Below, one piece after another: positions 1 to 64,000 of a stretch of 64,000 nucleotides of DNA. The position numbers and the translations under genes were made by a program. Origin of the DNA: an uncultured Verrucomicrobiae bacterium. GTDB lineage: Bacteria; Verrucomicrobiota; Verrucomicrobiia; Chthoniobacterales; Chthoniobacteraceae. Positions within the stretch are counted from its first letter, which is position 1. Each line of letters opens with the position of its first letter. The stretch lies in NCBI GenBank assembly GCA_963769025.1, contig CAVYKI010000012.1:288001-352000 (forward strand), written 5' to 3'. Below the pieces are notes generated by a model. That model saw nothing but the letters and a program-made list of their open reading frames with translations. It was not told the DNA's origin and did not search any database.

Positions 1-339
1 CAGCCACGCCCGCACGCCATCGGCACCCGGTGCCTTTTCCTCCGGCGTAAAGTGCCCGCCGATCCAGCGATGGTAGAGCTTGGCAGCGAGCAGCGCAGCC
101 GCGGGCACGAACAGAAATCCGCTCGCTAGCATGATGATGTAGTCCAGTTCCTGCCGTCCGCGCGCCGACCGCAGGACGCCCTCCATCTGCTCGATCCGAT
201 AGGCCGTAATCGCACCGGCGACGATGAGCGACCCGATCCACACCATCGCCGCGTACCGGCGTTCCAGCCCGGTGAAGCGCTTGCAGATCCCGAAGAAGAA
301 AAACGCCGGAATGACGAATACAATGACGATGGGGGCCAT
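1..339 (-). CDS. Hypothetical integral membrane protein, 3' part outside the window
   Basis: Manual translation MAPIVIVFVIPAFFFFGICKRFTGLERRYAAMVWIGSLIVAG...LDYIIMLASGFLFVPAAALLAAKLY... is open to base 1 with three hydrophobic segments. Alternative in-frame GTG start at 387. Absent from the ORF track because it has no stop in the window. Confidence 0.65.
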   Translation of the reverse strand, partial: MAPIVIVFVIPAFFFFGICKRFTGLERRYAAMVWIGSLIVAGAITAYRIEQMEGVLRSARGRQELDYIIMLASGFLFVPAAALLAAKLYHRWIGGHFTPEEKAPGADGVRAWL

Positions 340-432
340 TCGCCGAATCCAGCACCGCAAGTCACCGCGGACAAGGTGGAAGATCACCCGCTCACCTGCC
401 CGCGACAGGCCCGCAAACTCACTCCGCCGCGG

Positions 433-639
433 TCAGCGCCACTCCAGCTTGTCGATGAAGACGTCGAATTCGCGGAGCTTTTCGTGCTGTTCCTTGAGTG
501 CCGCGATGAGCGCAGGCTCGGACTTCTCCTGCACGCTGACGATGCCCATTGCAAAACCATGGCGTTCCTTTTCGCCCGGCTTTTTCCAGTGATAGAAAAT
601 GCGGGCCCGGTAACTCTGCGTGGCGGATTCTTCGCTCAT
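433..639 (-). CDS. Small hypothetical protein (68 aa)
   Basis: Natural amino-acid composition, GC3-rich codons, co-oriented 51 bp downstream of the methyltransferase gene. Confidence 0.6.
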   Translation of the reverse strand: MSEESATQSYRARIFYHWKKPGEKERHGFAMGIVSVQEKSEPALIAALKEQHEKLREFDVFIDKLEWR

Positions 640-690
640 GGGTTCTGAAGGATGAACAACGAAAGGCTCAGTGAAAAATGGGGCTCAGTC

Positions 691-3084
691 CTACGGTTTC
701 TCGACGGTGAAGATGAGCACGTAGCGTTGCGGGACGAACTGGGCGTATGAGGAAAACTTGAACCCGTAATGCGTGAGCTGGGCAATCAACAACTCCTTGG
801 CGATGCGCGGGCCGTAGTAGCCCCCGGCCTTGTCGGAAAGCGGCATATTGTCCGCGATCACCAGCTTGCCGCCGGGCTTGAGCGCCTTCCGCAGGCTGGC
901 GACGAATCCGTCCCGCACATACTCCAGCGAATTCACGTAGCTCGCGTGGTAGAGCGAGCACAGGAAAGCCATGTCGATTGAGTTTTCCGGCAGCGTGGCG
1001 TCGTTTTCCTTCGAAGGGACCGTCGTGATGTTGCCGATGCCCGCCGCCCGCGCGGAGCGGTCGAGGTTCGCCAACTGGTCCTTCACCAAGTCCAACGCAT
1101 AGACAGTCCCGCCCTTGCCGACGAGATTTGCGAACTTGAAGCTGAAATAACCCGCCCCGCTGCCCACGTCGGCGACCGTCTGGCCGGGCTTGATGTCGAG
1201 GATTCCGAGCATCTGGTCGGTGTGCTCCCAGTTCGCGCGCCGGGGATTCATGAAAGTGAGATATTCCCACCATTCGAGCAACGTATCCACGGGGATATCC
1301 AGCGGAAGGAGAGGATAAGGCGCCGGCTGGGCATCGGTGTCCTCGGTGGATCTTTTTGTCACGACGGGCGCGGGCCCACCCTTGTTCACATTGCCCGTGG
1401 CCGTCAGCGTGCGCGGACTTGCAGGACCCTCGGTGGGCAGGGCTTCAGTCATCACGCCGAGGGAGCGGAGACGCACCGCCTCCTTGTCGCTCAGTTCCTC
1501 CAGCTTGGGCTTCAGTTCCTCGAGGACGTATTTGTTCTTCAGGTACGTGGTCAGCCTCTTGAAATCGTCGCCTGCGAAAAACGCCGCGTAATCGGCGACC
1601 AGCAGGTCCGGAATGAGCTTTTTCCGCTCTGCTTCCGGTGCGAGTGCATAGTCGCAGAACCACTGCAACGCGGCATACTCGTCGCCGATCCGCTCCTTCG
1701 GAATAAGGACGTCGAACATCTCACGCGCGCTCTTCAGCTTTGCAGGATCTTTCTTCCTGAAGCCTTCGAGCATCACCTCCGCCGCCGCGCGTCCCGCAGT
1801 GGTGAAGGTGCCAGTCGAGCCGGCCACCTGGGAGCGCAGCAGGGAACGCCGGGAAAGCACGCGGATTTTCGCCGGGTCGCCATCCACGATCTCGGCGATG
1901 CCAGGGGTCGCGGGGAGCTTGGCGAGGTCATTCACGATGAGTCCTCCCTTCGGGATTTCGAGGGTCGGAGTGGCGGGCGGTGCCTCTCCAGGCTTCGGCG
2001 CCTCCGGCCTCAACTTGAACACGAGCACGTAACGCTGCGGGATGAACTGGTGGGTTCCCGCCAGTTCAAATCCCATGTGCTTGAACTGATCGATGATCAA
2101 CTCCCTCGCGATATACGGTCCGTGATAGGGCAGCTTCCCTTCCACCGGTCCGTTGTCGGCGAGCACAAACCTCGCGTCCGGCTTCATGGCTGCCTTCACG
2201 CTGTCGATCATCGCGGTCCGCTCCTCGTCGGACATGATGGCGTAGAGGTTATGGTAAAGGGAGCACATGAAAAGGAGGTCCACCTTTTCCGGGACGCCGA
2301 TGTCCCCCTCGCGCGGCATGACCGGAAAGACGTTCGGGACCTTCAGTTCGGCGATGGTTTTTTTGAGGTACGCGAGGTGGTTGTCGTTGTTATCGATCGC
2401 GTAAACCTTCCCCGTCGGTCCGACAAGCTTCGCAAATTGAAAGGAGAAATAGCCCGGACCGCTGCCTATGTCGGCCACCTTCTCGCCCGGCTTCAGCTCC
2501 ATCGAGGCGATCATCTTGCTGGTCTTCTCCCACAGCTCGCGACGCGGGTTGGCGAAGAGGATGAAGTCCTCCATGAAGCGGCTCCGCGTGGCTGCATCGG
2601 AATCCTGTTTTTGTCCGGGGACTTCGTCGAGGTGGTACTTGCTGCGGATGAACTCGCGGAAATTCTTCCAGTCATCGGCAGCCAGGAAGTCGCGGAAACT
2701 GCGGACGAACGGGTCGGCCAGGAATTCCTCTTTGCGGACATGCTCGGGAGCGAGTTCGCATTCCATCAGCCACTGCAGGGCGGTGTACTCGCCGCCGAAA
2801 TTTTCATCGGGGATGATGCGCGAGTAAATCGCGATGGCGTTTTTCGCAGCCGACCGGTCACCCTTTTCCAAGAACTTCAGGACATCCCTCGCCGCATCTT
2901 TCCCTCCGTCAGTCACATCAAAGGAATCCAGGCTTCCCAAATGAAGCAGCGAAGTCTTGGACGTGACATTGATGACGCTGCCCTTGATATCCGCCGGCTT
3001 TTCCGAGGCGAATCCCGATGTTGGCAGCAGGCCAAAAATGAGAAGGATTGAGGCGATCTGGGGGCGGAATGCCGCGGTGTTCAT
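691..3084 (-). CDS. Tandem double class I SAM-dependent methyltransferase with predicted signal peptide
   Basis: Two SAM-binding motifs, VADIGSGPGYF (about 2452-2472) and VADVGSGAGYF (about 1150-1170). Each half also has NPRRxxWE, CSLYH, ADN and QFxPQRYVL. Likely start MNTAAFRPQIASILLIFGLLPTSGFA|SE at 3084; the ORF track extends it to 3198. Confidence 0.85.
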   Translation of the reverse strand: MNTAAFRPQIASILLIFGLLPTSGFASEKPADIKGSVINVTSKTSLLHLGSLDSFDVTDGGKDAARDVLKFLEKGDRSAAKNAIAIYSRIIPDENFGGEYTALQWLMECELAPEHVRKEEFLADPFVRSFRDFLAADDWKNFREFIRSKYHLDEVPGQKQDSDAATRSRFMEDFILFANPRRELWEKTSKMIASMELKPGEKVADIGSGPGYFSFQFAKLVGPTGKVYAIDNNDNHLAYLKKTIAELKVPNVFPVMPREGDIGVPEKVDLLFMCSLYHNLYAIMSDEERTAMIDSVKAAMKPDARFVLADNGPVEGKLPYHGPYIARELIIDQFKHMGFELAGTHQFIPQRYVLVFKLRPEAPKPGEAPPATPTLEIPKGGLIVNDLAKLPATPGIAEIVDGDPAKIRVLSRRSLLRSQVAGSTGTFTTAGRAAAEVMLEGFRKKDPAKLKSAREMFDVLIPKERIGDEYAALQWFCDYALAPEAERKKLIPDLLVADYAAFFAGDDFKRLTTYLKNKYVLEELKPKLEELSDKEAVRLRSLGVMTEALPTEGPASPRTLTATGNVNKGGPAPVVTKRSTEDTDAQPAPYPLLPLDIPVDTLLEWWEYLTFMNPRRANWEHTDQMLGILDIKPGQTVADVGSGAGYFSFKFANLVGKGGTVYALDLVKDQLANLDRSARAAGIGNITTVPSKENDATLPENSIDMAFLCSLYHASYVNSLEYVRDGFVASLRKALKPGGKLVIADNMPLSDKAGGYYGPRIAKELLIAQLTHYGFKFSSYAQFVPQRYVLIFTVEKP

Positions 3085-3252
3085 AAGGTAGGTATCGATT
3101 CGGCGAAGGAGGCGGACATGCGCGACCTGTACTGCCGTTGTGTCTGCGGCTGACGCGTTGTCACGACAGTCCGGTTGCCACCAAAGCACAAGTCCCAAGT
3201 GTCAGACGGGGACTCTCACCCGGCAGTTCCGCACGATGGTTTGCGCAGCGAC

Positions 3253-4779
3253 TCAGGCTTGCGAATCAAACAGTGTTTGATTCAGGTAGGGATTCAGCGG
3301 CCCCTCTGCGTACTCCGAGCGCGGGTATGGGACGAAGTCGGCGCTGTGGAACTGCTGCGCGACTTCGTCGGCAAAGAATGCGCCGAGCTTGGTGACGCCG
3401 AGCGAACGGTCCGGCGTCTCCTGCACGAGCCCAGCGGCCTTCAGCGCCTCGATCTTGCCGCGGAAAACCTCGTCCAAGCCGAGGCCGGTGAGCCGGCGGT
3501 AGTTCGAAGTGCGGACATCGCGGTTCTTAATCGGCAGGACGATGGCCCACCGCGCCTGATCCTCGGCGTTGCGGCGGTAGCCACGATTGATCGGCAGGTG
3601 ACCGCTCTCGATGAGCGAGTAGTACTCGTCGAAGTTCTGGGTGCAGAGCGCGAACCGGTCGCGCATGCTGCTGAACGCCGTCAGGCCGATGCCGATCTGG
3701 TCGAACTGCACGCAGCACTGGTTGTGCGCGTAGACCGAGTAGTCGCCACGGCGGCGCGAGAAGACGCGGCGCAGGTTCTCGGTGTAGCCGTAGTGATTCA
3801 GCATGAGAATCGCAGCCTGCTTCATGATGAACTGCGTCTCGTTGTCCGGGTATTCCTCCGGCCTGCTGTTCACGTAGTTCTTCACCGCTCCTTGGTGGTC
3901 GCCGTAGGCCTCGATCTTCAGGCGATAGAGCTGAATCTCATGCACGCCGAGCTTGCAGGCTTGCTCGATCACATCGAGCCAGTTTTCCAGCGTCTGGCCG
4001 AGGTAACCGAAGATGAACTCGATGTTCACCATGAAGCCGGCGTCGAGCGTTTCCTTGATCGCCTGGAGTGCTTCATTCGGGCCGTGGTGGCGTCCCATTT
4101 TCTTGAGGATGGTCGAGTTCAGCGACTGGACGCCGATGGTCAGCCGGTCCACGCCGTACTCGCGCATCACGGCGAGGCGCTTTTCGCCATCGGGGCCGAT
4201 GAGCGTGTTCGGATCCACGTCGTAGTTGAACTGGCGGCAGATGGACATGTCCACGCGCTCGCAGAAGCCGTCGAGGAAGCGGCGGAACTGATCCACGGTG
4301 AGGAAGGTCGGTGTGCCGCCGCCCACGAGGATCGAGCGGGCCTTGATGCGGTCCACGCCGAGGCGGTTGCGCCAGATGTCCGTCTCCTTCATGAAGGCGT
4401 CGATGTACTTCGACTTTTCGTCGAGCTGCGGCCCGAGCTTCACCGGGTAGTGGCAGAAGACGCAGTGTGAATTGCAAAACGGCACGTGCGCGTAGATGTC
4501 TACCGCGCCGTCGTCCGGCAGCTTGTAGCCTTCGAGCAGTTCGTCATCCGTCATCGGCGGATACATCGTGATCGGCGGGTAATGGACGGACGGGTAAAAA
4601 TCACCCTTCTTGTTGATAAGCCCCGCGTCGCGGAGACGGCGGAAATCTTCGACTCGCTCCTTCGCCTTTTCGATCAGCGCCGCACGGTCCACCGGACCGG
4701 CGTCACAGGGCGGCGGCGGCAGATGCGGACGGAGGAGTTTCGGGTTGATGCCAGTGGGTTCGAGCAGTGCAGCGTTCAT
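3253..4779 (-). CDS. HemN/coproporphyrinogen III oxidase-like radical SAM protein (class C methyltransferase-like family)
   Basis: YAHVPFCNSHCVFC (CxxxCxxC), GGGTPT, GVDRLTIGVQS, IGIGLTAFS and a HemN_C-like tail. Confidence 0.85.
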   Translation of the reverse strand: MNAALLEPTGINPKLLRPHLPPPPCDAGPVDRAALIEKAKERVEDFRRLRDAGLINKKGDFYPSVHYPPITMYPPMTDDELLEGYKLPDDGAVDIYAHVPFCNSHCVFCHYPVKLGPQLDEKSKYIDAFMKETDIWRNRLGVDRIKARSILVGGGTPTFLTVDQFRRFLDGFCERVDMSICRQFNYDVDPNTLIGPDGEKRLAVMREYGVDRLTIGVQSLNSTILKKMGRHHGPNEALQAIKETLDAGFMVNIEFIFGYLGQTLENWLDVIEQACKLGVHEIQLYRLKIEAYGDHQGAVKNYVNSRPEEYPDNETQFIMKQAAILMLNHYGYTENLRRVFSRRRGDYSVYAHNQCCVQFDQIGIGLTAFSSMRDRFALCTQNFDEYYSLIESGHLPINRGYRRNAEDQARWAIVLPIKNRDVRTSNYRRLTGLGLDEVFRGKIEALKAAGLVQETPDRSLGVTKLGAFFADEVAQQFHSADFVPYPRSEYAEGPLNPYLNQTLFDSQA

Positions 4780-4819
4780 CGGCGTGGGTTGTTTGTTGGA
4801 AACGGGTTGTGGTTGAGAG

Positions 4820-5869
4820 TTAAATCAGCGGGGCTTTTCCAAAAGTGAGCTTCGCATCGTGGACGAAAGTTTCGCAGCGCGCAAAGCCGGGCGAGCAGCG
4901 ATCCGTGGAGTAAATCGGGAAGAGCTTCTTGAATTCGTCCGGGGTGCCGTCGTGAATCGTCACCGTGTTTGCGCCAGCCATGAGCCCCATGAGCTGTCCG
5001 CCCTTTTTGCCGCGTTCGAGGCAGCTGGTGGTGGGCATCAGACGATGCGGATACATGATCCGCATGAGCGCCATCTGGTTCAGAGCGATCTCCACGTCTC
5101 CCATGGGCTGCGTGCTGTAGTTGCACATCTCGCCGGGGATGAAAACCGTGCAGCTCATCATCGAGAGATTGTATTTCCCGAGCAGGAGGATGTCGTCGAT
5201 CACGTCGTCCATCGACTGGCCGGGCATGCCGACCATGTTGCCGGTGCCAACCTTGAAGCCCACATCGACCAAGTCTTGGAGGCACGCGAGCCGCTTGTCG
5301 AGGGTGTCGCTGGGCTTCCACGTCGAATACAGCGTGGGGCTCGATGACTCGAATTTAAGAATGTAGCGGTCTGCGCCGGCTTCCTTGAGGCGGACGTATT
5401 GCTCGTGGCTGAGATTGCCCATGCAGAGGATGATCTCGAGGTCGGGATGCCTGCTTTTGATCTCCGTGAGGCACTTCGCCGTATATTCGATGAACCCCTT
5501 CGAGCTGTTCTCGCCGGACTGGAGAAGGATGACGCGGCGACCCCTCTCATACAAAAAGTCCACCTGCTCCATGAGCGGGTCAATTTTGATGACGTAGCGC
5601 TTGAGCTTCGATTCCTTCGCCATGCTGCAGTAGTTGCAACTCTGCTGGCAGACGTTCGAGAGCTCGATGACGCTTCGCGTTTCCACTTCGCGCGCCGGCC
5701 ATTCGGCGTCGCGGCGTTCGCGGGCGAGGGCGAAGAGTTTTTCCTGGTCCGAGCCGCGTGCAAGGAGACCCCGGCGGAGCGTCTCCCTCGAATAATCCCC
5801 TGCTGCGAGGGCTTCCACAAATGACACTGAGGACTGTGCATCGGTGTCTTGAATCAATGTCGTAATCAT
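4820..5869 (-). CDS. HydE/PylB/BioB-family radical SAM protein
   Basis: IELSNVCQQSCNYCSM, ILLQSGE, LKEAGADRYILKFE, GTGNMVGMPGQ, ALMRIMYP...PTTS, GLMAGAN. Strong RBS AAAGGAGG at 5879-5886. Confidence 0.85.
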   Translation of the reverse strand: MITTLIQDTDAQSSVSFVEALAAGDYSRETLRRGLLARGSDQEKLFALARERRDAEWPAREVETRSVIELSNVCQQSCNYCSMAKESKLKRYVIKIDPLMEQVDFLYERGRRVILLQSGENSSKGFIEYTAKCLTEIKSRHPDLEIILCMGNLSHEQYVRLKEAGADRYILKFESSSPTLYSTWKPSDTLDKRLACLQDLVDVGFKVGTGNMVGMPGQSMDDVIDDILLLGKYNLSMMSCTVFIPGEMCNYSTQPMGDVEIALNQMALMRIMYPHRLMPTTSCLERGKKGGQLMGLMAGANTVTIHDGTPDEFKKLFPIYSTDRCSPGFARCETFVHDAKLTFGKAPLI

Positions 5870-5906
5870 CGGTTAGAGCCTCCTTTAATTCGGTTGGTGT
5901 TGTAAA

Positions 5907-5932
5907 GATTCCGTTAAGAGCGAGACGGAATC
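5907..5932 (-). promoter_or_regulatory. Hairpin in the 5' leader of the radical SAM cluster (possible attenuator or terminator)
   Basis: Perfect 8-bp stem GATTCCGT/ACGGAATC followed by TTTA on the minus strand, about 20 nt before the RBS. Confidence 0.35.
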
Positions 5933-6243
5933 AAGGGTTAAAGTTCCGGAGGTTTAAAAGAGACGCGTCCACGCACCGGATATTCGATATTCCTCGCCGA
6001 CCCAGTCGCCCGACAAACGCTCGACGACCCAGTGCATGAGTCAAAGGCAGCCGGTGGGTGCCATCCAGATGCTGCCTCTGGGCGACGCGAACGAACAAAA
6101 ACCGGACACTCAGCACGGACATATCAGGGATACAGCAACCTAAAACTGGCGCGCCCACCTCGTTCAGATTCGGACAAAAACCGGGATTACGGACGAAGTT
6201 TTCCTATCGGCGCGACAGCGAAACGTTTCTGCCGCACAGCAGT

Positions 6244-7122
6244 TCAGGCGTTGCAGAGCACGATCACCCCGCCGAGGGCTGTGAGAGTGCCGACGATCTG
6301 CAGCGGCGTGATCTTTTCCTTCAACACGATCGCCGCGAGCGGCAGCACGAATACGGGCTCCAGCGAAATCAGCGTGTTCGCGATGGCGACCGGCAGGAAT
6401 TTGATCGCCACGAGCGAAAGCCAGAAGCCGCCGAACGTCACCACGCACACGGCGACGAGGAACGAGCCCGCGAGGCGGGCTTCACGGAATGATCCCATCC
6501 ATTCTCCGAGCCGCCGCGTGCACAGCCCAAAGAGCGCGAGCCCCACGGCGCCCGCAGCCATCCTCACAAAAGTGCCCTGCATCGCCGATGCGGTCTCGAG
6601 TCCTTCCTTTGCCATGATGACGGAAACGGACATGCAGATCACCGACAGCATCCCGAGCACGATTCCGCGGACGCGCGAAGGCTGGCGGGGGCCGGAGAGG
6701 TTCGCCCAAAGCACGATCGTCACGCCGACCAGAACGCACGCGATTCCGCCCCACGCGGCTGCGGATGGCCTTTCGCCGAGGAACACGAGCGCGAGCACCG
6801 CGGTGAAAACCTGCCCCACCATCATCAGCACGACGAGCGTCTGCGGCCCGAGGTGGCGGAGGGCCGCGAAAAACAGGGTGTCCCCGACGGCGATCCCGAC
6901 CAAACCGCTCGCGATCATCAGCCACAGGTTTTGCGGAGTCACGCTGCTGTAGCCGAGGAAAAGCAGCGCGATGCCGACGAATACGACGCTGACCGCCGAC
7001 TTCACCAGCGTCATCGCGAGCGGCGACATGCTTTCGCCGATGCGCTTGAAAAGGATCGCCCCGAGTGCCCACGAGGCCGCGGACCCTAGCGCGGCGGCGA
7101 TGCCGAGTGCGGACGTCGTCAT
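6244..7122 (-). CDS. EamA/DMT family transporter
   Basis: About 10 TM helices in two repeats; motifs GIAVGDTLFFAAL, LVFLGE, IVLKEKIT. Confidence 0.9.
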   Translation of the reverse strand: MTTSALGIAAALGSAASWALGAILFKRIGESMSPLAMTLVKSAVSVVFVGIALLFLGYSSVTPQNLWLMIASGLVGIAVGDTLFFAALRHLGPQTLVVLMMVGQVFTAVLALVFLGERPSAAAWGGIACVLVGVTIVLWANLSGPRQPSRVRGIVLGMLSVICMSVSVIMAKEGLETASAMQGTFVRMAAGAVGLALFGLCTRRLGEWMGSFREARLAGSFLVAVCVVTFGGFWLSLVAIKFLPVAIANTLISLEPVFVLPLAAIVLKEKITPLQIVGTLTALGGVIVLCNA

Positions 7123-7268
7123 CCTCGGAGGTCTCCCGCCTGTGATGCCGAATGCGGACGGCGGGAATGAGCGTGTGTGGACATCAGGAAACGGAGCAGG
7201 ACAACGTGCGCGGCAAAGTGCGCGGGAGTAAATGGAGCGACCACATGGCAGTCAAGGTTCCGCACGCT

Positions 7269-8228
7269 TCACTCCGCAATCGCGTAGCGTCCCATGCTGC
7301 GCGACTGGTAGAGTTCGCCCTTGGACCAGATGCAGCCCTCGACATGCGGCGCCTGCTCGATCAAAGGCAGCCCGGCTTCCCGCCCGAGCACGAATGCAAC
7401 CGTCGAGAGCACGCCGGCTTCCGTGCAGGTCGGCGCGATGACCGTGACGCTCTGGCAGCCGTTATCCACCGGCCAGCCGGTACGCGGATCGAGGATGTGT
7501 GTGAATGAACGCCCGTCGATCTCGAACGCCCGGAGGTAGCCGCCCGAAGTCGTCACGGCGCGATCCTTAACGGCGACGCCGCCCCAGCAGCGCTGCGGGT
7601 CGAGCGGGTGCTCGAGCCCGACGCGCCATTCGCCACCACCCGGCGCCTCGCCGCTCACGCGCAGATCGCGTCCGAAATCCACACAGATGTCCTTGATGGT
7701 CCACTGCCGGCTTTGTTCGAAAATCCGATCCACCGCGTACTCCTTCCCGATTCCGCCAAGGTCGATTCCCATTCCCGCCTCGGGCAGGAAGATCCCCCCG
7801 CTGCGGCGTTGCACCTTGCCCCAGCCGGTGAGCGCGAGCGCGCGCGAAATTTCCCCCGGCGCCGGGATGACAGGCTTCTCCGCATGGTAGTCCCAGAGCC
7901 GCGCGATGGGGAGCGTGCTCGCATCAAAAACACCGCCGGTCCGCCACGTGAACCAGTCGCAGAGTTTCAGGATGCTCTCGAGTTCCGCGTCCGTCTCCAC
8001 CCAGTCGCGCCCGGCCATCGCGTTGATTTTTGAGATGAGGCTGTCGGCCCGGAATCGCGAATATTTCGCCTCGAAGTTCTCGACCCATGCGACGACGGCG
8101 CGGCGGAATTCCCCGGCGGCGCGCAGCGACGGCGCTCGGAAAATCACCTGGCAATGCGTTCCCATCGCGCGGAATTCGAGCCGATCGAAACCCGCGTCCG
8201 CACTGGATGGCGACCCCGTCGGCGACAT
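7269..8228 (-). CDS. apbE: FAD:protein FMN transferase
   Basis: AMGT, SRFRADSLISKIN, DLGGIGKEYAVD, VTTSGGY, HILDPRTGWP. Confidence 0.92.
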   Translation of the reverse strand: MSPTGSPSSADAGFDRLEFRAMGTHCQVIFRAPSLRAAGEFRRAVVAWVENFEAKYSRFRADSLISKINAMAGRDWVETDAELESILKLCDWFTWRTGGVFDASTLPIARLWDYHAEKPVIPAPGEISRALALTGWGKVQRRSGGIFLPEAGMGIDLGGIGKEYAVDRIFEQSRQWTIKDICVDFGRDLRVSGEAPGGGEWRVGLEHPLDPQRCWGGVAVKDRAVTTSGGYLRAFEIDGRSFTHILDPRTGWPVDNGCQSVTVIAPTCTEAGVLSTVAFVLGREAGLPLIEQAPHVEGCIWSKGELYQSRSMGRYAIAE

Positions 8229-8237
8229 TGCCGGAGA

Positions 8238-9542
8238 TCAGAACGGGAACCGCAGGCCGATCGTGTAGATGTTCGCGTTCGGATACGCGTCACTGCTGGT
8301 CACCTTGTCGCGGCCCCACATGTCATAGCGCTCGTAGCCCACATCGACGGAGTAGGTGTCGCGCGGCGTCCATATCAACTTCACGCCGTAGGAGAGCGAC
8401 GCTGCGTTCGAAAGCCGGTAGTCGGCGGAATAAAATTCCGGCGTGCTCGTGAACATCATCCCGTAAAAATTCGCCGCGTCCTGCTGGTGATAGCGCACGC
8501 TGGGCTTCAGCACGAGCGTGGGGCCGATTTTCTGGTACCACGCAAAGGCCGCCGTGTGGGCGCTCACTCCGAATGAATCCCGGTAGAAACGGTGCGACAC
8601 CTCGGCGTTGCCGTTCAGCGAATCCACCGCGCGCGTGAGCGACGTGAACAAAATCTGATGGTCCTTCCGCCCGGGGCGTTTGTCGCTCAGCAGCGAGCCG
8701 CTGACCCATGCGACCTTGTACGGATCGGAAAGAAAACCCGACGAATAGCCGGCCGTGAAGTTCACGGCGAGCACGGTCTTCGGATCGAGCACCTGCGTCG
8801 CGCCGAGAAAAAACTGCACGCCATTTTTCGTCTCCGTCGAGTGGGTGGCGATGGCGTCCACGTCGTCGTGATTCAGCGCCAGGCCCGCCGAGACGACCGT
8901 GTTCTTCTGGTTGAACTCCCGCGCAACCTTCCCCGTGGCGGTGAACGAAGTGTAGTCCAGTTCGTTGCTAAAGGCGAACTGCCCGCTGTACAGATAGTCT
9001 CCGGAGCGGAGGGTGAGCTCGGCGTTCACGCCGAGGCGTGCATCGTTGAAACGCTGCGTCGGCAGCACGTCGTCCGTCGCCGACGGAAGCGGCGGCGCGG
9101 ACGGGCCGGTAGCGGACGTCGTGCTGACCGTCGTCCGCGCGCTCGCCCCCGACACCACATTGTAGGTGCGTCCGGCGCTGCCGATGCGGATCTGGTTGGT
9201 CGTCGGCGCGCCGGTCGGCGATGCGCCGGAAATCACGTCGTAGATTCCCTCGATCTTGAGATTCAGCCGCGTAGAAAGCTCCTTCTCCAAAATGAACGAC
9301 GGACCCCACACGGTGACGCGATCCCGCTCCTCGGCGTACCAGATGTATTTGAAATCCACCCGGTCCTCGGCATCTGCGCGGCGCACCTGGAGGAGTTGGA
9401 GCGCGACGGCGAGCATCATCGCTCGCGTCCGCAGGGAAGTGCCGCTCAGTTGCGGCCGTATCGGGATGAAGTCTCTTGCGCACGAATTCGCATCCTTTCG
9501 GATCGCCGCTGCCGTTTTCAAGAAAAACCCTGACAGTTTCAT
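8238..9542 (-). CDS. DUF3570-like outer-membrane beta-barrel protein
   Basis: DVISGASP, SNELDYTS, GFLSDPYK, RFYRDSFG, YSADYRLS and a C-terminal F. Context beside ApbE, TlpA and DUF4266. Start uncertain (9542 or 9419). Confidence 0.8.
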   Translation of the reverse strand: MKLSGFFLKTAAAIRKDANSCARDFIPIRPQLSGTSLRTRAMMLAVALQLLQVRRADAEDRVDFKYIWYAEERDRVTVWGPSFILEKELSTRLNLKIEGIYDVISGASPTGAPTTNQIRIGSAGRTYNVVSGASARTTVSTTSATGPSAPPLPSATDDVLPTQRFNDARLGVNAELTLRSGDYLYSGQFAFSNELDYTSFTATGKVAREFNQKNTVVSAGLALNHDDVDAIATHSTETKNGVQFFLGATQVLDPKTVLAVNFTAGYSSGFLSDPYKVAWVSGSLLSDKRPGRKDHQILFTSLTRAVDSLNGNAEVSHRFYRDSFGVSAHTAAFAWYQKIGPTLVLKPSVRYHQQDAANFYGMMFTSTPEFYSADYRLSNAASLSYGVKLIWTPRDTYSVDVGYERYDMWGRDKVTSSDAYPNANIYTIGLRFPF

Positions 9543-9699
9543 TCCCGCGCTCCGTTCCCGGCCTCGCCCTGCGCGGCCTTCGCGTTTCCGGTTCCGCGTC
9601 GGTTGCGGAACATTTTCCCGGGCCGCATTCGCCATCTTCATTGACAAACCAGCGCCACGGTAAAGCGTATCCCCGGCCGGAAAAACAGGATCACCAACC

Positions 9700-10236
9700 A
9701 TGAACCACACAGACTTCACCCCACTGACATGCGGGCGCCCGTCGGGGACGCCGTGGATTGCGACCCTCCTCGCGCTGCTCGTCGTATTCACGGGTTTCGC
9801 GAACGCGGCGGATGCCGGCACGCGCCTGCCCAGCCTCAGCGGTGCTTCGCTCGAAGGCGACTTGCCGGCCACACGCGGCAAGGTCCTGCTGGTGGATTTC
9901 TGGGCGTCGTGGTGCGGGCCGTGTAAAAAATCATTCCCGTCCCTCGAAGAGTTGCACCAGCGCTACAAGGGGCGCGGCCTCGTCGTGATCGGCATCAGCG
10001 TGGATGAGGACGCCGGGGCGATGCATCGATTCCTCCGCCAGCACCCTGTCTCTTTTTCCATCGTACGCGACCGGGAGCAAAAGCTGGTCAAGGCGCTGAA
10101 AATCGAGGCGATGCCCACATCCTTGCTTGTGGACCGGAGCGGCGTGATCCGGTTCGTGAATTCGGGATTCAGGGGCTCGTCCACCGAGGCCCAGCTCCAG
10201 CGGCAAATCGAGCAGCTTCTCCAGTCTTCCAAATGA
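9700..10236 (+). CDS. TlpA-family thioredoxin-like disulfide reductase, exported
   Basis: DFWASWCGPC, AMPTS cis-Pro loop, N-terminal signal/anchor. Confidence 0.92.
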   Translation: MNHTDFTPLTCGRPSGTPWIATLLALLVVFTGFANAADAGTRLPSLSGASLEGDLPATRGKVLLVDFWASWCGPCKKSFPSLEELHQRYKGRGLVVIGISVDEDAGAMHRFLRQHPVSFSIVRDREQKLVKALKIEAMPTSLLVDRSGVIRFVNSGFRGSSTEAQLQRQIEQLLQSSK

Positions 10237-10463
10237 AATCACCACGCCGACCCATCTTTCTCGCCACGCTCCTGCTCACCTGTGCGTGGCTGCTGGGCGG
10301 CTGCGCCACCGTCGCGCCTTGGGAGAAGGGAACGCTCGCCGAATACGGCATGCGCCCCGATCGGGATCCGCTCGGCGACGGCCTCGCCGAACACGTTTAC
10401 TTTTCCCGCGAAGCTGCGTTCGGCGGAAAAGGCATCGGCGGCGGCGGCTGCGGCTGCAACTGA
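10233..10463 (+). CDS. DUF4266-like lipoprotein
   Basis: Lipobox LGGC, VAPWEKGTLA, SREAAFGG and C-terminal GGGGCGCN. ATGA overlap with the tlpA-like gene. Confidence 0.88.
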   Translation: MKSPRRPIFLATLLLTCAWLLGGCATVAPWEKGTLAEYGMRPDRDPLGDGLAEHVYFSREAAFGGKGIGGGGCGCN

Positions 10464-10533
10464 GCGACGCTCACGCATTGCCGGGCGCGTCCGGGCCGCT
10501 CGCGCGTGCGGTGCAGCAGGACGCCGCAGGGCG

Positions 10534-10950
10534 TCAGAGGCCCAGTGCGCGCAAGGTAGGAGTGTCGATGCTTCCCGTGACCCTGAGTTCGTGCCGGGCC
10601 TGGAATGCGCGAAGCCCGGCACGCGTGCCACGCCCGAAGTCGCCGTCCACCGGTCCTTCGTAATAGCCAAACCGTTTCAATTTCCGCTGAACCTGCGCGA
10701 CCAGCGACGAACCTTCCACCGCACCCGGGTACGGAGGACGCGGCGGGATCGGGATCGGAAAGCCAGGACCAGGACCACCGGGACCACCAGGGCCAAATCC
10801 GGGACCTCCCGGCCCGCCGGGGCCAGGGCCGCCTGGACCTCCTCCGGGGCCTCCCGGGCCGCCCGGGCCGGGCTGTGCGAACGAGAGGCTTGCCAGTGAA
10901 AGTGCCGCGAGAAGCACCGTGGTCCGTGACAGGGAGAGGATTCGTTTCAT
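10534..10950 (-). CDS. Secreted protein with a Gly/Pro-rich linker and a peptidoglycan-binding domain
   Basis: Signal peptide, GPGGPG repeats, VQRKLKRFGYYEGPVDGDFGRGTRAGLRAFQ...LRVTGSID (PG_binding_1). Confidence 0.85.
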   Translation of the reverse strand: MKRILSLSRTTVLLAALSLASLSFAQPGPGGPGGPGGGPGGPGPGGPGGPGFGPGGPGGPGPGFPIPIPPRPPYPGAVEGSSLVAQVQRKLKRFGYYEGPVDGDFGRGTRAGLRAFQARHELRVTGSIDTPTLRALGL

Positions 10951-11136
10951 GGGACTTTCCTAGAGTGCGAAGCGGGGACGGTCAACTCGATTGGCATCAA
11001 CCCCGAGTGCCCATGGATGCATGCTTCCCGCCGCGACGCGAAAGCCTGGTCCACCGGGGCGAATCCAACCCTCTCACCCAATCCAGCCGCGACGGAACGG
11101 CGTCCTTCCCGCACCGCAAACCCGCGGCCGGCCGTG

Positions 11137-11586
11137 TCAGCCGACCTGCTCGCCGAAGACGTACCGCGTGAGGTGTTCGATCGTCGCCGTCTGAGCGGAG
11201 ATGATCCACTTCACAAGGTCACCGATGGAGAGGATGCCGACGATCTCGCCGTTCTCGACCACCGGCAGATGGCGGATGCGCTGCTCGGTCATGAGCTGCA
11301 TGCAGTCATTCACCGTGCTGGAGGTGGTGACCGTCTCCGGGTCGCGGGTCATGATTTCGCCGACGAAAGTGTCCTTCGACGTGCGGCCCATGAGCACGAC
11401 CTTGCGCGTGTAATCGCGCTCACTGAACATGCCGACGAGCCGGCCTTGCTGGAGCACCGGAACCGCGCCGATGTTATGCTCCGCCATCATTTTAATCGCA
11501 TCGAGCACAGTGGCGGTGGCGGTGATGGAATGAATGGTCGGGGCCTTGTCGCGCAGGAGCGCGCCGACGGAGTCTGTGTTTTGCAT
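11137..11586 (-). CDS. CBS-pair domain protein
   Basis: GMFSERDY, IRHLPVV, GILSIGDLVK. Confidence 0.9.
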   Translation of the reverse strand: MQNTDSVGALLRDKAPTIHSITATATVLDAIKMMAEHNIGAVPVLQQGRLVGMFSERDYTRKVVLMGRTSKDTFVGEIMTRDPETVTTSSTVNDCMQLMTEQRIRHLPVVENGEIVGILSIGDLVKWIISAQTATIEHLTRYVFGEQVG

Positions 11587-11812
11587 GGCGAGGGGTTTTC
11601 ACCGATGCTGAAACTCGCCGCCGAGGATTCAAGACCAAAAACCGGCAAACCATTTCCCTCACGGCGAATTCACGAAAACGAATACCCGTCGCAACAGGGG
11701 GCGAAATCGTGAATGCACCGGTACGCAGCCCCGCCCTGCGGGCGTAAATGCCGCGGAGCTTTGCGAGCGGACACCTTTGGACACCCGCCGCCGAACCCGC
11801 TAAACGCTCGCC

Positions 11813-12514
11813 ATGCCCGGCATCCAGGTCGGATTTCTCATCTTCACTTTTGCCGGGCCGATCCTGCTGTGGATCCTCAGCCGACACGTGGATTCCCTGC
11901 GTTTCGCGAAAGGGATTTGTTGGACCTTCGCTCTCGCCCTCACCGGCGCGTGGGCCACGACCATCGTCGTGCTTTACCGGGACGACGCGCTCATCCCCCG
12001 CTACGCGCTCCCGATGCAACTCTGCGACTGGGCGCTTGCCGCGACGGTCGTCGCCCTCGTCCTGCGCCGCCAGCTTTGCTTCGAACTCGCCTACTTCTGG
12101 GGCCTCGCGGGTACCGCGCAGGCGCTCATCACCCCGGCGCTCGACGACACCACGATGTGCCGCGTCGTCGGCTTTTTCATCATCCATTCCGTGATTCCCG
12201 CCAGCGTTTTGTGGCTCATGTTCGAGTTCAAAATGCGGCCCCAGCGCGGTGCATGGCTGCGCGTGGTGCTGTGGTCGCAAGTCTATCTCTTGCTCGCGCT
12301 GCTCACGAACGCCGCCACCGGCGGCAACTACGGTTTTCTGAGCCACCGCCCGAGCGTCCGCAGCATGCTCGATCTTTTCTCCGACACACCCTGGTTCTAC
12401 ATCCTGCAGATCGATCTCACCGGGCTTGCCATTTTCTTCGTCCTCGATCTGCCCTGGCAGTTCGTCCGGCGGCGCCAGGCGGCGCAGGCAAAATCGTCCG
12501 CGTCCCCGCCCTAA
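11813..12514 (+). CDS. YwaF/TIGR02206-like integral membrane protein
   Basis: LPMQLCD, AYFWGLAGTAQALITP, FFIIH, NYGFL motifs. Confidence 0.8.
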   Translation: MPGIQVGFLIFTFAGPILLWILSRHVDSLRFAKGICWTFALALTGAWATTIVVLYRDDALIPRYALPMQLCDWALAATVVALVLRRQLCFELAYFWGLAGTAQALITPALDDTTMCRVVGFFIIHSVIPASVLWLMFEFKMRPQRGAWLRVVLWSQVYLLLALLTNAATGGNYGFLSHRPSVRSMLDLFSDTPWFYILQIDLTGLAIFFVLDLPWQFVRRRQAAQAKSSASPP

Positions 12515-12578
12515 AACAGGCTGGAAGATTGTTTCACAGGCAGGCGCGGTGGCATCTCCGATGCTACATTGGAGTGCC

Positions 12579-12692
12579 GTGAAGAAGTTCCCCTTCCCTC
12601 CCAAACTCGATCCCCTGGGCGTAAAGACCGGGCTCGAACTCGCCGCCGGCGGCATCCTCGCGTTGCTGCTGATGCGCTGGTTCGGGATGTAA
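12579..12692 (+). CDS. Putative 37-aa small membrane protein
   Basis: GGAG at 12571-12574 then GTG; translation MKKFPFPPKLDPLGVKTGLELAAGGILALLLMRWFGM; GC3-rich codons. Confidence 0.5.
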   Translation: MKKFPFPPKLDPLGVKTGLELAAGGILALLLMRWFGM

Positions 12693-12749
12693 TCCGCGGG
12701 CTGCCCACGGAGTCTTGCCGCGCAAAGGGCGATGCGCGAGGATTCCGCC

Positions 12750-12983
12750 ATGCCGACCTACATCTACCAGACGACAGACGAGACGAAGCCCCCGCGTCAG
12801 TTCGAGATCCGGCAGAGCATGAAGGACGACCCGCTCACAAAGCATCCCGAGACCGGCGAGCCCATCCGGCGCGTCATCACCGGCGGTTTCGGCTACATGG
12901 GGAAAGGAAACGCCCCGCGGCACGCGGACATGCAGCGCAACATGGGCGGCGGCTCGTGCGGCACCGGTTGCGGCTGCCACTGA
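12750..12983 (+). CDS. FmdB-family zinc-ribbon-like regulatory protein
   Basis: MPTYIY...FEIRQSMKDDPLTKHPETGEPIRRVI pattern and C-terminal CGTGCGCH. Confidence 0.8.
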   Translation: MPTYIYQTTDETKPPRQFEIRQSMKDDPLTKHPETGEPIRRVITGGFGYMGKGNAPRHADMQRNMGGGSCGTGCGCH

Positions 12984-12985
12984 CA

Positions 12986-13068
12986 GGCAGCCGCCGACGG
13001 AGGCGGGCCGATCGGGTTCCTGCCGTCGCAGCAGTCCTGCAAGATTGCCCGCCTCCTTCCGGCGGCAG
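12986..13068. repeat. Degenerate REP-like inverted repeat
   Basis: GCCGCCGACGGAGGCGGGC ... GCCCGCCTCCTTCCGGCGGC, intergenic. Confidence 0.5.
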
Positions 13069-13159
13069 TTGCAGAAAGACGGATGCGCCCCGTCCATGAT
13101 TGACCGCCGTCATTTGCCGTTTGCACTCGCGCTCCCAGCGCGCTCTCATCCGCGCCCCT

Positions 13160-14422
13160 GTGGAGAACCCGCCTGCCAACACCACCAACCGCACGACGCT
13201 GCGCCTCATTTTCCTGACGCTGTTCATCGACATGATCGGCTTCGGGATCGTCATCCCCGTGCTGCCGCTCTACGCGGAAGGCTCGCGCTTCAACGCGACC
13301 GAAACCCAGCTCGCGTGGATCGTCGGCATTTACTCGCTGCTCCAGGTCGTCTGCGGCCCGATCATCGGGAAAATCAGCGACCGCGTCGGCCGACGGCCCG
13401 TCCTGGCGGTGAGCATCTTCGGCACTTCCGTCGGGTTCGCCATCATCGGCACCGCGGGCCTCGGGTGGTTCAGCCCCGAGACGGCCATCATCCTTCTCCT
13501 CGTGGGCCGCGCGATCGACGGCATCAGCGGCGGCAACATCTCCACCGCCATGGCGTGCATCGCCGACAGCACGAGCAAAAAGGAGCGCTCGCGCAACATG
13601 GCCCTCATCGGCGCGGCGTTCGGGCTCGGCTTCGTCATCGGCCCCGCGCTCGGCGGCGTGCTCAGCAAATACTTCGGCCTCGCGTTCCCGTTCTATTTCG
13701 CCTCGGCCCTCGCGCTCATGAACGCCGTGCTCGTCATGCTCCGCCTGCCCGAGACGCTCACGCCCGAGGTCCGCGCGCGGGCGCGCGAAATGGCGAGCCT
13801 CGGCGAGGTCTTCAGCGGCGGACGCGCGGGCACCGTGATCATCGCGCTGCTCAGCCAGCTCGCCGGAGTCACGGGCTTTTCCGTGATGACCGCGCTCTTC
13901 GCGCTCTTCTGCGCAAAACGCTACGGCTACGACACCGCGCATGTCGGCTACGTGCTCGCCTACGTCGGCATCGTCGGCGTGCTCATGCAGGGCGGCGTCG
14001 TGCGGCGGCTCCTCGCGCGGCCCATCGAGAAGCCGCTCGCCATCATCGGCACCGCGGTGCTCGCAGGGAGCATGGCTCTGCTCGCCATCCTGCCCACCGG
14101 CAGCGGCATCGGCCTGCTCCTGCTCGTGTGCGCCGGCATCTCCGTCGGCAACAGCCTTTCCACCCCATCGCTCAACGGCCTCGCCTCCCGCCTCGTGGAT
14201 TCCCACGCGCAGGGCCGGCTCATGGGATTGATGCAAAGCGCCGGCGGCCTCGGCCGCTTCCTCGGCCCGATGCTCGGCTACTCGCTCGTGCATCTCGACA
14301 CGGCCGGCAACTACGGCCGCGTCGCCTTCCTCGCCTCGGCCGGGCTGCTCTTGGTGGACTGCGTGCTGCTGCTGCTCATGCGCGTCCCGCCGCCACACGA
14401 TCACGAAGAACAGCCAGCCTGA
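13160..14422 (+). CDS. MFS transporter, TetA/DHA1-like
   Basis: IDMIGFGIVIPVLP, GKISDRVGRRPVL (motif A), GRAIDGISGGN, GFVIGPALGG (motif C). Start 13160 (GTG) or 13100. Confidence 0.9.
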   Translation: MENPPANTTNRTTLRLIFLTLFIDMIGFGIVIPVLPLYAEGSRFNATETQLAWIVGIYSLLQVVCGPIIGKISDRVGRRPVLAVSIFGTSVGFAIIGTAGLGWFSPETAIILLLVGRAIDGISGGNISTAMACIADSTSKKERSRNMALIGAAFGLGFVIGPALGGVLSKYFGLAFPFYFASALALMNAVLVMLRLPETLTPEVRARAREMASLGEVFSGGRAGTVIIALLSQLAGVTGFSVMTALFALFCAKRYGYDTAHVGYVLAYVGIVGVLMQGGVVRRLLARPIEKPLAIIGTAVLAGSMALLAILPTGSGIGLLLLVCAGISVGNSLSTPSLNGLASRLVDSHAQGRLMGLMQSAGGLGRFLGPMLGYSLVHLDTAGNYGRVAFLASAGLLLVDCVLLLLMRVPPPHDHEEQPA

Positions 14423-14426
14423 CCTT

Positions 14427-15389
14427 ATGCGCCTGAACCGCTTTCTCGCCTCCGCCGGCCTCGGCTCCCGCCGCAGCGTCGAGGAACTCATCACCCAAGG
14501 CATCGTCCGCGTGAATGGCCAGGTCGTCACAAACCTCGCCACGCAGGTCGGCCCGACCGACGCCGTGAAAGTCGGCAGCCGGCTCATCCGTTCCGAGGAG
14601 CCGATTTACGCCGTGCTGCACAAGCCGCCGGGCTACGTCTGCACCGCCGCGGATGAATTTGACCGCCGCACGATCTTCGAACTCTTCCCGCCGAACTGGC
14701 CGCAAGTGCACCACGTCGGCCGCCTCGACAAGGAAAGCGAAGGCCTCATTTTTGTGACCAACGACGGCGACCTCACGCACATCCTCACCCACCCCGGCCA
14801 CGAGGTGGAAAAGGAATACGACGTGTTGATCGACCGGCCGTTCAACCCCGACGACCGCGAGAAGCTGCTCAAGGGATTTCACATCGAGGGCGGCTTCGCG
14901 AAGTGCGAGGGCGTCGAGGCGATCAAGGCAAACCGCTTGCGGCTCGTGCTTACGCAGGGCATCAAGCGGCAGATTCGCGTGATGCTCTACAAGCTCGGCT
15001 ACGAAGTGGAGCGACTCTTCCGCATCCGCATCGGCCCCATCGTCATCTCCGGCCTCGCGCGCGGCGCGTGGCGTTTCCTGAACCAAAAGGAAGTCGCCGA
15101 ACTGCGCAACGCCAAGCCGAAGGTGAAGCCGCCGGTCAAGCCGCTCAAGCCACGGACCGCCGGTGAGAAAAAGCCGCGCCCACACCGGCCCGCGTCCCGC
15201 AAATTTACGCCCAAGTCCTGGGCTCCGAATCCGAAGAAGGCCCCGGCCGCCAATGTCCCGGCGAAACCTGAATCCCGCCCCGAGTCGCCGGCCCGCAAGC
15301 CGCGCCCCGCGTCCGGTTTCAAACCTCGCCCTGCGTCCGGCTTCAAGCCTCGCGGCGGCGCAGGCGATCGAGAGCGACGGCGGCGATAA
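14427..15389 (+). CDS. RsuA/RluB-family rRNA pseudouridine synthase with a basic low-complexity tail
   Basis: S4 domain RLNRFLASAGLGSRR, HKPPGY, VGRLD catalytic Asp, GIKRQIR. Confidence 0.9.
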   Translation: MRLNRFLASAGLGSRRSVEELITQGIVRVNGQVVTNLATQVGPTDAVKVGSRLIRSEEPIYAVLHKPPGYVCTAADEFDRRTIFELFPPNWPQVHHVGRLDKESEGLIFVTNDGDLTHILTHPGHEVEKEYDVLIDRPFNPDDREKLLKGFHIEGGFAKCEGVEAIKANRLRLVLTQGIKRQIRVMLYKLGYEVERLFRIRIGPIVISGLARGAWRFLNQKEVAELRNAKPKVKPPVKPLKPRTAGEKKPRPHRPASRKFTPKSWAPNPKKAPAANVPAKPESRPESPARKPRPASGFKPRPASGFKPRGGAGDRERRRR

Positions 15390-16407
15390 TCACCGCGCCG
15401 ATAATCACGCGCTGGGTCCAGTCCTCCCACGCCATCGCGGTCGCGCCGTTGCGCAGCACGGTCATCAGCAGCGCGCCGAGCACTGCGCCGAAGACGCTCC
15501 CGCTGCCGCCGTTCAGGCTCGCGCCGCCGATGACGACCGCCGCGATCACATCGAGCGCAAGGTCCGGTGCGCCGGTCGGATCGCCCTGCGTGAGACGGGA
15601 AAATTGCAGCGTGCCCGCCAGCCCGAAGAGCGCACCTGCGAGCGAGTAGATCGCGACCTGCGTCCAGCGCACGCGGATGCCGCACAGCCGCGCCGTCGCC
15701 TCGTTCGACCCGATGGCAAAGATGCGCCGGCCGAAAACCGTGCGGTTCATCACGACCGCGACGAGCACCGAAAGCCCGATCGCGAGCCACACGCCCGCGG
15801 GCAGCGGCCAGAATTGCCCCGGCTCCTCGACGGCGAGCAGATTGAGCAGCCACGACTCGCCGATGTCCCCGTCCAGATTCACCGTCTGATTTTCCGAGCG
15901 CCACAGCGCGAGACCGCGGATGACGCTCATCATGCCGAGCGTGACGATGAACGGATTCTGCCGCAGCCCCGCGACGAGCGAGCCATTCACGCAGCCCACC
16001 GCCGCGCCTGCGAGGATCGCGATGAGCGCGGCGGTGAGCGGCGTGCTGCCGGTGTTCAGCGATTTCGCGACGAACACGCTGCACATCGCGACGGACGAGC
16101 CGACGCTCAGATCGATTCCGCCGCTCACGAGGATCAAAATCATCCCGAGCGCGCCGACGGCGACGATCGCGGTCTGCGTGAGATTCTTTTTCCAAGCTCC
16201 GCCGGTGATGAACGAGTTCAGCCCCGTGAACGTCTCGTCCGGCTGCGCGCGCATTTTCGCAAATGCCTCCGTGAACGCGATCCCTTCGTGCTGCTGCTGA
16301 AAGTCGCGCACGTCCTTCCAAGCCAGCAGCGCGCAGAAAAGCCCGACGACCAGCGCAAGCGCGAGCACGGGACTGAGCAGGGAAAAAATTCGGCGGAGGG
16401 CGTTCAT
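15343..16407 (-). CDS. Sugar (ribose-type) ABC transporter permease
   Basis: GGIDLSVGS, FIVTLGMM, FGRRIFAIGSNEATARLCGI, IAAVVIGGASLNGG. Confidence 0.92.
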   Translation of the reverse strand: MNALRRIFSLLSPVLALALVVGLFCALLAWKDVRDFQQQHEGIAFTEAFAKMRAQPDETFTGLNSFITGGAWKKNLTQTAIVAVGALGMILILVSGGIDLSVGSSVAMCSVFVAKSLNTGSTPLTAALIAILAGAAVGCVNGSLVAGLRQNPFIVTLGMMSVIRGLALWRSENQTVNLDGDIGESWLLNLLAVEEPGQFWPLPAGVWLAIGLSVLVAVVMNRTVFGRRIFAIGSNEATARLCGIRVRWTQVAIYSLAGALFGLAGTLQFSRLTQGDPTGAPDLALDVIAAVVIGGASLNGGSGSVFGAVLGALLMTVLRNGATAMAWEDWTQRVIIGAVIIAAVALDRLRRREA

Positions 16408-16414
16408 GGGGAAA

Positions 16415-17978
16415 TCAGGTCGTGCCGATGGCCGCTTCCATCAGCGTGTGCTCGGTCCACTCGGCGGCGGGGCGCACGGCGGCGAGTCTGCCGCGGCACA
16501 TCACGCCGATGGTGTCGCAGACACCGAGCAGTTCCGGGATGTAGCTGCTCACGAAAAGCACCGCCTTGCCCTGCGCCGCGAGTTCGCCGATCAGCCGGTA
16601 GATCTGCGCCTTGCTGCCGACATCGATGCCGCGCGTCGGCTCGTCGAGCAGCAGGATTTTCGCGTCGTGATGCAGCAGGCGGCCGAGCGCGATCTTCTGC
16701 TGGTTGCCGCCGGAGAGTTCGCCGACGGCCTGCTCCGGATCGCGGGCGCGGACGGACAGCTTGGAAATCCACTCGCGCGTCGCGCTGCGCTCGCGTCCGC
16801 GCAGGAGCCAGCCGGCGCGTGCGATCGGGCGCGTCGCGGTGAGATTTTCCGTGAGCGAACGCCGGAGCATGAGCCCCTCCTCCTTGCGGTTCTCGCTCAG
16901 CAGTCCCACGCCCTGCGCGAGCCGCCGCGGCGGCGATGCGGAGGATTCCTCACGTCCAAAAATCGCGACGCGCTCCGCAGCCATCGCATCGAGCCCGAAG
17001 ATCCGCCGCAGCAGCTCCGTGCGCCCCGAGCCGACGAGCCCGAACAGGCCGAAAATCTCGCCGGCGCGGACGCCAAGGTAGGGCGCGCTCGCCGAGTCGC
17101 GCCCGATCTCCCGCTCTCGTCATGACTTCATTCCGGCTCGCGCTCCCGCTTCAAATGGGGCGCCTCGGCGAGGTCGCCCTACCATGCGCCGCCTCCACGC
17201 GCAGCACCACCTCCCCCATCGCATGCGCGATCCGCGGATACAGCTCGCTCACCTCGCGGCCCACCATGAGCCGGATGATGTCCGCCATCGGCGTCTCCGC
17301 GAGCGCGCCGGTGCCCACGCTCTCGCCGTCGCGCAGCACGGTGAAGCGGTCGCACACGCGCCGGCATTCCTCGAGGAAATGGCTGATGTAAATCACGCTC
17401 ACGCCGCGCGCCTTCAGCCGCGCGATGACGGCGAAGAGCCGCTCCGCGTCCGCCTGCGTGAGGCTGCTCGTCGGCTCGTCGAAAATCATCACGCGCGGCT
17501 CGCCCGCGAGCGCGCGGGCGATTTCCACGAGCTGCTGCTCCGCGATGGAAAGCGAGCGCACCGGCGCATCCGGCGGCAGGTCGCCGTGGCCGAGTTCCGC
17601 GAGCGCGCGCCGCGCCGTGTCGCGCATCGCGCCGCGCCGCAGCCAGCCGAGGCTTCCGAGATACGAAGGCTCCGCGCCGAGCACGATGTTCTCGGCCACG
17701 CTCAAATCCGGCGCGAGGTTCAGCTCCTGGTAAATCATCGCCACGCCCGCGCGCCGCGCCTCGTGCGGATTGCGCGGCGCAAACGGCGCGCCGTCCAGCA
17801 TGATGCGCCCCGCGTCCGCCTCGTGCGCGCCGCTGAGGATTTTCATCAGCGTGCTCTTCCCCGCGCCATTCTCGCCGATGAGCGCATGCACCTCGCCCTC
17901 GCCGACGCCCAGCGAAACGCCCCGCAGCGCGGCAGTCGCACCGAAGGATTTCTGAACTCCGTCGAGCGTCAGTCGCAT
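16415..17978 (-). pseudogene. Sugar ABC transporter ATP-binding protein (RbsA-like), interrupted at 17077-17183
   Basis: N-half has GENGAGKST and IFDEPT. C-half has VRAGEIFGLFGLVGSGRTE, LSGGNQQK and LLDEPTRG. A stop at 17151-17153 and a frame change coincide with a palindromic insertion. Confidence 0.8.
17077..17183. repeat. GTAG-type REP doublet (REPIN-like) inside the ABC ATPase gene
   Basis: Left arm GGTAGGGCGCGCTCGCCGAGTCGCGCCC (17077-17104); right arm GGGCGCCTCGGCGAGGTCGCCCTACC (17158-17183), inverted. Confidence 0.8.
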
Positions 17979-18035
17979 CACTTCAAAAAGGCAAATTCCT
18001 CTGCTTCCGGGTCAGGTGATTTTGTCTCGGCGCGG

Positions 18036-18380
18036 TCAGCCTCGTGCGGATTGAAGAAAGGTGCCGAGCCGCTGGAGCAAACGCGCGTGGCGCTCGGATG
18101 AGATGGAGCCGAGAACACCGAGCAAGCGGTCGGCAGGAAGAACGACGAGATAGCCGAGACGGATGAGCGAAAGAGCCTTGAGTCCGCTGCCACGAAAATC
18201 GGGGTGCGATGGTCCGATGGTTTCGTCGAAGCCGACGGCCTCCTGTTGGAGTTGGGTGCTGACGCCGCAAACGAGCCAGTCGCCGAATGGAGGCATCTGG
18301 CGAAGCAGAACCGCCGGTCTCGGTTTCGTGCGTCCGTCTGCCTGCGGGAGTGCCGTGAGCGCGACATCCCCCTCGGTCAT
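18036..18380 (-). CDS. PemK/MazF-family toxin
   Basis: GDVALTALPQADGRTKPRPAVLL, SGLK..SLIRL. 4-bp overlap with the upstream small gene. Confidence 0.85.
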   Translation of the reverse strand: MTEGDVALTALPQADGRTKPRPAVLLRQMPPFGDWLVCGVSTQLQQEAVGFDETIGPSHPDFRGSGLKALSLIRLGYLVVLPADRLLGVLGSISSERHARLLQRLGTFLQSARG

Positions 18381-18601
18381 GGCCGGAGATCGTCCAGCGT
18401 GTATTCTGGTTCGTCGTCACCGTAGGCCCGGGCGAGGCTCTGGGCGCTGAGGGCTGCCCACTCCGCGCGCTCGGCGTCATGCTCGGGCGTGGCCGGGGAA
18501 AGCACAGTCACCGCCAGAGGAGCGTTCGGCGCAAGCTCGAACGGCTCGTCGAGCACGATGTGCTCACCGTCGTAGTGGGCTTTGAGAATCACGGATGGCA
18601 T
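18377..18601 (-). CDS. Putative antitoxin (DUF104/AF2212-like N-terminus)
   Basis: LKAHYDGEHIVLDEPFEL, acidic tail LARAYGDDEPEY, translationally coupled to the toxin. Confidence 0.75.
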   Translation of the reverse strand: MPSVILKAHYDGEHIVLDEPFELAPNAPLAVTVLSPATPEHDAERAEWAALSAQSLARAYGDDEPEYTLDDLRP

Positions 18602-18813
18602 GGCGAAGAAATACGCCGGCGTGTGGTTTTGAGCAAGAGCGCGAAACTTCGTTGATTCTTAGCGGGGCTGCCGCGATGATTATTCCACAGTCCGGGGGCT
18701 AATTCCTCTCCCAACGCGCAAGCGGTGGTGATGAACCCCCGGTCTTTTTTTTGTACTTTTCACTCTGAGGATGGCTCATCGCGTGATGGGCGCGATCCGT
18801 AGGTTCAGCTCAA

Positions 18814-19350
18814 TCATCTTGTCCTTTTCGGCCAAGAAACATCCTTGAGTGGAACCCCCTCGCTTTTCAACCGCTCGTGCATCACACGCAGCTTTTCCCG
18901 GTTCTCAGGCGTGTCCCCTTCTCGCTGAAATACGTCGCTGAGAATTGCGCCGTGCAACTCGTAATATTCATGCATCTCACGACAGAACGCCGCATCCGCC
19001 CCAGTGAGTCGGGTGTAATTCTTCAAGCGCTCCTTCGAGCCATTAGCGCCAGTGCGTTCGTAGTTCGCCGCAGGGCGAAAGTAGTCAGCGTGTTCCTGCC
19101 CTTTTGTGAGACCCAGATCACCCATGATGTGCAAGGGTGCGCCATCTTTTCCGATTAGGATTTGGCCGTCTTTGGTAAGTGTGTCCATCCTGCCGTAAAC
19201 CCACACCCAAGCACCGTTGTGCATGGCCTCATATTGTTCCTTCTTTGTGGCTAGTGACGGCATTTGCTGGGTGGCGGCACGCTTGCACGATGGGAAAAAT
19301 ATTCCGGCAAGCACGCAGAGTAGAAGCATACGGAGTTTCATGGTTGGCAT
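18814..19350 (-). CDS. Hypothetical lipoprotein
   Basis: MKLRMLLLCVLAGIFFPSC lipoprotein-like signal; visibly lower GC than the flanks. Confidence 0.65.
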   Translation of the reverse strand: MPTMKLRMLLLCVLAGIFFPSCKRAATQQMPSLATKKEQYEAMHNGAWVWVYGRMDTLTKDGQILIGKDGAPLHIMGDLGLTKGQEHADYFRPAANYERTGANGSKERLKNYTRLTGADAAFCREMHEYYELHGAILSDVFQREGDTPENREKLRVMHERLKSEGVPLKDVSWPKRTR

Positions 19351-19387
19351 TTAGCGGTTTCCTACTTTCGCTGATCCAGCGCGACGT

Positions 19388-20363
19388 TCATTTCAAATAC
19401 TTCTCCAGCGGCGGGCGGAGGAGTTCGGCGTTCGCGGGGTCGGCGATGTTTTCCTTCGTCACGACGACCACGCCGGTGTCGATGCGTTTCTCGACGGGCT
19501 TGCCTTGCAGGTGCGCGACGAGCGCCTTGAGCGCGTCGCCGCCGATGCGCATCGGGTTTTGCAGCACGAGGCCCTGCACGTCGCCCTTTTCGAGATCGGC
19601 GACGCTCTGCGTGCCCGCGTCGAAGCCGATGATTTTCACCTGCCCGCCGGCGCGTCCGATTTCGCGGATGGCCTTCGTCACCGCGGTCGTCACCGGCTCG
19701 CACGGGCAGAAGATGCCGTCCACTTCCTTGCCGAAACGGTTCAGGATGTTTTGCGCCTTCGCGTAGGCGCTCTCGCGCGTGGAGCCGGAGTATTGGTCGC
19801 TGGAGATGATCTGGATGCCGGGGGATTTTTTCATCGCGTCGAGGAATCCGGCCTCGCGCTCCTCGGTGCTGTTCGAGCCGACCATGTAGCGCAGGAGGAT
19901 GACTTTGCCCTTTCCGCCGAGCTGCTTCGCGAGCGCCTCGCCGCCGAGCTGGCCGCCCTTGAAATTGTCCGTGGCGACGTAGCTCACGATCTGCTCGGTC
20001 TTCACGCCGCTGTCGAAGACGACGACGGGCACCTTCGCCTTCACGGCGGAATTCACGGGCCGCACGAGCGCCTGCGAATCGAGCGGCGCGAGGCAGATGC
20101 CGCTGACCTTGCGCGCGGTGAAATTTTCCACGAGCGCGATCTGCTGGTCGCGGTCGTCCTCCTTGAGCGGGCCCTTCCACACGAGGTCCACGGTGATGCC
20201 CTCGGCCTTCAGCTCCTCGACCGCGCGCAGCCCGCCGGCGTGGACGCTTTTCCAGAACTCATGCGTGGTGCCCTTGGGGATCATCGCGATGGTGTATTTT
20301 TCCGCGGCGAAAGTGACGGCGGCGAGAGACAGGAGGGCGGCGAGAGTCGGGGAGGAACTTCAT
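19388..20363 (-). CDS. Sugar ABC transporter substrate-binding protein (1-bp frameshift in the signal peptide)
   Basis: IPKGTTHEFWKSVHAG, VATDNFKGG, IIGFDA, LQNP. Removing one G from GGGG at 20349-20352 restores MKFLPTLAALLSLAAVTFA|AEKYTIAMIPK. Confidence 0.88.
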
Positions 20364-20510
20364 GCGCGCGGTTGTATTCGGGCCACCCGCATGCGGCAAG
20401 CCGGTGGAACGCATGTTTCACCGCACACATTTTCCGATTGTTGCGCCTCTGGAAAAAGAGCTTGCCGTGGAAGCCGCGCCCCGTAATTTCCGCACCCCGC
20501 AAACGGACAA

Positions 20511-20585
20511 TCCGGAGTAGCTCAATGGTAGAGCACGCGACTGTTAATCGTGTGGTTGTAGGTTCGAGTCCTACCTCCGGAGCCA
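20511..20585 (+). tRNA. tRNA-Asn(GTT)
   Basis: TCCGGAG acceptor stem, TAGCTCAATGGTAGAGC D-arm, CTGTTAA anticodon loop, GGTTCGAGTCC T-arm, encoded CCA. Confidence 0.97.
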
Positions 20586-20625
20586 TGCGGTTCACCTCAG
20601 GCAGAGAGCCACCGAGGGATTGGGC

Positions 20626-22251
20626 TCAGTCGTTGGGAACAGTCACGGTGACGACGTTGGAAACGCCGGTTCCCTGCGGCCCCTGCGGCGTCGGTTTCAG
20701 GGCGTAAACGCGGTAGCGCCAGGCGGTGCCTGCGCCGGGTTTCGTGTCGGTGGCGCGCACAATATTTTCCCCGGGCAGACCGATGAGATTTTGGAATTCG
20801 GTGCCCGGTTCGGCGGGAGCCCGCTGGACGATGAAGAACCGCTCACCGACCGCATTGTCCACCCACTGCAGCTCGACGCCGGCCGCGCTCGCGCGGACAA
20901 CCCGCAAGTCGCTGGGGGCATCAGGCGAATCGGCACCGGGGACCGGAGCGCCGCCACCGTTGCCCGCCGGCTGTTTCGGCGTCGGGCGCTCGCCCGGCTG
21001 TTCGAGTTGGGCGCGGGCCAGGTCGTAGCGTTTCCGGATGAAGCTTTCCATCGACGCGATGACATCCCGGTAACTGGTATCGCTGGGAACGGTGACGCGT
21101 CCTTTTGGAAACGGATCCTTTTGGAGATCGCCCTCGATCGGTGCGTAGAGCGCGTGGAGTTTGGGGATCAGGATTTCCGGCCGGAAATATTTTTCGAGGA
21201 TGACGCCGGCATCGCGGCGATAGCGGGCGAGCAGCTCCGGCTGGGTAACGATGTGTTCGAGAAGCGGACGGCCGGAAACGGGCGTCGGCCACGCAGCATG
21301 CCAGCCATCCAGCACGGGTATCCGTCCGAATGCCTGATCCGCAAATCCCACATCCAAGTCCCATGGGAGGTAGGTCCAGCGCTGATCGGCGGGATTGCGG
21401 TAGAGATAGTAGTTGTGCGGGCCCCAGCCGGTAAGCTGGTCAAAAGCGCCCGAGAGCAGCAGCACCGCGGTCGTTTTGATGAAGGCGTCCAGATCGAGCA
21501 CGCGCTCGAGCTCGACCGCGGTGCCGGGCGGCTCGGGATTGAGCGTGCGAATGAACTCCGCCAACTGAGCGAACGCATCCGCGCCGGCTTTCGTCTCCAG
21601 CTCGAAAGTTTTCTCGTAGTCCTTTGGATCACCCGCCGGCCGCAAGTCGGCACCCGGCCCGCCTTCGTGGACCTTGAACAACGGGCCGGTCGCTGCGCCG
21701 AAATTCTGCTCGAGGAAAGTTTCATCCAGCCGCTCCACGTTCACATGCACGCCGAGGTATTCGCCGTTGAGATAGACCTTCGCGTGGTTGCAGCGCGAAG
21801 CGTTGACGCCGAGGTCGCGCAGAATGTCGGTGATCAGGCGTTCGCTGAAGAGGCTCCCGAACTGGATTCCATTGTCGAGGGCGACGCGTCGCAAACCGAG
21901 GAAGCGCTGCGCTTTCGTGAACTCGCCGAATTTGATCAGGAAGCTGCGTTTGTGCGGCGACTGCGGCTGGGACGAGCTGTTGCCCTTGTAACGAATTCCC
22001 ACGTTCGAGATGACCCGATCATTCCAGCGAAACGTGCCCGGGACGTAAATGCGCTCCGGCAGGGCGTCCTTGAGCTTGCGCAGATTCTCCGGCGCGATCT
22101 CGAGGTGAATCGTCTGCACCGTTTCCGGCGCGTAGAACTCGGCCTGCTTTGGTTGGCCGGCTTCGGCGCGGCACGCCGGACCGGCGAGCAGAAAGGTCAG
22201 GACGGCCAGGCCTTTGCTGGCGGAGGAGAGGAAAGCGAACGGGGTTTTCAC
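20626..22251 (-). CDS. CotH kinase-family protein with a C-terminal fibronectin type III-like domain
   Basis: VGIRYKGNSS, KRSFLIKF, YLNGEYLG, HNYYLY, PWDLD; APSDLRV...LQW...YRYRVYA-type tail. Start approximate. Confidence 0.85.
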   Translation of the reverse strand: MKTPFAFLSSASKGLAVLTFLLAGPACRAEAGQPKQAEFYAPETVQTIHLEIAPENLRKLKDALPERIYVPGTFRWNDRVISNVGIRYKGNSSSQPQSPHKRSFLIKFGEFTKAQRFLGLRRVALDNGIQFGSLFSERLITDILRDLGVNASRCNHAKVYLNGEYLGVHVNVERLDETFLEQNFGAATGPLFKVHEGGPGADLRPAGDPKDYEKTFELETKAGADAFAQLAEFIRTLNPEPPGTAVELERVLDLDAFIKTTAVLLLSGAFDQLTGWGPHNYYLYRNPADQRWTYLPWDLDVGFADQAFGRIPVLDGWHAAWPTPVSGRPLLEHIVTQPELLARYRRDAGVILEKYFRPEILIPKLHALYAPIEGDLQKDPFPKGRVTVPSDTSYRDVIASMESFIRKRYDLARAQLEQPGERPTPKQPAGNGGGAPVPGADSPDAPSDLRVVRASAAGVELQWVDNAVGERFFIVQRAPAEPGTEFQNLIGLPGENIVRATDTKPGAGTAWRYRVYALKPTPQGPQGTGVSNVVTVTVPND

Positions 22252-22457
22252 TGGAGCGCGTTCCAACCCCGTTGGCCGGCGTTCGTTGCCGCATTTAAAG
22301 TTCTGCAGCGAATCGCATCGCCGTTCCGCTTTGGAAATCGTTTGCCGCAGATATGGCGAATAGCATCTACGGCAGGGTTCATCCGTTCGACAGGGAGCAG
22401 CCGGTCCGGCTGAAAATCGCGGTTTGCCTTGCCGCCGGAGCGGGGCATTTTGCGGCC

Positions 22458-22904
22458 ATGAATACGCTCCTCCCGGTCATCGCGGCTCTCGCCATTGCCG
22501 CAAACCTGCCGCTCGCGGCGCAGGTGATCCCGACGACGCCGAAGAAATTCGATACGCGCGGACTTGGAGACGCACAGGGGACGAATTCGGTGGGATTCAC
22601 GAAGGCGCCCCCGCAGATCGCTGTGAAGACGACCACGCGCATCGTGCTCGGGGAACCGCGGCAGTGGAAGATGAGCGACGGGAAGTTTTTCGTGGGAAAG
22701 CTGATCGCGTTTGAGGACATCGTGACCGACGGAAATGCCGGGACAGCGGCTCCGGTCGTGCCGAAGCATCCGACCGTGGTGCGCGACGGAAAAGCGCGCG
22801 TCCTCGTGAACTCGAAGCCCTACGAGATCGCGCTGGATCGGCTCGGCCCCGAAGAACGGAAATTCATCGAGGACACGCGGGCGGCGATTGCGGCGAAGAA
22901 GTAG
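22458..22904 (+). CDS. Secreted hypothetical protein, SHD1-like domain
   Basis: Signal peptide; RQWKMSDGKFFVGKLI ... IALDRLGPEERKFI pattern. Confidence 0.7.
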   Translation: MNTLLPVIAALAIAANLPLAAQVIPTTPKKFDTRGLGDAQGTNSVGFTKAPPQIAVKTTTRIVLGEPRQWKMSDGKFFVGKLIAFEDIVTDGNAGTAAPVVPKHPTVVRDGKARVLVNSKPYEIALDRLGPEERKFIEDTRAAIAAKK

Positions 22905-22955
22905 GTTGGCGTCGCGCCGCGGGAACCGCTAGCAGGGCGGGCGTCCATTTTCCCC

Positions 22956-24296
22956 ATGAGCAACGACCGCCTCCCGCCGCAGACAAAATACATCGTCGGA
23001 AACGAGGCGTGCGAGCGGCTGAGCTACTACGGGGTCGTCGCGATCCTCACCACCTACGCCGCGATGCTGTTTGGCGACGTGGCCGGCGCGACCGACCTCG
23101 CAAAGGACGCCGCCAGGCAGGAGGCGAAGGAGGTCGTGCATTGGTGGAAATTCGCCACGTATTTCCTGCCGCTGGCCGGCGCATTCATCGCGGATCGTTT
23201 CTGGGGCCGCTACAAGACGATCCTCCTCATCTCTTTCGCCTACTGCGCGGGTCACGGGCTGATGTCGGCGACGGAGGGGACAAAGTGGGGTCTTTTCGCG
23301 GGGCTTGCGCTGCTCGCGATTGGCTCGGGCGGCATCAAGCCGTGCGTGTCGGCGTTTGTGGGCGATCAGTTCAAGCCCGGGCAGGAGCGCCAGATGACGA
23401 CGGTTTATGGGCTCTTCTATTGGAGCATCAACTTCGGGAGCTTCTTCTCGTTCGCCGTGATTCCCGTGCTGAAGGATCATTTCGGCTACGCCGTGGCGTT
23501 CGCGGTTCCAGGCGCATTCATGCTGCTCGCCACGCTCGTTTTCTGGATGGGCCGGAAGCACTACGTGATGAAGCCGCCCTCGGCCACGCTCGCGCCGGTG
23601 GACGCAGCGACGAAGACGGAGGATCGGAAGACGCTCTGGAGCATCATAGCGATCTTTGCGCCGGTGACGGTGTTCTGGGCGTTGTTTGATCAGCAGCACA
23701 CGACGTGGGTGCAGCAGGGCAATCAGATGGTGACGGGGACGATCGGCAGCTACAACGTCACGGGCGAGCGGATGCAATCGGTGAACCCGCTCTACGTGAT
23801 GACGCTCATCCCGATCTTCACGCTGTGGCTGTATCCCGCGCTGGAGCGCTGGGGATTGAAACCGACGCCGTTGCGCCGGATGGGCGCGGGAATGGTGCTC
23901 GCGGCGGCCGGGTTTGCGATTTCCGCGATCCTCCAGCAACAGATCGAGGCCGGAGCGAAGCTCAGCATTTGGTGGCAACTCCTCCCCTACGGCGTGATGA
24001 CGGCGGCGGAGGTGCTCATCTCGACGACAGGCCTGGAGTTCGCGTTCACGGTCGCGCCGGCGCGGCTCAAGAGCACGATCATGAGTTTCTGGCTGCTGAC
24101 GGTGGCGTTCGGAAACATGCTGGCGGCGCAAGTCACCGCGCTGAACAAGGTGACGAATGCCGCGGGCGAAACGGTGCGGCGCTTGTCCGCTTCGGAGGAG
24201 ATGTTTGCCTACGTCGGCCTGATGCTCGTGGTCGCGGGCATCTTTGCAGCCATCGCGCGAAAATTTCCTGAGCGCACAGCGGAGGCGCAAAGATGA
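22956..24296 (+). CDS. POT/PTR2 proton-dependent oligopeptide transporter
   Basis: GNEACERLSYYG, GGIKPCVSAFVGDQF, FYWSINFGS, FWALFDQ, GLEFAFTVAP. Confidence 0.93.
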   Translation: MSNDRLPPQTKYIVGNEACERLSYYGVVAILTTYAAMLFGDVAGATDLAKDAARQEAKEVVHWWKFATYFLPLAGAFIADRFWGRYKTILLISFAYCAGHGLMSATEGTKWGLFAGLALLAIGSGGIKPCVSAFVGDQFKPGQERQMTTVYGLFYWSINFGSFFSFAVIPVLKDHFGYAVAFAVPGAFMLLATLVFWMGRKHYVMKPPSATLAPVDAATKTEDRKTLWSIIAIFAPVTVFWALFDQQHTTWVQQGNQMVTGTIGSYNVTGERMQSVNPLYVMTLIPIFTLWLYPALERWGLKPTPLRRMGAGMVLAAAGFAISAILQQQIEAGAKLSIWWQLLPYGVMTAAEVLISTTGLEFAFTVAPARLKSTIMSFWLLTVAFGNMLAAQVTALNKVTNAAGETVRRLSASEEMFAYVGLMLVVAGIFAAIARKFPERTAEAQR

Positions 24297-24324
24297 ACGC
24301 GCTGCGCATTCAGGCGCGAGCCCT

Positions 24325-24432
24325 TGGACTGCGGCGGCTTGCCGCCGCTTTGGGTGGCGAGCCTTGGCGAGCGCGGCCGGTCTTTCTCGGCAAGCCTCGG
24401 GATCAAAAGCGGCGGCAAGCCGCCGCAGTCCA
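24325..24432. repeat. REP-like doublet with a perfect 27-bp inverted repeat
   Basis: TGGACTGCGGCGGCTTGCCGCCGCTTT (24325-24351) and its exact reverse complement (24406-24432); each arm is itself palindromic. Confidence 0.85.
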
Positions 24433-24468
24433 GGACGCATGCACGCCTCGCTCTCACTTCCGACTCCC

Positions 24469-26614
24469 ATGAAATTTCTCCTTCTCATCGCCATGCTGAA
24501 TATCGCCGCAACCGCCGCCGACTGGCCGCGAATCATGTATCCGCCCACCCGCAAGGAGGACGTCACGGACGAATATCACGGCACGAAGATTACCGACCCG
24601 TACCGCTGGCTGGAGGATGACAATTCAGCCGAGACCAAGGCGTGGGTGACGGAGCAGAACCGGCTCACGTCCGCGTTCCTCGGGACCATCGCACGGCGCC
24701 CACAGATCCGCGCGCGGCTCGCGAAGCTCTGGAACTTCGAGCGCTACGGCGAGCCTTTCGAACGCGGCGGGCGCTACTTTTGGACTTACAACTCCGGCCT
24801 GCAAAACCAGCGGGTGCTCTATACCGCCGACAAGCTCGATGCGCCGCCGCGCGTGCTGCTCGACCCGAACACGCTCTCCGCCGACGGCACCGTGTCGCTG
24901 AAGGACACCGCGCCGAGCGAGGACGGCAAGCTGCTCGCGTACGGCCTCAGCCGCGCGGGCAGCGACTGGGAGGAATTCCGCGTGCGCGACACGGTGACCG
25001 GCAAGGATCGCGAGGACCTCATCCAGTGGGTGAAGTTCAGCGGCGCATCGTGGATGAAGGACGGCAGCGGGTTTTTCTACTCGCGCTTCGACGAGCCGAA
25101 GACGGGCGACGAACTGAAGGGCAAGGTGGAATTCCAGAAGCTCTACTTTCATAAACTCGGCACGCCGCAGAGCGCCGACACGCTCATCTACGAGCGAAAG
25201 GACCATGGCGATTGGGGCTTTCACGGCAGCGTCACCGACGACGGGCGCTGGCTCGTCATCCACGTGACTCAGGGCACGGACACGAAGAACCGTGTCTTCT
25301 ACAAGGACCTCACGCAGCCGGATGCGAAGGTCGTCGAGCTGCTGAACGACTTCGATGCGGACTACAGCTTCGTCGACAACGTGGGTCCCGTGTTCCTTTT
25401 CCAGACGGACCTCGACGCACCGCGTTACCGCGTAATCGCCGTGGACACGCGCACACCGCAGCGCGCGAACTGGCGCGAGCTGATCCCGCAGGCCGCCGAA
25501 AAACTCGACGGCGTCGGCAGTGTCGGCGGCAAACTTTTTTGCAAATATCTCAAGGACGCGCGAAGCGAGGTCCGCGTGTTCGCGCCAAAGGAGGATCGTG
25601 CCTCGCCACCCTCCGTCCTCAACGTCCAGCTGGAGCGCGCCCTCGTGCTTCCCGGCATCGGCACGGTGGGCGGTTTCGGCGGGCGGGCGGGCGACACGCA
25701 CACGTTCTTCAGCTTCGCGAGCTTCACCGAGCCTGGCGCGATTTACCGGCTCGAAGTGGCGACGCTAGAATACGCCGTGTGGAAAAAGCCGAAGGTGGAT
25801 TTCAAAAGCGCCGACTACGAGACGAAGCAGGTCTTCCTTCAGAGCAAGGACGGGACGCGCGTGCCGATGTTCATCACGCACAAGCGCGGTCTTGTGCTCG
25901 ACGGCAACGCGCCGGTGATCCTCTACGGCTACGGCGGGTTCAACATCTCGCTCACGCCCGCATTTTCCGTCTCGCGCGCCGTGTGGCTGGAAATGGGCGG
26001 CGTCTTCGCGGTGGCGAATCTCCGCGGCGGCGGCGAGTACGGAGCCGAGTGGCACAAGGCCGGCACGAAGCTGAAAAAGCAAAACGTCTTCGACGACTTC
26101 ATCGCCGCGGCCGAGTGGCTCATCTCGAACAAATATACGCGCGCCGGAAAAGCTCGCGATCCAGGGCGGCAGCAACGGCGGCCTGCTCGTCGGAGCGGCG
26201 ATGACGCAGCGCCCGGAACTTTTCGGGGCGGTCATTCCGGCCGTCGGCGTGATGGACATGCTGCGCTTCCACAAGTTCACCATCGGCTGGGCGTGGAAGA
26301 GCGACTACGGCAGCGCCGAAACCCAGGAAGATTTCAAGGCGCTGCTCGCCTACTCGCCGTACCACAACCTCAAGCCCGGCACGCGCTACCCCGCGACGCT
26401 CGTGATGACCGCCGACCACGACGACCGCGTCGTCCCCGCGCACAGCTTCAAGTTCGCCGCGCGCCTGCAGGAGTGCCAGGCCATCGGTGGTCCGCCTGTG
26501 ATGATCCGCATCGAGACGAGCGCGGGCCACGGCGCAGGAACCGCGCTCACCAAGGTGATGGACGAGACCGCCGACGCGTGGGCCTTCCTCACGAAGGTCC
26601 TCGCGATGCCGTAG
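24469..26614 (+). CDS. Prolyl oligopeptidase (S9A), secreted; 1-bp frameshift near 26140-26151
   Basis: [23 protein letters not shown]; then, in another frame, [20 protein letters not shown] and SAGHG (Ser-Asp-His triad). Confidence 0.9.
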
Positions 26615-26648
26615 CAGACGGCGGCAGGATGGCGGCCAGCGCCTCGAG

Positions 26649-26843
26649 TCATTTCCACGTCTCGTTGCCGACATACCCGATCTGCACGTAGAAAAACGGC
26701 GGCTCGGTGTTTTGCCGCTCGTAGATTTCCTTCACGTGCTCGCCTACGATGACCTCGTAGAAGTCCGGCGCAGCCGTCGCCTCGATGACCTCTCCATCGC
26801 GGCTGCCACCGATGAACTCAATGGGGAATGTGGTGTCGTACAT
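26649..26843 (-). CDS. Small hypothetical protein (64 aa)
   Basis: IEFIGGSRDGEVI motif, natural composition, GC3-rich codons. Confidence 0.6.
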   Translation of the reverse strand: MYDTTFPIEFIGGSRDGEVIEATAAPDFYEVIVGEHVKEIYERQNTEPPFFYVQIGYVGNETWK

Positions 26844-27084
26844 GGCGTAAGATTGGACGGATGCGGCACGAAATCGTTCAACCTGTTTGCCCAGTTTTCG
26901 CCGCCGCTGCGCACACGCTCTCCGCGTTGCCGTTGAACAAGCCGTTCGCGATGCACGTCAGACGCAGTGCGAACATTCAACGGCGGCAGCGGTGAATTCC
27001 GCTGAAACCTGGCCATCATCCGGGTGGGGTTGGAATCCCCGGCCGCCGGCATTTTTCATGCGCCGGGGGATCTGCGAACGGGCA

Positions 27085-27113
27085 TTGCACACAGGTAGGC
27101 CGGCCATTACACT
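27085..27113 (+). promoter_or_regulatory. Sigma70-like promoter
   Basis: TTGCAC-N17-TACACT, followed by AGGAG and the ATG at 27140. Confidence 0.55.
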
Positions 27114-27139
27114 GAAAGTGGAAAAACCCCAGGAGCCTT

Positions 27140-27823
27140 ATGAACGAAAAAACGCTCAGTCTTTACCAACACGTACTGCGGGGACTGTCGGAGGAATGTT
27201 CCCAAATCGAGTCTCTCGACGAGAGGTTCGTATCCTTCGTGTCGGACGTCCGCGACATCGAGCGGGATGCCATCGCCGGCGCCCCTCCGGCGGATTGGGA
27301 GCGCGACTGGACCCGCATCGGCACGTTGCTCGCCGACATCCACGTGCACGCGGCCAATGCGCGCAAGCGGCTTCAGGACACCGTATCGCCCGACAGCGAT
27401 CCCCTGGCGGAGTGGGCGCCGGTCGCCGCGATCGACGATGAAATCGAGGCGTTGCTCGCAAAGCGGAAGGCCGCCGCGGCCGCGCTGGTGACGCCGGCGA
27501 AGCACGCCGACTGGGAGGCTGGATGGATGGCGCTTGAATCCCATTTTTTCACGTTGCGCGCGCACGCGAGGAGCTTGCAGGTGAAGCTCGAATTGCAACG
27601 CCGCTTCGGAAAACAGAAGGCCACGGAGATCGCCGCGGATCTGGCCGCGAAGCTGCCGGAAGACCTGCGCGACGCGAAGGGCGTCGAGGCGCTCCACAAG
27701 GCTGACGAGCAGTTGCAGGAGGACCGTCAGCATTTCCATGGCGTCTGGGACATGTTGAAGGCGCTCGCGCTCTGGGTGGAAACCCCTGAAGAGCGCGCCC
27801 GGCAGATCCGCGAGGAAAAATAG
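27140..27823 (+). CDS. Hypothetical alpha-helical protein
   Basis: 227-aa ORF with its own promoter-like and RBS elements and helical composition. Confidence 0.75.
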   Translation: MNEKTLSLYQHVLRGLSEECSQIESLDERFVSFVSDVRDIERDAIAGAPPADWERDWTRIGTLLADIHVHAANARKRLQDTVSPDSDPLAEWAPVAAIDDEIEALLAKRKAAAAALVTPAKHADWEAGWMALESHFFTLRAHARSLQVKLELQRRFGKQKATEIAADLAAKLPEDLRDAKGVEALHKADEQLQEDRQHFHGVWDMLKALALWVETPEERARQIREEK

Positions 27824-28164
27824 CACCCGCGGAGCATCGCCTTCGCGAAGACCCGGTCGATCGCTGCGGGCTCGCTGCGTCGGCTGACTCACTCAAAGGA
27901 CCGTGCGAGCCAAACGGAAGGCGCGCGGTCCGATCGGGCGTAGTGTCGGATTGTGTGAAGCCCCGGTGGGCGCTCATTTTGAAGGAGGAAGCCATGAAAT
28001 CAGGAAACTCCTCCATGGGCGTCCTGCTTCATCAACTTCCGAACTGAGCCACTACCGACGCCGCCCGTATGGCTGATGGCCGGCGTTCATCCCACGGAAA
28101 GCGCCTTTCCTGCGCGTCAAGGACCGGTGGCCTTCGCGATGTAAATCCGTCCCTTTCGAGGACT

Positions 28165-28180
28165 TGGCACCGGGCGTGCT
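28165..28180 (+). promoter_or_regulatory. Sigma54 (-24/-12)-like site
   Basis: TGGCAC-CGGGC-GTGCT (GG-N10-GC) immediately upstream of GGAG and the ATG at 28198. Confidence 0.45.
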
Positions 28181-28197
28181 AAGGCACCCGGGAGTCC

Positions 28198-31100
28198 ATG
28201 ACTGGATCCGAAACTCATCGTCGACAGAAATCACGTCCCTGCCGCCACTTGCGACTACTTGCCGCAGTGGTGTCCGGCGTGTTGCTGGCATCGGCGAGTG
28301 CGCTTCGGGCCGCTACTTTGACGTGGACGGGGGCGGGTGGCGACGGGCTCGTCGGCACTGCTGCGAACTGGAGTCCCGCGCAGATCCCGGTTTCCGGTGA
28401 CGTGTTGATCTTCGCGGGAAGCACATCCCTCGCACCACAAACCGGGACGGCCTTGAGCGTCGGCTCGATCACTTTCAACAGTACGGCTTCGACGTTCACC
28501 CTCGGCGGCGCGGGCATGTACACGATCGGATCCGGTGGCCTCACCAACAGCAGTGCGAGCACACAGACCATCAACAACGCCATCACCCTCAGCGCGGCGC
28601 AGACGTGGAACGCGACCAGCGGCTCCCTGGTCTTCGGCGGCAATATCGCCAACGGCGGATTTCTGCTGACGCTCGGCGGCGGCTTTGCGACGGCCATCAA
28701 CGGTGTGATCAGCGGCACGGGCGGCCTCACGAAGGCCAGCACCAGCACCAACACCCTGACCTTGAATGGAGCCAACACCTACTCGGGGACGACCACCCTC
28801 TCGGGCACCAGCGGCACTGTCGCCATCGGCAACAACTCGGCCTTCGGCACCGGCACCCTCACGCTGGGCGGCGCGAGAATCCAGACCTCCGGCGGGGCTC
28901 GCACCATTGGCAACGCCATCAGCGTCACCGCCAACACGACCTTCACCAACGCGGACGACCTGACCTTCAACGGCAACTTGAGCATGACGGCCAACCGCAC
29001 GTTCACCACCAGCGGCGCGGGGATCGTCACCTTCAACGGCATCGTCACCCAAGCATCCGGCAGTCGCAGACTCACCAAGGCCGGCACCGGCACGCTGATC
29101 CTCAACGGTGCGAACACCCACACCGGCGGCACGACCCTCAGCGCGGGCACCCTCATCCTCGGCAACAACTCCGCCGCCGGCACCGGCACGTTTTCCCTCG
29201 GCGCCGGCACCATCCAGGCCGGCGGCGGTGCGCGCACTTTCACCAATGCCGTCACACTCGCGGGCAACACGACGTTCTCCGGCTCCAATGACTTCACCTT
29301 CACCGGCGCGGCGGCTGCATCGGCCACCCGCACGCTCACAGTCAGCAATGCTTCCACGACCTTCACCGGCGTCATCAGCGGTTCGGGCGGACTGACGAAA
29401 AACGGCGCCGGAACGCTTACCCTCGGTGGCACGGCCGCGAACACCTTGAGCGGCACCGTGAGGGTGAACGAAGGCGCGCTCGTGCTCAACAAGACGGCGG
29501 GCCTGAACGCATTCGGCGGCTCGGTACTCACGATCGGCGATTCGTCGGGGGCGGCAAATTCGGCCATCATCCGGCTCAACGCCTCCGGCCAGATTCCCTC
29601 CGCAGCGGCCGTGACGATCCGGACAGACGGCCAGCTCGATCTGCAAAGCTTCACCGACGACATCGGCACGCTGACCATGACCGGCGGCAGCGTCACCGGT
29701 ACGGCCACCTCGCGGCTCGACCTCGGCGGGAATCTCACCGCGACCACGACCGGCTCGAATGTCGCGATGATCACCTCGAATGTCGGCCTCAACGCATCGC
29801 GCACTTTTACCATCAACAACAACTCGGTCGCCACGGACAGCGATCTGACCGTCTCCGGGATCATTTCCGATGGCGGCGCAGCCAGCGCGATCACGAAGGC
29901 AGGTCTTGGGACGTTGCTCCTCAGCGGCGCGAACACTTTCAGCGGCGGTTCGAGCATCAACGCCGGCACCGTGACCATCGACCATTCCTCCGCGCTCGGC
30001 ACCGGCGCGGTGAACTTCGGCGACACCACCGGCAGCACCGCCGCCAGCGTGCTTTTCGGCACAAATGGCGGATACAATGTGACCAATGCCATCACCGTGC
30101 GCTCCGGCAGCACCGGTGCTCTGACACTGGGCGGCACGAACACCGGCGGCACGAATGCATTCAGCGGCGCCATCACGCTGAACAAATCCGTCACGCTCAC
30201 CGCCGAGGCGGGAGGCACGGTTGCATTCGGCGGCGCGATCTCGGGCGCGGGGTTCGGCATCACCGCCAACGGCACGGGCACCATGCTACTCAGCGGCGCG
30301 AACACGTACACCGGCCTGACGACCGTCAGCGGAGGCACGCTGGCCTACGGCGCCAGCAATGTCATCGCCACCGGCGGCGTCACCATTGACGGCGCCACGT
30401 CGGTCCTCGATCAGCGCGCAAACCAGAGTGACACGGTGGGGCAGGTCATTCTTTCCAACGGCGGCACCATCACCGGCAGCGGCACTTCCACTCTCAGCAG
30501 CACCGCGGGATTCGACTTGCGCGATGGCTCGGTGTCCATCGCGCTCGGCGGCAGCGTGGCGCTCACAAAATCCACCGCGTCCACCGTCACGCTCTCCGGG
30601 CAGAACACCTACACCGGAGCGACCAGCGTCACCGCCGGCACACTGGAACTCGGCATCGCAGGCAGTCTCCCGTCCGCATCCGCCGTCAGCATTTCCAGTG
30701 GCGCGGAGTTGGATCTCGGCGGGTACAATCAAACCATCGGCTCGCTCGCCGGCGCGGGCTCGGTCACGCTCGGAGCTGCGGTCCTGACGGCTGGCGGCGA
30801 CAGCAGCTCGACCACATTTTCCGGCGTCATCAGCGGCTCCGGCGCGCTCACGAAAACCGGCGGCGGCATTTTCACGGTGAGCGGAACGAACACCTACACT
30901 GGCGCAACGACCGTCAGCGCGGGCACGCTGCGGCTCGGCGCGTCCGATGGCGTGTTCAGTTCCACGGTGCTGAATGTGGCCGGCGGCGCGACCTTCGATC
31001 TCAACAACTTCTCCACAACCGTCGGCTCGCTCACCGGCGCGGGCAGCATCACCCTGGGCAGCGGCACTCTGACCTCGGGCGCCCACAGTTCGAATGTGAC

Positions 31101-34100
31101 CTTTTCCGGCGTCATCAGCGGCACCGGCGGCTACATCAAAAATGGAACCGACACGCTCACACTCACCGGCACCAACACCTTCTCCGGCGCGGTCACGATC
31201 AACAATGGCTCCCTCGTGCTCTCCGGTTCTTCGGGCGGCACCGCGAACGCCTCGGACTTCACCCTCGGCAGCGGCGCGACTTTGACGCTCGACAACAGCG
31301 CAGGCGACCAGAGCAACCGCATCGGCGACAGCGCGGCCATCACGCTCAAGGGCGGCACGCTGCGCTACGTCTCCGCCGGCAGCGGCTCGGGCGAAACCGT
31401 CGGCGCGCTCATCGCGTCAAGCGGCGCTTCCAATGTCACCGTCGTTCACAACGGCACGTCCACCGACAGCACCTCGCTGACGTTCAGCTCGCTCGGCACG
31501 ATCAGCGCCGGGGCGACAGTGAACTTCTCCGCCATCGGTGGCACGCTGGGCTCCGACGTTTTCGGCCCGCACATCTACATCACCGGCCAGGCGGAAGGTC
31601 TCATCGGCGGCTGGGCCACCGTCGGCAGCAATTTTGCCGAATACTATTCCGACGGCGTTCGCGCATTCAGCACCTACTACACCGGCAGCTTCGGCATCAA
31701 TGTGGACGACCCCACCAAGATCGTCCTCCTCGACAGCAGTTCACCTGCTTCCGCGTACACGCTCACGAACGATGGCACGACGACCGACCTCGGACTGAGT
31801 CTCACCGATGTTGCCAACGTCGATCTCGGCGCATCGGCATCGCGCACGCTGAATCTCCTGGGCGGCGGCCTGCTCAGTTCAATATCGCCCACGACCATCT
31901 CCGGCGCGGGACGGCTCACCGCCGGGGGCACGGCTGCCGGTTCGCTCGCGGTCTCGGTGGACGACGGTCACCCGCTCACGATTTCATCGAGCATCATCGA
32001 CAATGCCGGCCCGAACGGCACCTACGGCGATGGGGACGACGGGGTGATCTCGCTCTCGAAAGCCGACACCGGCGTGCTGATTCTAAGCGGGGCCAATACT
32101 TTCAGCGGCAGCGTCTTCATCAATGAAGGCACCGTCCAGATCAGCGCGGAGAACAACCTCGGCGCATCGGGCAACGACGTGATCTTCAGTGGCGGCACGC
32201 TCAGCATCACCGCGGGATTCACCGCCGGCACTGGAAAGGTTTTCACCGTGACCTCCGACCGGACGGGCACGCTCGACATCGCCTCCGGGCAGACGCTCAC
32301 CCTCGGCAATGCCAGCGATGTGCTCACCACGGGCAACGCCGCGAGCGTGCTGTTCAAGGCCGGGGCGGGCGCATTGGTGATTCAGACCGCAAACCCATCC
32401 TTCGATGGCACGCTGCAGATTGACGCCGGCACGATCGAACTGCGGAATGCCCAGTCGCTCGGCGATGCGGTCAACCCCGGCCGCGTCACCCTCAACAGCG
32501 GCACGCTGAAGCTGCGCAACGATACAGGCACGAACTTCGCCAACAGCGTGACGGTCGCGGCGGATTCGGTGATCGACGTCGGCGGGCTCACCGGCACCAC
32601 GCCCGCGGTGACACACACGCTCGGCGCACTTTCCATCGGGGCGAACACCCTCACGATCACCGGCAGCAACGGCGCGGCGCTGGTGTTCGGCGCGGTGACA
32701 CTCACCGGATATGCGACGCTCAATCCCACCACGGCCGACGCGACGCTCGGTGGCGTTTCCGGCTTGTTTGGAATCACCAAGACCGGCGCCGGCACGCTAA
32801 TGCTGAACGGCACCAGCAGCTACACGGGCGCGACCACGATCAGCGCGGGCACAGTGCGCCTGGGAGTCGCAGGCGGCGTGGCGTCCGCGTCGGCGGTCAC
32901 CGTTGCCGGCGGCGCAACATTCGATCTCAGCAACTTCAGCGCGACCATCGGCTCGCTCGCGGGCGCAGGCAGCGTCGCTCTCGGCAGCGGGACGATCACC
33001 GCTGGCGGCAATAATTCGGGCACCACATTTTCCGGCATCGTCAGCGGCACCGGCGGGCTGACAAAAACCGGCAGCGGCGCTTTCACTGTCAGCGGCGCGA
33101 ACACCTACTCCGGCATCACCAGCGTCGCCGGTGGCACGCTGCGGCTTGGCAGCACGAGCGGGGTGCCGTCCACCTCGGCGCTCACCATCGCGGGCGGCGC
33201 GACTTTTGATCTGAACAATTTCAGCGCGACCACCGGTTCGCTCGCGGGCGCGGGCAGCGTCACGCTCGGCAGCGGCACTCTCACGACCGGCGGCGACAAT
33301 TCGAGCACGACCTTCTCCGGCGTCATGAGCGGCAGTGGCGGCTTCACGAAAACCGGAAGCGGTGCGCTCACACTCTCCGGCGCGAGTACGTTCACGGGCA
33401 CTTTTGACGTCAGCAATGGCACCGTCATCGCCCAGCACTCCTCCGCGTTTGGCGGCACGGCGGGCGGCACGGTCGTCGCCGCCGGAGCGGAATTGCAGAT
33501 CGCTGGCGGCATCGCCGTGGGCGCGGAGCCGTTGACGCTGCGCGGATCGGGCACGGGCGGCTCGGGTGCGCTGCGCCTGCTCAGCGGCGCAGCCTCGGCT
33601 GGCGGCAACATCACGCTCGCGGCCGCAACGACCATCGGCGCGGAAGGGGGGACGCTCACGCTCGCCGGTACGATCGGGACCGGTGGATTCTCCCTCACCT
33701 TCACCGGCGCGGGGAACATCCAGTCCGACGGCATCATCGGCGGCAGCGGCGGCATCGTGCAAAACGGCGCGGGCACGCTCACCTTGACCGCGTCGAACAC
33801 ATACACCGGGGCCACGACGATAAACTCCGGCGCGGTCGCCTTGCAAAACGGGATGGGCTTCGGCGCGGCGGGCACGGGCGCGGTGACTCTCGTAAGCGGC
33901 GCGGCGATCGTCATCAACAACGCGGGCGGCATCAACGTGGGTGACAAATCGCTGACGCTGAATGGCACCGGAATCAGCGGAACGGGTGCCATCGCCAGCA
34001 TCCTGGGAAACCATGGGTGGGCAGGCAGCATCACGCTCGCCTCGGACGTGACGATCGCGGTGGAGGCGGACAGCCTCACGCTTTCCGGGGCGATCGGCGA

Positions 34101-37100
34101 ATCGGGCGGCGCACGCGCGCTGACCAAGATCGGGGCCGGCACGCTCGTGTTCGACGGGAGCAATGCTTACACCGGCGCGACGCTGATCGACGCTGGCGCC
34201 CTGCAGATCGGCTCTTCCGAGCGCATCGGCAACTCCTCAGCCGTGACGGTGGCCGCGGGCGGGACGCTGGACTTGAACGACGCCGATGAAACGATCGGCT
34301 CGCTCGCGGGCGCGGGGATCGTCTCGTTCGGCACCGCCGCGACGTCATCGCTCACGACCGGCGTCGATGGCACGAGCACGGCTTTTTCCGGCGTCCTCAG
34401 CGGCAGCGGCGATTTCATCAAGACGGGCAGCGGCACGCTGACGCTGAGCGGCGCGAACACTTTCACCGGCACGGTTTTCATCAACGGCGGCATCCTTTCG
34501 ATCAATGCCGACACGCGCCTGGGCAACAGCGGCAACGGGCTCGATTTCGGAGGAGGCACGCTCAGGCTGACCGCGGCGATTACGACCAGCCGCGCGATCC
34601 ATCTGAGCACCGCGGGCACCGTGGACACCGCCGGGGTGAACTCCACCATCAGCAGTGCCATGAGCGGCAGCGGTTCGTTCACGAAGATCGGCGCCGGCAC
34701 ACTCAGCCTCACCGCGGCGAACACGTATACCGGCAGCACCACGGTGAGCGCAGGCACGCTGAGCCTCGGTGCCAGCGGCGCGATCGCGAGCTCCAGCGTC
34801 GGCGTCAGCAGCGGGGCGACGCTCTCCATCGTCAGCGGCGGCACCCTTTCCAGCAGCGCGGCGCTGACCGCCGATGGCGCGGTGAACTACAACAGTGCGA
34901 CCGCGACCATCGGTTCACTCAACGGCGCGGGCACCGGGGTGGTCTCGCTCAATACCACCACCCTCACGCTCGGCAGCGGCAGCTATGCGGGCATCGTGCA
35001 AAATGGCGCCGGCGCGGGCGGCCTGACCAAGACCTCCACGGGCACCCTCACGCTCACCGGCGCGAACACTTATACCGGCGCGACCACGGTGAATCTCGGC
35101 ACCATGGTCCTCGGCAGCGGCGGGTCGCTCGGCGGGACAGCCGTGACGGTGGGCAGCGGCGCGACGCCGACGGCCTCAGCCGGGCACGCCACTTTGCAGA
35201 TCAACGGAAACTACACCATCGGCACCGCCTCCGCGGGCGGACTCACCGTGCGGGGCGGCAACACCGGCGGCACGCCTCTGGGACAGGGAACGCTGAGCCT
35301 GCTGGACGGAACGATCAACACGCTGACACTGGCCAACACCTCGGCCACCACGAACCTCACGCTCGGAGGCGCGGCGGGGAATCCATCCATCCTCTACTTC
35401 GACCTTGGCAATGCCTCCACGGACTCGATCGCGGTGGGGAAAAAGCTGACGCTGAATGCGGGCGGCGCGATCATCCATCTCAACCAGCTTTCTGGCACGA
35501 ACATCGCCAACGGGACCTACACGCTGCTCAGCTTCACCGCCTTCGGCAGCGCACCCGCGGGCGCGTTCACCCTCGGCGCCGGGAGCACGAGCTTTGGCGG
35601 CCATAACTTCGCGCTCACCCCATACACCAGCATCTCCACGGTCGCATCGCTGGTCGTCACGTCCAATGTCACGCCGACGGTCGCGTACTGGACCGGGAGC
35701 CAGGATGCACTCTGGAGTTCGTTCGGCGTCAGCATGGCCAATACGAATTTCAGCACCGATGCCACGGGTGCCACGAATACCTTCCAGATCCCTGGAGGCG
35801 TCTCCGATGTCTTCGTTTCCGCAAACAGCAGCGCCAGCCTCAGCACCACGCTCGGGCTGGATTTCTCGATCAAAAGCCTGACGTTCACCGGCACCGGCAC
35901 GACGGCGGCCTCCAGTTCCGTGAGCATCGGCGGCGCGAACACCCTGACGCTCGGCACCGGCGGTATCACGGTGCAGGCGGGCTCCGCCGCCCACACCATC
36001 AGCGCGAGCGTCGCCCTTGGCGCAGCGCAGTCATGGACCAACAACAGCGGCAGCCTCATGACCGTGAGCGGCAACGTCAGCAACGGTGCGAATCTCCTCA
36101 CCATCGCCGGCAGCGGCAGCACGACCATTTCCGGCATCATCGGCAACGGCAGCGGCGGCGTGACGAAGACCGGCGCAGGCACGCTCACACTCTCCGGCGC
36201 GAATACCTACACCGGCGGCACCACGCTCAGCGCCGGCACCCTCGCGCTTGGAAGTTCCGGCGCACTCGGCAGCTCGGGGACCATCATCCTCGGCGGCGGC
36301 ACGCTGAAATTCAGCGCGAGCAACACCACCGACTATTCCGCGCGCTTCAGCACCGCCGCGGGTCAGGCATACAATTTCGACACCAACGGCCAGGATGTGA
36401 CTTTCGCCACCGCACTGACCAGTTCGGGCGCCACGCTCACCAAATCCGGCGCGGGCACGCTCACTCTGAGCGGCGCGAATACCTTCAGCGGTGGCTCGAC
36501 CGTGAGTGCGGGCACTCTTTCCGTGAACGGTTCGCTGGCCGGCGGAGTCACCGTCGGCAGTTCGGGCACGCTGACCGGCGCGGGCACCGTGAACGGCACT
36601 TTTAACACCGCCGGCACCCTCACGGTAAACGGCGGGGCCTTCACGATCGGCGGAGCCGGCAGCCATCTGAACAACACCGGCGCCGTCGCGATCCTGAATG
36701 GGACGCTGAACGTGGCCGGCAATTATGTGCAGACTTCAGGGAGCACCTCGCTGAAGAGCGGCACGATCACCGCCTCGACGATCCAGTTCAATGGCGGCAC
36801 GTTTGTGGATCCGGGCACGAGCACCTTGAACGGCGACGTCTCCAACAGCGCGTCCTTCCTCGTGAATGACAACAGCACGCTGAATGTAAACGGCCATTTT
36901 GCCAACACGGGCGCCGGGACCGTCAGCATTATCGAGAACAGCACGATGAACGTGACGACCGGCTTCAACATGACGAACGCGGGTGCGGTGACGATCGCCT
37001 CGGGCAGCTCGATCGCGCTCGCCAGCGGCAGCTACACGCAAAGTGCCGGCACCACGACGATCGACGGGACACTCGCCGCGGCGACGATCGCCATCAGCGG

Positions 37101-37641
37101 AGGGACCGTCGAAGCCAACGGCGCGGGCGCGCTCGGCAGCACCTCGGCGGTGACGATCAACTCCGGAGGAACGCTTCTCCTCCACGGCACCGGGGATCGG
37201 ATCAACGATGCAGCGGCCATCACGCTCGCCGGCGGCACCTTCAATACCGGCGGCCTCAGCGAAAGGGTCGGCCCCGTCACGCTGACCGCCTCATCGACCC
37301 TCGATTTCGGGACTGGCGTGAGCGTGCTCGAATTCAGCACTGCCGGATCGACCTTCGCGAATGGGCAGACGCTGACGGTCAATAACTGGAGCGGGAACGC
37401 AAACGGCGGCGGCACCGATCAGTTGATCTTCGGCCAGAACATGTCGGGCTATTTCAACCAGATCAGCTTCAGCGGATTCGGGGGCACGGGACAAGTCAGC
37501 TTGGGCGACGGACGGTTCGAGCTCGTCCCCGTCCCCGAGCCGGCGACCATTGCGGGCGCTCTCTGCCTGCTAAGCTTCGTGGCATTCCGCGAACGGGGAC
37601 GGCTGAGGCGGATCTGGGCGGCATCGCGAGCCGGAAAATAA
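28198..37641 (+). CDS. Giant (3147 aa) autotransporter-associated beta-strand-repeat surface protein with PEP-CTERM sorting signal
   Basis: Signal peptide, many LTKxGxGTLTLSGANTYTGxTxVxxGTL repeats, C-terminal VPVPEPATIAGALCLLSFVAFRERGRLRR. Confidence 0.93.
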   Translation: MTGSETHRRQKSRPCRHLRLLAAVVSGVLLASASALRAATLTWTGAGGDGLVGTAANWSPAQIPVSGDVLIFAGSTSLAPQTGTALSVGSITFNSTASTFTLGGAGMYTIGSGGLTNSSASTQTINNAITLSAAQTWNATSGSLVFGGNIANGGFLLTLGGGFATAINGVISGTGGLTKASTSTNTLTLNGANTYSGTTTLSGTSGTVAIGNNSAFGTGTLTLGGARIQTSGGARTIGNAISVTANTTFTNADDLTFNGNLSMTANRTFTTSGAGIVTFNGIVTQASGSRRLTKAGTGTLILNGANTHTGGTTLSAGTLILGNNSAAGTGTFSLGAGTIQAGGGARTFTNAVTLAGNTTFSGSNDFTFTGAAAASATRTLTVSNASTTFTGVISGSGGLTKNGAGTLTLGGTAANTLSGTVRVNEGALVLNKTAGLNAFGGSVLTIGDSSGAANSAIIRLNASGQIPSAAAVTIRTDGQLDLQSFTDDIGTLTMTGGSVTGTATSRLDLGGNLTATTTGSNVAMITSNVGLNASRTFTINNNSVATDSDLTVSGIISDGGAASAITKAGLGTLLLSGANTFSGGSSINAGTVTIDHSSALGTGAVNFGDTTGSTAASVLFGTNGGYNVTNAITVRSGSTGALTLGGTNTGGTNAFSGAITLNKSVTLTAEAGGTVAFGGAISGAGFGITANGTGTMLLSGANTYTGLTTVSGGTLAYGASNVIATGGVTIDGATSVLDQRANQSDTVGQVILSNGGTITGSGTSTLSSTAGFDLRDGSVSIALGGSVALTKSTASTVTLSGQNTYTGATSVTAGTLELGIAGSLPSASAVSISSGAELDLGGYNQTIGSLAGAGSVTLGAAVLTAGGDSSSTTFSGVISGSGALTKTGGGIFTVSGTNTYTGATTVSAGTLRLGASDGVFSSTVLNVAGGATFDLNNFSTTVGSLTGAGSITLGSGTLTSGAHSSNVTFSGVISGTGGYIKNGTDTLTLTGTNTFSGAVTINNGSLVLSGSSGGTANASDFTLGSGATLTLDNSAGDQSNRIGDSAAITLKGGTLRYVSAGSGSGETVGALIASSGASNVTVVHNGTSTDSTSLTFSSLGTISAGATVNFSAIGGTLGSDVFGPHIYITGQAEGLIGGWATVGSNFAEYYSDGVRAFSTYYTGSFGINVDDPTKIVLLDSSSPASAYTLTNDGTTTDLGLSLTDVANVDLGASASRTLNLLGGGLLSSISPTTISGAGRLTAGGTAAGSLAVSVDDGHPLTISSSIIDNAGPNGTYGDGDDGVISLSKADTGVLILSGANTFSGSVFINEGTVQISAENNLGASGNDVIFSGGTLSITAGFTAGTGKVFTVTSDRTGTLDIASGQTLTLGNASDVLTTGNAASVLFKAGAGALVIQTANPSFDGTLQIDAGTIELRNAQSLGDAVNPGRVTLNSGTLKLRNDTGTNFANSVTVAADSVIDVGGLTGTTPAVTHTLGALSIGANTLTITGSNGAALVFGAVTLTGYATLNPTTADATLGGVSGLFGITKTGAGTLMLNGTSSYTGATTISAGTVRLGVAGGVASASAVTVAGGATFDLSNFSATIGSLAGAGSVALGSGTITAGGNNSGTTFSGIVSGTGGLTKTGSGAFTVSGANTYSGITSVAGGTLRLGSTSGVPSTSALTIAGGATFDLNNFSATTGSLAGAGSVTLGSGTLTTGGDNSSTTFSGVMSGSGGFTKTGSGALTLSGASTFTGTFDVSNGTVIAQHSSAFGGTAGGTVVAAGAELQIAGGIAVGAEPLTLRGSGTGGSGALRLLSGAASAGGNITLAAATTIGAEGGTLTLAGTIGTGGFSLTFTGAGNIQSDGIIGGSGGIVQNGAGTLTLTASNTYTGATTINSGAVALQNGMGFGAAGTGAVTLVSGAAIVINNAGGINVGDKSLTLNGTGISGTGAIASILGNHGWAGSITLASDVTIAVEADSLTLSGAIGESGGARALTKIGAGTLVFDGSNAYTGATLIDAGALQIGSSERIGNSSAVTVAAGGTLDLNDADETIGSLAGAGIVSFGTAATSSLTTGVDGTSTAFSGVLSGSGDFIKTGSGTLTLSGANTFTGTVFINGGILSINADTRLGNSGNGLDFGGGTLRLTAAITTSRAIHLSTAGTVDTAGVNSTISSAMSGSGSFTKIGAGTLSLTAANTYTGSTTVSAGTLSLGASGAIASSSVGVSSGATLSIVSGGTLSSSAALTADGAVNYNSATATIGSLNGAGTGVVSLNTTTLTLGSGSYAGIVQNGAGAGGLTKTSTGTLTLTGANTYTGATTVNLGTMVLGSGGSLGGTAVTVGSGATPTASAGHATLQINGNYTIGTASAGGLTVRGGNTGGTPLGQGTLSLLDGTINTLTLANTSATTNLTLGGAAGNPSILYFDLGNASTDSIAVGKKLTLNAGGAIIHLNQLSGTNIANGTYTLLSFTAFGSAPAGAFTLGAGSTSFGGHNFALTPYTSISTVASLVVTSNVTPTVAYWTGSQDALWSSFGVSMANTNFSTDATGATNTFQIPGGVSDVFVSANSSASLSTTLGLDFSIKSLTFTGTGTTAASSSVSIGGANTLTLGTGGITVQAGSAAHTISASVALGAAQSWTNNSGSLMTVSGNVSNGANLLTIAGSGSTTISGIIGNGSGGVTKTGAGTLTLSGANTYTGGTTLSAGTLALGSSGALGSSGTIILGGGTLKFSASNTTDYSARFSTAAGQAYNFDTNGQDVTFATALTSSGATLTKSGAGTLTLSGANTFSGGSTVSAGTLSVNGSLAGGVTVGSSGTLTGAGTVNGTFNTAGTLTVNGGAFTIGGAGSHLNNTGAVAILNGTLNVAGNYVQTSGSTSLKSGTITASTIQFNGGTFVDPGTSTLNGDVSNSASFLVNDNSTLNVNGHFANTGAGTVSIIENSTMNVTTGFNMTNAGAVTIASGSSIALASGSYTQSAGTTTIDGTLAAATIAISGGTVEANGAGALGSTSAVTINSGGTLLLHGTGDRINDAAAITLAGGTFNTGGLSERVGPVTLTASSTLDFGTGVSVLEFSTAGSTFANGQTLTVNNWSGNANGGGTDQLIFGQNMSGYFNQISFSGFGGTGQVSLGDGRFELVPVPEPATIAGALCLLSFVAFRERGRLRRIWAASRAGK

Positions 37642-37663
37642 AACCGCGGCGCGTCGGCGGCCC

Positions 37664-39103
<1,440 letters not shown>

Positions 39104-39187
39104 GTGTGGACGTGGATTCTGTCCGGCGCGCAAGCGGAGGTGTCGAGCGGAAATGCCGCGACTTTTCGCCGCCAAGGGCAGGCGCGG

Positions 39188-39832
39188 CTAGTGCGCGCCG
39201 TTGCTGACGATGCGGCTGCCCACCGCGTAGCCGTTCTTGCGGTGGCCGTTCAGCGGCTTCGGAGTCTTCGTCTTGAAGAATTTCGTGACGAACATCGGCG
39301 GGACATTCCGCAGGCAGTACTCGCTCTCCGCATGGGCGAAATGGTCGCAGTGGCCGCGCGTGCGCAGCTCGTTCGTGACCTGATAGATGATGAACGCCGA
39401 GTGGGTCTGCGGCGCGAGCACCGAGTGGGTGTGGTCGAGGATTTCGCGCTTCTTCGCCTTGTCGAGGATGCTGAACGGGATGCCGGAGACGACGTAGTCG
39501 CAGTGCGGCAGGCCTTTCTTCGAAAGGACATCGGGAAGCCGAACGCAGTCCTCGTTGTGGACGCTGACGCGCGGATCGGACGCGAATTGCCTGCGCAGGT
39601 GCTCGCAAAGTTCGGCGTCGATTTCGAAGAGCATCAGGTGCGAGTCCGGGTGCATGCGCCGCGCGATTTCACGCGTGTGGCAGCCTTCGCCGGGGCCGAA
39701 CTCGGCGATCACCCGGGGGCTTGCGTGCTCCATTTTGTCCGAGACTTTGCGGATGAGCGTCTGGGAGCTCGGCATGATGGAAGCCACGCGCCAGGGGCAA
39801 CGTAGGAATCGTTTCAGAAAGAGTGCGCTCAT
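39188..39832 (-). CDS. Class I SAM methyltransferase, phospholipid N-methyltransferase (PmtA)-like
   Basis: [34 protein letters not shown]. Confidence 0.8.
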
Positions 39833-40015
39833 TTAGGCTTTGTGCCGGGGAAAACTGGCGCGGACTCTACCGGCTGGCGGGTGCATGGCAAGCGTTCAGA
39901 CGCGGGACGATGCGGTCGAAAGCCGCAAACCCGCAAGTTCGCGCACTGGCTCCGCCACCGCTGCGGCAGCGGCCAGGCACAAAAAGCGCGCGCCGTCGCA
40001 TGGCGGCATGGTCGC

Positions 40016-43000
40016 TTATTTGCGGGCGAGGCGGCTGCGGACCCCCGTGAACCGGCGGCGCTCGCGGTAACCGATGAGCGCGCACAGCGCGACCGCACCG
40101 ATGAGCGCCGTGGTCGCGGGCTCCGGCACCGGCACGATCTCATACATGGCTGCCAAACTGCACTTGCATGCCTTGGCCGAAGCCCGTGAAGTTGATCCCG
40201 GGGATGAGATTGCCATTCCCAAAACCGATATCACTGGTGAAAAGGAGGCGGCTTTGACCGTCGGCAAACGTGCCGTTGTCCGCCATCGTACCAATCCCGT
40301 AAGCGGAACCCGCCCAGTTGGCGATATTCAGGGTCGCTCCTCCCAGGGACAGCGTACTGAACACGAAGCTGTTGTCCGTCCCGCCGCCGAAGTCGAGGGT
40401 GGACGTTCCACTGAGCGTCAGCGACGCAAAGCTGTTCGTCACTCCCGTCTGCACGCCCACCGCGAGCGTGCTGCCGTCGGTGCCGGCGTAGGTCGTGCTG
40501 CCGGTGGTCCCGGTGAAGGTCTGGGCGAGCGCAGTCGGGGTTACCGTGCCGGTTCCGACGGTGTTGCTCGCAGTGCTGTTCAGCAGCATCGTGCCACTGT
40601 TATTCACCGCCGTCGTTCCGCTCAGGCTGCCGCCGGCCACCACTTCGAGCGTGCCGGTGGAGGTCACCGTGGTCGCGCCGTTGTAGGGGTTGCTGTTGCT
40701 CACCGTGGTCTTGCCGCCCGTGATGGTGAGGTCGGAGTTCGCGATTCGCACCGACGATCTGGCCGGTCACCGCGATTCCATTCGCGCCGCCATTGAGGGT
40801 GAGCGTGGTGCCGTTCTTGGTGAGCGTTCCGGAGAGCGTGAGCAGGCCGGTGCCGCTGTTCTGGATGGTGTCATTGCCGTTGCCGAATGCGGAAACGTGC
40901 TTGGCCAGCGTGGCGGCGCCGGTGCCGTTGTAAGCCAGCGTGCCGGAGGAAACGCCGGCCACACCGAGGTTCACCGCCGAGAACGCGGAGGCGGTGGACA
41001 CGGTCGTGTCCGCGTTCCCGCCGAGCGACTGGGTGCCGCTGGCCGAGGCATTGCCGGTGGAGAAGTTCAGCGTGCCCGCATTGACGAACGTCTCGCCCGA
41101 GTAGCTGTTCATGCCGGTCAGCGATGTCGTGCCGCCGGAGTTCGTGAAGGTGCCCGTTCCGGTCTGGATGGCGGCGTTGATCACCGTCGTGCCCGTGCTC
41201 GTGTTGGCGACGGTCAGGTTGGTGTTGCTGCCGGTGACGGTGCCGGCGCCGGTGGTCCCATTGACGGTCACCGTGTTCGCACTCGCATTCGTCCAGGTCT
41301 GCGCGGAACCGAGCACGAGATTCGCATTGAGCGTGAGTGCTCCCGAACTGGCATTGGTGCTGATGCCGCCCGCGCCGATGGTCAGATTGTTCACCGCAGT
41401 GCCGGCGTCGCCGATGGTCACGTTTCCGGTGGCCGCGTTCGTCAACGTGAGGCTCTTGATCGAGGTCGGCGCATTGGTGACGTTCGTGGTGAGGTTGGTC
41501 GCGGCCGGTGTGGTCGTGTTGAAGAACACATCCGTCAGCAAGGTCGGCGTAGCCTGGGTGTCCACGTCGGACGTGGCATCCGTGCGCCAGTTGGTCATGC
41601 CGGCGGTGTTCGTGTTCCAGTTTGCATCCGCCGTACCGGCCCAGTAGGCCGTGGTCGGAGCCGCGACGGTCACGTTGAGAGCGGTCTGCGTCGTGGTGTT
41701 CTGTGCCCCGGAGAGCGTCAGGGTGTAGGTCTTGCTGCCCCATCCACCGCTGAGGACGATGCTCGGGGTGCCGAGCGTGAAGTTGTTCGTGCCGGTGCCG
41801 ATGAATCCGCTGCCCGCATTGATGAGCGGGATGACGCCGAGCGGGATGCTCGTGGCACCGGTGAGGGCGTTCAGGGTGACGGTTCCACCCGTGGCGGCCG
41901 CGGCCCTGGAGGCAATGATGCGGTCGGCACCGGCATTGCCGATGTCGAAGGTCAGGGTCGTGGTGGCGGAACTCGTGGTGAAGCCCGTTCCCGTGCCGTT
42001 GCCCACGATGTTGAACGTGCCGATCGCGCCATCCACCATGGTGAAGAGGGAGCCGTTGCTCAGCGTCAGCGATGCACCGGCATTGGTCGTCGTCGCGTTG
42101 CCGATGTTGACGGTGTTATTCGTGGCAGGATTCGCTCCCGCCGCACTCACCGCCAGCGTCTGGCCGGAGGCCACCGTGATGGCGGTGTTTGCCAAGGTCG
42201 GAGTCTGCGCGGCGGTCTGGCCATTGGCCGGGTTGGTTGCCGTGGATCCGTTCTTCAGGGTCAGCGTGCCGCCGCTCACGGTGGTAACGCCGGTGTAGTA
42301 GCTCTGGCCGCTCAGGGTCTGGTTGTTCGTGCCGGTCTTGATCAGCGAGAGGTTCCCCGCCGTGGCCGCGACCAATGCGCCGCTGAAGTTGGCGTTCTTG
42401 GCGTTGCTGCCCGTGCCGATGGTCAGGGCGGCCGCAGGACCGCTGTTAGTGACGATGCCGCCGCCGGCGAGCGAACCAATCGAGAGCGCAGAGGCGTTCA
42501 TGTTGATTTGTGACGTGGTGCCCACGGTGTAGTCCGCGCCGTTGTTGCCCGCGCCGCCGAAAGCGTTGGCGTTGCCCATGGTGATCAAGCCACCGGTGAG
42601 CGTGACCGGGCCGGTGAAGGTGCTCGCCACGCCGGGCGTTAGGGTCAGGAGACCGGGGCCGGCCTTGGTGAAGCCGCCGGAACCGGTGATCTGGCCGGTG
42701 ATGTTGCTCGTCTGACTGGCAGTCGGGACGGTGAACGTCGGGGCCTGGCCGTTCAGGTTCATCGCACCGCTGAGGTTGACTGCGCTACCGCTGAATCCGT
42801 TTGCCAGAGTGAGATTGGTCGGGCCGGTAAAGATGGTCTGAAGCGCGATGCCGGTGTTGGCAGCGACGGAGGAAGCCAGGCCGATGTTGCCGCTGAACGA
42901 CAGAGCGCCAGCGGTACCAGTGTTCACGCCCAAGGCGGTCGCGTTGCCCACGAAGATCGAGCCGCCGTTGAGCGCCCATGTGAGCGAAGCCGCGTTGGCG

Positions 43001-46000
43001 TTCGGCAGGATGAGCGAACCGCTGCCGGTCTTGGTGAGCACGGCACCGGCGCCGTTCGAGGTGGTTGTACCGATGGCGTTGGTGGTGATCGCGGAGGCGA
43101 TGCTCAGGTCGTTGAGCGAACTGCCGGTGACGTTGATCGTCGTTCCTGTGGCGTTGCTGAAGTTCACCGTGCCGCCGGTGATCAGGGGAGTGAACCCTGA
43201 GTTGTCGTTGTTCACGCTGATCGCGGAGGCCGAGGAGTAATCCAGCAACGTGCCCACGTTCACCGTCGGCGCGGCATTGCCGCCCGTGTTGTTGATGGTC
43301 AGCGTCGTGCTGAAGCGGTTGGTGCCCACCAGGGTGAGGATGCCGCTGCCGTTGATGGTGACGGCGCTCGTCGAGGCGATCTGGCCCTGGTTGGTGTTCA
43401 TCGCCACCGTGGCACCGCCATTGATGACGAGGTTGCCCGGGATGACGATGGAACCCGGCAGGCCGCTCAGGTTGGTCGTGCCGCCGGCATACTGGTCGGT
43501 GGAGGAGTTGATCGTCGTCGTGCCGGTGTAGGCGTTGTTGATCGCGCCCACGGTGAAGGTGTTGGTGGCGCTAGTAGCCAGAGCGTTCTGCGACAGGGTC
43601 AGCGTGAAGCCGGTGGCATTCGTGCCGGCGACAGCGGTGATGGTGGTGCCGCCCGGGATGTTCGGGCCGCCAATGTTCATGCCGATCTGCGGAGTGAAGC
43701 CTGTGGCGAAGTTGTTCGCAGGAGTCGTCACGGAGTTGCTGCCGAGGGTGGTCGATGCGGTGGCAGTGAGGCTCGCCGGCGCGGCGAAGGTGATCTGTGC
43801 GGTCGCGGTATTCACCGTGGCGCTGGTGGCGGCGGAGAGGGTGATCACGTTTCCGGCAATGTTGGTGATCGTGGAACCGCCTGTGATTCCCGTGCCGCTG
43901 ACGGCCATGCCGATGAACAGGCCGGTGCTGTTCGGCACCGTGATGGTGGTCGAACTAATCGGGATCTGCGCGACGGTCAGGCTCTCGACCACCTGCGGCG
44001 CCAAGGTCAAGGTCAGGTTCCCGGTGCTGCGGGTCACCGAGAGGGCACCGCTGCCGCCGGACCAGAGGCCGGTGGTGCCGCTGAGGGTGGCACCGTTGTT
44101 CACGATCGGGGTGTTGATGGTCACCGTGTTCTGGGAGCCGACCTGCACAAAGAGGGTGGATGCCGTGTTGAGCGCGCCGGCCGTGAGGCTGCCGCCCTGG
44201 ATCGCAATCGCCTGGTTGTTCGAGTTGCTGACCAGGAGGCCGCCGCCTAACAGCACGAGCTGGTCGGTCGTGCCGTTCAAGCCCAGCGTGGTGGCCGCGG
44301 CGGGGTTGGTGAACGCCAAGGTGTTCAACGTCTGGCCAACGACGCTTTGGGTCGTCGCTCCCACACCGGCATTGGCCGCAGGGCCGCCGCCGAGCGCGCC
44401 GTAGTTCGCCGTGCCGTTGGTGTTCGGGATGCTGACGCCCGCCGTATTCGAGTAGGTCGCCCAGTTGAAATTGTTGGCGGTGCTGGAGACGACCAACTGA
44501 GGGCTGATGATGCCGTTCACCATGCTCGAGGCAGTGAAGGGCACGCCGTTCAACTGCGAGATAAAGACGCGGGCGTTGGCGGAGGTGAAGGCGCCCAAGC
44601 TGCCGCTAAACGGAGCCTCGATGTTCAGCGTTGAATTGTTGTTCACCACCAGGTTGGCAATGTTGAACGTCGGCGCCGAGCTGTTGGCGTTATTGCTGTA
44701 CTGGTTGATGTAAAACAGGTTCGATCCGCCGTTCAGGGTGACGGTGCCGAAGTTCTGGCTGCTCGTGGCCGAGGTGGAATTCACGCGGATGGCGCCGCCC
44801 GTCAGGTTCAGCGGGGCGCTGGCGGAGATGCGGGCGTTGTTGGTGCTCAGGCCCGTGTTATCGAGGATGAGTGCGGCAAAGTTGGCGTTAATGGCCGCAG
44901 TGCTCGCGATGCTCGCCGAGTCACGCAGGGTGATGCTGCCGCCGCGGATGGTGGTCGTGCCCGTGTAGATCTGCGGGGTGGTCAGGGTCATCGCCGTGTT
45001 GCCCGACTTGTCGAGGCTCAGGTTGCCGCTGAACTGGCCCGAGAAGACGCTCGCCGCCGCATTCGTGGAGAACGTGGCCGGCGTGGCACTGCTGTTGGTG
45101 ATGACGATGTTCGGGCTGCCGGCCGTGCCGCCGCCGTAAGGCAACTGGTTCGTGCTGGTCAGGGTGCCGACGAGCTGGTTGTTGCCGTTGAGGTCCACCG
45201 TGCCGTTGTTGACCGCCAGGTTTTCCGCGCTCGGTGCGCCGCCGCTGTTGATATAGACGTATAGCGGGTTCGTGCTGTAGGTGTAACCGCCCAAGGTGCT
45301 GGCGTTGGAGCCGGAACCGGTGCCGAGTTGCAGCGTGCCGCCATTGACGGTGACCGTCTGGGCGTTGTTGCTTGTGAGCGGCCCGTTGAGGACGAGCGTG
45401 CCGCCGTCCGCCTTGGTGAAGCCGCCAGTGGCACCGGTGATGATGGCATTCAGCGTCAGGGTCGAGCCAGTGAGGACGTGGTAGTCCGTCGTCACGCTAC
45501 CGTTTGCAAATGTGCCCGTCGTGATGTTGTTGCTGCCGGCCAGGTTCAGGACGCCGCCCGTCGTGCTATTCGTGAAGTTCAGCAATCCGCCGTTCGCGCC
45601 GAAGGGATTGGTCGCCACGATGGCTTGGTTGATGCCACCGCCGCTCTGGAGCGTGAGGGTGAGCGTGTTCGCGAAGCTGGCCGCAAAGTTGCCGGCCGCG
45701 AGCGTGTTGGCGGTCGCGGAACCGTAGGCCACGGTGCTGAGGCTCACGTTCGTATTGGCCGCAGTCGTCGTGATCAACGTGCCGGTAAGTTCCGTGCCTG
45801 GGTTCAGCGCACGGACGAGGCCTGAAACAGAGTCCACCGTCAGGAAGCTGGTGCCGTTGCCGCTGGCACTCGGATCCACGAGGATATCCGGGCGGATGCT
45901 CCGGGTCAGCGTGGCGTTGGCGCCGCCGCCGCCGAGCAAATTGGCACCCGGGAAGGTGCTTGCCGCACCGGCGGTCGCAAACGTAACAGCCGCGATATTC

Positions 46001-49000
46001 ACCCCCGCGGTACTGCCCAACCCGTCGCCGCGGATGAGCAGCGAGGTTGCAACGCCCTGGCCAGCGAAGGCCTGAAGCTGGACGTTCACGCCGCCCGTAC
46101 CGGCGGCGTTCAAGGTGACGATGCCGCCGCCGGTGAGGCCCATGGTGCCGAGGGCTTCGGTGACCGGCGTGCCGCTCGTGCCATTGATCGTCAGGTTGCC
46201 GCCCTGCATGTTGAGCGCGCGGATGGTCGGGGCCAAGGTGTTGGAGGTCGTGAAGAACGCTCCGCCGAGGCGGTTGTTCGTCGCGGTGGTGGCGTTGTCG
46301 AGCACGAGGTTGCCACCTGTGGGGAGCGTGTAAGTCTGGAAGCTGATGGCACCGCCGCCGGTGGCCGTGCCCAGGTTCACGATGCCGCTGGAGACGTTGA
46401 GTGTGCCGTTCGCGGTCGTCTGGGTGTTGTTGGTCAGGCTCCAGGTGCCGGTGCCGATCTTGGTGACGTTCAAGAGGCCGGTCGGGTAGGGGCTGGCGAA
46501 CGTGCCGGCGTAGGTGGTGGAGCTGTTGTCCAGGCCGGTGGTCAGGTTGCCCGCCGTGCCCTGCACGCCGTTCATGATGACCGCGGACGTGAGGCTGGAA
46601 GCGACCGAGCCGACCACCAGACCGCCGTAACCGGTGCCGGCATTGTTGCCGCGGGTATCGATGGTCGTATTGGCCGACATCACCACCGCGCTGCCCAGGA
46701 CGTTCGAGGCCGATCCAGTGCCGGTGCTCCAAGCGAGGCCGCCCGCGGTCAGGTTGAAGGTCGTGCCGACCAGATTCTGGCTCTGGCCGCCGAAGCCGAT
46801 GTAGCCGAGTCCGGTCTTGGTGAACGACGTGGCTGTCGCGAGGGCGATGTTGGCGTTGATGTTCAAGCCGATGTTGGCCGGGCTATATGTGGGGGCATCC
46901 ACATTGATGGTGGGCGTTGCATTGCCCAGGACGATGAACCCGTTGATGGTGGGAACCGTGAAGGTGGACGCCAGGTTGGTCGAATTGATGGTGCCATTGA
47001 TGGTCAGCGCACCGGCTCCGGTGAAGACCGTCGGGCCGTTTCCGCTGTTGCTGCCGCCATCATTGTTGAAGGTCAGGTTGTTGATCGTCTGCGTATTCGA
47101 CACCGTGAAGGCGTTCGGGCCCGGCGCTGAGCGTGCCTGAGCCCAGATTGAGCTGGGTGGCACCGTTCATGGTGATGTTCGCCGTCGGGGCAATTTGGTT
47201 GGCGAGCGACCAGTTGACCGTGGTCGAGTTGAACCCCAGCGAGTCCGCGCCGGCGCTGGTGCCGCCGGAGACGATGAGGTCGTTCGGGATCGCAGGCCCG
47301 AGCAGGCTGTTCAGGTTCAGCGGAGCACTGTTGAGATAGGTCGTGCCGCCGTAGGTGTTGGCGTTGGTCAGGATGATCGTTCCGCCCGCGGCGCCAGGGC
47401 CGGAAATGATGACGTTGTTGTTGGCACCGTTATCAATGATCTTGGAGTTGATCGTATTGTTGTTGGCACCGGCGTAGATGAAGAGGTCGTTGTTCGTCGC
47501 GCTGCCACCGTTGGAGATCGAGCCCGAGACAATCTGACCTGGGGTGGCGACCGAGCCGATCGCCTTGCCGTTGTTGTCGTTGCCGAAGAGGATGCCGCCG
47601 GACTGGACGAGAAGGGTATCGAAGGCGTTCGTGAAGCTCAACGTCGTGCCGTTATAGACGCTCAACGAATTGACGGTGGTGGTGGTCGCCACGTTCAGCG
47701 GGCCAGGGATCGTCGTGTTGGCCGATGTCATCGCGTTCACCCCTGCGCCGTAGGTGGCTGTGGGCTGGTATTGGAGGATGCGGACGCCCGCAGCCGGGTC
47801 ATACGTGGCGAAGCCGATGTTGGTGGCGGCGTTGCTGCTGGTCAGGCTGTTGACCGTGGCCCAGCCGCCGATGATGCCATTGGTGTTCGTGAGGCCGGTG
47901 ATGAAGTAGTCCGGGTCCGAGCCGGCGGTGTACGTGCCGGTGCCGAAGGTCAGCGTGCCGCCAGTGGCACGGGTGCCGAGGCCGCTGAAGGTGACCGATG
48001 CGGCAGAGCCCTGGCCGACATTCGAGACGTTGATATTGCTTGCGCCGGTTCCCAGGTTCAAGGTGCCGAGGCTGATGGCAGACGTCGGGTTCGAGCCGCT
48101 GCCGGCACGGGTGAGGAACTGGAGGCCGCCACCGGTGAGGGTGATTGGGGCCGTGGAGGAGAGACGGTTCGACACCGCCTGCACGCCCTGATCGTTCCAG
48201 ATGAGGGCCGCACGGGTGACGTTCACGGCGGTGGCGTTCTGGAACGTGCCCAGATCGACGAGGGTGGTGGCACCGCCCAGGATCGTCGCCGATCCGCTGA
48301 AGGTGTTCGGCGAGTTGACGGTCAGGGTGTTGTTGCCGTCGCGGACGAAGCTCAGCGCACCGCCGCTGGCCGCGCCGGTCAGGCCGATGGTGTTGCCGGT
48401 GATCGTGCCGATGGTCTGGCCGTTCGAGATATTCCCGGCCCAGGTCTGGTTTCCGTTCAGGGCCACATTCAGCGTGGCGGCCGTGGTGGCGCTGCTGTTT
48501 ATGATCGTGCCGCCCATGAGCTGGGTGCCGCTGCCGCTGCGGAGGTTGGCCACGGACTGCGTGGTGCCGTTCAGGTCGAGCGCGCCGCCGAAGTTCACCG
48601 TCAGGTTCTGGGCAGACACGGCTGCGCCGGAGTTACCGGGGGTGGGGGCGGTGTTGAAGGGCCGGAAGATGGTGTTCTGGCCACCCCCAAGTTTCAGCGT
48701 GCCGCCGTTGATGGTCGTATCACCCGTGTACACCTCCGCCGTGCCGAGGAGGAGCGTGCCGGCATCAGCCTTGGTCAGGCCGCTGCCGTTGCTGAAGATC
48801 GGGGCATTGACCGTCAGCGTCGTGCCTGCGCCGACGGTGTGGAAGATCATTTCGCGGTTCAGCGTGTTGCTGCCGGTGAGATACTGGTAACTGCCGCCGC
48901 TGTTGATTGTCGCGCTATTCAGGGCGAGCACGGCACCGCTGTCGAGTTGCAGGCCGGTCGCGATCGTGGTGACGTTGCTGGCGTTGTTCAGCGTCAGCGA

Positions 49001-52000
49001 GTTGATCAGCTGGGCCGCGCTGGCGATGCCAAAGCTGTTCGTCGCGCTGGTGGAGGAGATGTTCGCGTAGCCGGCAAGGCCAAAGACGAGGTTGCCCGCC
49101 ACAGCGGCCGCCGTATTACTGAGCACGATGGTCGTGCCATTGGTGATGCTCGCAATGGTCGTTCCGTTCGTCGGGATGGCCCCCGAAGAGACGCCTGCGG
49201 CAGTCACGCCCATGACGACTTGGCCGGCATACAGATTCGCGGTACTTGGAACGGTGATCGTCGTGGACGCTGCGGGAGTGACGGCTGCGAAAGTGGTCGT
49301 CGGGTTCGCGTAAACAATGGCCTGCGTGGTTGCCGTGACTCCGCCGTGGCGTTGGCGCTGATGGTGAACGTCGTGCCGCTGGCGATCGCGGTGATCACCG
49401 CGTTGGCCGGGATGCCGGTGCCGGTGATCAGCTGCCCGACGGACAGACTGGCCGTGCTGCCGACGGTGACCGTGGCGTTGGCGTTGGTGGTGTTGACGTT
49501 GAGCGCCGTGAGCGCCGGAGCCGCCGCGAGGGCGTTGTTCGCGTTGTTGGCGATCGACGAGACGCCGTAGATGTTGGACTGCAAGGCGCCGGTGTTGCCG
49601 CCGATGCCGCCGGTCCCGACGACGCCGTTGTAGCCGTTGTATCCCGCGAAGCCCGTGCCGCTGCCGCTGGCCGAGATGTCAGCCAGGGCCCACTGGTAGA
49701 TGAGGGCGTTCGGCGCGTTCCAGACGCCGGCCTGGCCGACCGCCTGCAGATTGTTGCCGCTGAGGCCCAGACTCGTGGCATTGCCGATGATGTTCGCCGA
49801 GTTGGCGCTGCCAGCGGTGAGCGTCCCGAGGCTGTCGCCGCGGAACAGCGCAGTGCTGGCCGCGCCACGGTTGAAGATCGAGGTGGAGGTGGACTGCGTG
49901 CCCGTGGTGATGCCCCCGGTACCGGCAGAGTTAAGTGTGATGGTGGCTCCGCCGATGCCGTTGGCCTGACCGATGTTGATGTTGCTGGCGCCACCGGTGA
50001 CGTTTTCCGTCACCGCGGTGTTGCCGTTTGCCAGGAGATTTCCGTTGATGACCAGGGTGCCCGTCAGGAAGGTGCCCGCCGGGGTGACCCAGCGGCTGTT
50101 CACCGCTGTGACGGAATTGTCCAGCGTGACCGTCGCCCCCTGGCGAATGATGGGAGCCGCGGTAAACGTTTCCTTCGCAGCGCCACTCAGGGTCACGCTG
50201 CCCGCCTGCACGTCGATGGTGGTGACCGCCGACGTGGCGTTGGTCAGCGTCAGGTTGTTGCCGCCGACCTTCGTGATCTGGAAGGCACCGGCGAACGTAC
50301 CGCTGAGGGTGATGCCGCCGTTGACGCCGGGTTGCAGGCTCGGGCCGCCGATTTGGGTCGTCGCGGCGAGGGTGATGTTGCCGGGATAGGTGGCTGGGGA
50401 GGCGCTGGTGTTGGTCAGGGCACCCAGGAGGTTCGCTCCGCCCTGGACGTTCACCAGACCGGCACCATTCAGCGTCAGGGGCTTGGCTGTCGTGACGGTC
50501 TGGCCGTTCAGATCCACCGAGGTGCCGACGGATCCCACCACAGCGTTCGTCACGCTGCTGGTGAAGCCATTGGGTCCGGTGAGCTGCACCATTCCGGAGG
50601 TGATGTTCAGGACACCAGTGAAGGTGTTTGTGTTACTGAGGATAAGGGTGTTCGGCCCCACCTTGTTCAACGGCGAGCCGGCGACCGAGTCCTGAATCGT
50701 GCCAAGGACACTGATGTTGCCGAAGCCACCGATGGAGGCGTTGACCGTGGCGGTTGCCGCACCGATGGAAAGTGTTCCGCCGACCGGGAGGCTGGCGGTG
50801 GTGGCACTGCTGTTGTAGAGGCCGGCAGGGGCATTGCTGCTCTTGGCAGCGGGGCCTGCGCCACCGTTGAGGATGATATTGCCGGTCGTGGACACCGTCT
50901 GGCCATTGAGGTCGAGGGTCACCGGGGTGGTGGTCGCCACGCCGATGGTAGTCGTGCCGGTGGTCAGGCCCGCGCCGTCCTGAAGCTGGACGAAGCCGGC
51001 GTTGATGTTCAGCGGGCCGGTGAAGGTCCCGGCGCTGGCACCGAGGATGACGTTGCCCACACCGGTCTTGGTGAGGCCGAACCCACTGTCCGTGACGCCT
51101 CCTGCGAGGACGAACGTGCCGGTGGTCGGGCTGACCGTCGCGCCTGCGGCGGTGATGGTCGTGGTCCCGGTGACGATGAAGGCGCCGTTGCCGGCCGAGC
51201 CCGCTGCGAGACCGGTGCCGTTGGCGACGGTGAGGATCGAGTTGTTGCCAAGGCTCAGGCTCGGGACGGCATAGTTGAAGTCCGTGCCCAGACCATCAAT
51301 CGTGGATGCGCCCGAGGCCGCGATGACGATCGGGTTGTTGAGGATGGCGGCATTCTGGTAGCCGTTCGCCGCGGTGTAGCTGGTCGAGTAGGCCAGATTG
51401 CTCAGCGCGATTGCCTGAAGCGAGCTGACCGGAGGCGTGCCGCTGAGGGTATTGGAAGCGGTATCCGGGCCGCTGTAGAGGATGAAGGCACCACCGCCGC
51501 CGCCTGCGTTGAAGACACGCTGAGTGATCTGGTGGGTACCCGCAGTGAGATTCACCGCCTGGAGGCCGGCCTGGCCGCTGATGCCTGTGGATTGCACCGT
51601 CTGCCCGTCAATGACGAGCTGATAGAAGTCATCATTTGCCTGGCCGAAGAAGTAGGTGCCGCCGGTGGTGACCGTCAGCAAGCCTTGGTACGTTGCGAGA
51701 GTATTGGTCAGGCCGCCGGTGTTGACGCCGGCGGGGGCATTCACAAAGAGACGGTCGGTGATATCGGCGCCTGCGAGAGTGCTGCCGGGGGCGACGCCGA
51801 AGTTGGCGGCGGCGAAAAGGGTGGTAGCCGCCGGTGTTGTAGTATTTCGCCGTCACACCGCCGAGGTGTATCCGGTGGTGTTCACGGAGCTGGAGTCGAG
51901 CGGCGAGATCTGCAGGGTGCCGCCGTCGTTGATCGTGATGGTGCCGGTGCCGAGCGGGGTCGTGCTCTGTGCCGCCGACGGAGACACGGACACTGTGCCG

Positions 52001-55000
52001 GTGATAGGCGAAGCGGCCACTGCGCCAGTGTTCGAGCCGCTGTAGAACAGGGTGCCGGGACCGATGTTCACGGGCAGGTTCGTGCCGACGGTGAAGCCGC
52101 CGGGCAGGATGAGTCCGACGCCGCTGCCGACGTTGAAGGTCGGGCTGCTGGTCGCGGACGTCAGGGTGGTGCCGGTGAACCGGAGCTTGTAGCTGTTGCC
52201 GCCGGTGACGTTAAGGCTGGTGCCCGGTGCCGGGTTGCCCGCGGTGGTGCTGGTGAAGGTCGTGCCGGCCACGGTGCCGTAGTCCAGCGTGCCCATGACG
52301 ATCGTGTTCGCGGTGTTGGCACCGGCGTTGTTGACGTTGATGTACGCATTGGCCAGCGCGGTGCTGATCTGCACATCGTTGCCGTAAGTGATGGGGCCGT
52401 TGCTGGTCACGACCGCTGTGCAGCAGGGAGAGCACGCCGCCATTGATGACGACCGGGCCGGTGCCGAGCGAAGATTTGCCCGCGTTCACGCCGGTGGCGA
52501 GCAAGGTGCCGGCGTTGAGCACGACACCACCGGTGAAGGTGCTCGCTCCGCCAATTTGGTTGGTCAAATTGAGGGTGCCGAGGCCGGTCTTCGTGATGCT
52601 CGTGCCAGCGCCGGTGATGAGGCCGTTGACGTCGCCGTCATGTTCGGCGCGTTGACGTTGAGCGTCGCGCTCGCGCCGACCGGCAGAGCGAACGTCGACC
52701 GGGCGGAGCCGATGGTCGAGGCTGACCGCGGCGGTGCCGGTGGCGTCGAAGTTGACGTTGCTGCCGGCGATGACGTTGTTGGTCGACCGGAGATTGGGCC
52801 CGTGCTGTAGAGCGTGCTGCCGCTCCCCATGCTGAGCGTGCCGGTGCCGAGCGGGCCCGCGTGATCGGGGAGCCGATGGTGTCGTTCGTGCTGTTGGCGG
52901 CGATGGTGAGATTCGTGCCGCTCGGCGAGGTTGATGCCGCCGGTGAAGGTGCTCTGGCCGGACAGCTGCAGGTTGCCGCCGCCCGCCACATTGATCGCGT
53001 TGCTGGCGTTGGTGAGGACGGAGGTGATGATCAGCGTCGGCTGCAACGGCGCGACGTTCTGGCCGTTGAAGGTGATCGGGTTGACGGTGATCGACGGCGA
53101 AGCGACGTCGTTCAGGTTCACCGTGCCGCCGGTCAGCGACGCGTTCGTCGATGGGTTGCTCGACGAGGCGGTGATCGAGCCGCTGGTGAGCGTGAGGATG
53201 CCGGTGTTGGATCGTCGGCGCGGTGGTGCCGCCGTTGTTGTTGTAGGTGAGGCTGGTGAGGGTGTTGTTCACCAGGAAATTCATCGTGTTCACGCCCTGA
53301 AGGACGCCCGCGCCGGAGTTGATGGTCACCTGGTTTGTCGCCGGGTTCACCGCGGTCACGTATTGCGCTTCCAGGGATGCCAGTGCCGGTCACGAGCTGT
53401 CCGACGGCGATGCCGTTCGTGCTGGTGACCGTGATGACGTTCGAGCCGAAGGCGTGGTGACCGAACTGGCATAGGCGAGGCTGGAACTTGTGTTCAGCGC
53501 GCCGTTGCCGGCGATGGTCGCGGATTGCGCGGAGGCGGTCCCATAATAGCCGCCGGCCGGCGAGTAGATGACGGAGCCAGCGGTCTGCGTGAGCGTGCCG
53601 CCATGCAGGAAAATGCCGCCCGTGCCGAGGGTGCTCTGGCCAACGGTGACGTTGCCGGCGTTGCCGAGCGTCACCGTGCCCTGATCGACGTACGTGCCGC
53701 CGGTGTAGGTGTTCGTGCCGTTCAGCGTGTAGGCGCCCGAGCCGCTCTTCACCACTGCCATCCCGTAACTGGTGATGGTGCTGTTGATGATGCTGGTGGC
53801 GCTGCCGGTCAGGAAGAGTTCCACCCCTCCCGAGGTCAGCGCGCCGTTGTTGGTGGAACTGCCGAGGGTCAGGGCGCCGGTGGTCAGCAAGCCGCCGCTG
53901 GCGAGCGTGAGGGCATTGGTGCTGGTGACGGTGCCGCTGGTGCCGAAGCCGATGGCGGTGGTGGCGGTGATGCGCAGGGAGTTGATCGTCTGGCCCAGGC
54001 TGTTCTGGGCCGTGTTCATGAGGTTCACTCCGGTGCCCCCGCCCATCGACACGTTGTCGGTCGCGACCGCGTTGTTGATCAGCAGCGGCGAATAGCCCGC
54101 AAAGCCGGTCGCGCTCAGCGCCCCGACCCCGTAGGTCGCGTTATAGCTGGCGAAGTCGGTGGCGTTCACGGTGTAGGCCCCGCCGAGCAGGCTGTTGTTC
54201 AACGTCGGCGCCAGTGTGAAGAAGATGTTCGGGTTGCTGCCGATCTGGCCCAGCGTGCCGCCGGTGTTCGTGAAGTTCACCGTCGAGCCCGCCGCCCGGG
54301 TGATGCCGCTGCCGGTGAGCGTTAGCTCCGCCTCGCTCAAGCCGGTGGTCTGCTGCGTCAGGCTGATGGTGTTGGCACCTTCCGTGGTGCTGATCTGGCC
54401 AAGCCGTTTCCGCCGAGATGTACTGGGTCCGGCCGAGGTAGGTGATCGTGCCGCCGCCGAGGGAGATCCCCAGGCTGGACGGCAGCCGGGTGGAGGAGTC
54501 CATCGAGCCCGTGTTGTCCAGGGTCAGGTTTGCGCGGTTGATGGTCAGGCTGCTGGAGCCCGTGGTGCTGGCGCTGTAGAGCGCGCCGCTGCCGACCAGC
54601 GTGAGGCTCATGCCGTTGACCAAGGTGGGGCCCGTGTAGGTCTGCGCCTGCGTGAAAACCTTCGTTGATGCCGCGGTCGAGGAGAGAACGACACCTTGGG
54701 TTCCGGCGATCACGCCGGTAAAGTTGCGGCTGGGCCCATCTCCCTTGAGCACCACCGACCCGCTGCCGTTCACCGTCGAGCTTCTGCCGAAAATGCCCAC
54801 ACCACCCGCGGCAGCGCTGTCCGAGAAAAGGTCGGTGAAAATCTGGGAGTTGCCGTTCAGGTTGAGGGTGGTCCCGGCACCCATCGTCATGTAGTTGGCG
54901 AACCGGATCGTGTTGTTGCCGGCATTGAGACCAGCGTGCCGGCGTTGAGAACGGTCTGGCCGTTATAAAACGCGGTGCCCGTCAACGTGAGGGTTCCGGC

Positions 55001-58000
55001 GTCCGCCTTGGTGAGACCCGCACCGGCGCCCCCCGCGCCACCGACGATGTTGCTGCTGATCGTGAGGTTGGCCACCGCGTGGATGATCAATTCATTGCCG
55101 CCGCCGGTGATTTGGCCGCCGGAAATCAAGTTGCTGACGGTATCCAGGAGAGGATGGCTTCGCCGAGGGCATTATTGGCAATCGTGAGGACGGTGTTCGA
55201 GTTCGGCTGCGTCAGGCTGGCACCGGCGCCCGCTTGGGTGCCGAGGGTCAGCGAGTTGATCGTCTGCGTGAGCGTGCCGGCCTGGCCGGTGGTGCCACCG
55301 AGACCGGTGTTGGCAGCCGAAGCCAGGGCGACGTTTACGCCAGTACTGCCGAAGGTGAGGAGCGAGGCGGCGGGAACGGTGGCAACGGCACTCAGGGTAA
55401 GGGTGCTGCCGGCGATGGCGGTGATGTACGTATTGGCCGCGATGCCGGCGCCGGTGATGGATTCACCGACATACAGGGATGCCGAGAGGTTGTTCGTGGT
55501 GGTCAGCGTAGTGGACGCGACGGTCGCAGTGCCGGAGAGCGTGTTGGCGGCACTGGCCGCGTTGGCATTCACGTAGTTGGCAAAGGCACTGTTCGTTTCA
55601 CTGGCCGCCAGATTGCGCAGGTAACCGCTGGCGCCGATGACAGTGGAGGTCGCGAGGGAGACCGTGCCGTTGTTGCTGACGATCGCCCAAGGCAGGATCC
55701 CGAGGTTCGCCGTGCCGGTCTGCACGGTGCCCGCGCCGACGAAATTCGCCGCCGTGGTGATCGGGCCGGTATTGATGGAGGCCGAGGCCGTGCCGGTGCC
55801 ACGGTGCCCGAAATCAGCGCCGCACCGACGCTGTTGAAACTGGCTGTCGAGAACGCGCTGCGCGTCCACCCGCCGCCGGTGCCGGTGAGAATCAGATTGG
55901 CAGGACCGCCGGTGGTGGGAGTGAGGTTGGGCGTGACGTTGAACGTCGTCTGGCCGCGACCGAGGGTCAATCCCGCCAGGGTTTCCGACGACGTTGCAGC
56001 GGCGTTGCCGATGAGATTCAGGGTGCCGCTGCCCGAGGTGAGGAAGGTGTGCGGTGCGACGCCCAGACCGCTGGTGGAAATATGCCGGTTTGGTCGGTGC
56101 CAGCATTGTCCAGGGTCACGGTGCCGCCGGTGAGGGTCCCGGAGCCGGTGGCGAGATCCCCGGAGCGGAGTTGGTCAGCACCTTGCCGCCAGTGCCGGAT
56201 GTCGCACCGCCGGTATTCAGCGTTCCATCAGAAGCGCCGATGTTCAGACGGCAGGCCGGCGGGCAAGGTCGTCGTCCCGGCCGTCGTTGTGAAGTTCAAG
56301 GTTCCGCCGTTCAAGGTGGTGACGCCAACGCCCGCGTTGTTAATCTGCGAAGCGGTGCCGGCCGAGGCGCTGATGATAATGGAGCCGCCCGCCTCGTGCC
56401 GCCGGTCCATGCGCCGATGCCGTTCAGGGTGAGCGAGCCGGTGCCGCCCACGACCGTGAGCTTGCCGGTGCCATTGGTCGTGCCCGTGAAGGTCAGGTTC
56501 GTGCCGGGGGCGACGTTGACGTTGGTATTGCTGCTGAGAGAATGCCGTTGTCGCGCTGATCGTGTTGTTCAGCGTCGCGTTATTGATGGCCGCCGCGGAC
56601 GCCCCCGTTGTTCATGTAGATCGTGCTTCCGGCGGTGCCGGTGGCGATCACGTAGCCGCTGGTGACGGGGTTCAGCGTCAGCGTGCCGACGTGTTGAAGA
56701 CCGTCCACGGTGACGGTTTGAATCGCCCCGTTCGTCGTGGCGAACGTGGCGTTGTCCCCGGCGAGTTGGGGCACCACACCGCCGGTCCAGTTGCCCGGCG
56801 TATTCCAGCTATTGGGGCCGGCCGAGGTCGGAATCCAACCCGCCGTAATGCCCGCATAGCTGCCGCTGATGGTGAGGGTGACGAAGCCGCCACCCGTGCC
56901 CAGGGCGTAGGTGATGCCCGTGGGCGCTGCGGACGTGACCAGGCCGCCGGCCCCGAGGGTCGGGGCGGCACCGCCGTCCTGGATGAGATTGTACGTGCCG
57001 GCGACGGTCGAGAACTGGCCGAAGGAGAGCGGGGTGACGACCGTGCCCGCGCCGAAGGAGTAGGTGCCGCCGAGAAGGTTGCCGACGGTGAGTTGATCGG
57101 CGCTGTTGCCGGTGGCGGTGTCGAACTGAAGGATGCCACCGCTCGCGGTCGTGAGGTTATTGATGGTCAGCGGCCCGGTCCCGATGATGCCGACGCCGCC
57201 GGGATTGATGATGCCGCCCGAATTGAGGCCCACGTTCCAGAACGAGCCGCCCGCGGGCGCGCTGCTCAGTATGCCGCCGGCGTTCAGCGCGATCGTGCCG
57301 CCGCTGAAATTGGTGATGCCCGTCGTCGTCGCGGCAAGGCCCGATGCCAGCGTGCCGCCGCCGGAGACGGTCGTGGTGCCGCTCAAGGCCCCCGACGCAC
57401 TGATGATCGTGACGTTCGTGCCGGTGATGTTCGCGCCGCGGGTGTAGCTCTGGGCCGCGCTGATATTCGTGACACCGCCGGAAAGGTTCAGGGTGAGGGG
57501 TCCCGAGAGGGCGTTGGCGGCTGTCGCGGCAACCATGCCGCCCGTCTGGGGCAGGCTTGCGGGACCGCCTGCGACGAGCGAGGGGAGCGCGCCTGCGGCC
57601 GAGAGGACGAGGTTGCCGTTGCCGAAGATCAGGGTGGTGGTGGCCGAAGGAACGCCGGTTCCGCTGGTGATGGTGATCGTATTGCCGTTGATGGCCGTGA
57701 TGAACTGACCGCTGGCGGGCATGCCAGGGCCGCTGACCGATTGCCCGACAATAAGGCCTGTCGCGTTGGCGACCGTCAAAATGTTCGATCCTGCCACGGT
57801 CGTGCCGATGGTGGAGACGTTCGTTCCGGCCACGCTCGTGCCGCCGGTGTAGTTGTTCGCGACGCTGAGCGTGGCGGTGCCGGCGCTGATGGTCAGCGAG
57901 TTCGTGCCAGTGAGGGAGTTGGCCGTGTTTTGAGTCAAACCCGCGAGGGTGCCCGTCAGCGAGATTGGGCCCGTGCCCGCGGCGCCCACGGCATTGAACG

Positions 58001-60537
58001 CGACCGTGCCGCCAGGAATAATCGTGCCGCCCTGATAGGAGTTGGTGGTCGAGAGGGTGAGGGTGCCGAGACCGGTCGTTGCACTGCCCGGGTCCGTGGT
58101 CAGACTCCCCACGCCGGAGATCGCGCCCGAGATCGTGCCGCTGCGTGGCGTGGCGTACGCATACCAGTCGCGCAACCCGATAGTGGCATTCGCGTTGAGG
58201 GTGATGGGACCCGAGAAGACGCCCGCGTTGCCGTTTTCAAAGCTGAGCACGCTCTTGGTTCCGCCGCTCACGGTGATCGCGTTCGGAATGCTCACCGCAG
58301 TGGTCCCTTGGACGATCAGTTCGCCCTGGTTGCCGATGTTGAACGTCGCACCAGCCGCGACCGCGCTGGTCAGTCTGGTACTCGACGCTGCCGCCCGCAT
58401 TGATGGTGATCGCGCCGCTGTAAGATTGCGTTCCCGTATTGAAGCGCAGATTCCCGGAGTTTGTGACCAGCGTGCCGCCGCTGGCCACCGTCAGGGGACC
58501 GCTGCCGATCAGAGTGTTGGCAGTGCTGAAAATAAGCTGCCCGCCGGCTACATTGATCGAGCCGCCGCTGGCGCCCACGGTGATCACGTGGGTATTGGTG
58601 AAGCCAGCAGTGGTCCTGAGCCGCTGTGGCGCCGTTCAAGCTGACGCCGGTGGCCGCGGCCCCGAGGTTGGCATCCGCGCCGATGGAGAGGGTGCCACCC
58701 GTGATCGAGGTGGTGCCCGTGTAGAGGTTCGTGCCGGAGAGGACGAGAGTGCCGCTGCTCACGTTGACGGCATTGACCGTGGCGGCGATAGCGCCCGTGA
58801 TCGTGGCCAGTCCGGCGCCGCTGTTGGCGTTGGTGATCGAGCCGGTGGTCGCGATGGCCCCGACGCTGATGCCGTTGCCGACGATCGTGTTGTTGAAGGT
58901 CAGGTTCGCCACGGCCGCGGAGACACCGCCCGTCAGGGTTACCAGGCCCGCGCCGGTGCTGTTGATGAATCCGAACTGGGTCGGAGTGAGCGCGGTGGTG
59001 ATGGTGAGGGGCGAGGTCCCGGTCTGATTGAGCGCCGTAACATTCGCGCCAACGGTGGCGATGGTGGTCGTGCCCGCGCCCGCGCCGCTGTTGGTGATGG
59101 TGCCCCCGTTATTCACCGCAACCGTGCTGAACGTGGTGCCGCCGGCAGCCACATTGTTGATGGTCAGATTGAACGCGCCGGTGACGCCGCCGCTGAGCGT
59201 GAGCGTGCCGGCTGCCGCCGCGCCAACGGTGGCATTGCCACCCAGAACGATCGCCCCGCCATAGCTGGCCGCGGTCGCGGAGCTGTTCGTAATCGCGCCC
59301 CTCGGCAAGGCCGTGAGACCCGTGCCCGCGATGTTCAGCACGTCGGTGTCGGTGACGACGAGGCCGTTCATGTCGATGGCGGCGCCGGACTGGATGGTGG
59401 TCCCCGCCGTGTTCGCGCCCAGTCCACCCGAAACGCCGCTGAGCTGCAGGGTTCCCGCCGCGACGGTGATCGTCCCGCCAAAGTTGAACTGCTGCCGCAG
59501 GATGAGTGTTCCCGTGCCCGTCTTGGTCAGCGCACCGCTGCCCTGGAGCTGCTGGGCGGTCAGGCCGGTGCCGGTGACCCCGGTGGTGCCATCGTCCACG
59601 GTAAATGTGCGGCCCGCATCCACATCAAAGGTGCCGCCTCCCGCCCCGATGTTGAACACCTGGCCAGCCGAAAGATTGGTCGCGGTCGGGACGTTGACGT
59701 TGTAATCGACAGCGGTGACGCGGAAAATTCCGCCATTGGTCAGCAGAATCTGCTTGTCGCCGTGGTGGAACCCCGGCCCAGCTGCGAGACAGTGGTGGCC
59801 GAGCCCTGGGTGTAAACGAGCGTGCCGCCATTGATGGCGATATCGCCGGTGAAAGTGTTGCCCGTGTTCGTCAGCGACACGACCGTGCCACTGGCAGCGC
59901 CGGTGCCGATGGTCAACCCCACCGTTCCTGTCGCCACCGTCCCCGAGATCAGCCCGCTGATCGTCGTCGCACCCGTGCCCGCGATAATCAGCGGATTGGC
60001 GCCAAGCGTCAGCGCATTCACGACGGTGAAAAGACTCGCCGAGTTATTCGTCCATGTCTGCGTGCCCCCCAGCGTGATCGCCGTGCCATTGGTCGCGTTT
60101 CCGATGGTCACCGCACCGGCACCGCCATTGATCGTGATGCCACCGGTCCCGAGCGTGAGGGCGCGCGTGGTGGTGGTGTCGCTCTGCAGGGTCGTCCCGC
60201 CCGTGTTGTTGAAGGTGATGCCGGCAATGGCGGTGGCGGCGTTCAAACTGATCGTCTCCAGGCCGTTGACGGTGGATTGATTGAAAACCACCGAATCCGC
60301 CGCCAAGGGAACCACGCCAGTGGTGCCACCGGTGTCCGGATCGTCAGACCAATTCGCACCCACCTGCCATGTGCCGGAGGCCGTGTTCCAGTAATACGAA
60401 ACGGCACCTGCCTTCGGAGTCGAGAACAGCGAGGCCGCGAGGAGCGCGATCGAGCCGGCGAGGATGCGGGAGCGACTGCCGGGATGTGCCTTGCAGGAAG
60501 TTTTGCGGCGGAGGAGGATGAGGCGGTTCATTTTCAT
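40016..60537 (-). CDS. Very large (about 6800 aa) autotransporter-repeat PEP-CTERM surface protein, broken into more than 15 ORF pieces by frameshifts
   Basis: One signal peptide at 60537 (MKMNRL...TPKAGA|VSYYW) and one PEP-CTERM at 40016-40145. Continuous G/T/A/N/S-rich beta-repeat coding in between, in abutting or overlapping ORFs with no intergenic gap. Confidence 0.8.
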
Positions 60538-60850
60538 GGCTTGGGAGAGTGAGGACTGAAGGATTCTGAAACTAGCGGGTCGGAAGGGTGCGATGCGTGT
60601 CGATGCGAAGAGTCAATTCCAGCACGAGTGCACGACAGAACGTCGCGCTAGCACTGCACCGAGGTGGCTCGCCGGTGGGGGAAACCGGGAATTGGAGACG
60701 AATGAGTGATAATAACCTAGGGAGGGGGAAATGCGTTAATGAGTCGGAAAACGGTTAAGGAAAGCATGTCACCGTGGCTATTGGCAAGCGATTTGACGTG
60801 AAAACTACATTCTTTGTGTGGCGAAAACCACTACTCAGCCCATCCTCCCC

Positions 60851-60919
60851 TGATTCACATCAGATGAATCACAAATGACGATTTTGAAGGGTTCAGAATT
60901 TATCCATAAGTCACTTATG
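60851..60919. promoter_or_regulatory. Two palindromic sites in an AT-rich intergenic segment
   Basis: TGATTCA-N7-TGAATCA (60851-60871) and CATAAG-TCA-CTTATG (60905-60919). Confidence 0.4.
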
Positions 60920-60940
60920 TAGAGTGTGTTATTTTAAGAC

Positions 60941-61109
60941 CGGTGGATCACGGGTCCGTTCGCAGTGATTTCGACGGCAGAACTGAAAGCGGATACAGTT
61001 TCGCCTCAGTGGATCACGGGTCCGTTCGCAGTGATTTCGACGGTTGGCGATCCGTGCGCGGGTGGCGCGGTTCAATGGATCACGGGTCCGTTCGCAGTGA
61101 TTTCGACGG
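60941..61109. CRISPR. Orphan CRISPR-like mini-array (3 repeats, 2 spacers)
   Basis: Repeat core RTGGATCACGGGTCCGTTCGCAGTGATTTCGACGG at 60943-60977, 61009-61043 and 61075-61109. Exact 66-bp period, unrelated spacers, AT-rich flank on the left. No cas gene in the window. Confidence 0.6.
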
Positions 61110-61508
61110 TGGAAGCTGCCAGCCTACCACACACCCCTCGCTGCGTTTGGAATCGGAACCGAGCGCGGTAAAAAAGTGCACCGGACATCGCCGACATACG
61201 ACAGTTTCCACCGCCGCGCATGGTGTATTTTGAGCTTGGTGCGCACATAAAACGCCCGCTCGACCACGCATCCGCGGAGTGCGCGCCACCACCAAACCAC
61301 CCAGGAGTCCACTACGGATGCGGGTTCCGCAGGCATGGCACTCAGAAAATCTCGCATCCACGCAACGACTCCGGCATCCCCGCCCACCTCACGCCATTTC
61401 AAAAGAAGCCGTTGCGAGATGTCGATGATAATACTTTGATGAGCCTTCGCCGCACCGCTCCTCGAAAAGTCACGCGAGCCGCTGCGTGCGGAGGACTTTC
61501 GCCGCCAA

Positions 61509-64000
61509 TTACTTGCGGGCGAATCGCGCGCGTGTACCGGTGAAGCGGCGGCGCTCGCGGTAGCCGATGAGCGCGCACAGAGCGACCACACCGATGAGCG
61601 CCGTCGTCGCAGGTTCCGGCACCGGCACGATCTCGTACTGGCTGCCGAAGCTGACTTCCGCGGCGCCAAATCCGATCTGCGTCATGCCGCTGTCCGAGAA
61701 GAATGTGATGTTCGCGAGCTGCCCGGCGTTGAACCCGCTGCCCGTGCCGTTGAACAGGAACCGATCCTGGCCATCGCCGAGGCTGCCGGTGTCATTGGCG
61801 AAGCTGCCGACCGGGTAGCTGCCCGCGGTCCAGTTCCAGATTGCCAGCGTGCCGCTGGCAAAGGTCGCATTCTGCGCGAAGACCAGCGCGTTGCCCACCG
61901 TCCCGGTTCCGAAGTCCAGCGTCGAGGCACCGCTCAGTGTCAGCGCGCCGAAGGTCTGCGTCTTCGTCGTGTCGTTGGAGACGGTGGAACCAACCGCGAG
62001 CGTGCCGCCGGCGAGATTCATCGTCGCCGTGGTGTTCACGACGTTGCTTGCATTGTTGTTCATCACCAGCGTGCCGCCACTGTTCACCGAGACGCCGGTC
62101 GTGCCGCTCAGGCTGCCGCCGGTCGCCAGTTCGAGCGTGCCGGTGGAGGTCACCACGGTCGCGCCGTTATACGTGTTGTTGTTGCTCACCGTGGTAGTGC
62201 CGCCGCTGATGGTAAGGTCGGAGTTCGGATTCGATCCGACGATCGCGCCGGTCACGGCGATTCCATTCGCACCGCCAGCCAGCGTGAGCACGGTGCCGTT
62301 CTTGGTGAGGGTTCCGGCGAGCGTCAGCTTGCCTGTGCCGCTGTTTTGGACGGTGTCATTGCCGTTGCCGAGTGCGGTGATGTTCTTGTCGAGTGTGCCC
62401 GCGCCGCCGGTGTAGTTCAGCGTCCCGGAGGAGGTCGATGCGACGCCGAGCGTGACGGCATTGGCGCCGGTGTTCATGCCGAGCGACTGCGAAGTCGCAC
62501 CGGCTGCCACGGTGTCGATGTTCACCGTGCCGGCGTTGATGTTTGTCGCGCCGGTGTAGCTGTTGACGCCGGTGAGCGTCAGCGTGCCGCCGGTAGTCTT
62601 GACCAAGTTTGCGCCACCGTTGAATTCGTTCAGGTTCGCCAGCGTGCCCTGCCGCAGATTGAAATTGATCGGCGTGCCGGTGGATCCGATCTTGTTGCCG
62701 CCCATGTCGAGCGCGGCGGTGGCACCGTCGAGCGTGACGTTGGCGGTCGTGCGCGTGACGGTGGACCGGATGATGTCTCCCGCGAGCGTGGTGGAACCGC
62801 CGGTGATGTTCAGATTGTCGGTCGTGGTGACCACGCCGGTCGCCGCAGTGAGGTTGCCGAGCCGGATGGAGAAGACGCCCGTGGTGCCGATGTTCACCGT
62901 GCCTCCGGAGATGTTCAGGTTGCCGATGATCGTTCTCGCTCCCCCTGAGGTGTCCGTCACCGTTCCCATGCTCACGCCACTGGCACCAATGGTGACCGAG
63001 CCGCCGCCGATGGTCACGCTGGAAGTGGTGACGGGGCTGACGGTCGCGGTGGTGCCGAGCGAGGCATTCCCGATGACCATTCCGGTGGCGACCAGGATGC
63101 CGGTGTCAAATTTGAAGTCGTTGTTGATCGTGAAATTGCGCCCGCCGCCGCCGACGGTCAGGGTGCTGATGAGCAGGTCGGCGTAGCGCCCGGTAAAGTC
63201 CACGAGGTTATGTTGCCCCGCCGTACCGGTTCCGGTATTCGCCCCCGTGCCGACATTGACGCCGACCGCACCGGTCCCGTTGAGGGCGCGGAGGGTGATC
63301 GCGCCGTTGGTGGCAGCCGGGTTGAAAATCATCACTCCAAGGTCACGGGTGCCGCTTGCGACGTTCAGCGTGTTCACGTTCAGCGTGGTCAGACCGGAGC
63401 CGAGCTGAACCGTGTTCGCCGTGCCGCCGGAGCTGAAACCGGGACTGTCGCCCACGTTGAAATTGGTCGCGGTGATGGTGGTGACCGGAGTGGTCGCCGT
63501 CACCCCTGTCGGGATGGGCAGCAGGAAGGTGGCGACGTTCGCGGTCACGTTGGTCGCGTCGTTGTTATTCACGCGGAGCGTGCCGCTCCCGAGGCTGATC
63601 GTCGTCGTCGCCAGACCGGTCAGGTCGAGCGTGGCGGCGTTGCCCACCGAGCCGGTGGCACCGCCGATCTGGAGGGTTCCAGCCGCGGCGCTGACATTGA
63701 ACGCGCCGACGCCCGGGGTCGCCCCGGTGATGGTCAATTTGGTCGTGGCGGTGCTCGACGGGTTGAAGCCGACGGTCACGTTGCCATTCACGGCCAGGGC
63801 CTTGCCGCTTCCGACGATGATGGTGTTGGCGGTGGCGCTGCTGGTCTGCACGAGCAGCGTGCCGCCAAAGGTGGCGTTCGACGGTGTCGTGCCGAGGTCG
63901 AGCGTGCCCGTAATGGTCGATGCGGCCGCGGCACCGAAGGTCAGCCCGCCGGAGAGCGTCTGGTCCGCCCCGAACCGGAGGGTGCCCTGGCCGATGATGG
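61509..64000 (-). CDS. Third autotransporter-repeat PEP-CTERM surface protein (5' part outside the window)
   Basis: Frame open from the window end; beta-strand repeats; C-terminal YEIVPVPEPATTALIGVVALCALIGYRERRRFTG. Confidence 0.92.
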   Translation of the reverse strand, partial: IIGQGTLRFGADQTLSGGLTFGAAAASTITGTLDLGTTPSNATFGGTLLVQTSSATANTIIVGSGKALAVNGNVTVGFNPSSTATTKLTITGATPGVGAFNVSAAAGTLQIGGATGSVGNAATLDLTGLATTTISLGSGTLRVNNNDATNVTANVATFLLPIPTGVTATTPVTTITATNFNVGDSPGFSSGGTANTVQLGSGLTTLNVNTLNVASGTRDLGVMIFNPAATNGAITLRALNGTGAVGVNVGTGANTGTGTAGQHNLVDFTGRYADLLISTLTVGGGGRNFTINNDFKFDTGILVATGMVIGNASLGTTATVSPVTTSSVTIGGGSVTIGASGVSMGTVTDTSGGARTIIGNLNISGGTVNIGTTGVFSIRLGNLTAATGVVTTTDNLNITGGSTTLAGDIIRSTVTRTTANVTLDGATAALDMGGNKIGSTGTPINFNLRQGTLANLNEFNGGANLVKTTGGTLTLTGVNSYTGATNINAGTVNIDTVAAGATSQSLGMNTGANAVTLGVASTSSGTLNYTGGAGTLDKNITALGNGNDTVQNSGTGKLTLAGTLTKNGTVLTLAGGANGIAVTGAIVGSNPNSDLTISGGTTTVSNNNTYNGATVVTSTGTLELATGGSLSGTTGVSVNSGGTLVMNNNASNVVNTTATMNLAGGTLAVGSTVSNDTTKTQTFGALTLSGASTLDFGTGTVGNALVFAQNATFASGTLAIWNWTAGSYPVGSFANDTGSLGDGQDRFLFNGTGSGFNAGQLANITFFSDSGMTQIGFGAAEVSFGSQYEIVPVPEPATTALIGVVALCALIGYRERRRFTGTRARFARK

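Follow-up and report, generated by a model that had tools for sequence, protein, structure and literature searches.

A probable CRISPR-kind array of three repeats between two surface-protein genes of an uncultured Verrucomicrobiae bacterium

An array of three identical 34-nt repeats separated by two unrelated spacers of equal length was identified in a stretch of 64,000 nucleotides (hereafter the window) from the genome of an uncultured Verrucomicrobiae bacterium. The array is a probable member of the CRISPR kind, with a repeat that was not seen elsewhere. In the preferred reading, which is given an even chance, it is a minimal CRISPR array (three repeats, two spacers) that lies far from cas genes and is either used in trans or a relic. 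This reading is favoured by the exact triplication of the repeat at a constant distance (66/66), the equal length and unrelatedness of the spacers, the non-coding site, the AT-rich flank and the uniqueness of the repeat within the 64 kb. Counted against it are the small number of repeats (only three) and a window that contains no cas genes, no anti-repeat and no degenerate terminal repeat. The repeat also has no Rfam match, no match in the genomes searched and no significant hairpin, the two plus-strand translations have no counterpart among 5.8 billion proteins, and no protospacer was found for the spacers in the phage and plasmid collections. In the accessible text of a survey of complete genomes (PMC7145637), the distance to cas genes exceeds 20 kb for 23% of CRISPRs, and a further figure of 12% is given for orphans, which are shorter. 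The same text describes short untyped orphan "arrays" as enriched in false positives and the untypable ones as the shortest of all. The rating of the minimal-array reading was placed at the midpoint because cas-distant arrays are, as far as this text goes, common and short, and the untypable ones include false positives.

Repeats, spacers and the surrounding locus

In a search of the window that tolerated three mismatches, exactly three occurrences of the 34-nt core were obtained, all of them on the plus strand and with 0 mismatches. None of 100 dinucleotide-preserving shuffles reached three core matches. The core start-to-start distances are 66 and 66, and the triplicate core with a period of 66 described in the first-pass annotation is therefore borne out. 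Column-by-column comparison of the three copies confined the identity to core positions 0 to 33, the base on the 5' side of the core being G, G and A and the base on the 3' side C, T and T in copies 1, 2 and 3, respectively. Since the identity ends sharply at both core edges, a repeat length of 34 nt is certain, and 36-37 nt is the maximum that can be reached with one mismatch. The earlier proposal that the repeat extends to 37 nt holds only as this upper bound. Further 5' of the core, the trinucleotide TCA is common to copies 2 and 3.

The two 32-nt sequences between the cores share 8 of 32 positions, a value equalled or exceeded by 1068 of 2000 shuffles and hence at chance level. The two spacers are thus unrelated, as had been claimed, and are 29-32 nt long depending on the repeat length that is adopted. 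Tandem Repeats Finder did not call the array at 60944-61109, an outcome that is to be anticipated with unrelated spacers. No additional degenerate copy of the repeat was detected in either flank, where the local alignment scores of 13-14 were matched by 165 to 403 of 500 shuffles. Two further repeats that had been suspected by eye, near 60865-60890 and 61148-61183, aligned no better than shuffled flanks and were rejected. The only other short-range direct repeats of at least 24 nt in the whole window are coding PATR repeats with 61-73% identity. CRISPR arrays are generically recognized by three or more near-identical direct repeats of about 23-50 nt at regular distances, unique spacers of similar length and a non-coding site, and the locus shows these structural features with its three exact repeats and its two unrelated spacers of equal length. 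The features of the locus are listed in Table 1.

Table 1. Positions of the repeats, the spacers and the neighbouring features in the window
Feature	Position	Strand	Remarks
Left-hand ORF (265 aa), first of the broken PATR chain	59740..60537	-	ATG at 60537; distance to the array 404 nt
Repeat copy 1 (34-nt invariant core)	60944..60977		Edges most deviant of the three: CCGG 5', C 3'
Spacer 1	60978..61009		Intercore length 32 nt, or 29-30 nt with a repeat of 36-37 nt; GC 0.50
Repeat copy 2 (34-nt core)	61010..61043		
Spacer 2	61044..61075		Intercore length 32 nt; GC 0.69
Repeat copy 3 (34-nt core)	61076..61109		
Two back-to-back terminator-like hairpins with T-runs	61196 to 61179 and 61209-61225	- and +, respectively	Flanked by the upstream gene's stop on one side and the array on the other
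Right-hand gene, 3' end of a large PATR protein with PEP-CTERM anchor (PF12951, PF07589)	61509..63998	-	Runs off the window; stop codon 400 nt from the array

The array sits within a 970-bp non-coding gap that separates two large PATR surface-protein genes. Its placement between two large surface-protein genes was confirmed, with PATR sequence on both sides and the PEP-CTERM anchor on the right. The PATR ORFs to the left of the array form a series on the minus strand from 60537 down to 40600. This series had been described as a single 20-kb adhesin gene, a description that did not hold: at 47163-60537 it is a chain of overlapping ORFs, in which the frame switches 14 times from about 60.0 to 47.2 kb according to GC3 frame tracking, and the 2187-aa ORF at 40600-47163 (minus strand) is a single open frame. 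An intact PATR gene of 9.4 kb in the same window (28198-37641), used as the control, showed 0 frame switches in the same GC3 tracking. The 14 switches in the overlapping ORF chain point either to decay of the gene downstream of the array or to a poorly polished consensus.

The GC content is 0.36-0.48 in the left flank (60700-60950) and 0.58 in the right flank, compared with 0.645 in the whole window, and the AT-rich stretch reported to the left of the array was therefore reproduced. The AT-rich segment at 60700..60940 may serve as a leader, which would require plus-strand reading of the array, or it may equally contain the promoter of the gene starting at 60537 on the minus strand. No sigma-70-like promoter site was detected on either strand around the array. 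The two terminator-like sites observed compare with 1.2 expected by chance. An inverted repeat (TGATTCA ... TGAATCA, 60850-60872) was noticed by eye in the AT-rich flank, about 75 nt from copy 1, and may represent either a site for protein binding or a small hairpin. On the other side of the array, just downstream of the stop codon of the PEP-CTERM gene, positions 61398-61469 of the minus strand match the SAH riboswitch model with 17.1 bits (gathering score 37, E 1.9). The gene relevant to such a riboswitch is absent after it, and the match is probably due to chance.

Array type, cas genes and relatives of the repeat

Domains of Cas proteins, TnpB, IscB, Cas9 and Cas12 were absent from the window in comparisons of 35 ORFs with Pfam and of 46 ORFs with PADLOC, in agreement with the first-pass annotation, which had seen no cas, TnpB or IscB gene. 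The window covers 60.9 kb to the left of the array and 2.9 kb to its right. The PADLOC matches in it are limited to generic similarities to methyltransferases and ABC-ATPases. An anti-repeat was likewise not found within the 64 kb, the longest stretch complementary to the repeat being 10 nt (E 1.4), and the proposed search for a tracrRNA, run within the window, was accordingly negative. The spacers have no second copy in the 64 kb, and no self-target was found for them in the window.

The repeat had been credited with a 3'-terminal hairpin of the type V kind, which the folding results did not support. When the repeat was folded on both strands and compared with shuffled sequences, z values of +0.31, +0.80 and +0.62 were obtained, with 116, 154 and 144 of 200 shuffles, respectively, folding as well or better. 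A significant hairpin of the repeat on either strand was rejected on the basis of this comparison. The minimum-energy fold of the plus-strand repeat uses a GGATCAC/GTGATTT pairing instead of the 3'-terminal hairpin, and the short inverted pair ATCAC ... GTGAT inside the repeat is paired in it.

The earlier assignment to class 2 on the basis of a unit of 36 + 30 nt was also not sustained. The data give no more than a range for the repeat (34-37 nt) and for the spacer (29-32 nt), which indicates no single type, and these lengths fit several class 1 subtypes as well. There is no support for placing the array in type V or type II. The 66-nt unit is within the usual range of both types and is also compatible with some class 1 subtypes. 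The features expected of type V, i.e. a supported 3' hairpin and a Cas12 or TnpB domain, are missing at this array and in its window, and those of type II, i.e. an anti-repeat and Cas9 and IscB domains, are missing within the 64 kb. A caution follows for similar cases: a 66-nt unit together with a foldable repeat is insufficient for calling the type of an array.

Relatives of the repeat were sought in 185,579 species genomes, with one genome per species and the source genome not among them. An exact search with a 22-mer of the repeat gave 0 hits. In a second scan of the same genomes, three copies of the 9-mer at the 5' end of the repeat were sought at spacings of 47-70 nt. The 60 loci obtained are all unrelated to the array: they include several true CRISPR arrays, which belong to other families, as well as coding repeats, and they share at most 9-14 nt with the 39-nt repeat. 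Since both scans need exact motifs, relatives altered inside both motifs would escape them. Rfam includes CRISPR repeat families, and no match of the array to it was obtained at the gathering threshold or at E values up to 10. A tblastn search of the translated array against the plasmids and the 60 loci detected nothing.

The spacers had been proposed for comparison with phage and plasmid sequences, and this comparison yielded nothing above chance level. No protospacer of either spacer was found in 50,697 phage records. In 72,556 plasmids, the sole spacer match was that of spacer 2 to a Streptomyces plasmid (27 nt, 92.6%, E 0.5), which is at chance level. Spacer 1 had no match elsewhere in the window, in the phage records or in the plasmids.

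Gene callers often predict ORFs across CRISPR arrays. The open frames of the array were therefore used as queries against protein collections, the minus frame being compared with 1.84 billion representatives. Two matches to the minus frame, designated P0121 and P0122, were obtained among them. P0122, a plain tandem repeat of 22 aa that lacks spacers, was not considered further. P0121 (122 aa, E 2.4e-5) is a translated repeat-spacer array that consists of four 12-aa units with spacers of 12-13 aa, followed at the end by the repeat once more in a shifted frame. The two reading frames fix 31 of the 36 bases of the P0121 repeat. The minus strand of the array repeat agrees with these bases at 20/31, 19/31 and 17/31 positions in copies 3, 2 and 1, respectively. 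Although only 4 of 3000 shuffles of the reconstructed P0121 repeat equalled the best count (20/31), this fraction is not a fair probability, because P0121 was picked as the best of 1.84 billion sequences, and the E value counts one 12-aa match three times. Owing to this selection and to the triple counting, P0121 is treated as a lead and not as evidence of kinship. The reconstructed P0121 repeat forms an 8-bp hairpin, whereas the array repeat does not, and tblastn of P0121 against the plasmids and the 60 loci gave nothing. Translated-array queries may offer a way to probe protein-only collections for repeats. In the sequence comparisons, the repeat had no counterpart among the genomes, Rfam and the protein sets searched, apart from the weak resemblance to P0121.

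The array may be read in either direction, and the evidence points both ways. The plus strand is favoured by the AT-rich flank on the left, by the terminator-like site located on that strand 100 nt past copy 3, and by G-U pairs, which can form in the plus-strand RNA only. Arguments for the minus strand are the shared orientation with both flanking genes, the edges of copy 1, which deviate most, as those of a terminal repeat would, and the P0121 lead. Read on the minus strand, the array repeat would start with GTCG after two conserved C's, and copy 3 alone would extend into ATTGAAC. This heptamer is perhaps reminiscent of the ATTGAAA-type 3' terminus that many class 1 repeats have, although it occurs in one copy only.

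Origin of the array and alternative explanations

In the minimal-array reading, two rounds of Cas1-Cas2 integration would have built the array, each of them duplicating the repeat exactly and adding a ruler-measured spacer. An origin of this kind is suggested by the exact duplication of a block of 34-37 nt, each time with a new, unrelated insert of fixed length. We know of no other common process that gives exact block duplication together with new inserts of fixed length. Tandem duplication would copy the spacers too, and selection for binding sites rarely holds 34 consecutive bases invariant beside unconstrained sequence. If the array is still used, its transcript would be cut within the repeats by a Cas nuclease, or by RNase III with a tracrRNA, encoded elsewhere, and two guides would be released. 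The array may equally be an idle relic, to which the presence of two spacers only, the untypable repeat and the decayed neighbouring gene would correspond.

A cis-acting element of a non-CRISPR nature is an unlikely alternative in which the repeats would be protein-binding sites or RNA leader modules that control the surface-protein gene starting at 60537. The array is located 404-572 nt upstream of this minus-strand start codon, inside a long non-coding gap, and its repeat holds the inverted pair ATCAC ... GTGAT, both of which would suit such an element, as would a window without cas genes and an array without a CRISPR-family match. However, three sets of 34 invariant bases beside unrelated spacers of equal length resemble exact duplication and not site selection. 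The structure of the repeat is not significant, and no second instance of the element is present upstream of the other PATR genes of the window. The candidate target gene is, moreover, broken by about 14 frame switches. The regulatory role toward the adhesin gene proposed in the first-pass annotation is weakened for this last reason, the downstream gene being a frame-shifted ORF chain.

As a neo-CRISPR, a sub-variant of the preferred reading, the array could also have arisen from an ordinary local sequence of ~34-37 bp beside an AT-rich stretch that was hit twice by off-target Cas1-Cas2 of a system encoded elsewhere, an explanation that is regarded as quite improbable. Each hit would have duplicated this sequence and added one spacer, and the repeat would carry no features for Cas binding. 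This origin would account for a repeat that is both unique and featureless: the repeat was not met elsewhere (185,579 species genomes, Rfam and the protein sets) and has no significant structure. The perfect identity of the copies, which suggests a recent event, the AT-rich neighbour and the presence of just two spacers of exactly equal length are in line with it as well. Off-target integration that spawns new arrays has a precedent in E. coli and, with circumstantial evidence, in two other species, as related at second hand in citing papers (10.1101/148544, PMC6698737, PMC7054753). On the other hand, neither Cas1-Cas2 nor a canonical array is on record for the source genome, and natural examples are rare and circumstantial. 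The weak similarity to P0121, were it genuine, would speak instead for a repeat family acquired by inheritance.

Two readings of larger consequence are considered together. The array may be a natural newborn array, produced when stray Cas1-Cas2 integration twice duplicated ordinary intergenic DNA beside an AT-rich promoter region, or a guide array that stands alone, whose repeat class is not represented in the 185,579 species genomes and which is served by an effector not yet described; this pair of readings is rated as rather improbable. If true, either would be an uncommon case in nature in which the origin of an array, or its use at a distance from cas genes, could be observed.

A small gene for a repetitive peptide, such as a multi-core precursor with conserved recognition blocks and variable cores, is a highly improbable explanation and close to refuted. 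The 66-nt unit corresponds to 22 codons, two plus-strand frames stay open, and the ORFs at 60943-61233 (96 aa) and 60965-61171 (68 aa) cross all three units in frame. However, the GC3 of these two frames is 0.57 and 0.59, and the three open frames across the array taken together have values of 0.57-0.59, compared with 0.76-0.87 in three real genes of the window. No Pfam family was found above the cut-off in the array-spanning frames, and neither plus-strand frame had a relative among 5.8 billion proteins at E values up to 10, the ORFs themselves not being present there as predicted proteins. The low GC3, together with the lack of Pfam families and of relatives in these searches, indicates that the array locus is non-coding. 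The nearest radical-SAM genes are, in addition, 55 kb away from the array. An assembly artefact in the form of a mis-joined or collapsed repeat region, to which the frame switches in the adjacent 13 kb could point as signs of a poor consensus, is scarcely credible, as a collapse or mis-join would not yield three exact repeats around two different unique sequences of equal length, and the contig is long (601,150 bases).

Comparison with known arrays and other features of the window

Cas-distant and orphan arrays are the closest to the present array in structure and function. In the accessible part of the survey that describes them (PMC7145637, Bernheim et al. 2019), they share with it the absence of cas genes within 20 kb, a small size and an untypable repeat. 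The mean number of repeats given there is 8 for orphan arrays and 5 for untyped arrays (PMC7145637), and an array of three repeats lies at the very bottom of this size range. The identity used for typing in the same available text (PMC7145637) is 74%, and the best lead for the present repeat, with 20/31 positions, falls below any typing level. The present array may be either a distant or an orphan one.

Several features of the array are also common to the neo-CRISPR arrays described by Nivala, Shipman and Church (2018), as that work is related in citing papers: a very short array, a repeat unique to its locus, exact duplication, a fixed spacer length and an AT-rich neighbourhood. In contrast to the present locus, at which neither adaptation genes nor a canonical array for comparison of the repeat length are available, that work is related to have dealt with E. 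coli cells over-producing Cas1-Cas2. Minimal arrays of mobile elements, e.g., those of CRISPR-associated transposons (PMC11300857), likewise have few repeats and are not being extended, according to the available text. The transposon arrays described in that text adjoin their own Cas and transposition genes, none of which are present in this window. The gap that holds the present array, moreover, is only 970 bp and lies between two chromosomal surface-protein genes.

The significance of the array depends on which reading is correct. A plain small cas-distant array would be one more case of a common class and would matter little beyond the annotation of this Chthoniobacteraceae-like genome, and a stand-alone array of three repeats would not surprise a specialist. 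If the genome has a CRISPR-Cas system whose repeat differs from this one in sequence but not in length, the array would become one of very few natural candidates for array birth by off-target integration. Such birth has so far been documented mainly in engineered E. coli, as related in citing papers (10.1101/148544, PMC6698737).

Other features were noted elsewhere in the window. The best matches of its proteins point to Verrucomicrobiota of the Chthoniobacteraceae kind: an S9 peptidase is 82-86% identical to its closest foreign counterparts, among which the named ones are MAG proteins assigned to Chthoniobacteraceae, and 66% identical to a protein of Chthoniobacter flavus. On the minus strand at 691-5869, a gene for an 835-aa protein with two methyltransferase domains adjoins genes for two radical-SAM proteins (508 and 349 aa). 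The 835-aa protein also matches the PADLOC model "mad2" (E 2.5e-36), which most likely reflects generic methyltransferase similarity. Two adjacent ABC-ATPase ORFs of 189 and 276 aa are located on the minus strand at 16415-17981, the first of which matches only the second half of the ABC_tran model. These ORFs may derive from a single sugar-transporter ATPase with two domains that a frame shift has divided; a permease and a periplasmic binding protein are encoded next to them. The sole RNA gene found in the window is a tRNA-Asn (GTT) gene on the plus strand at 20511-20585, which adjoins a CotH-kinase-family gene on the opposite strand.
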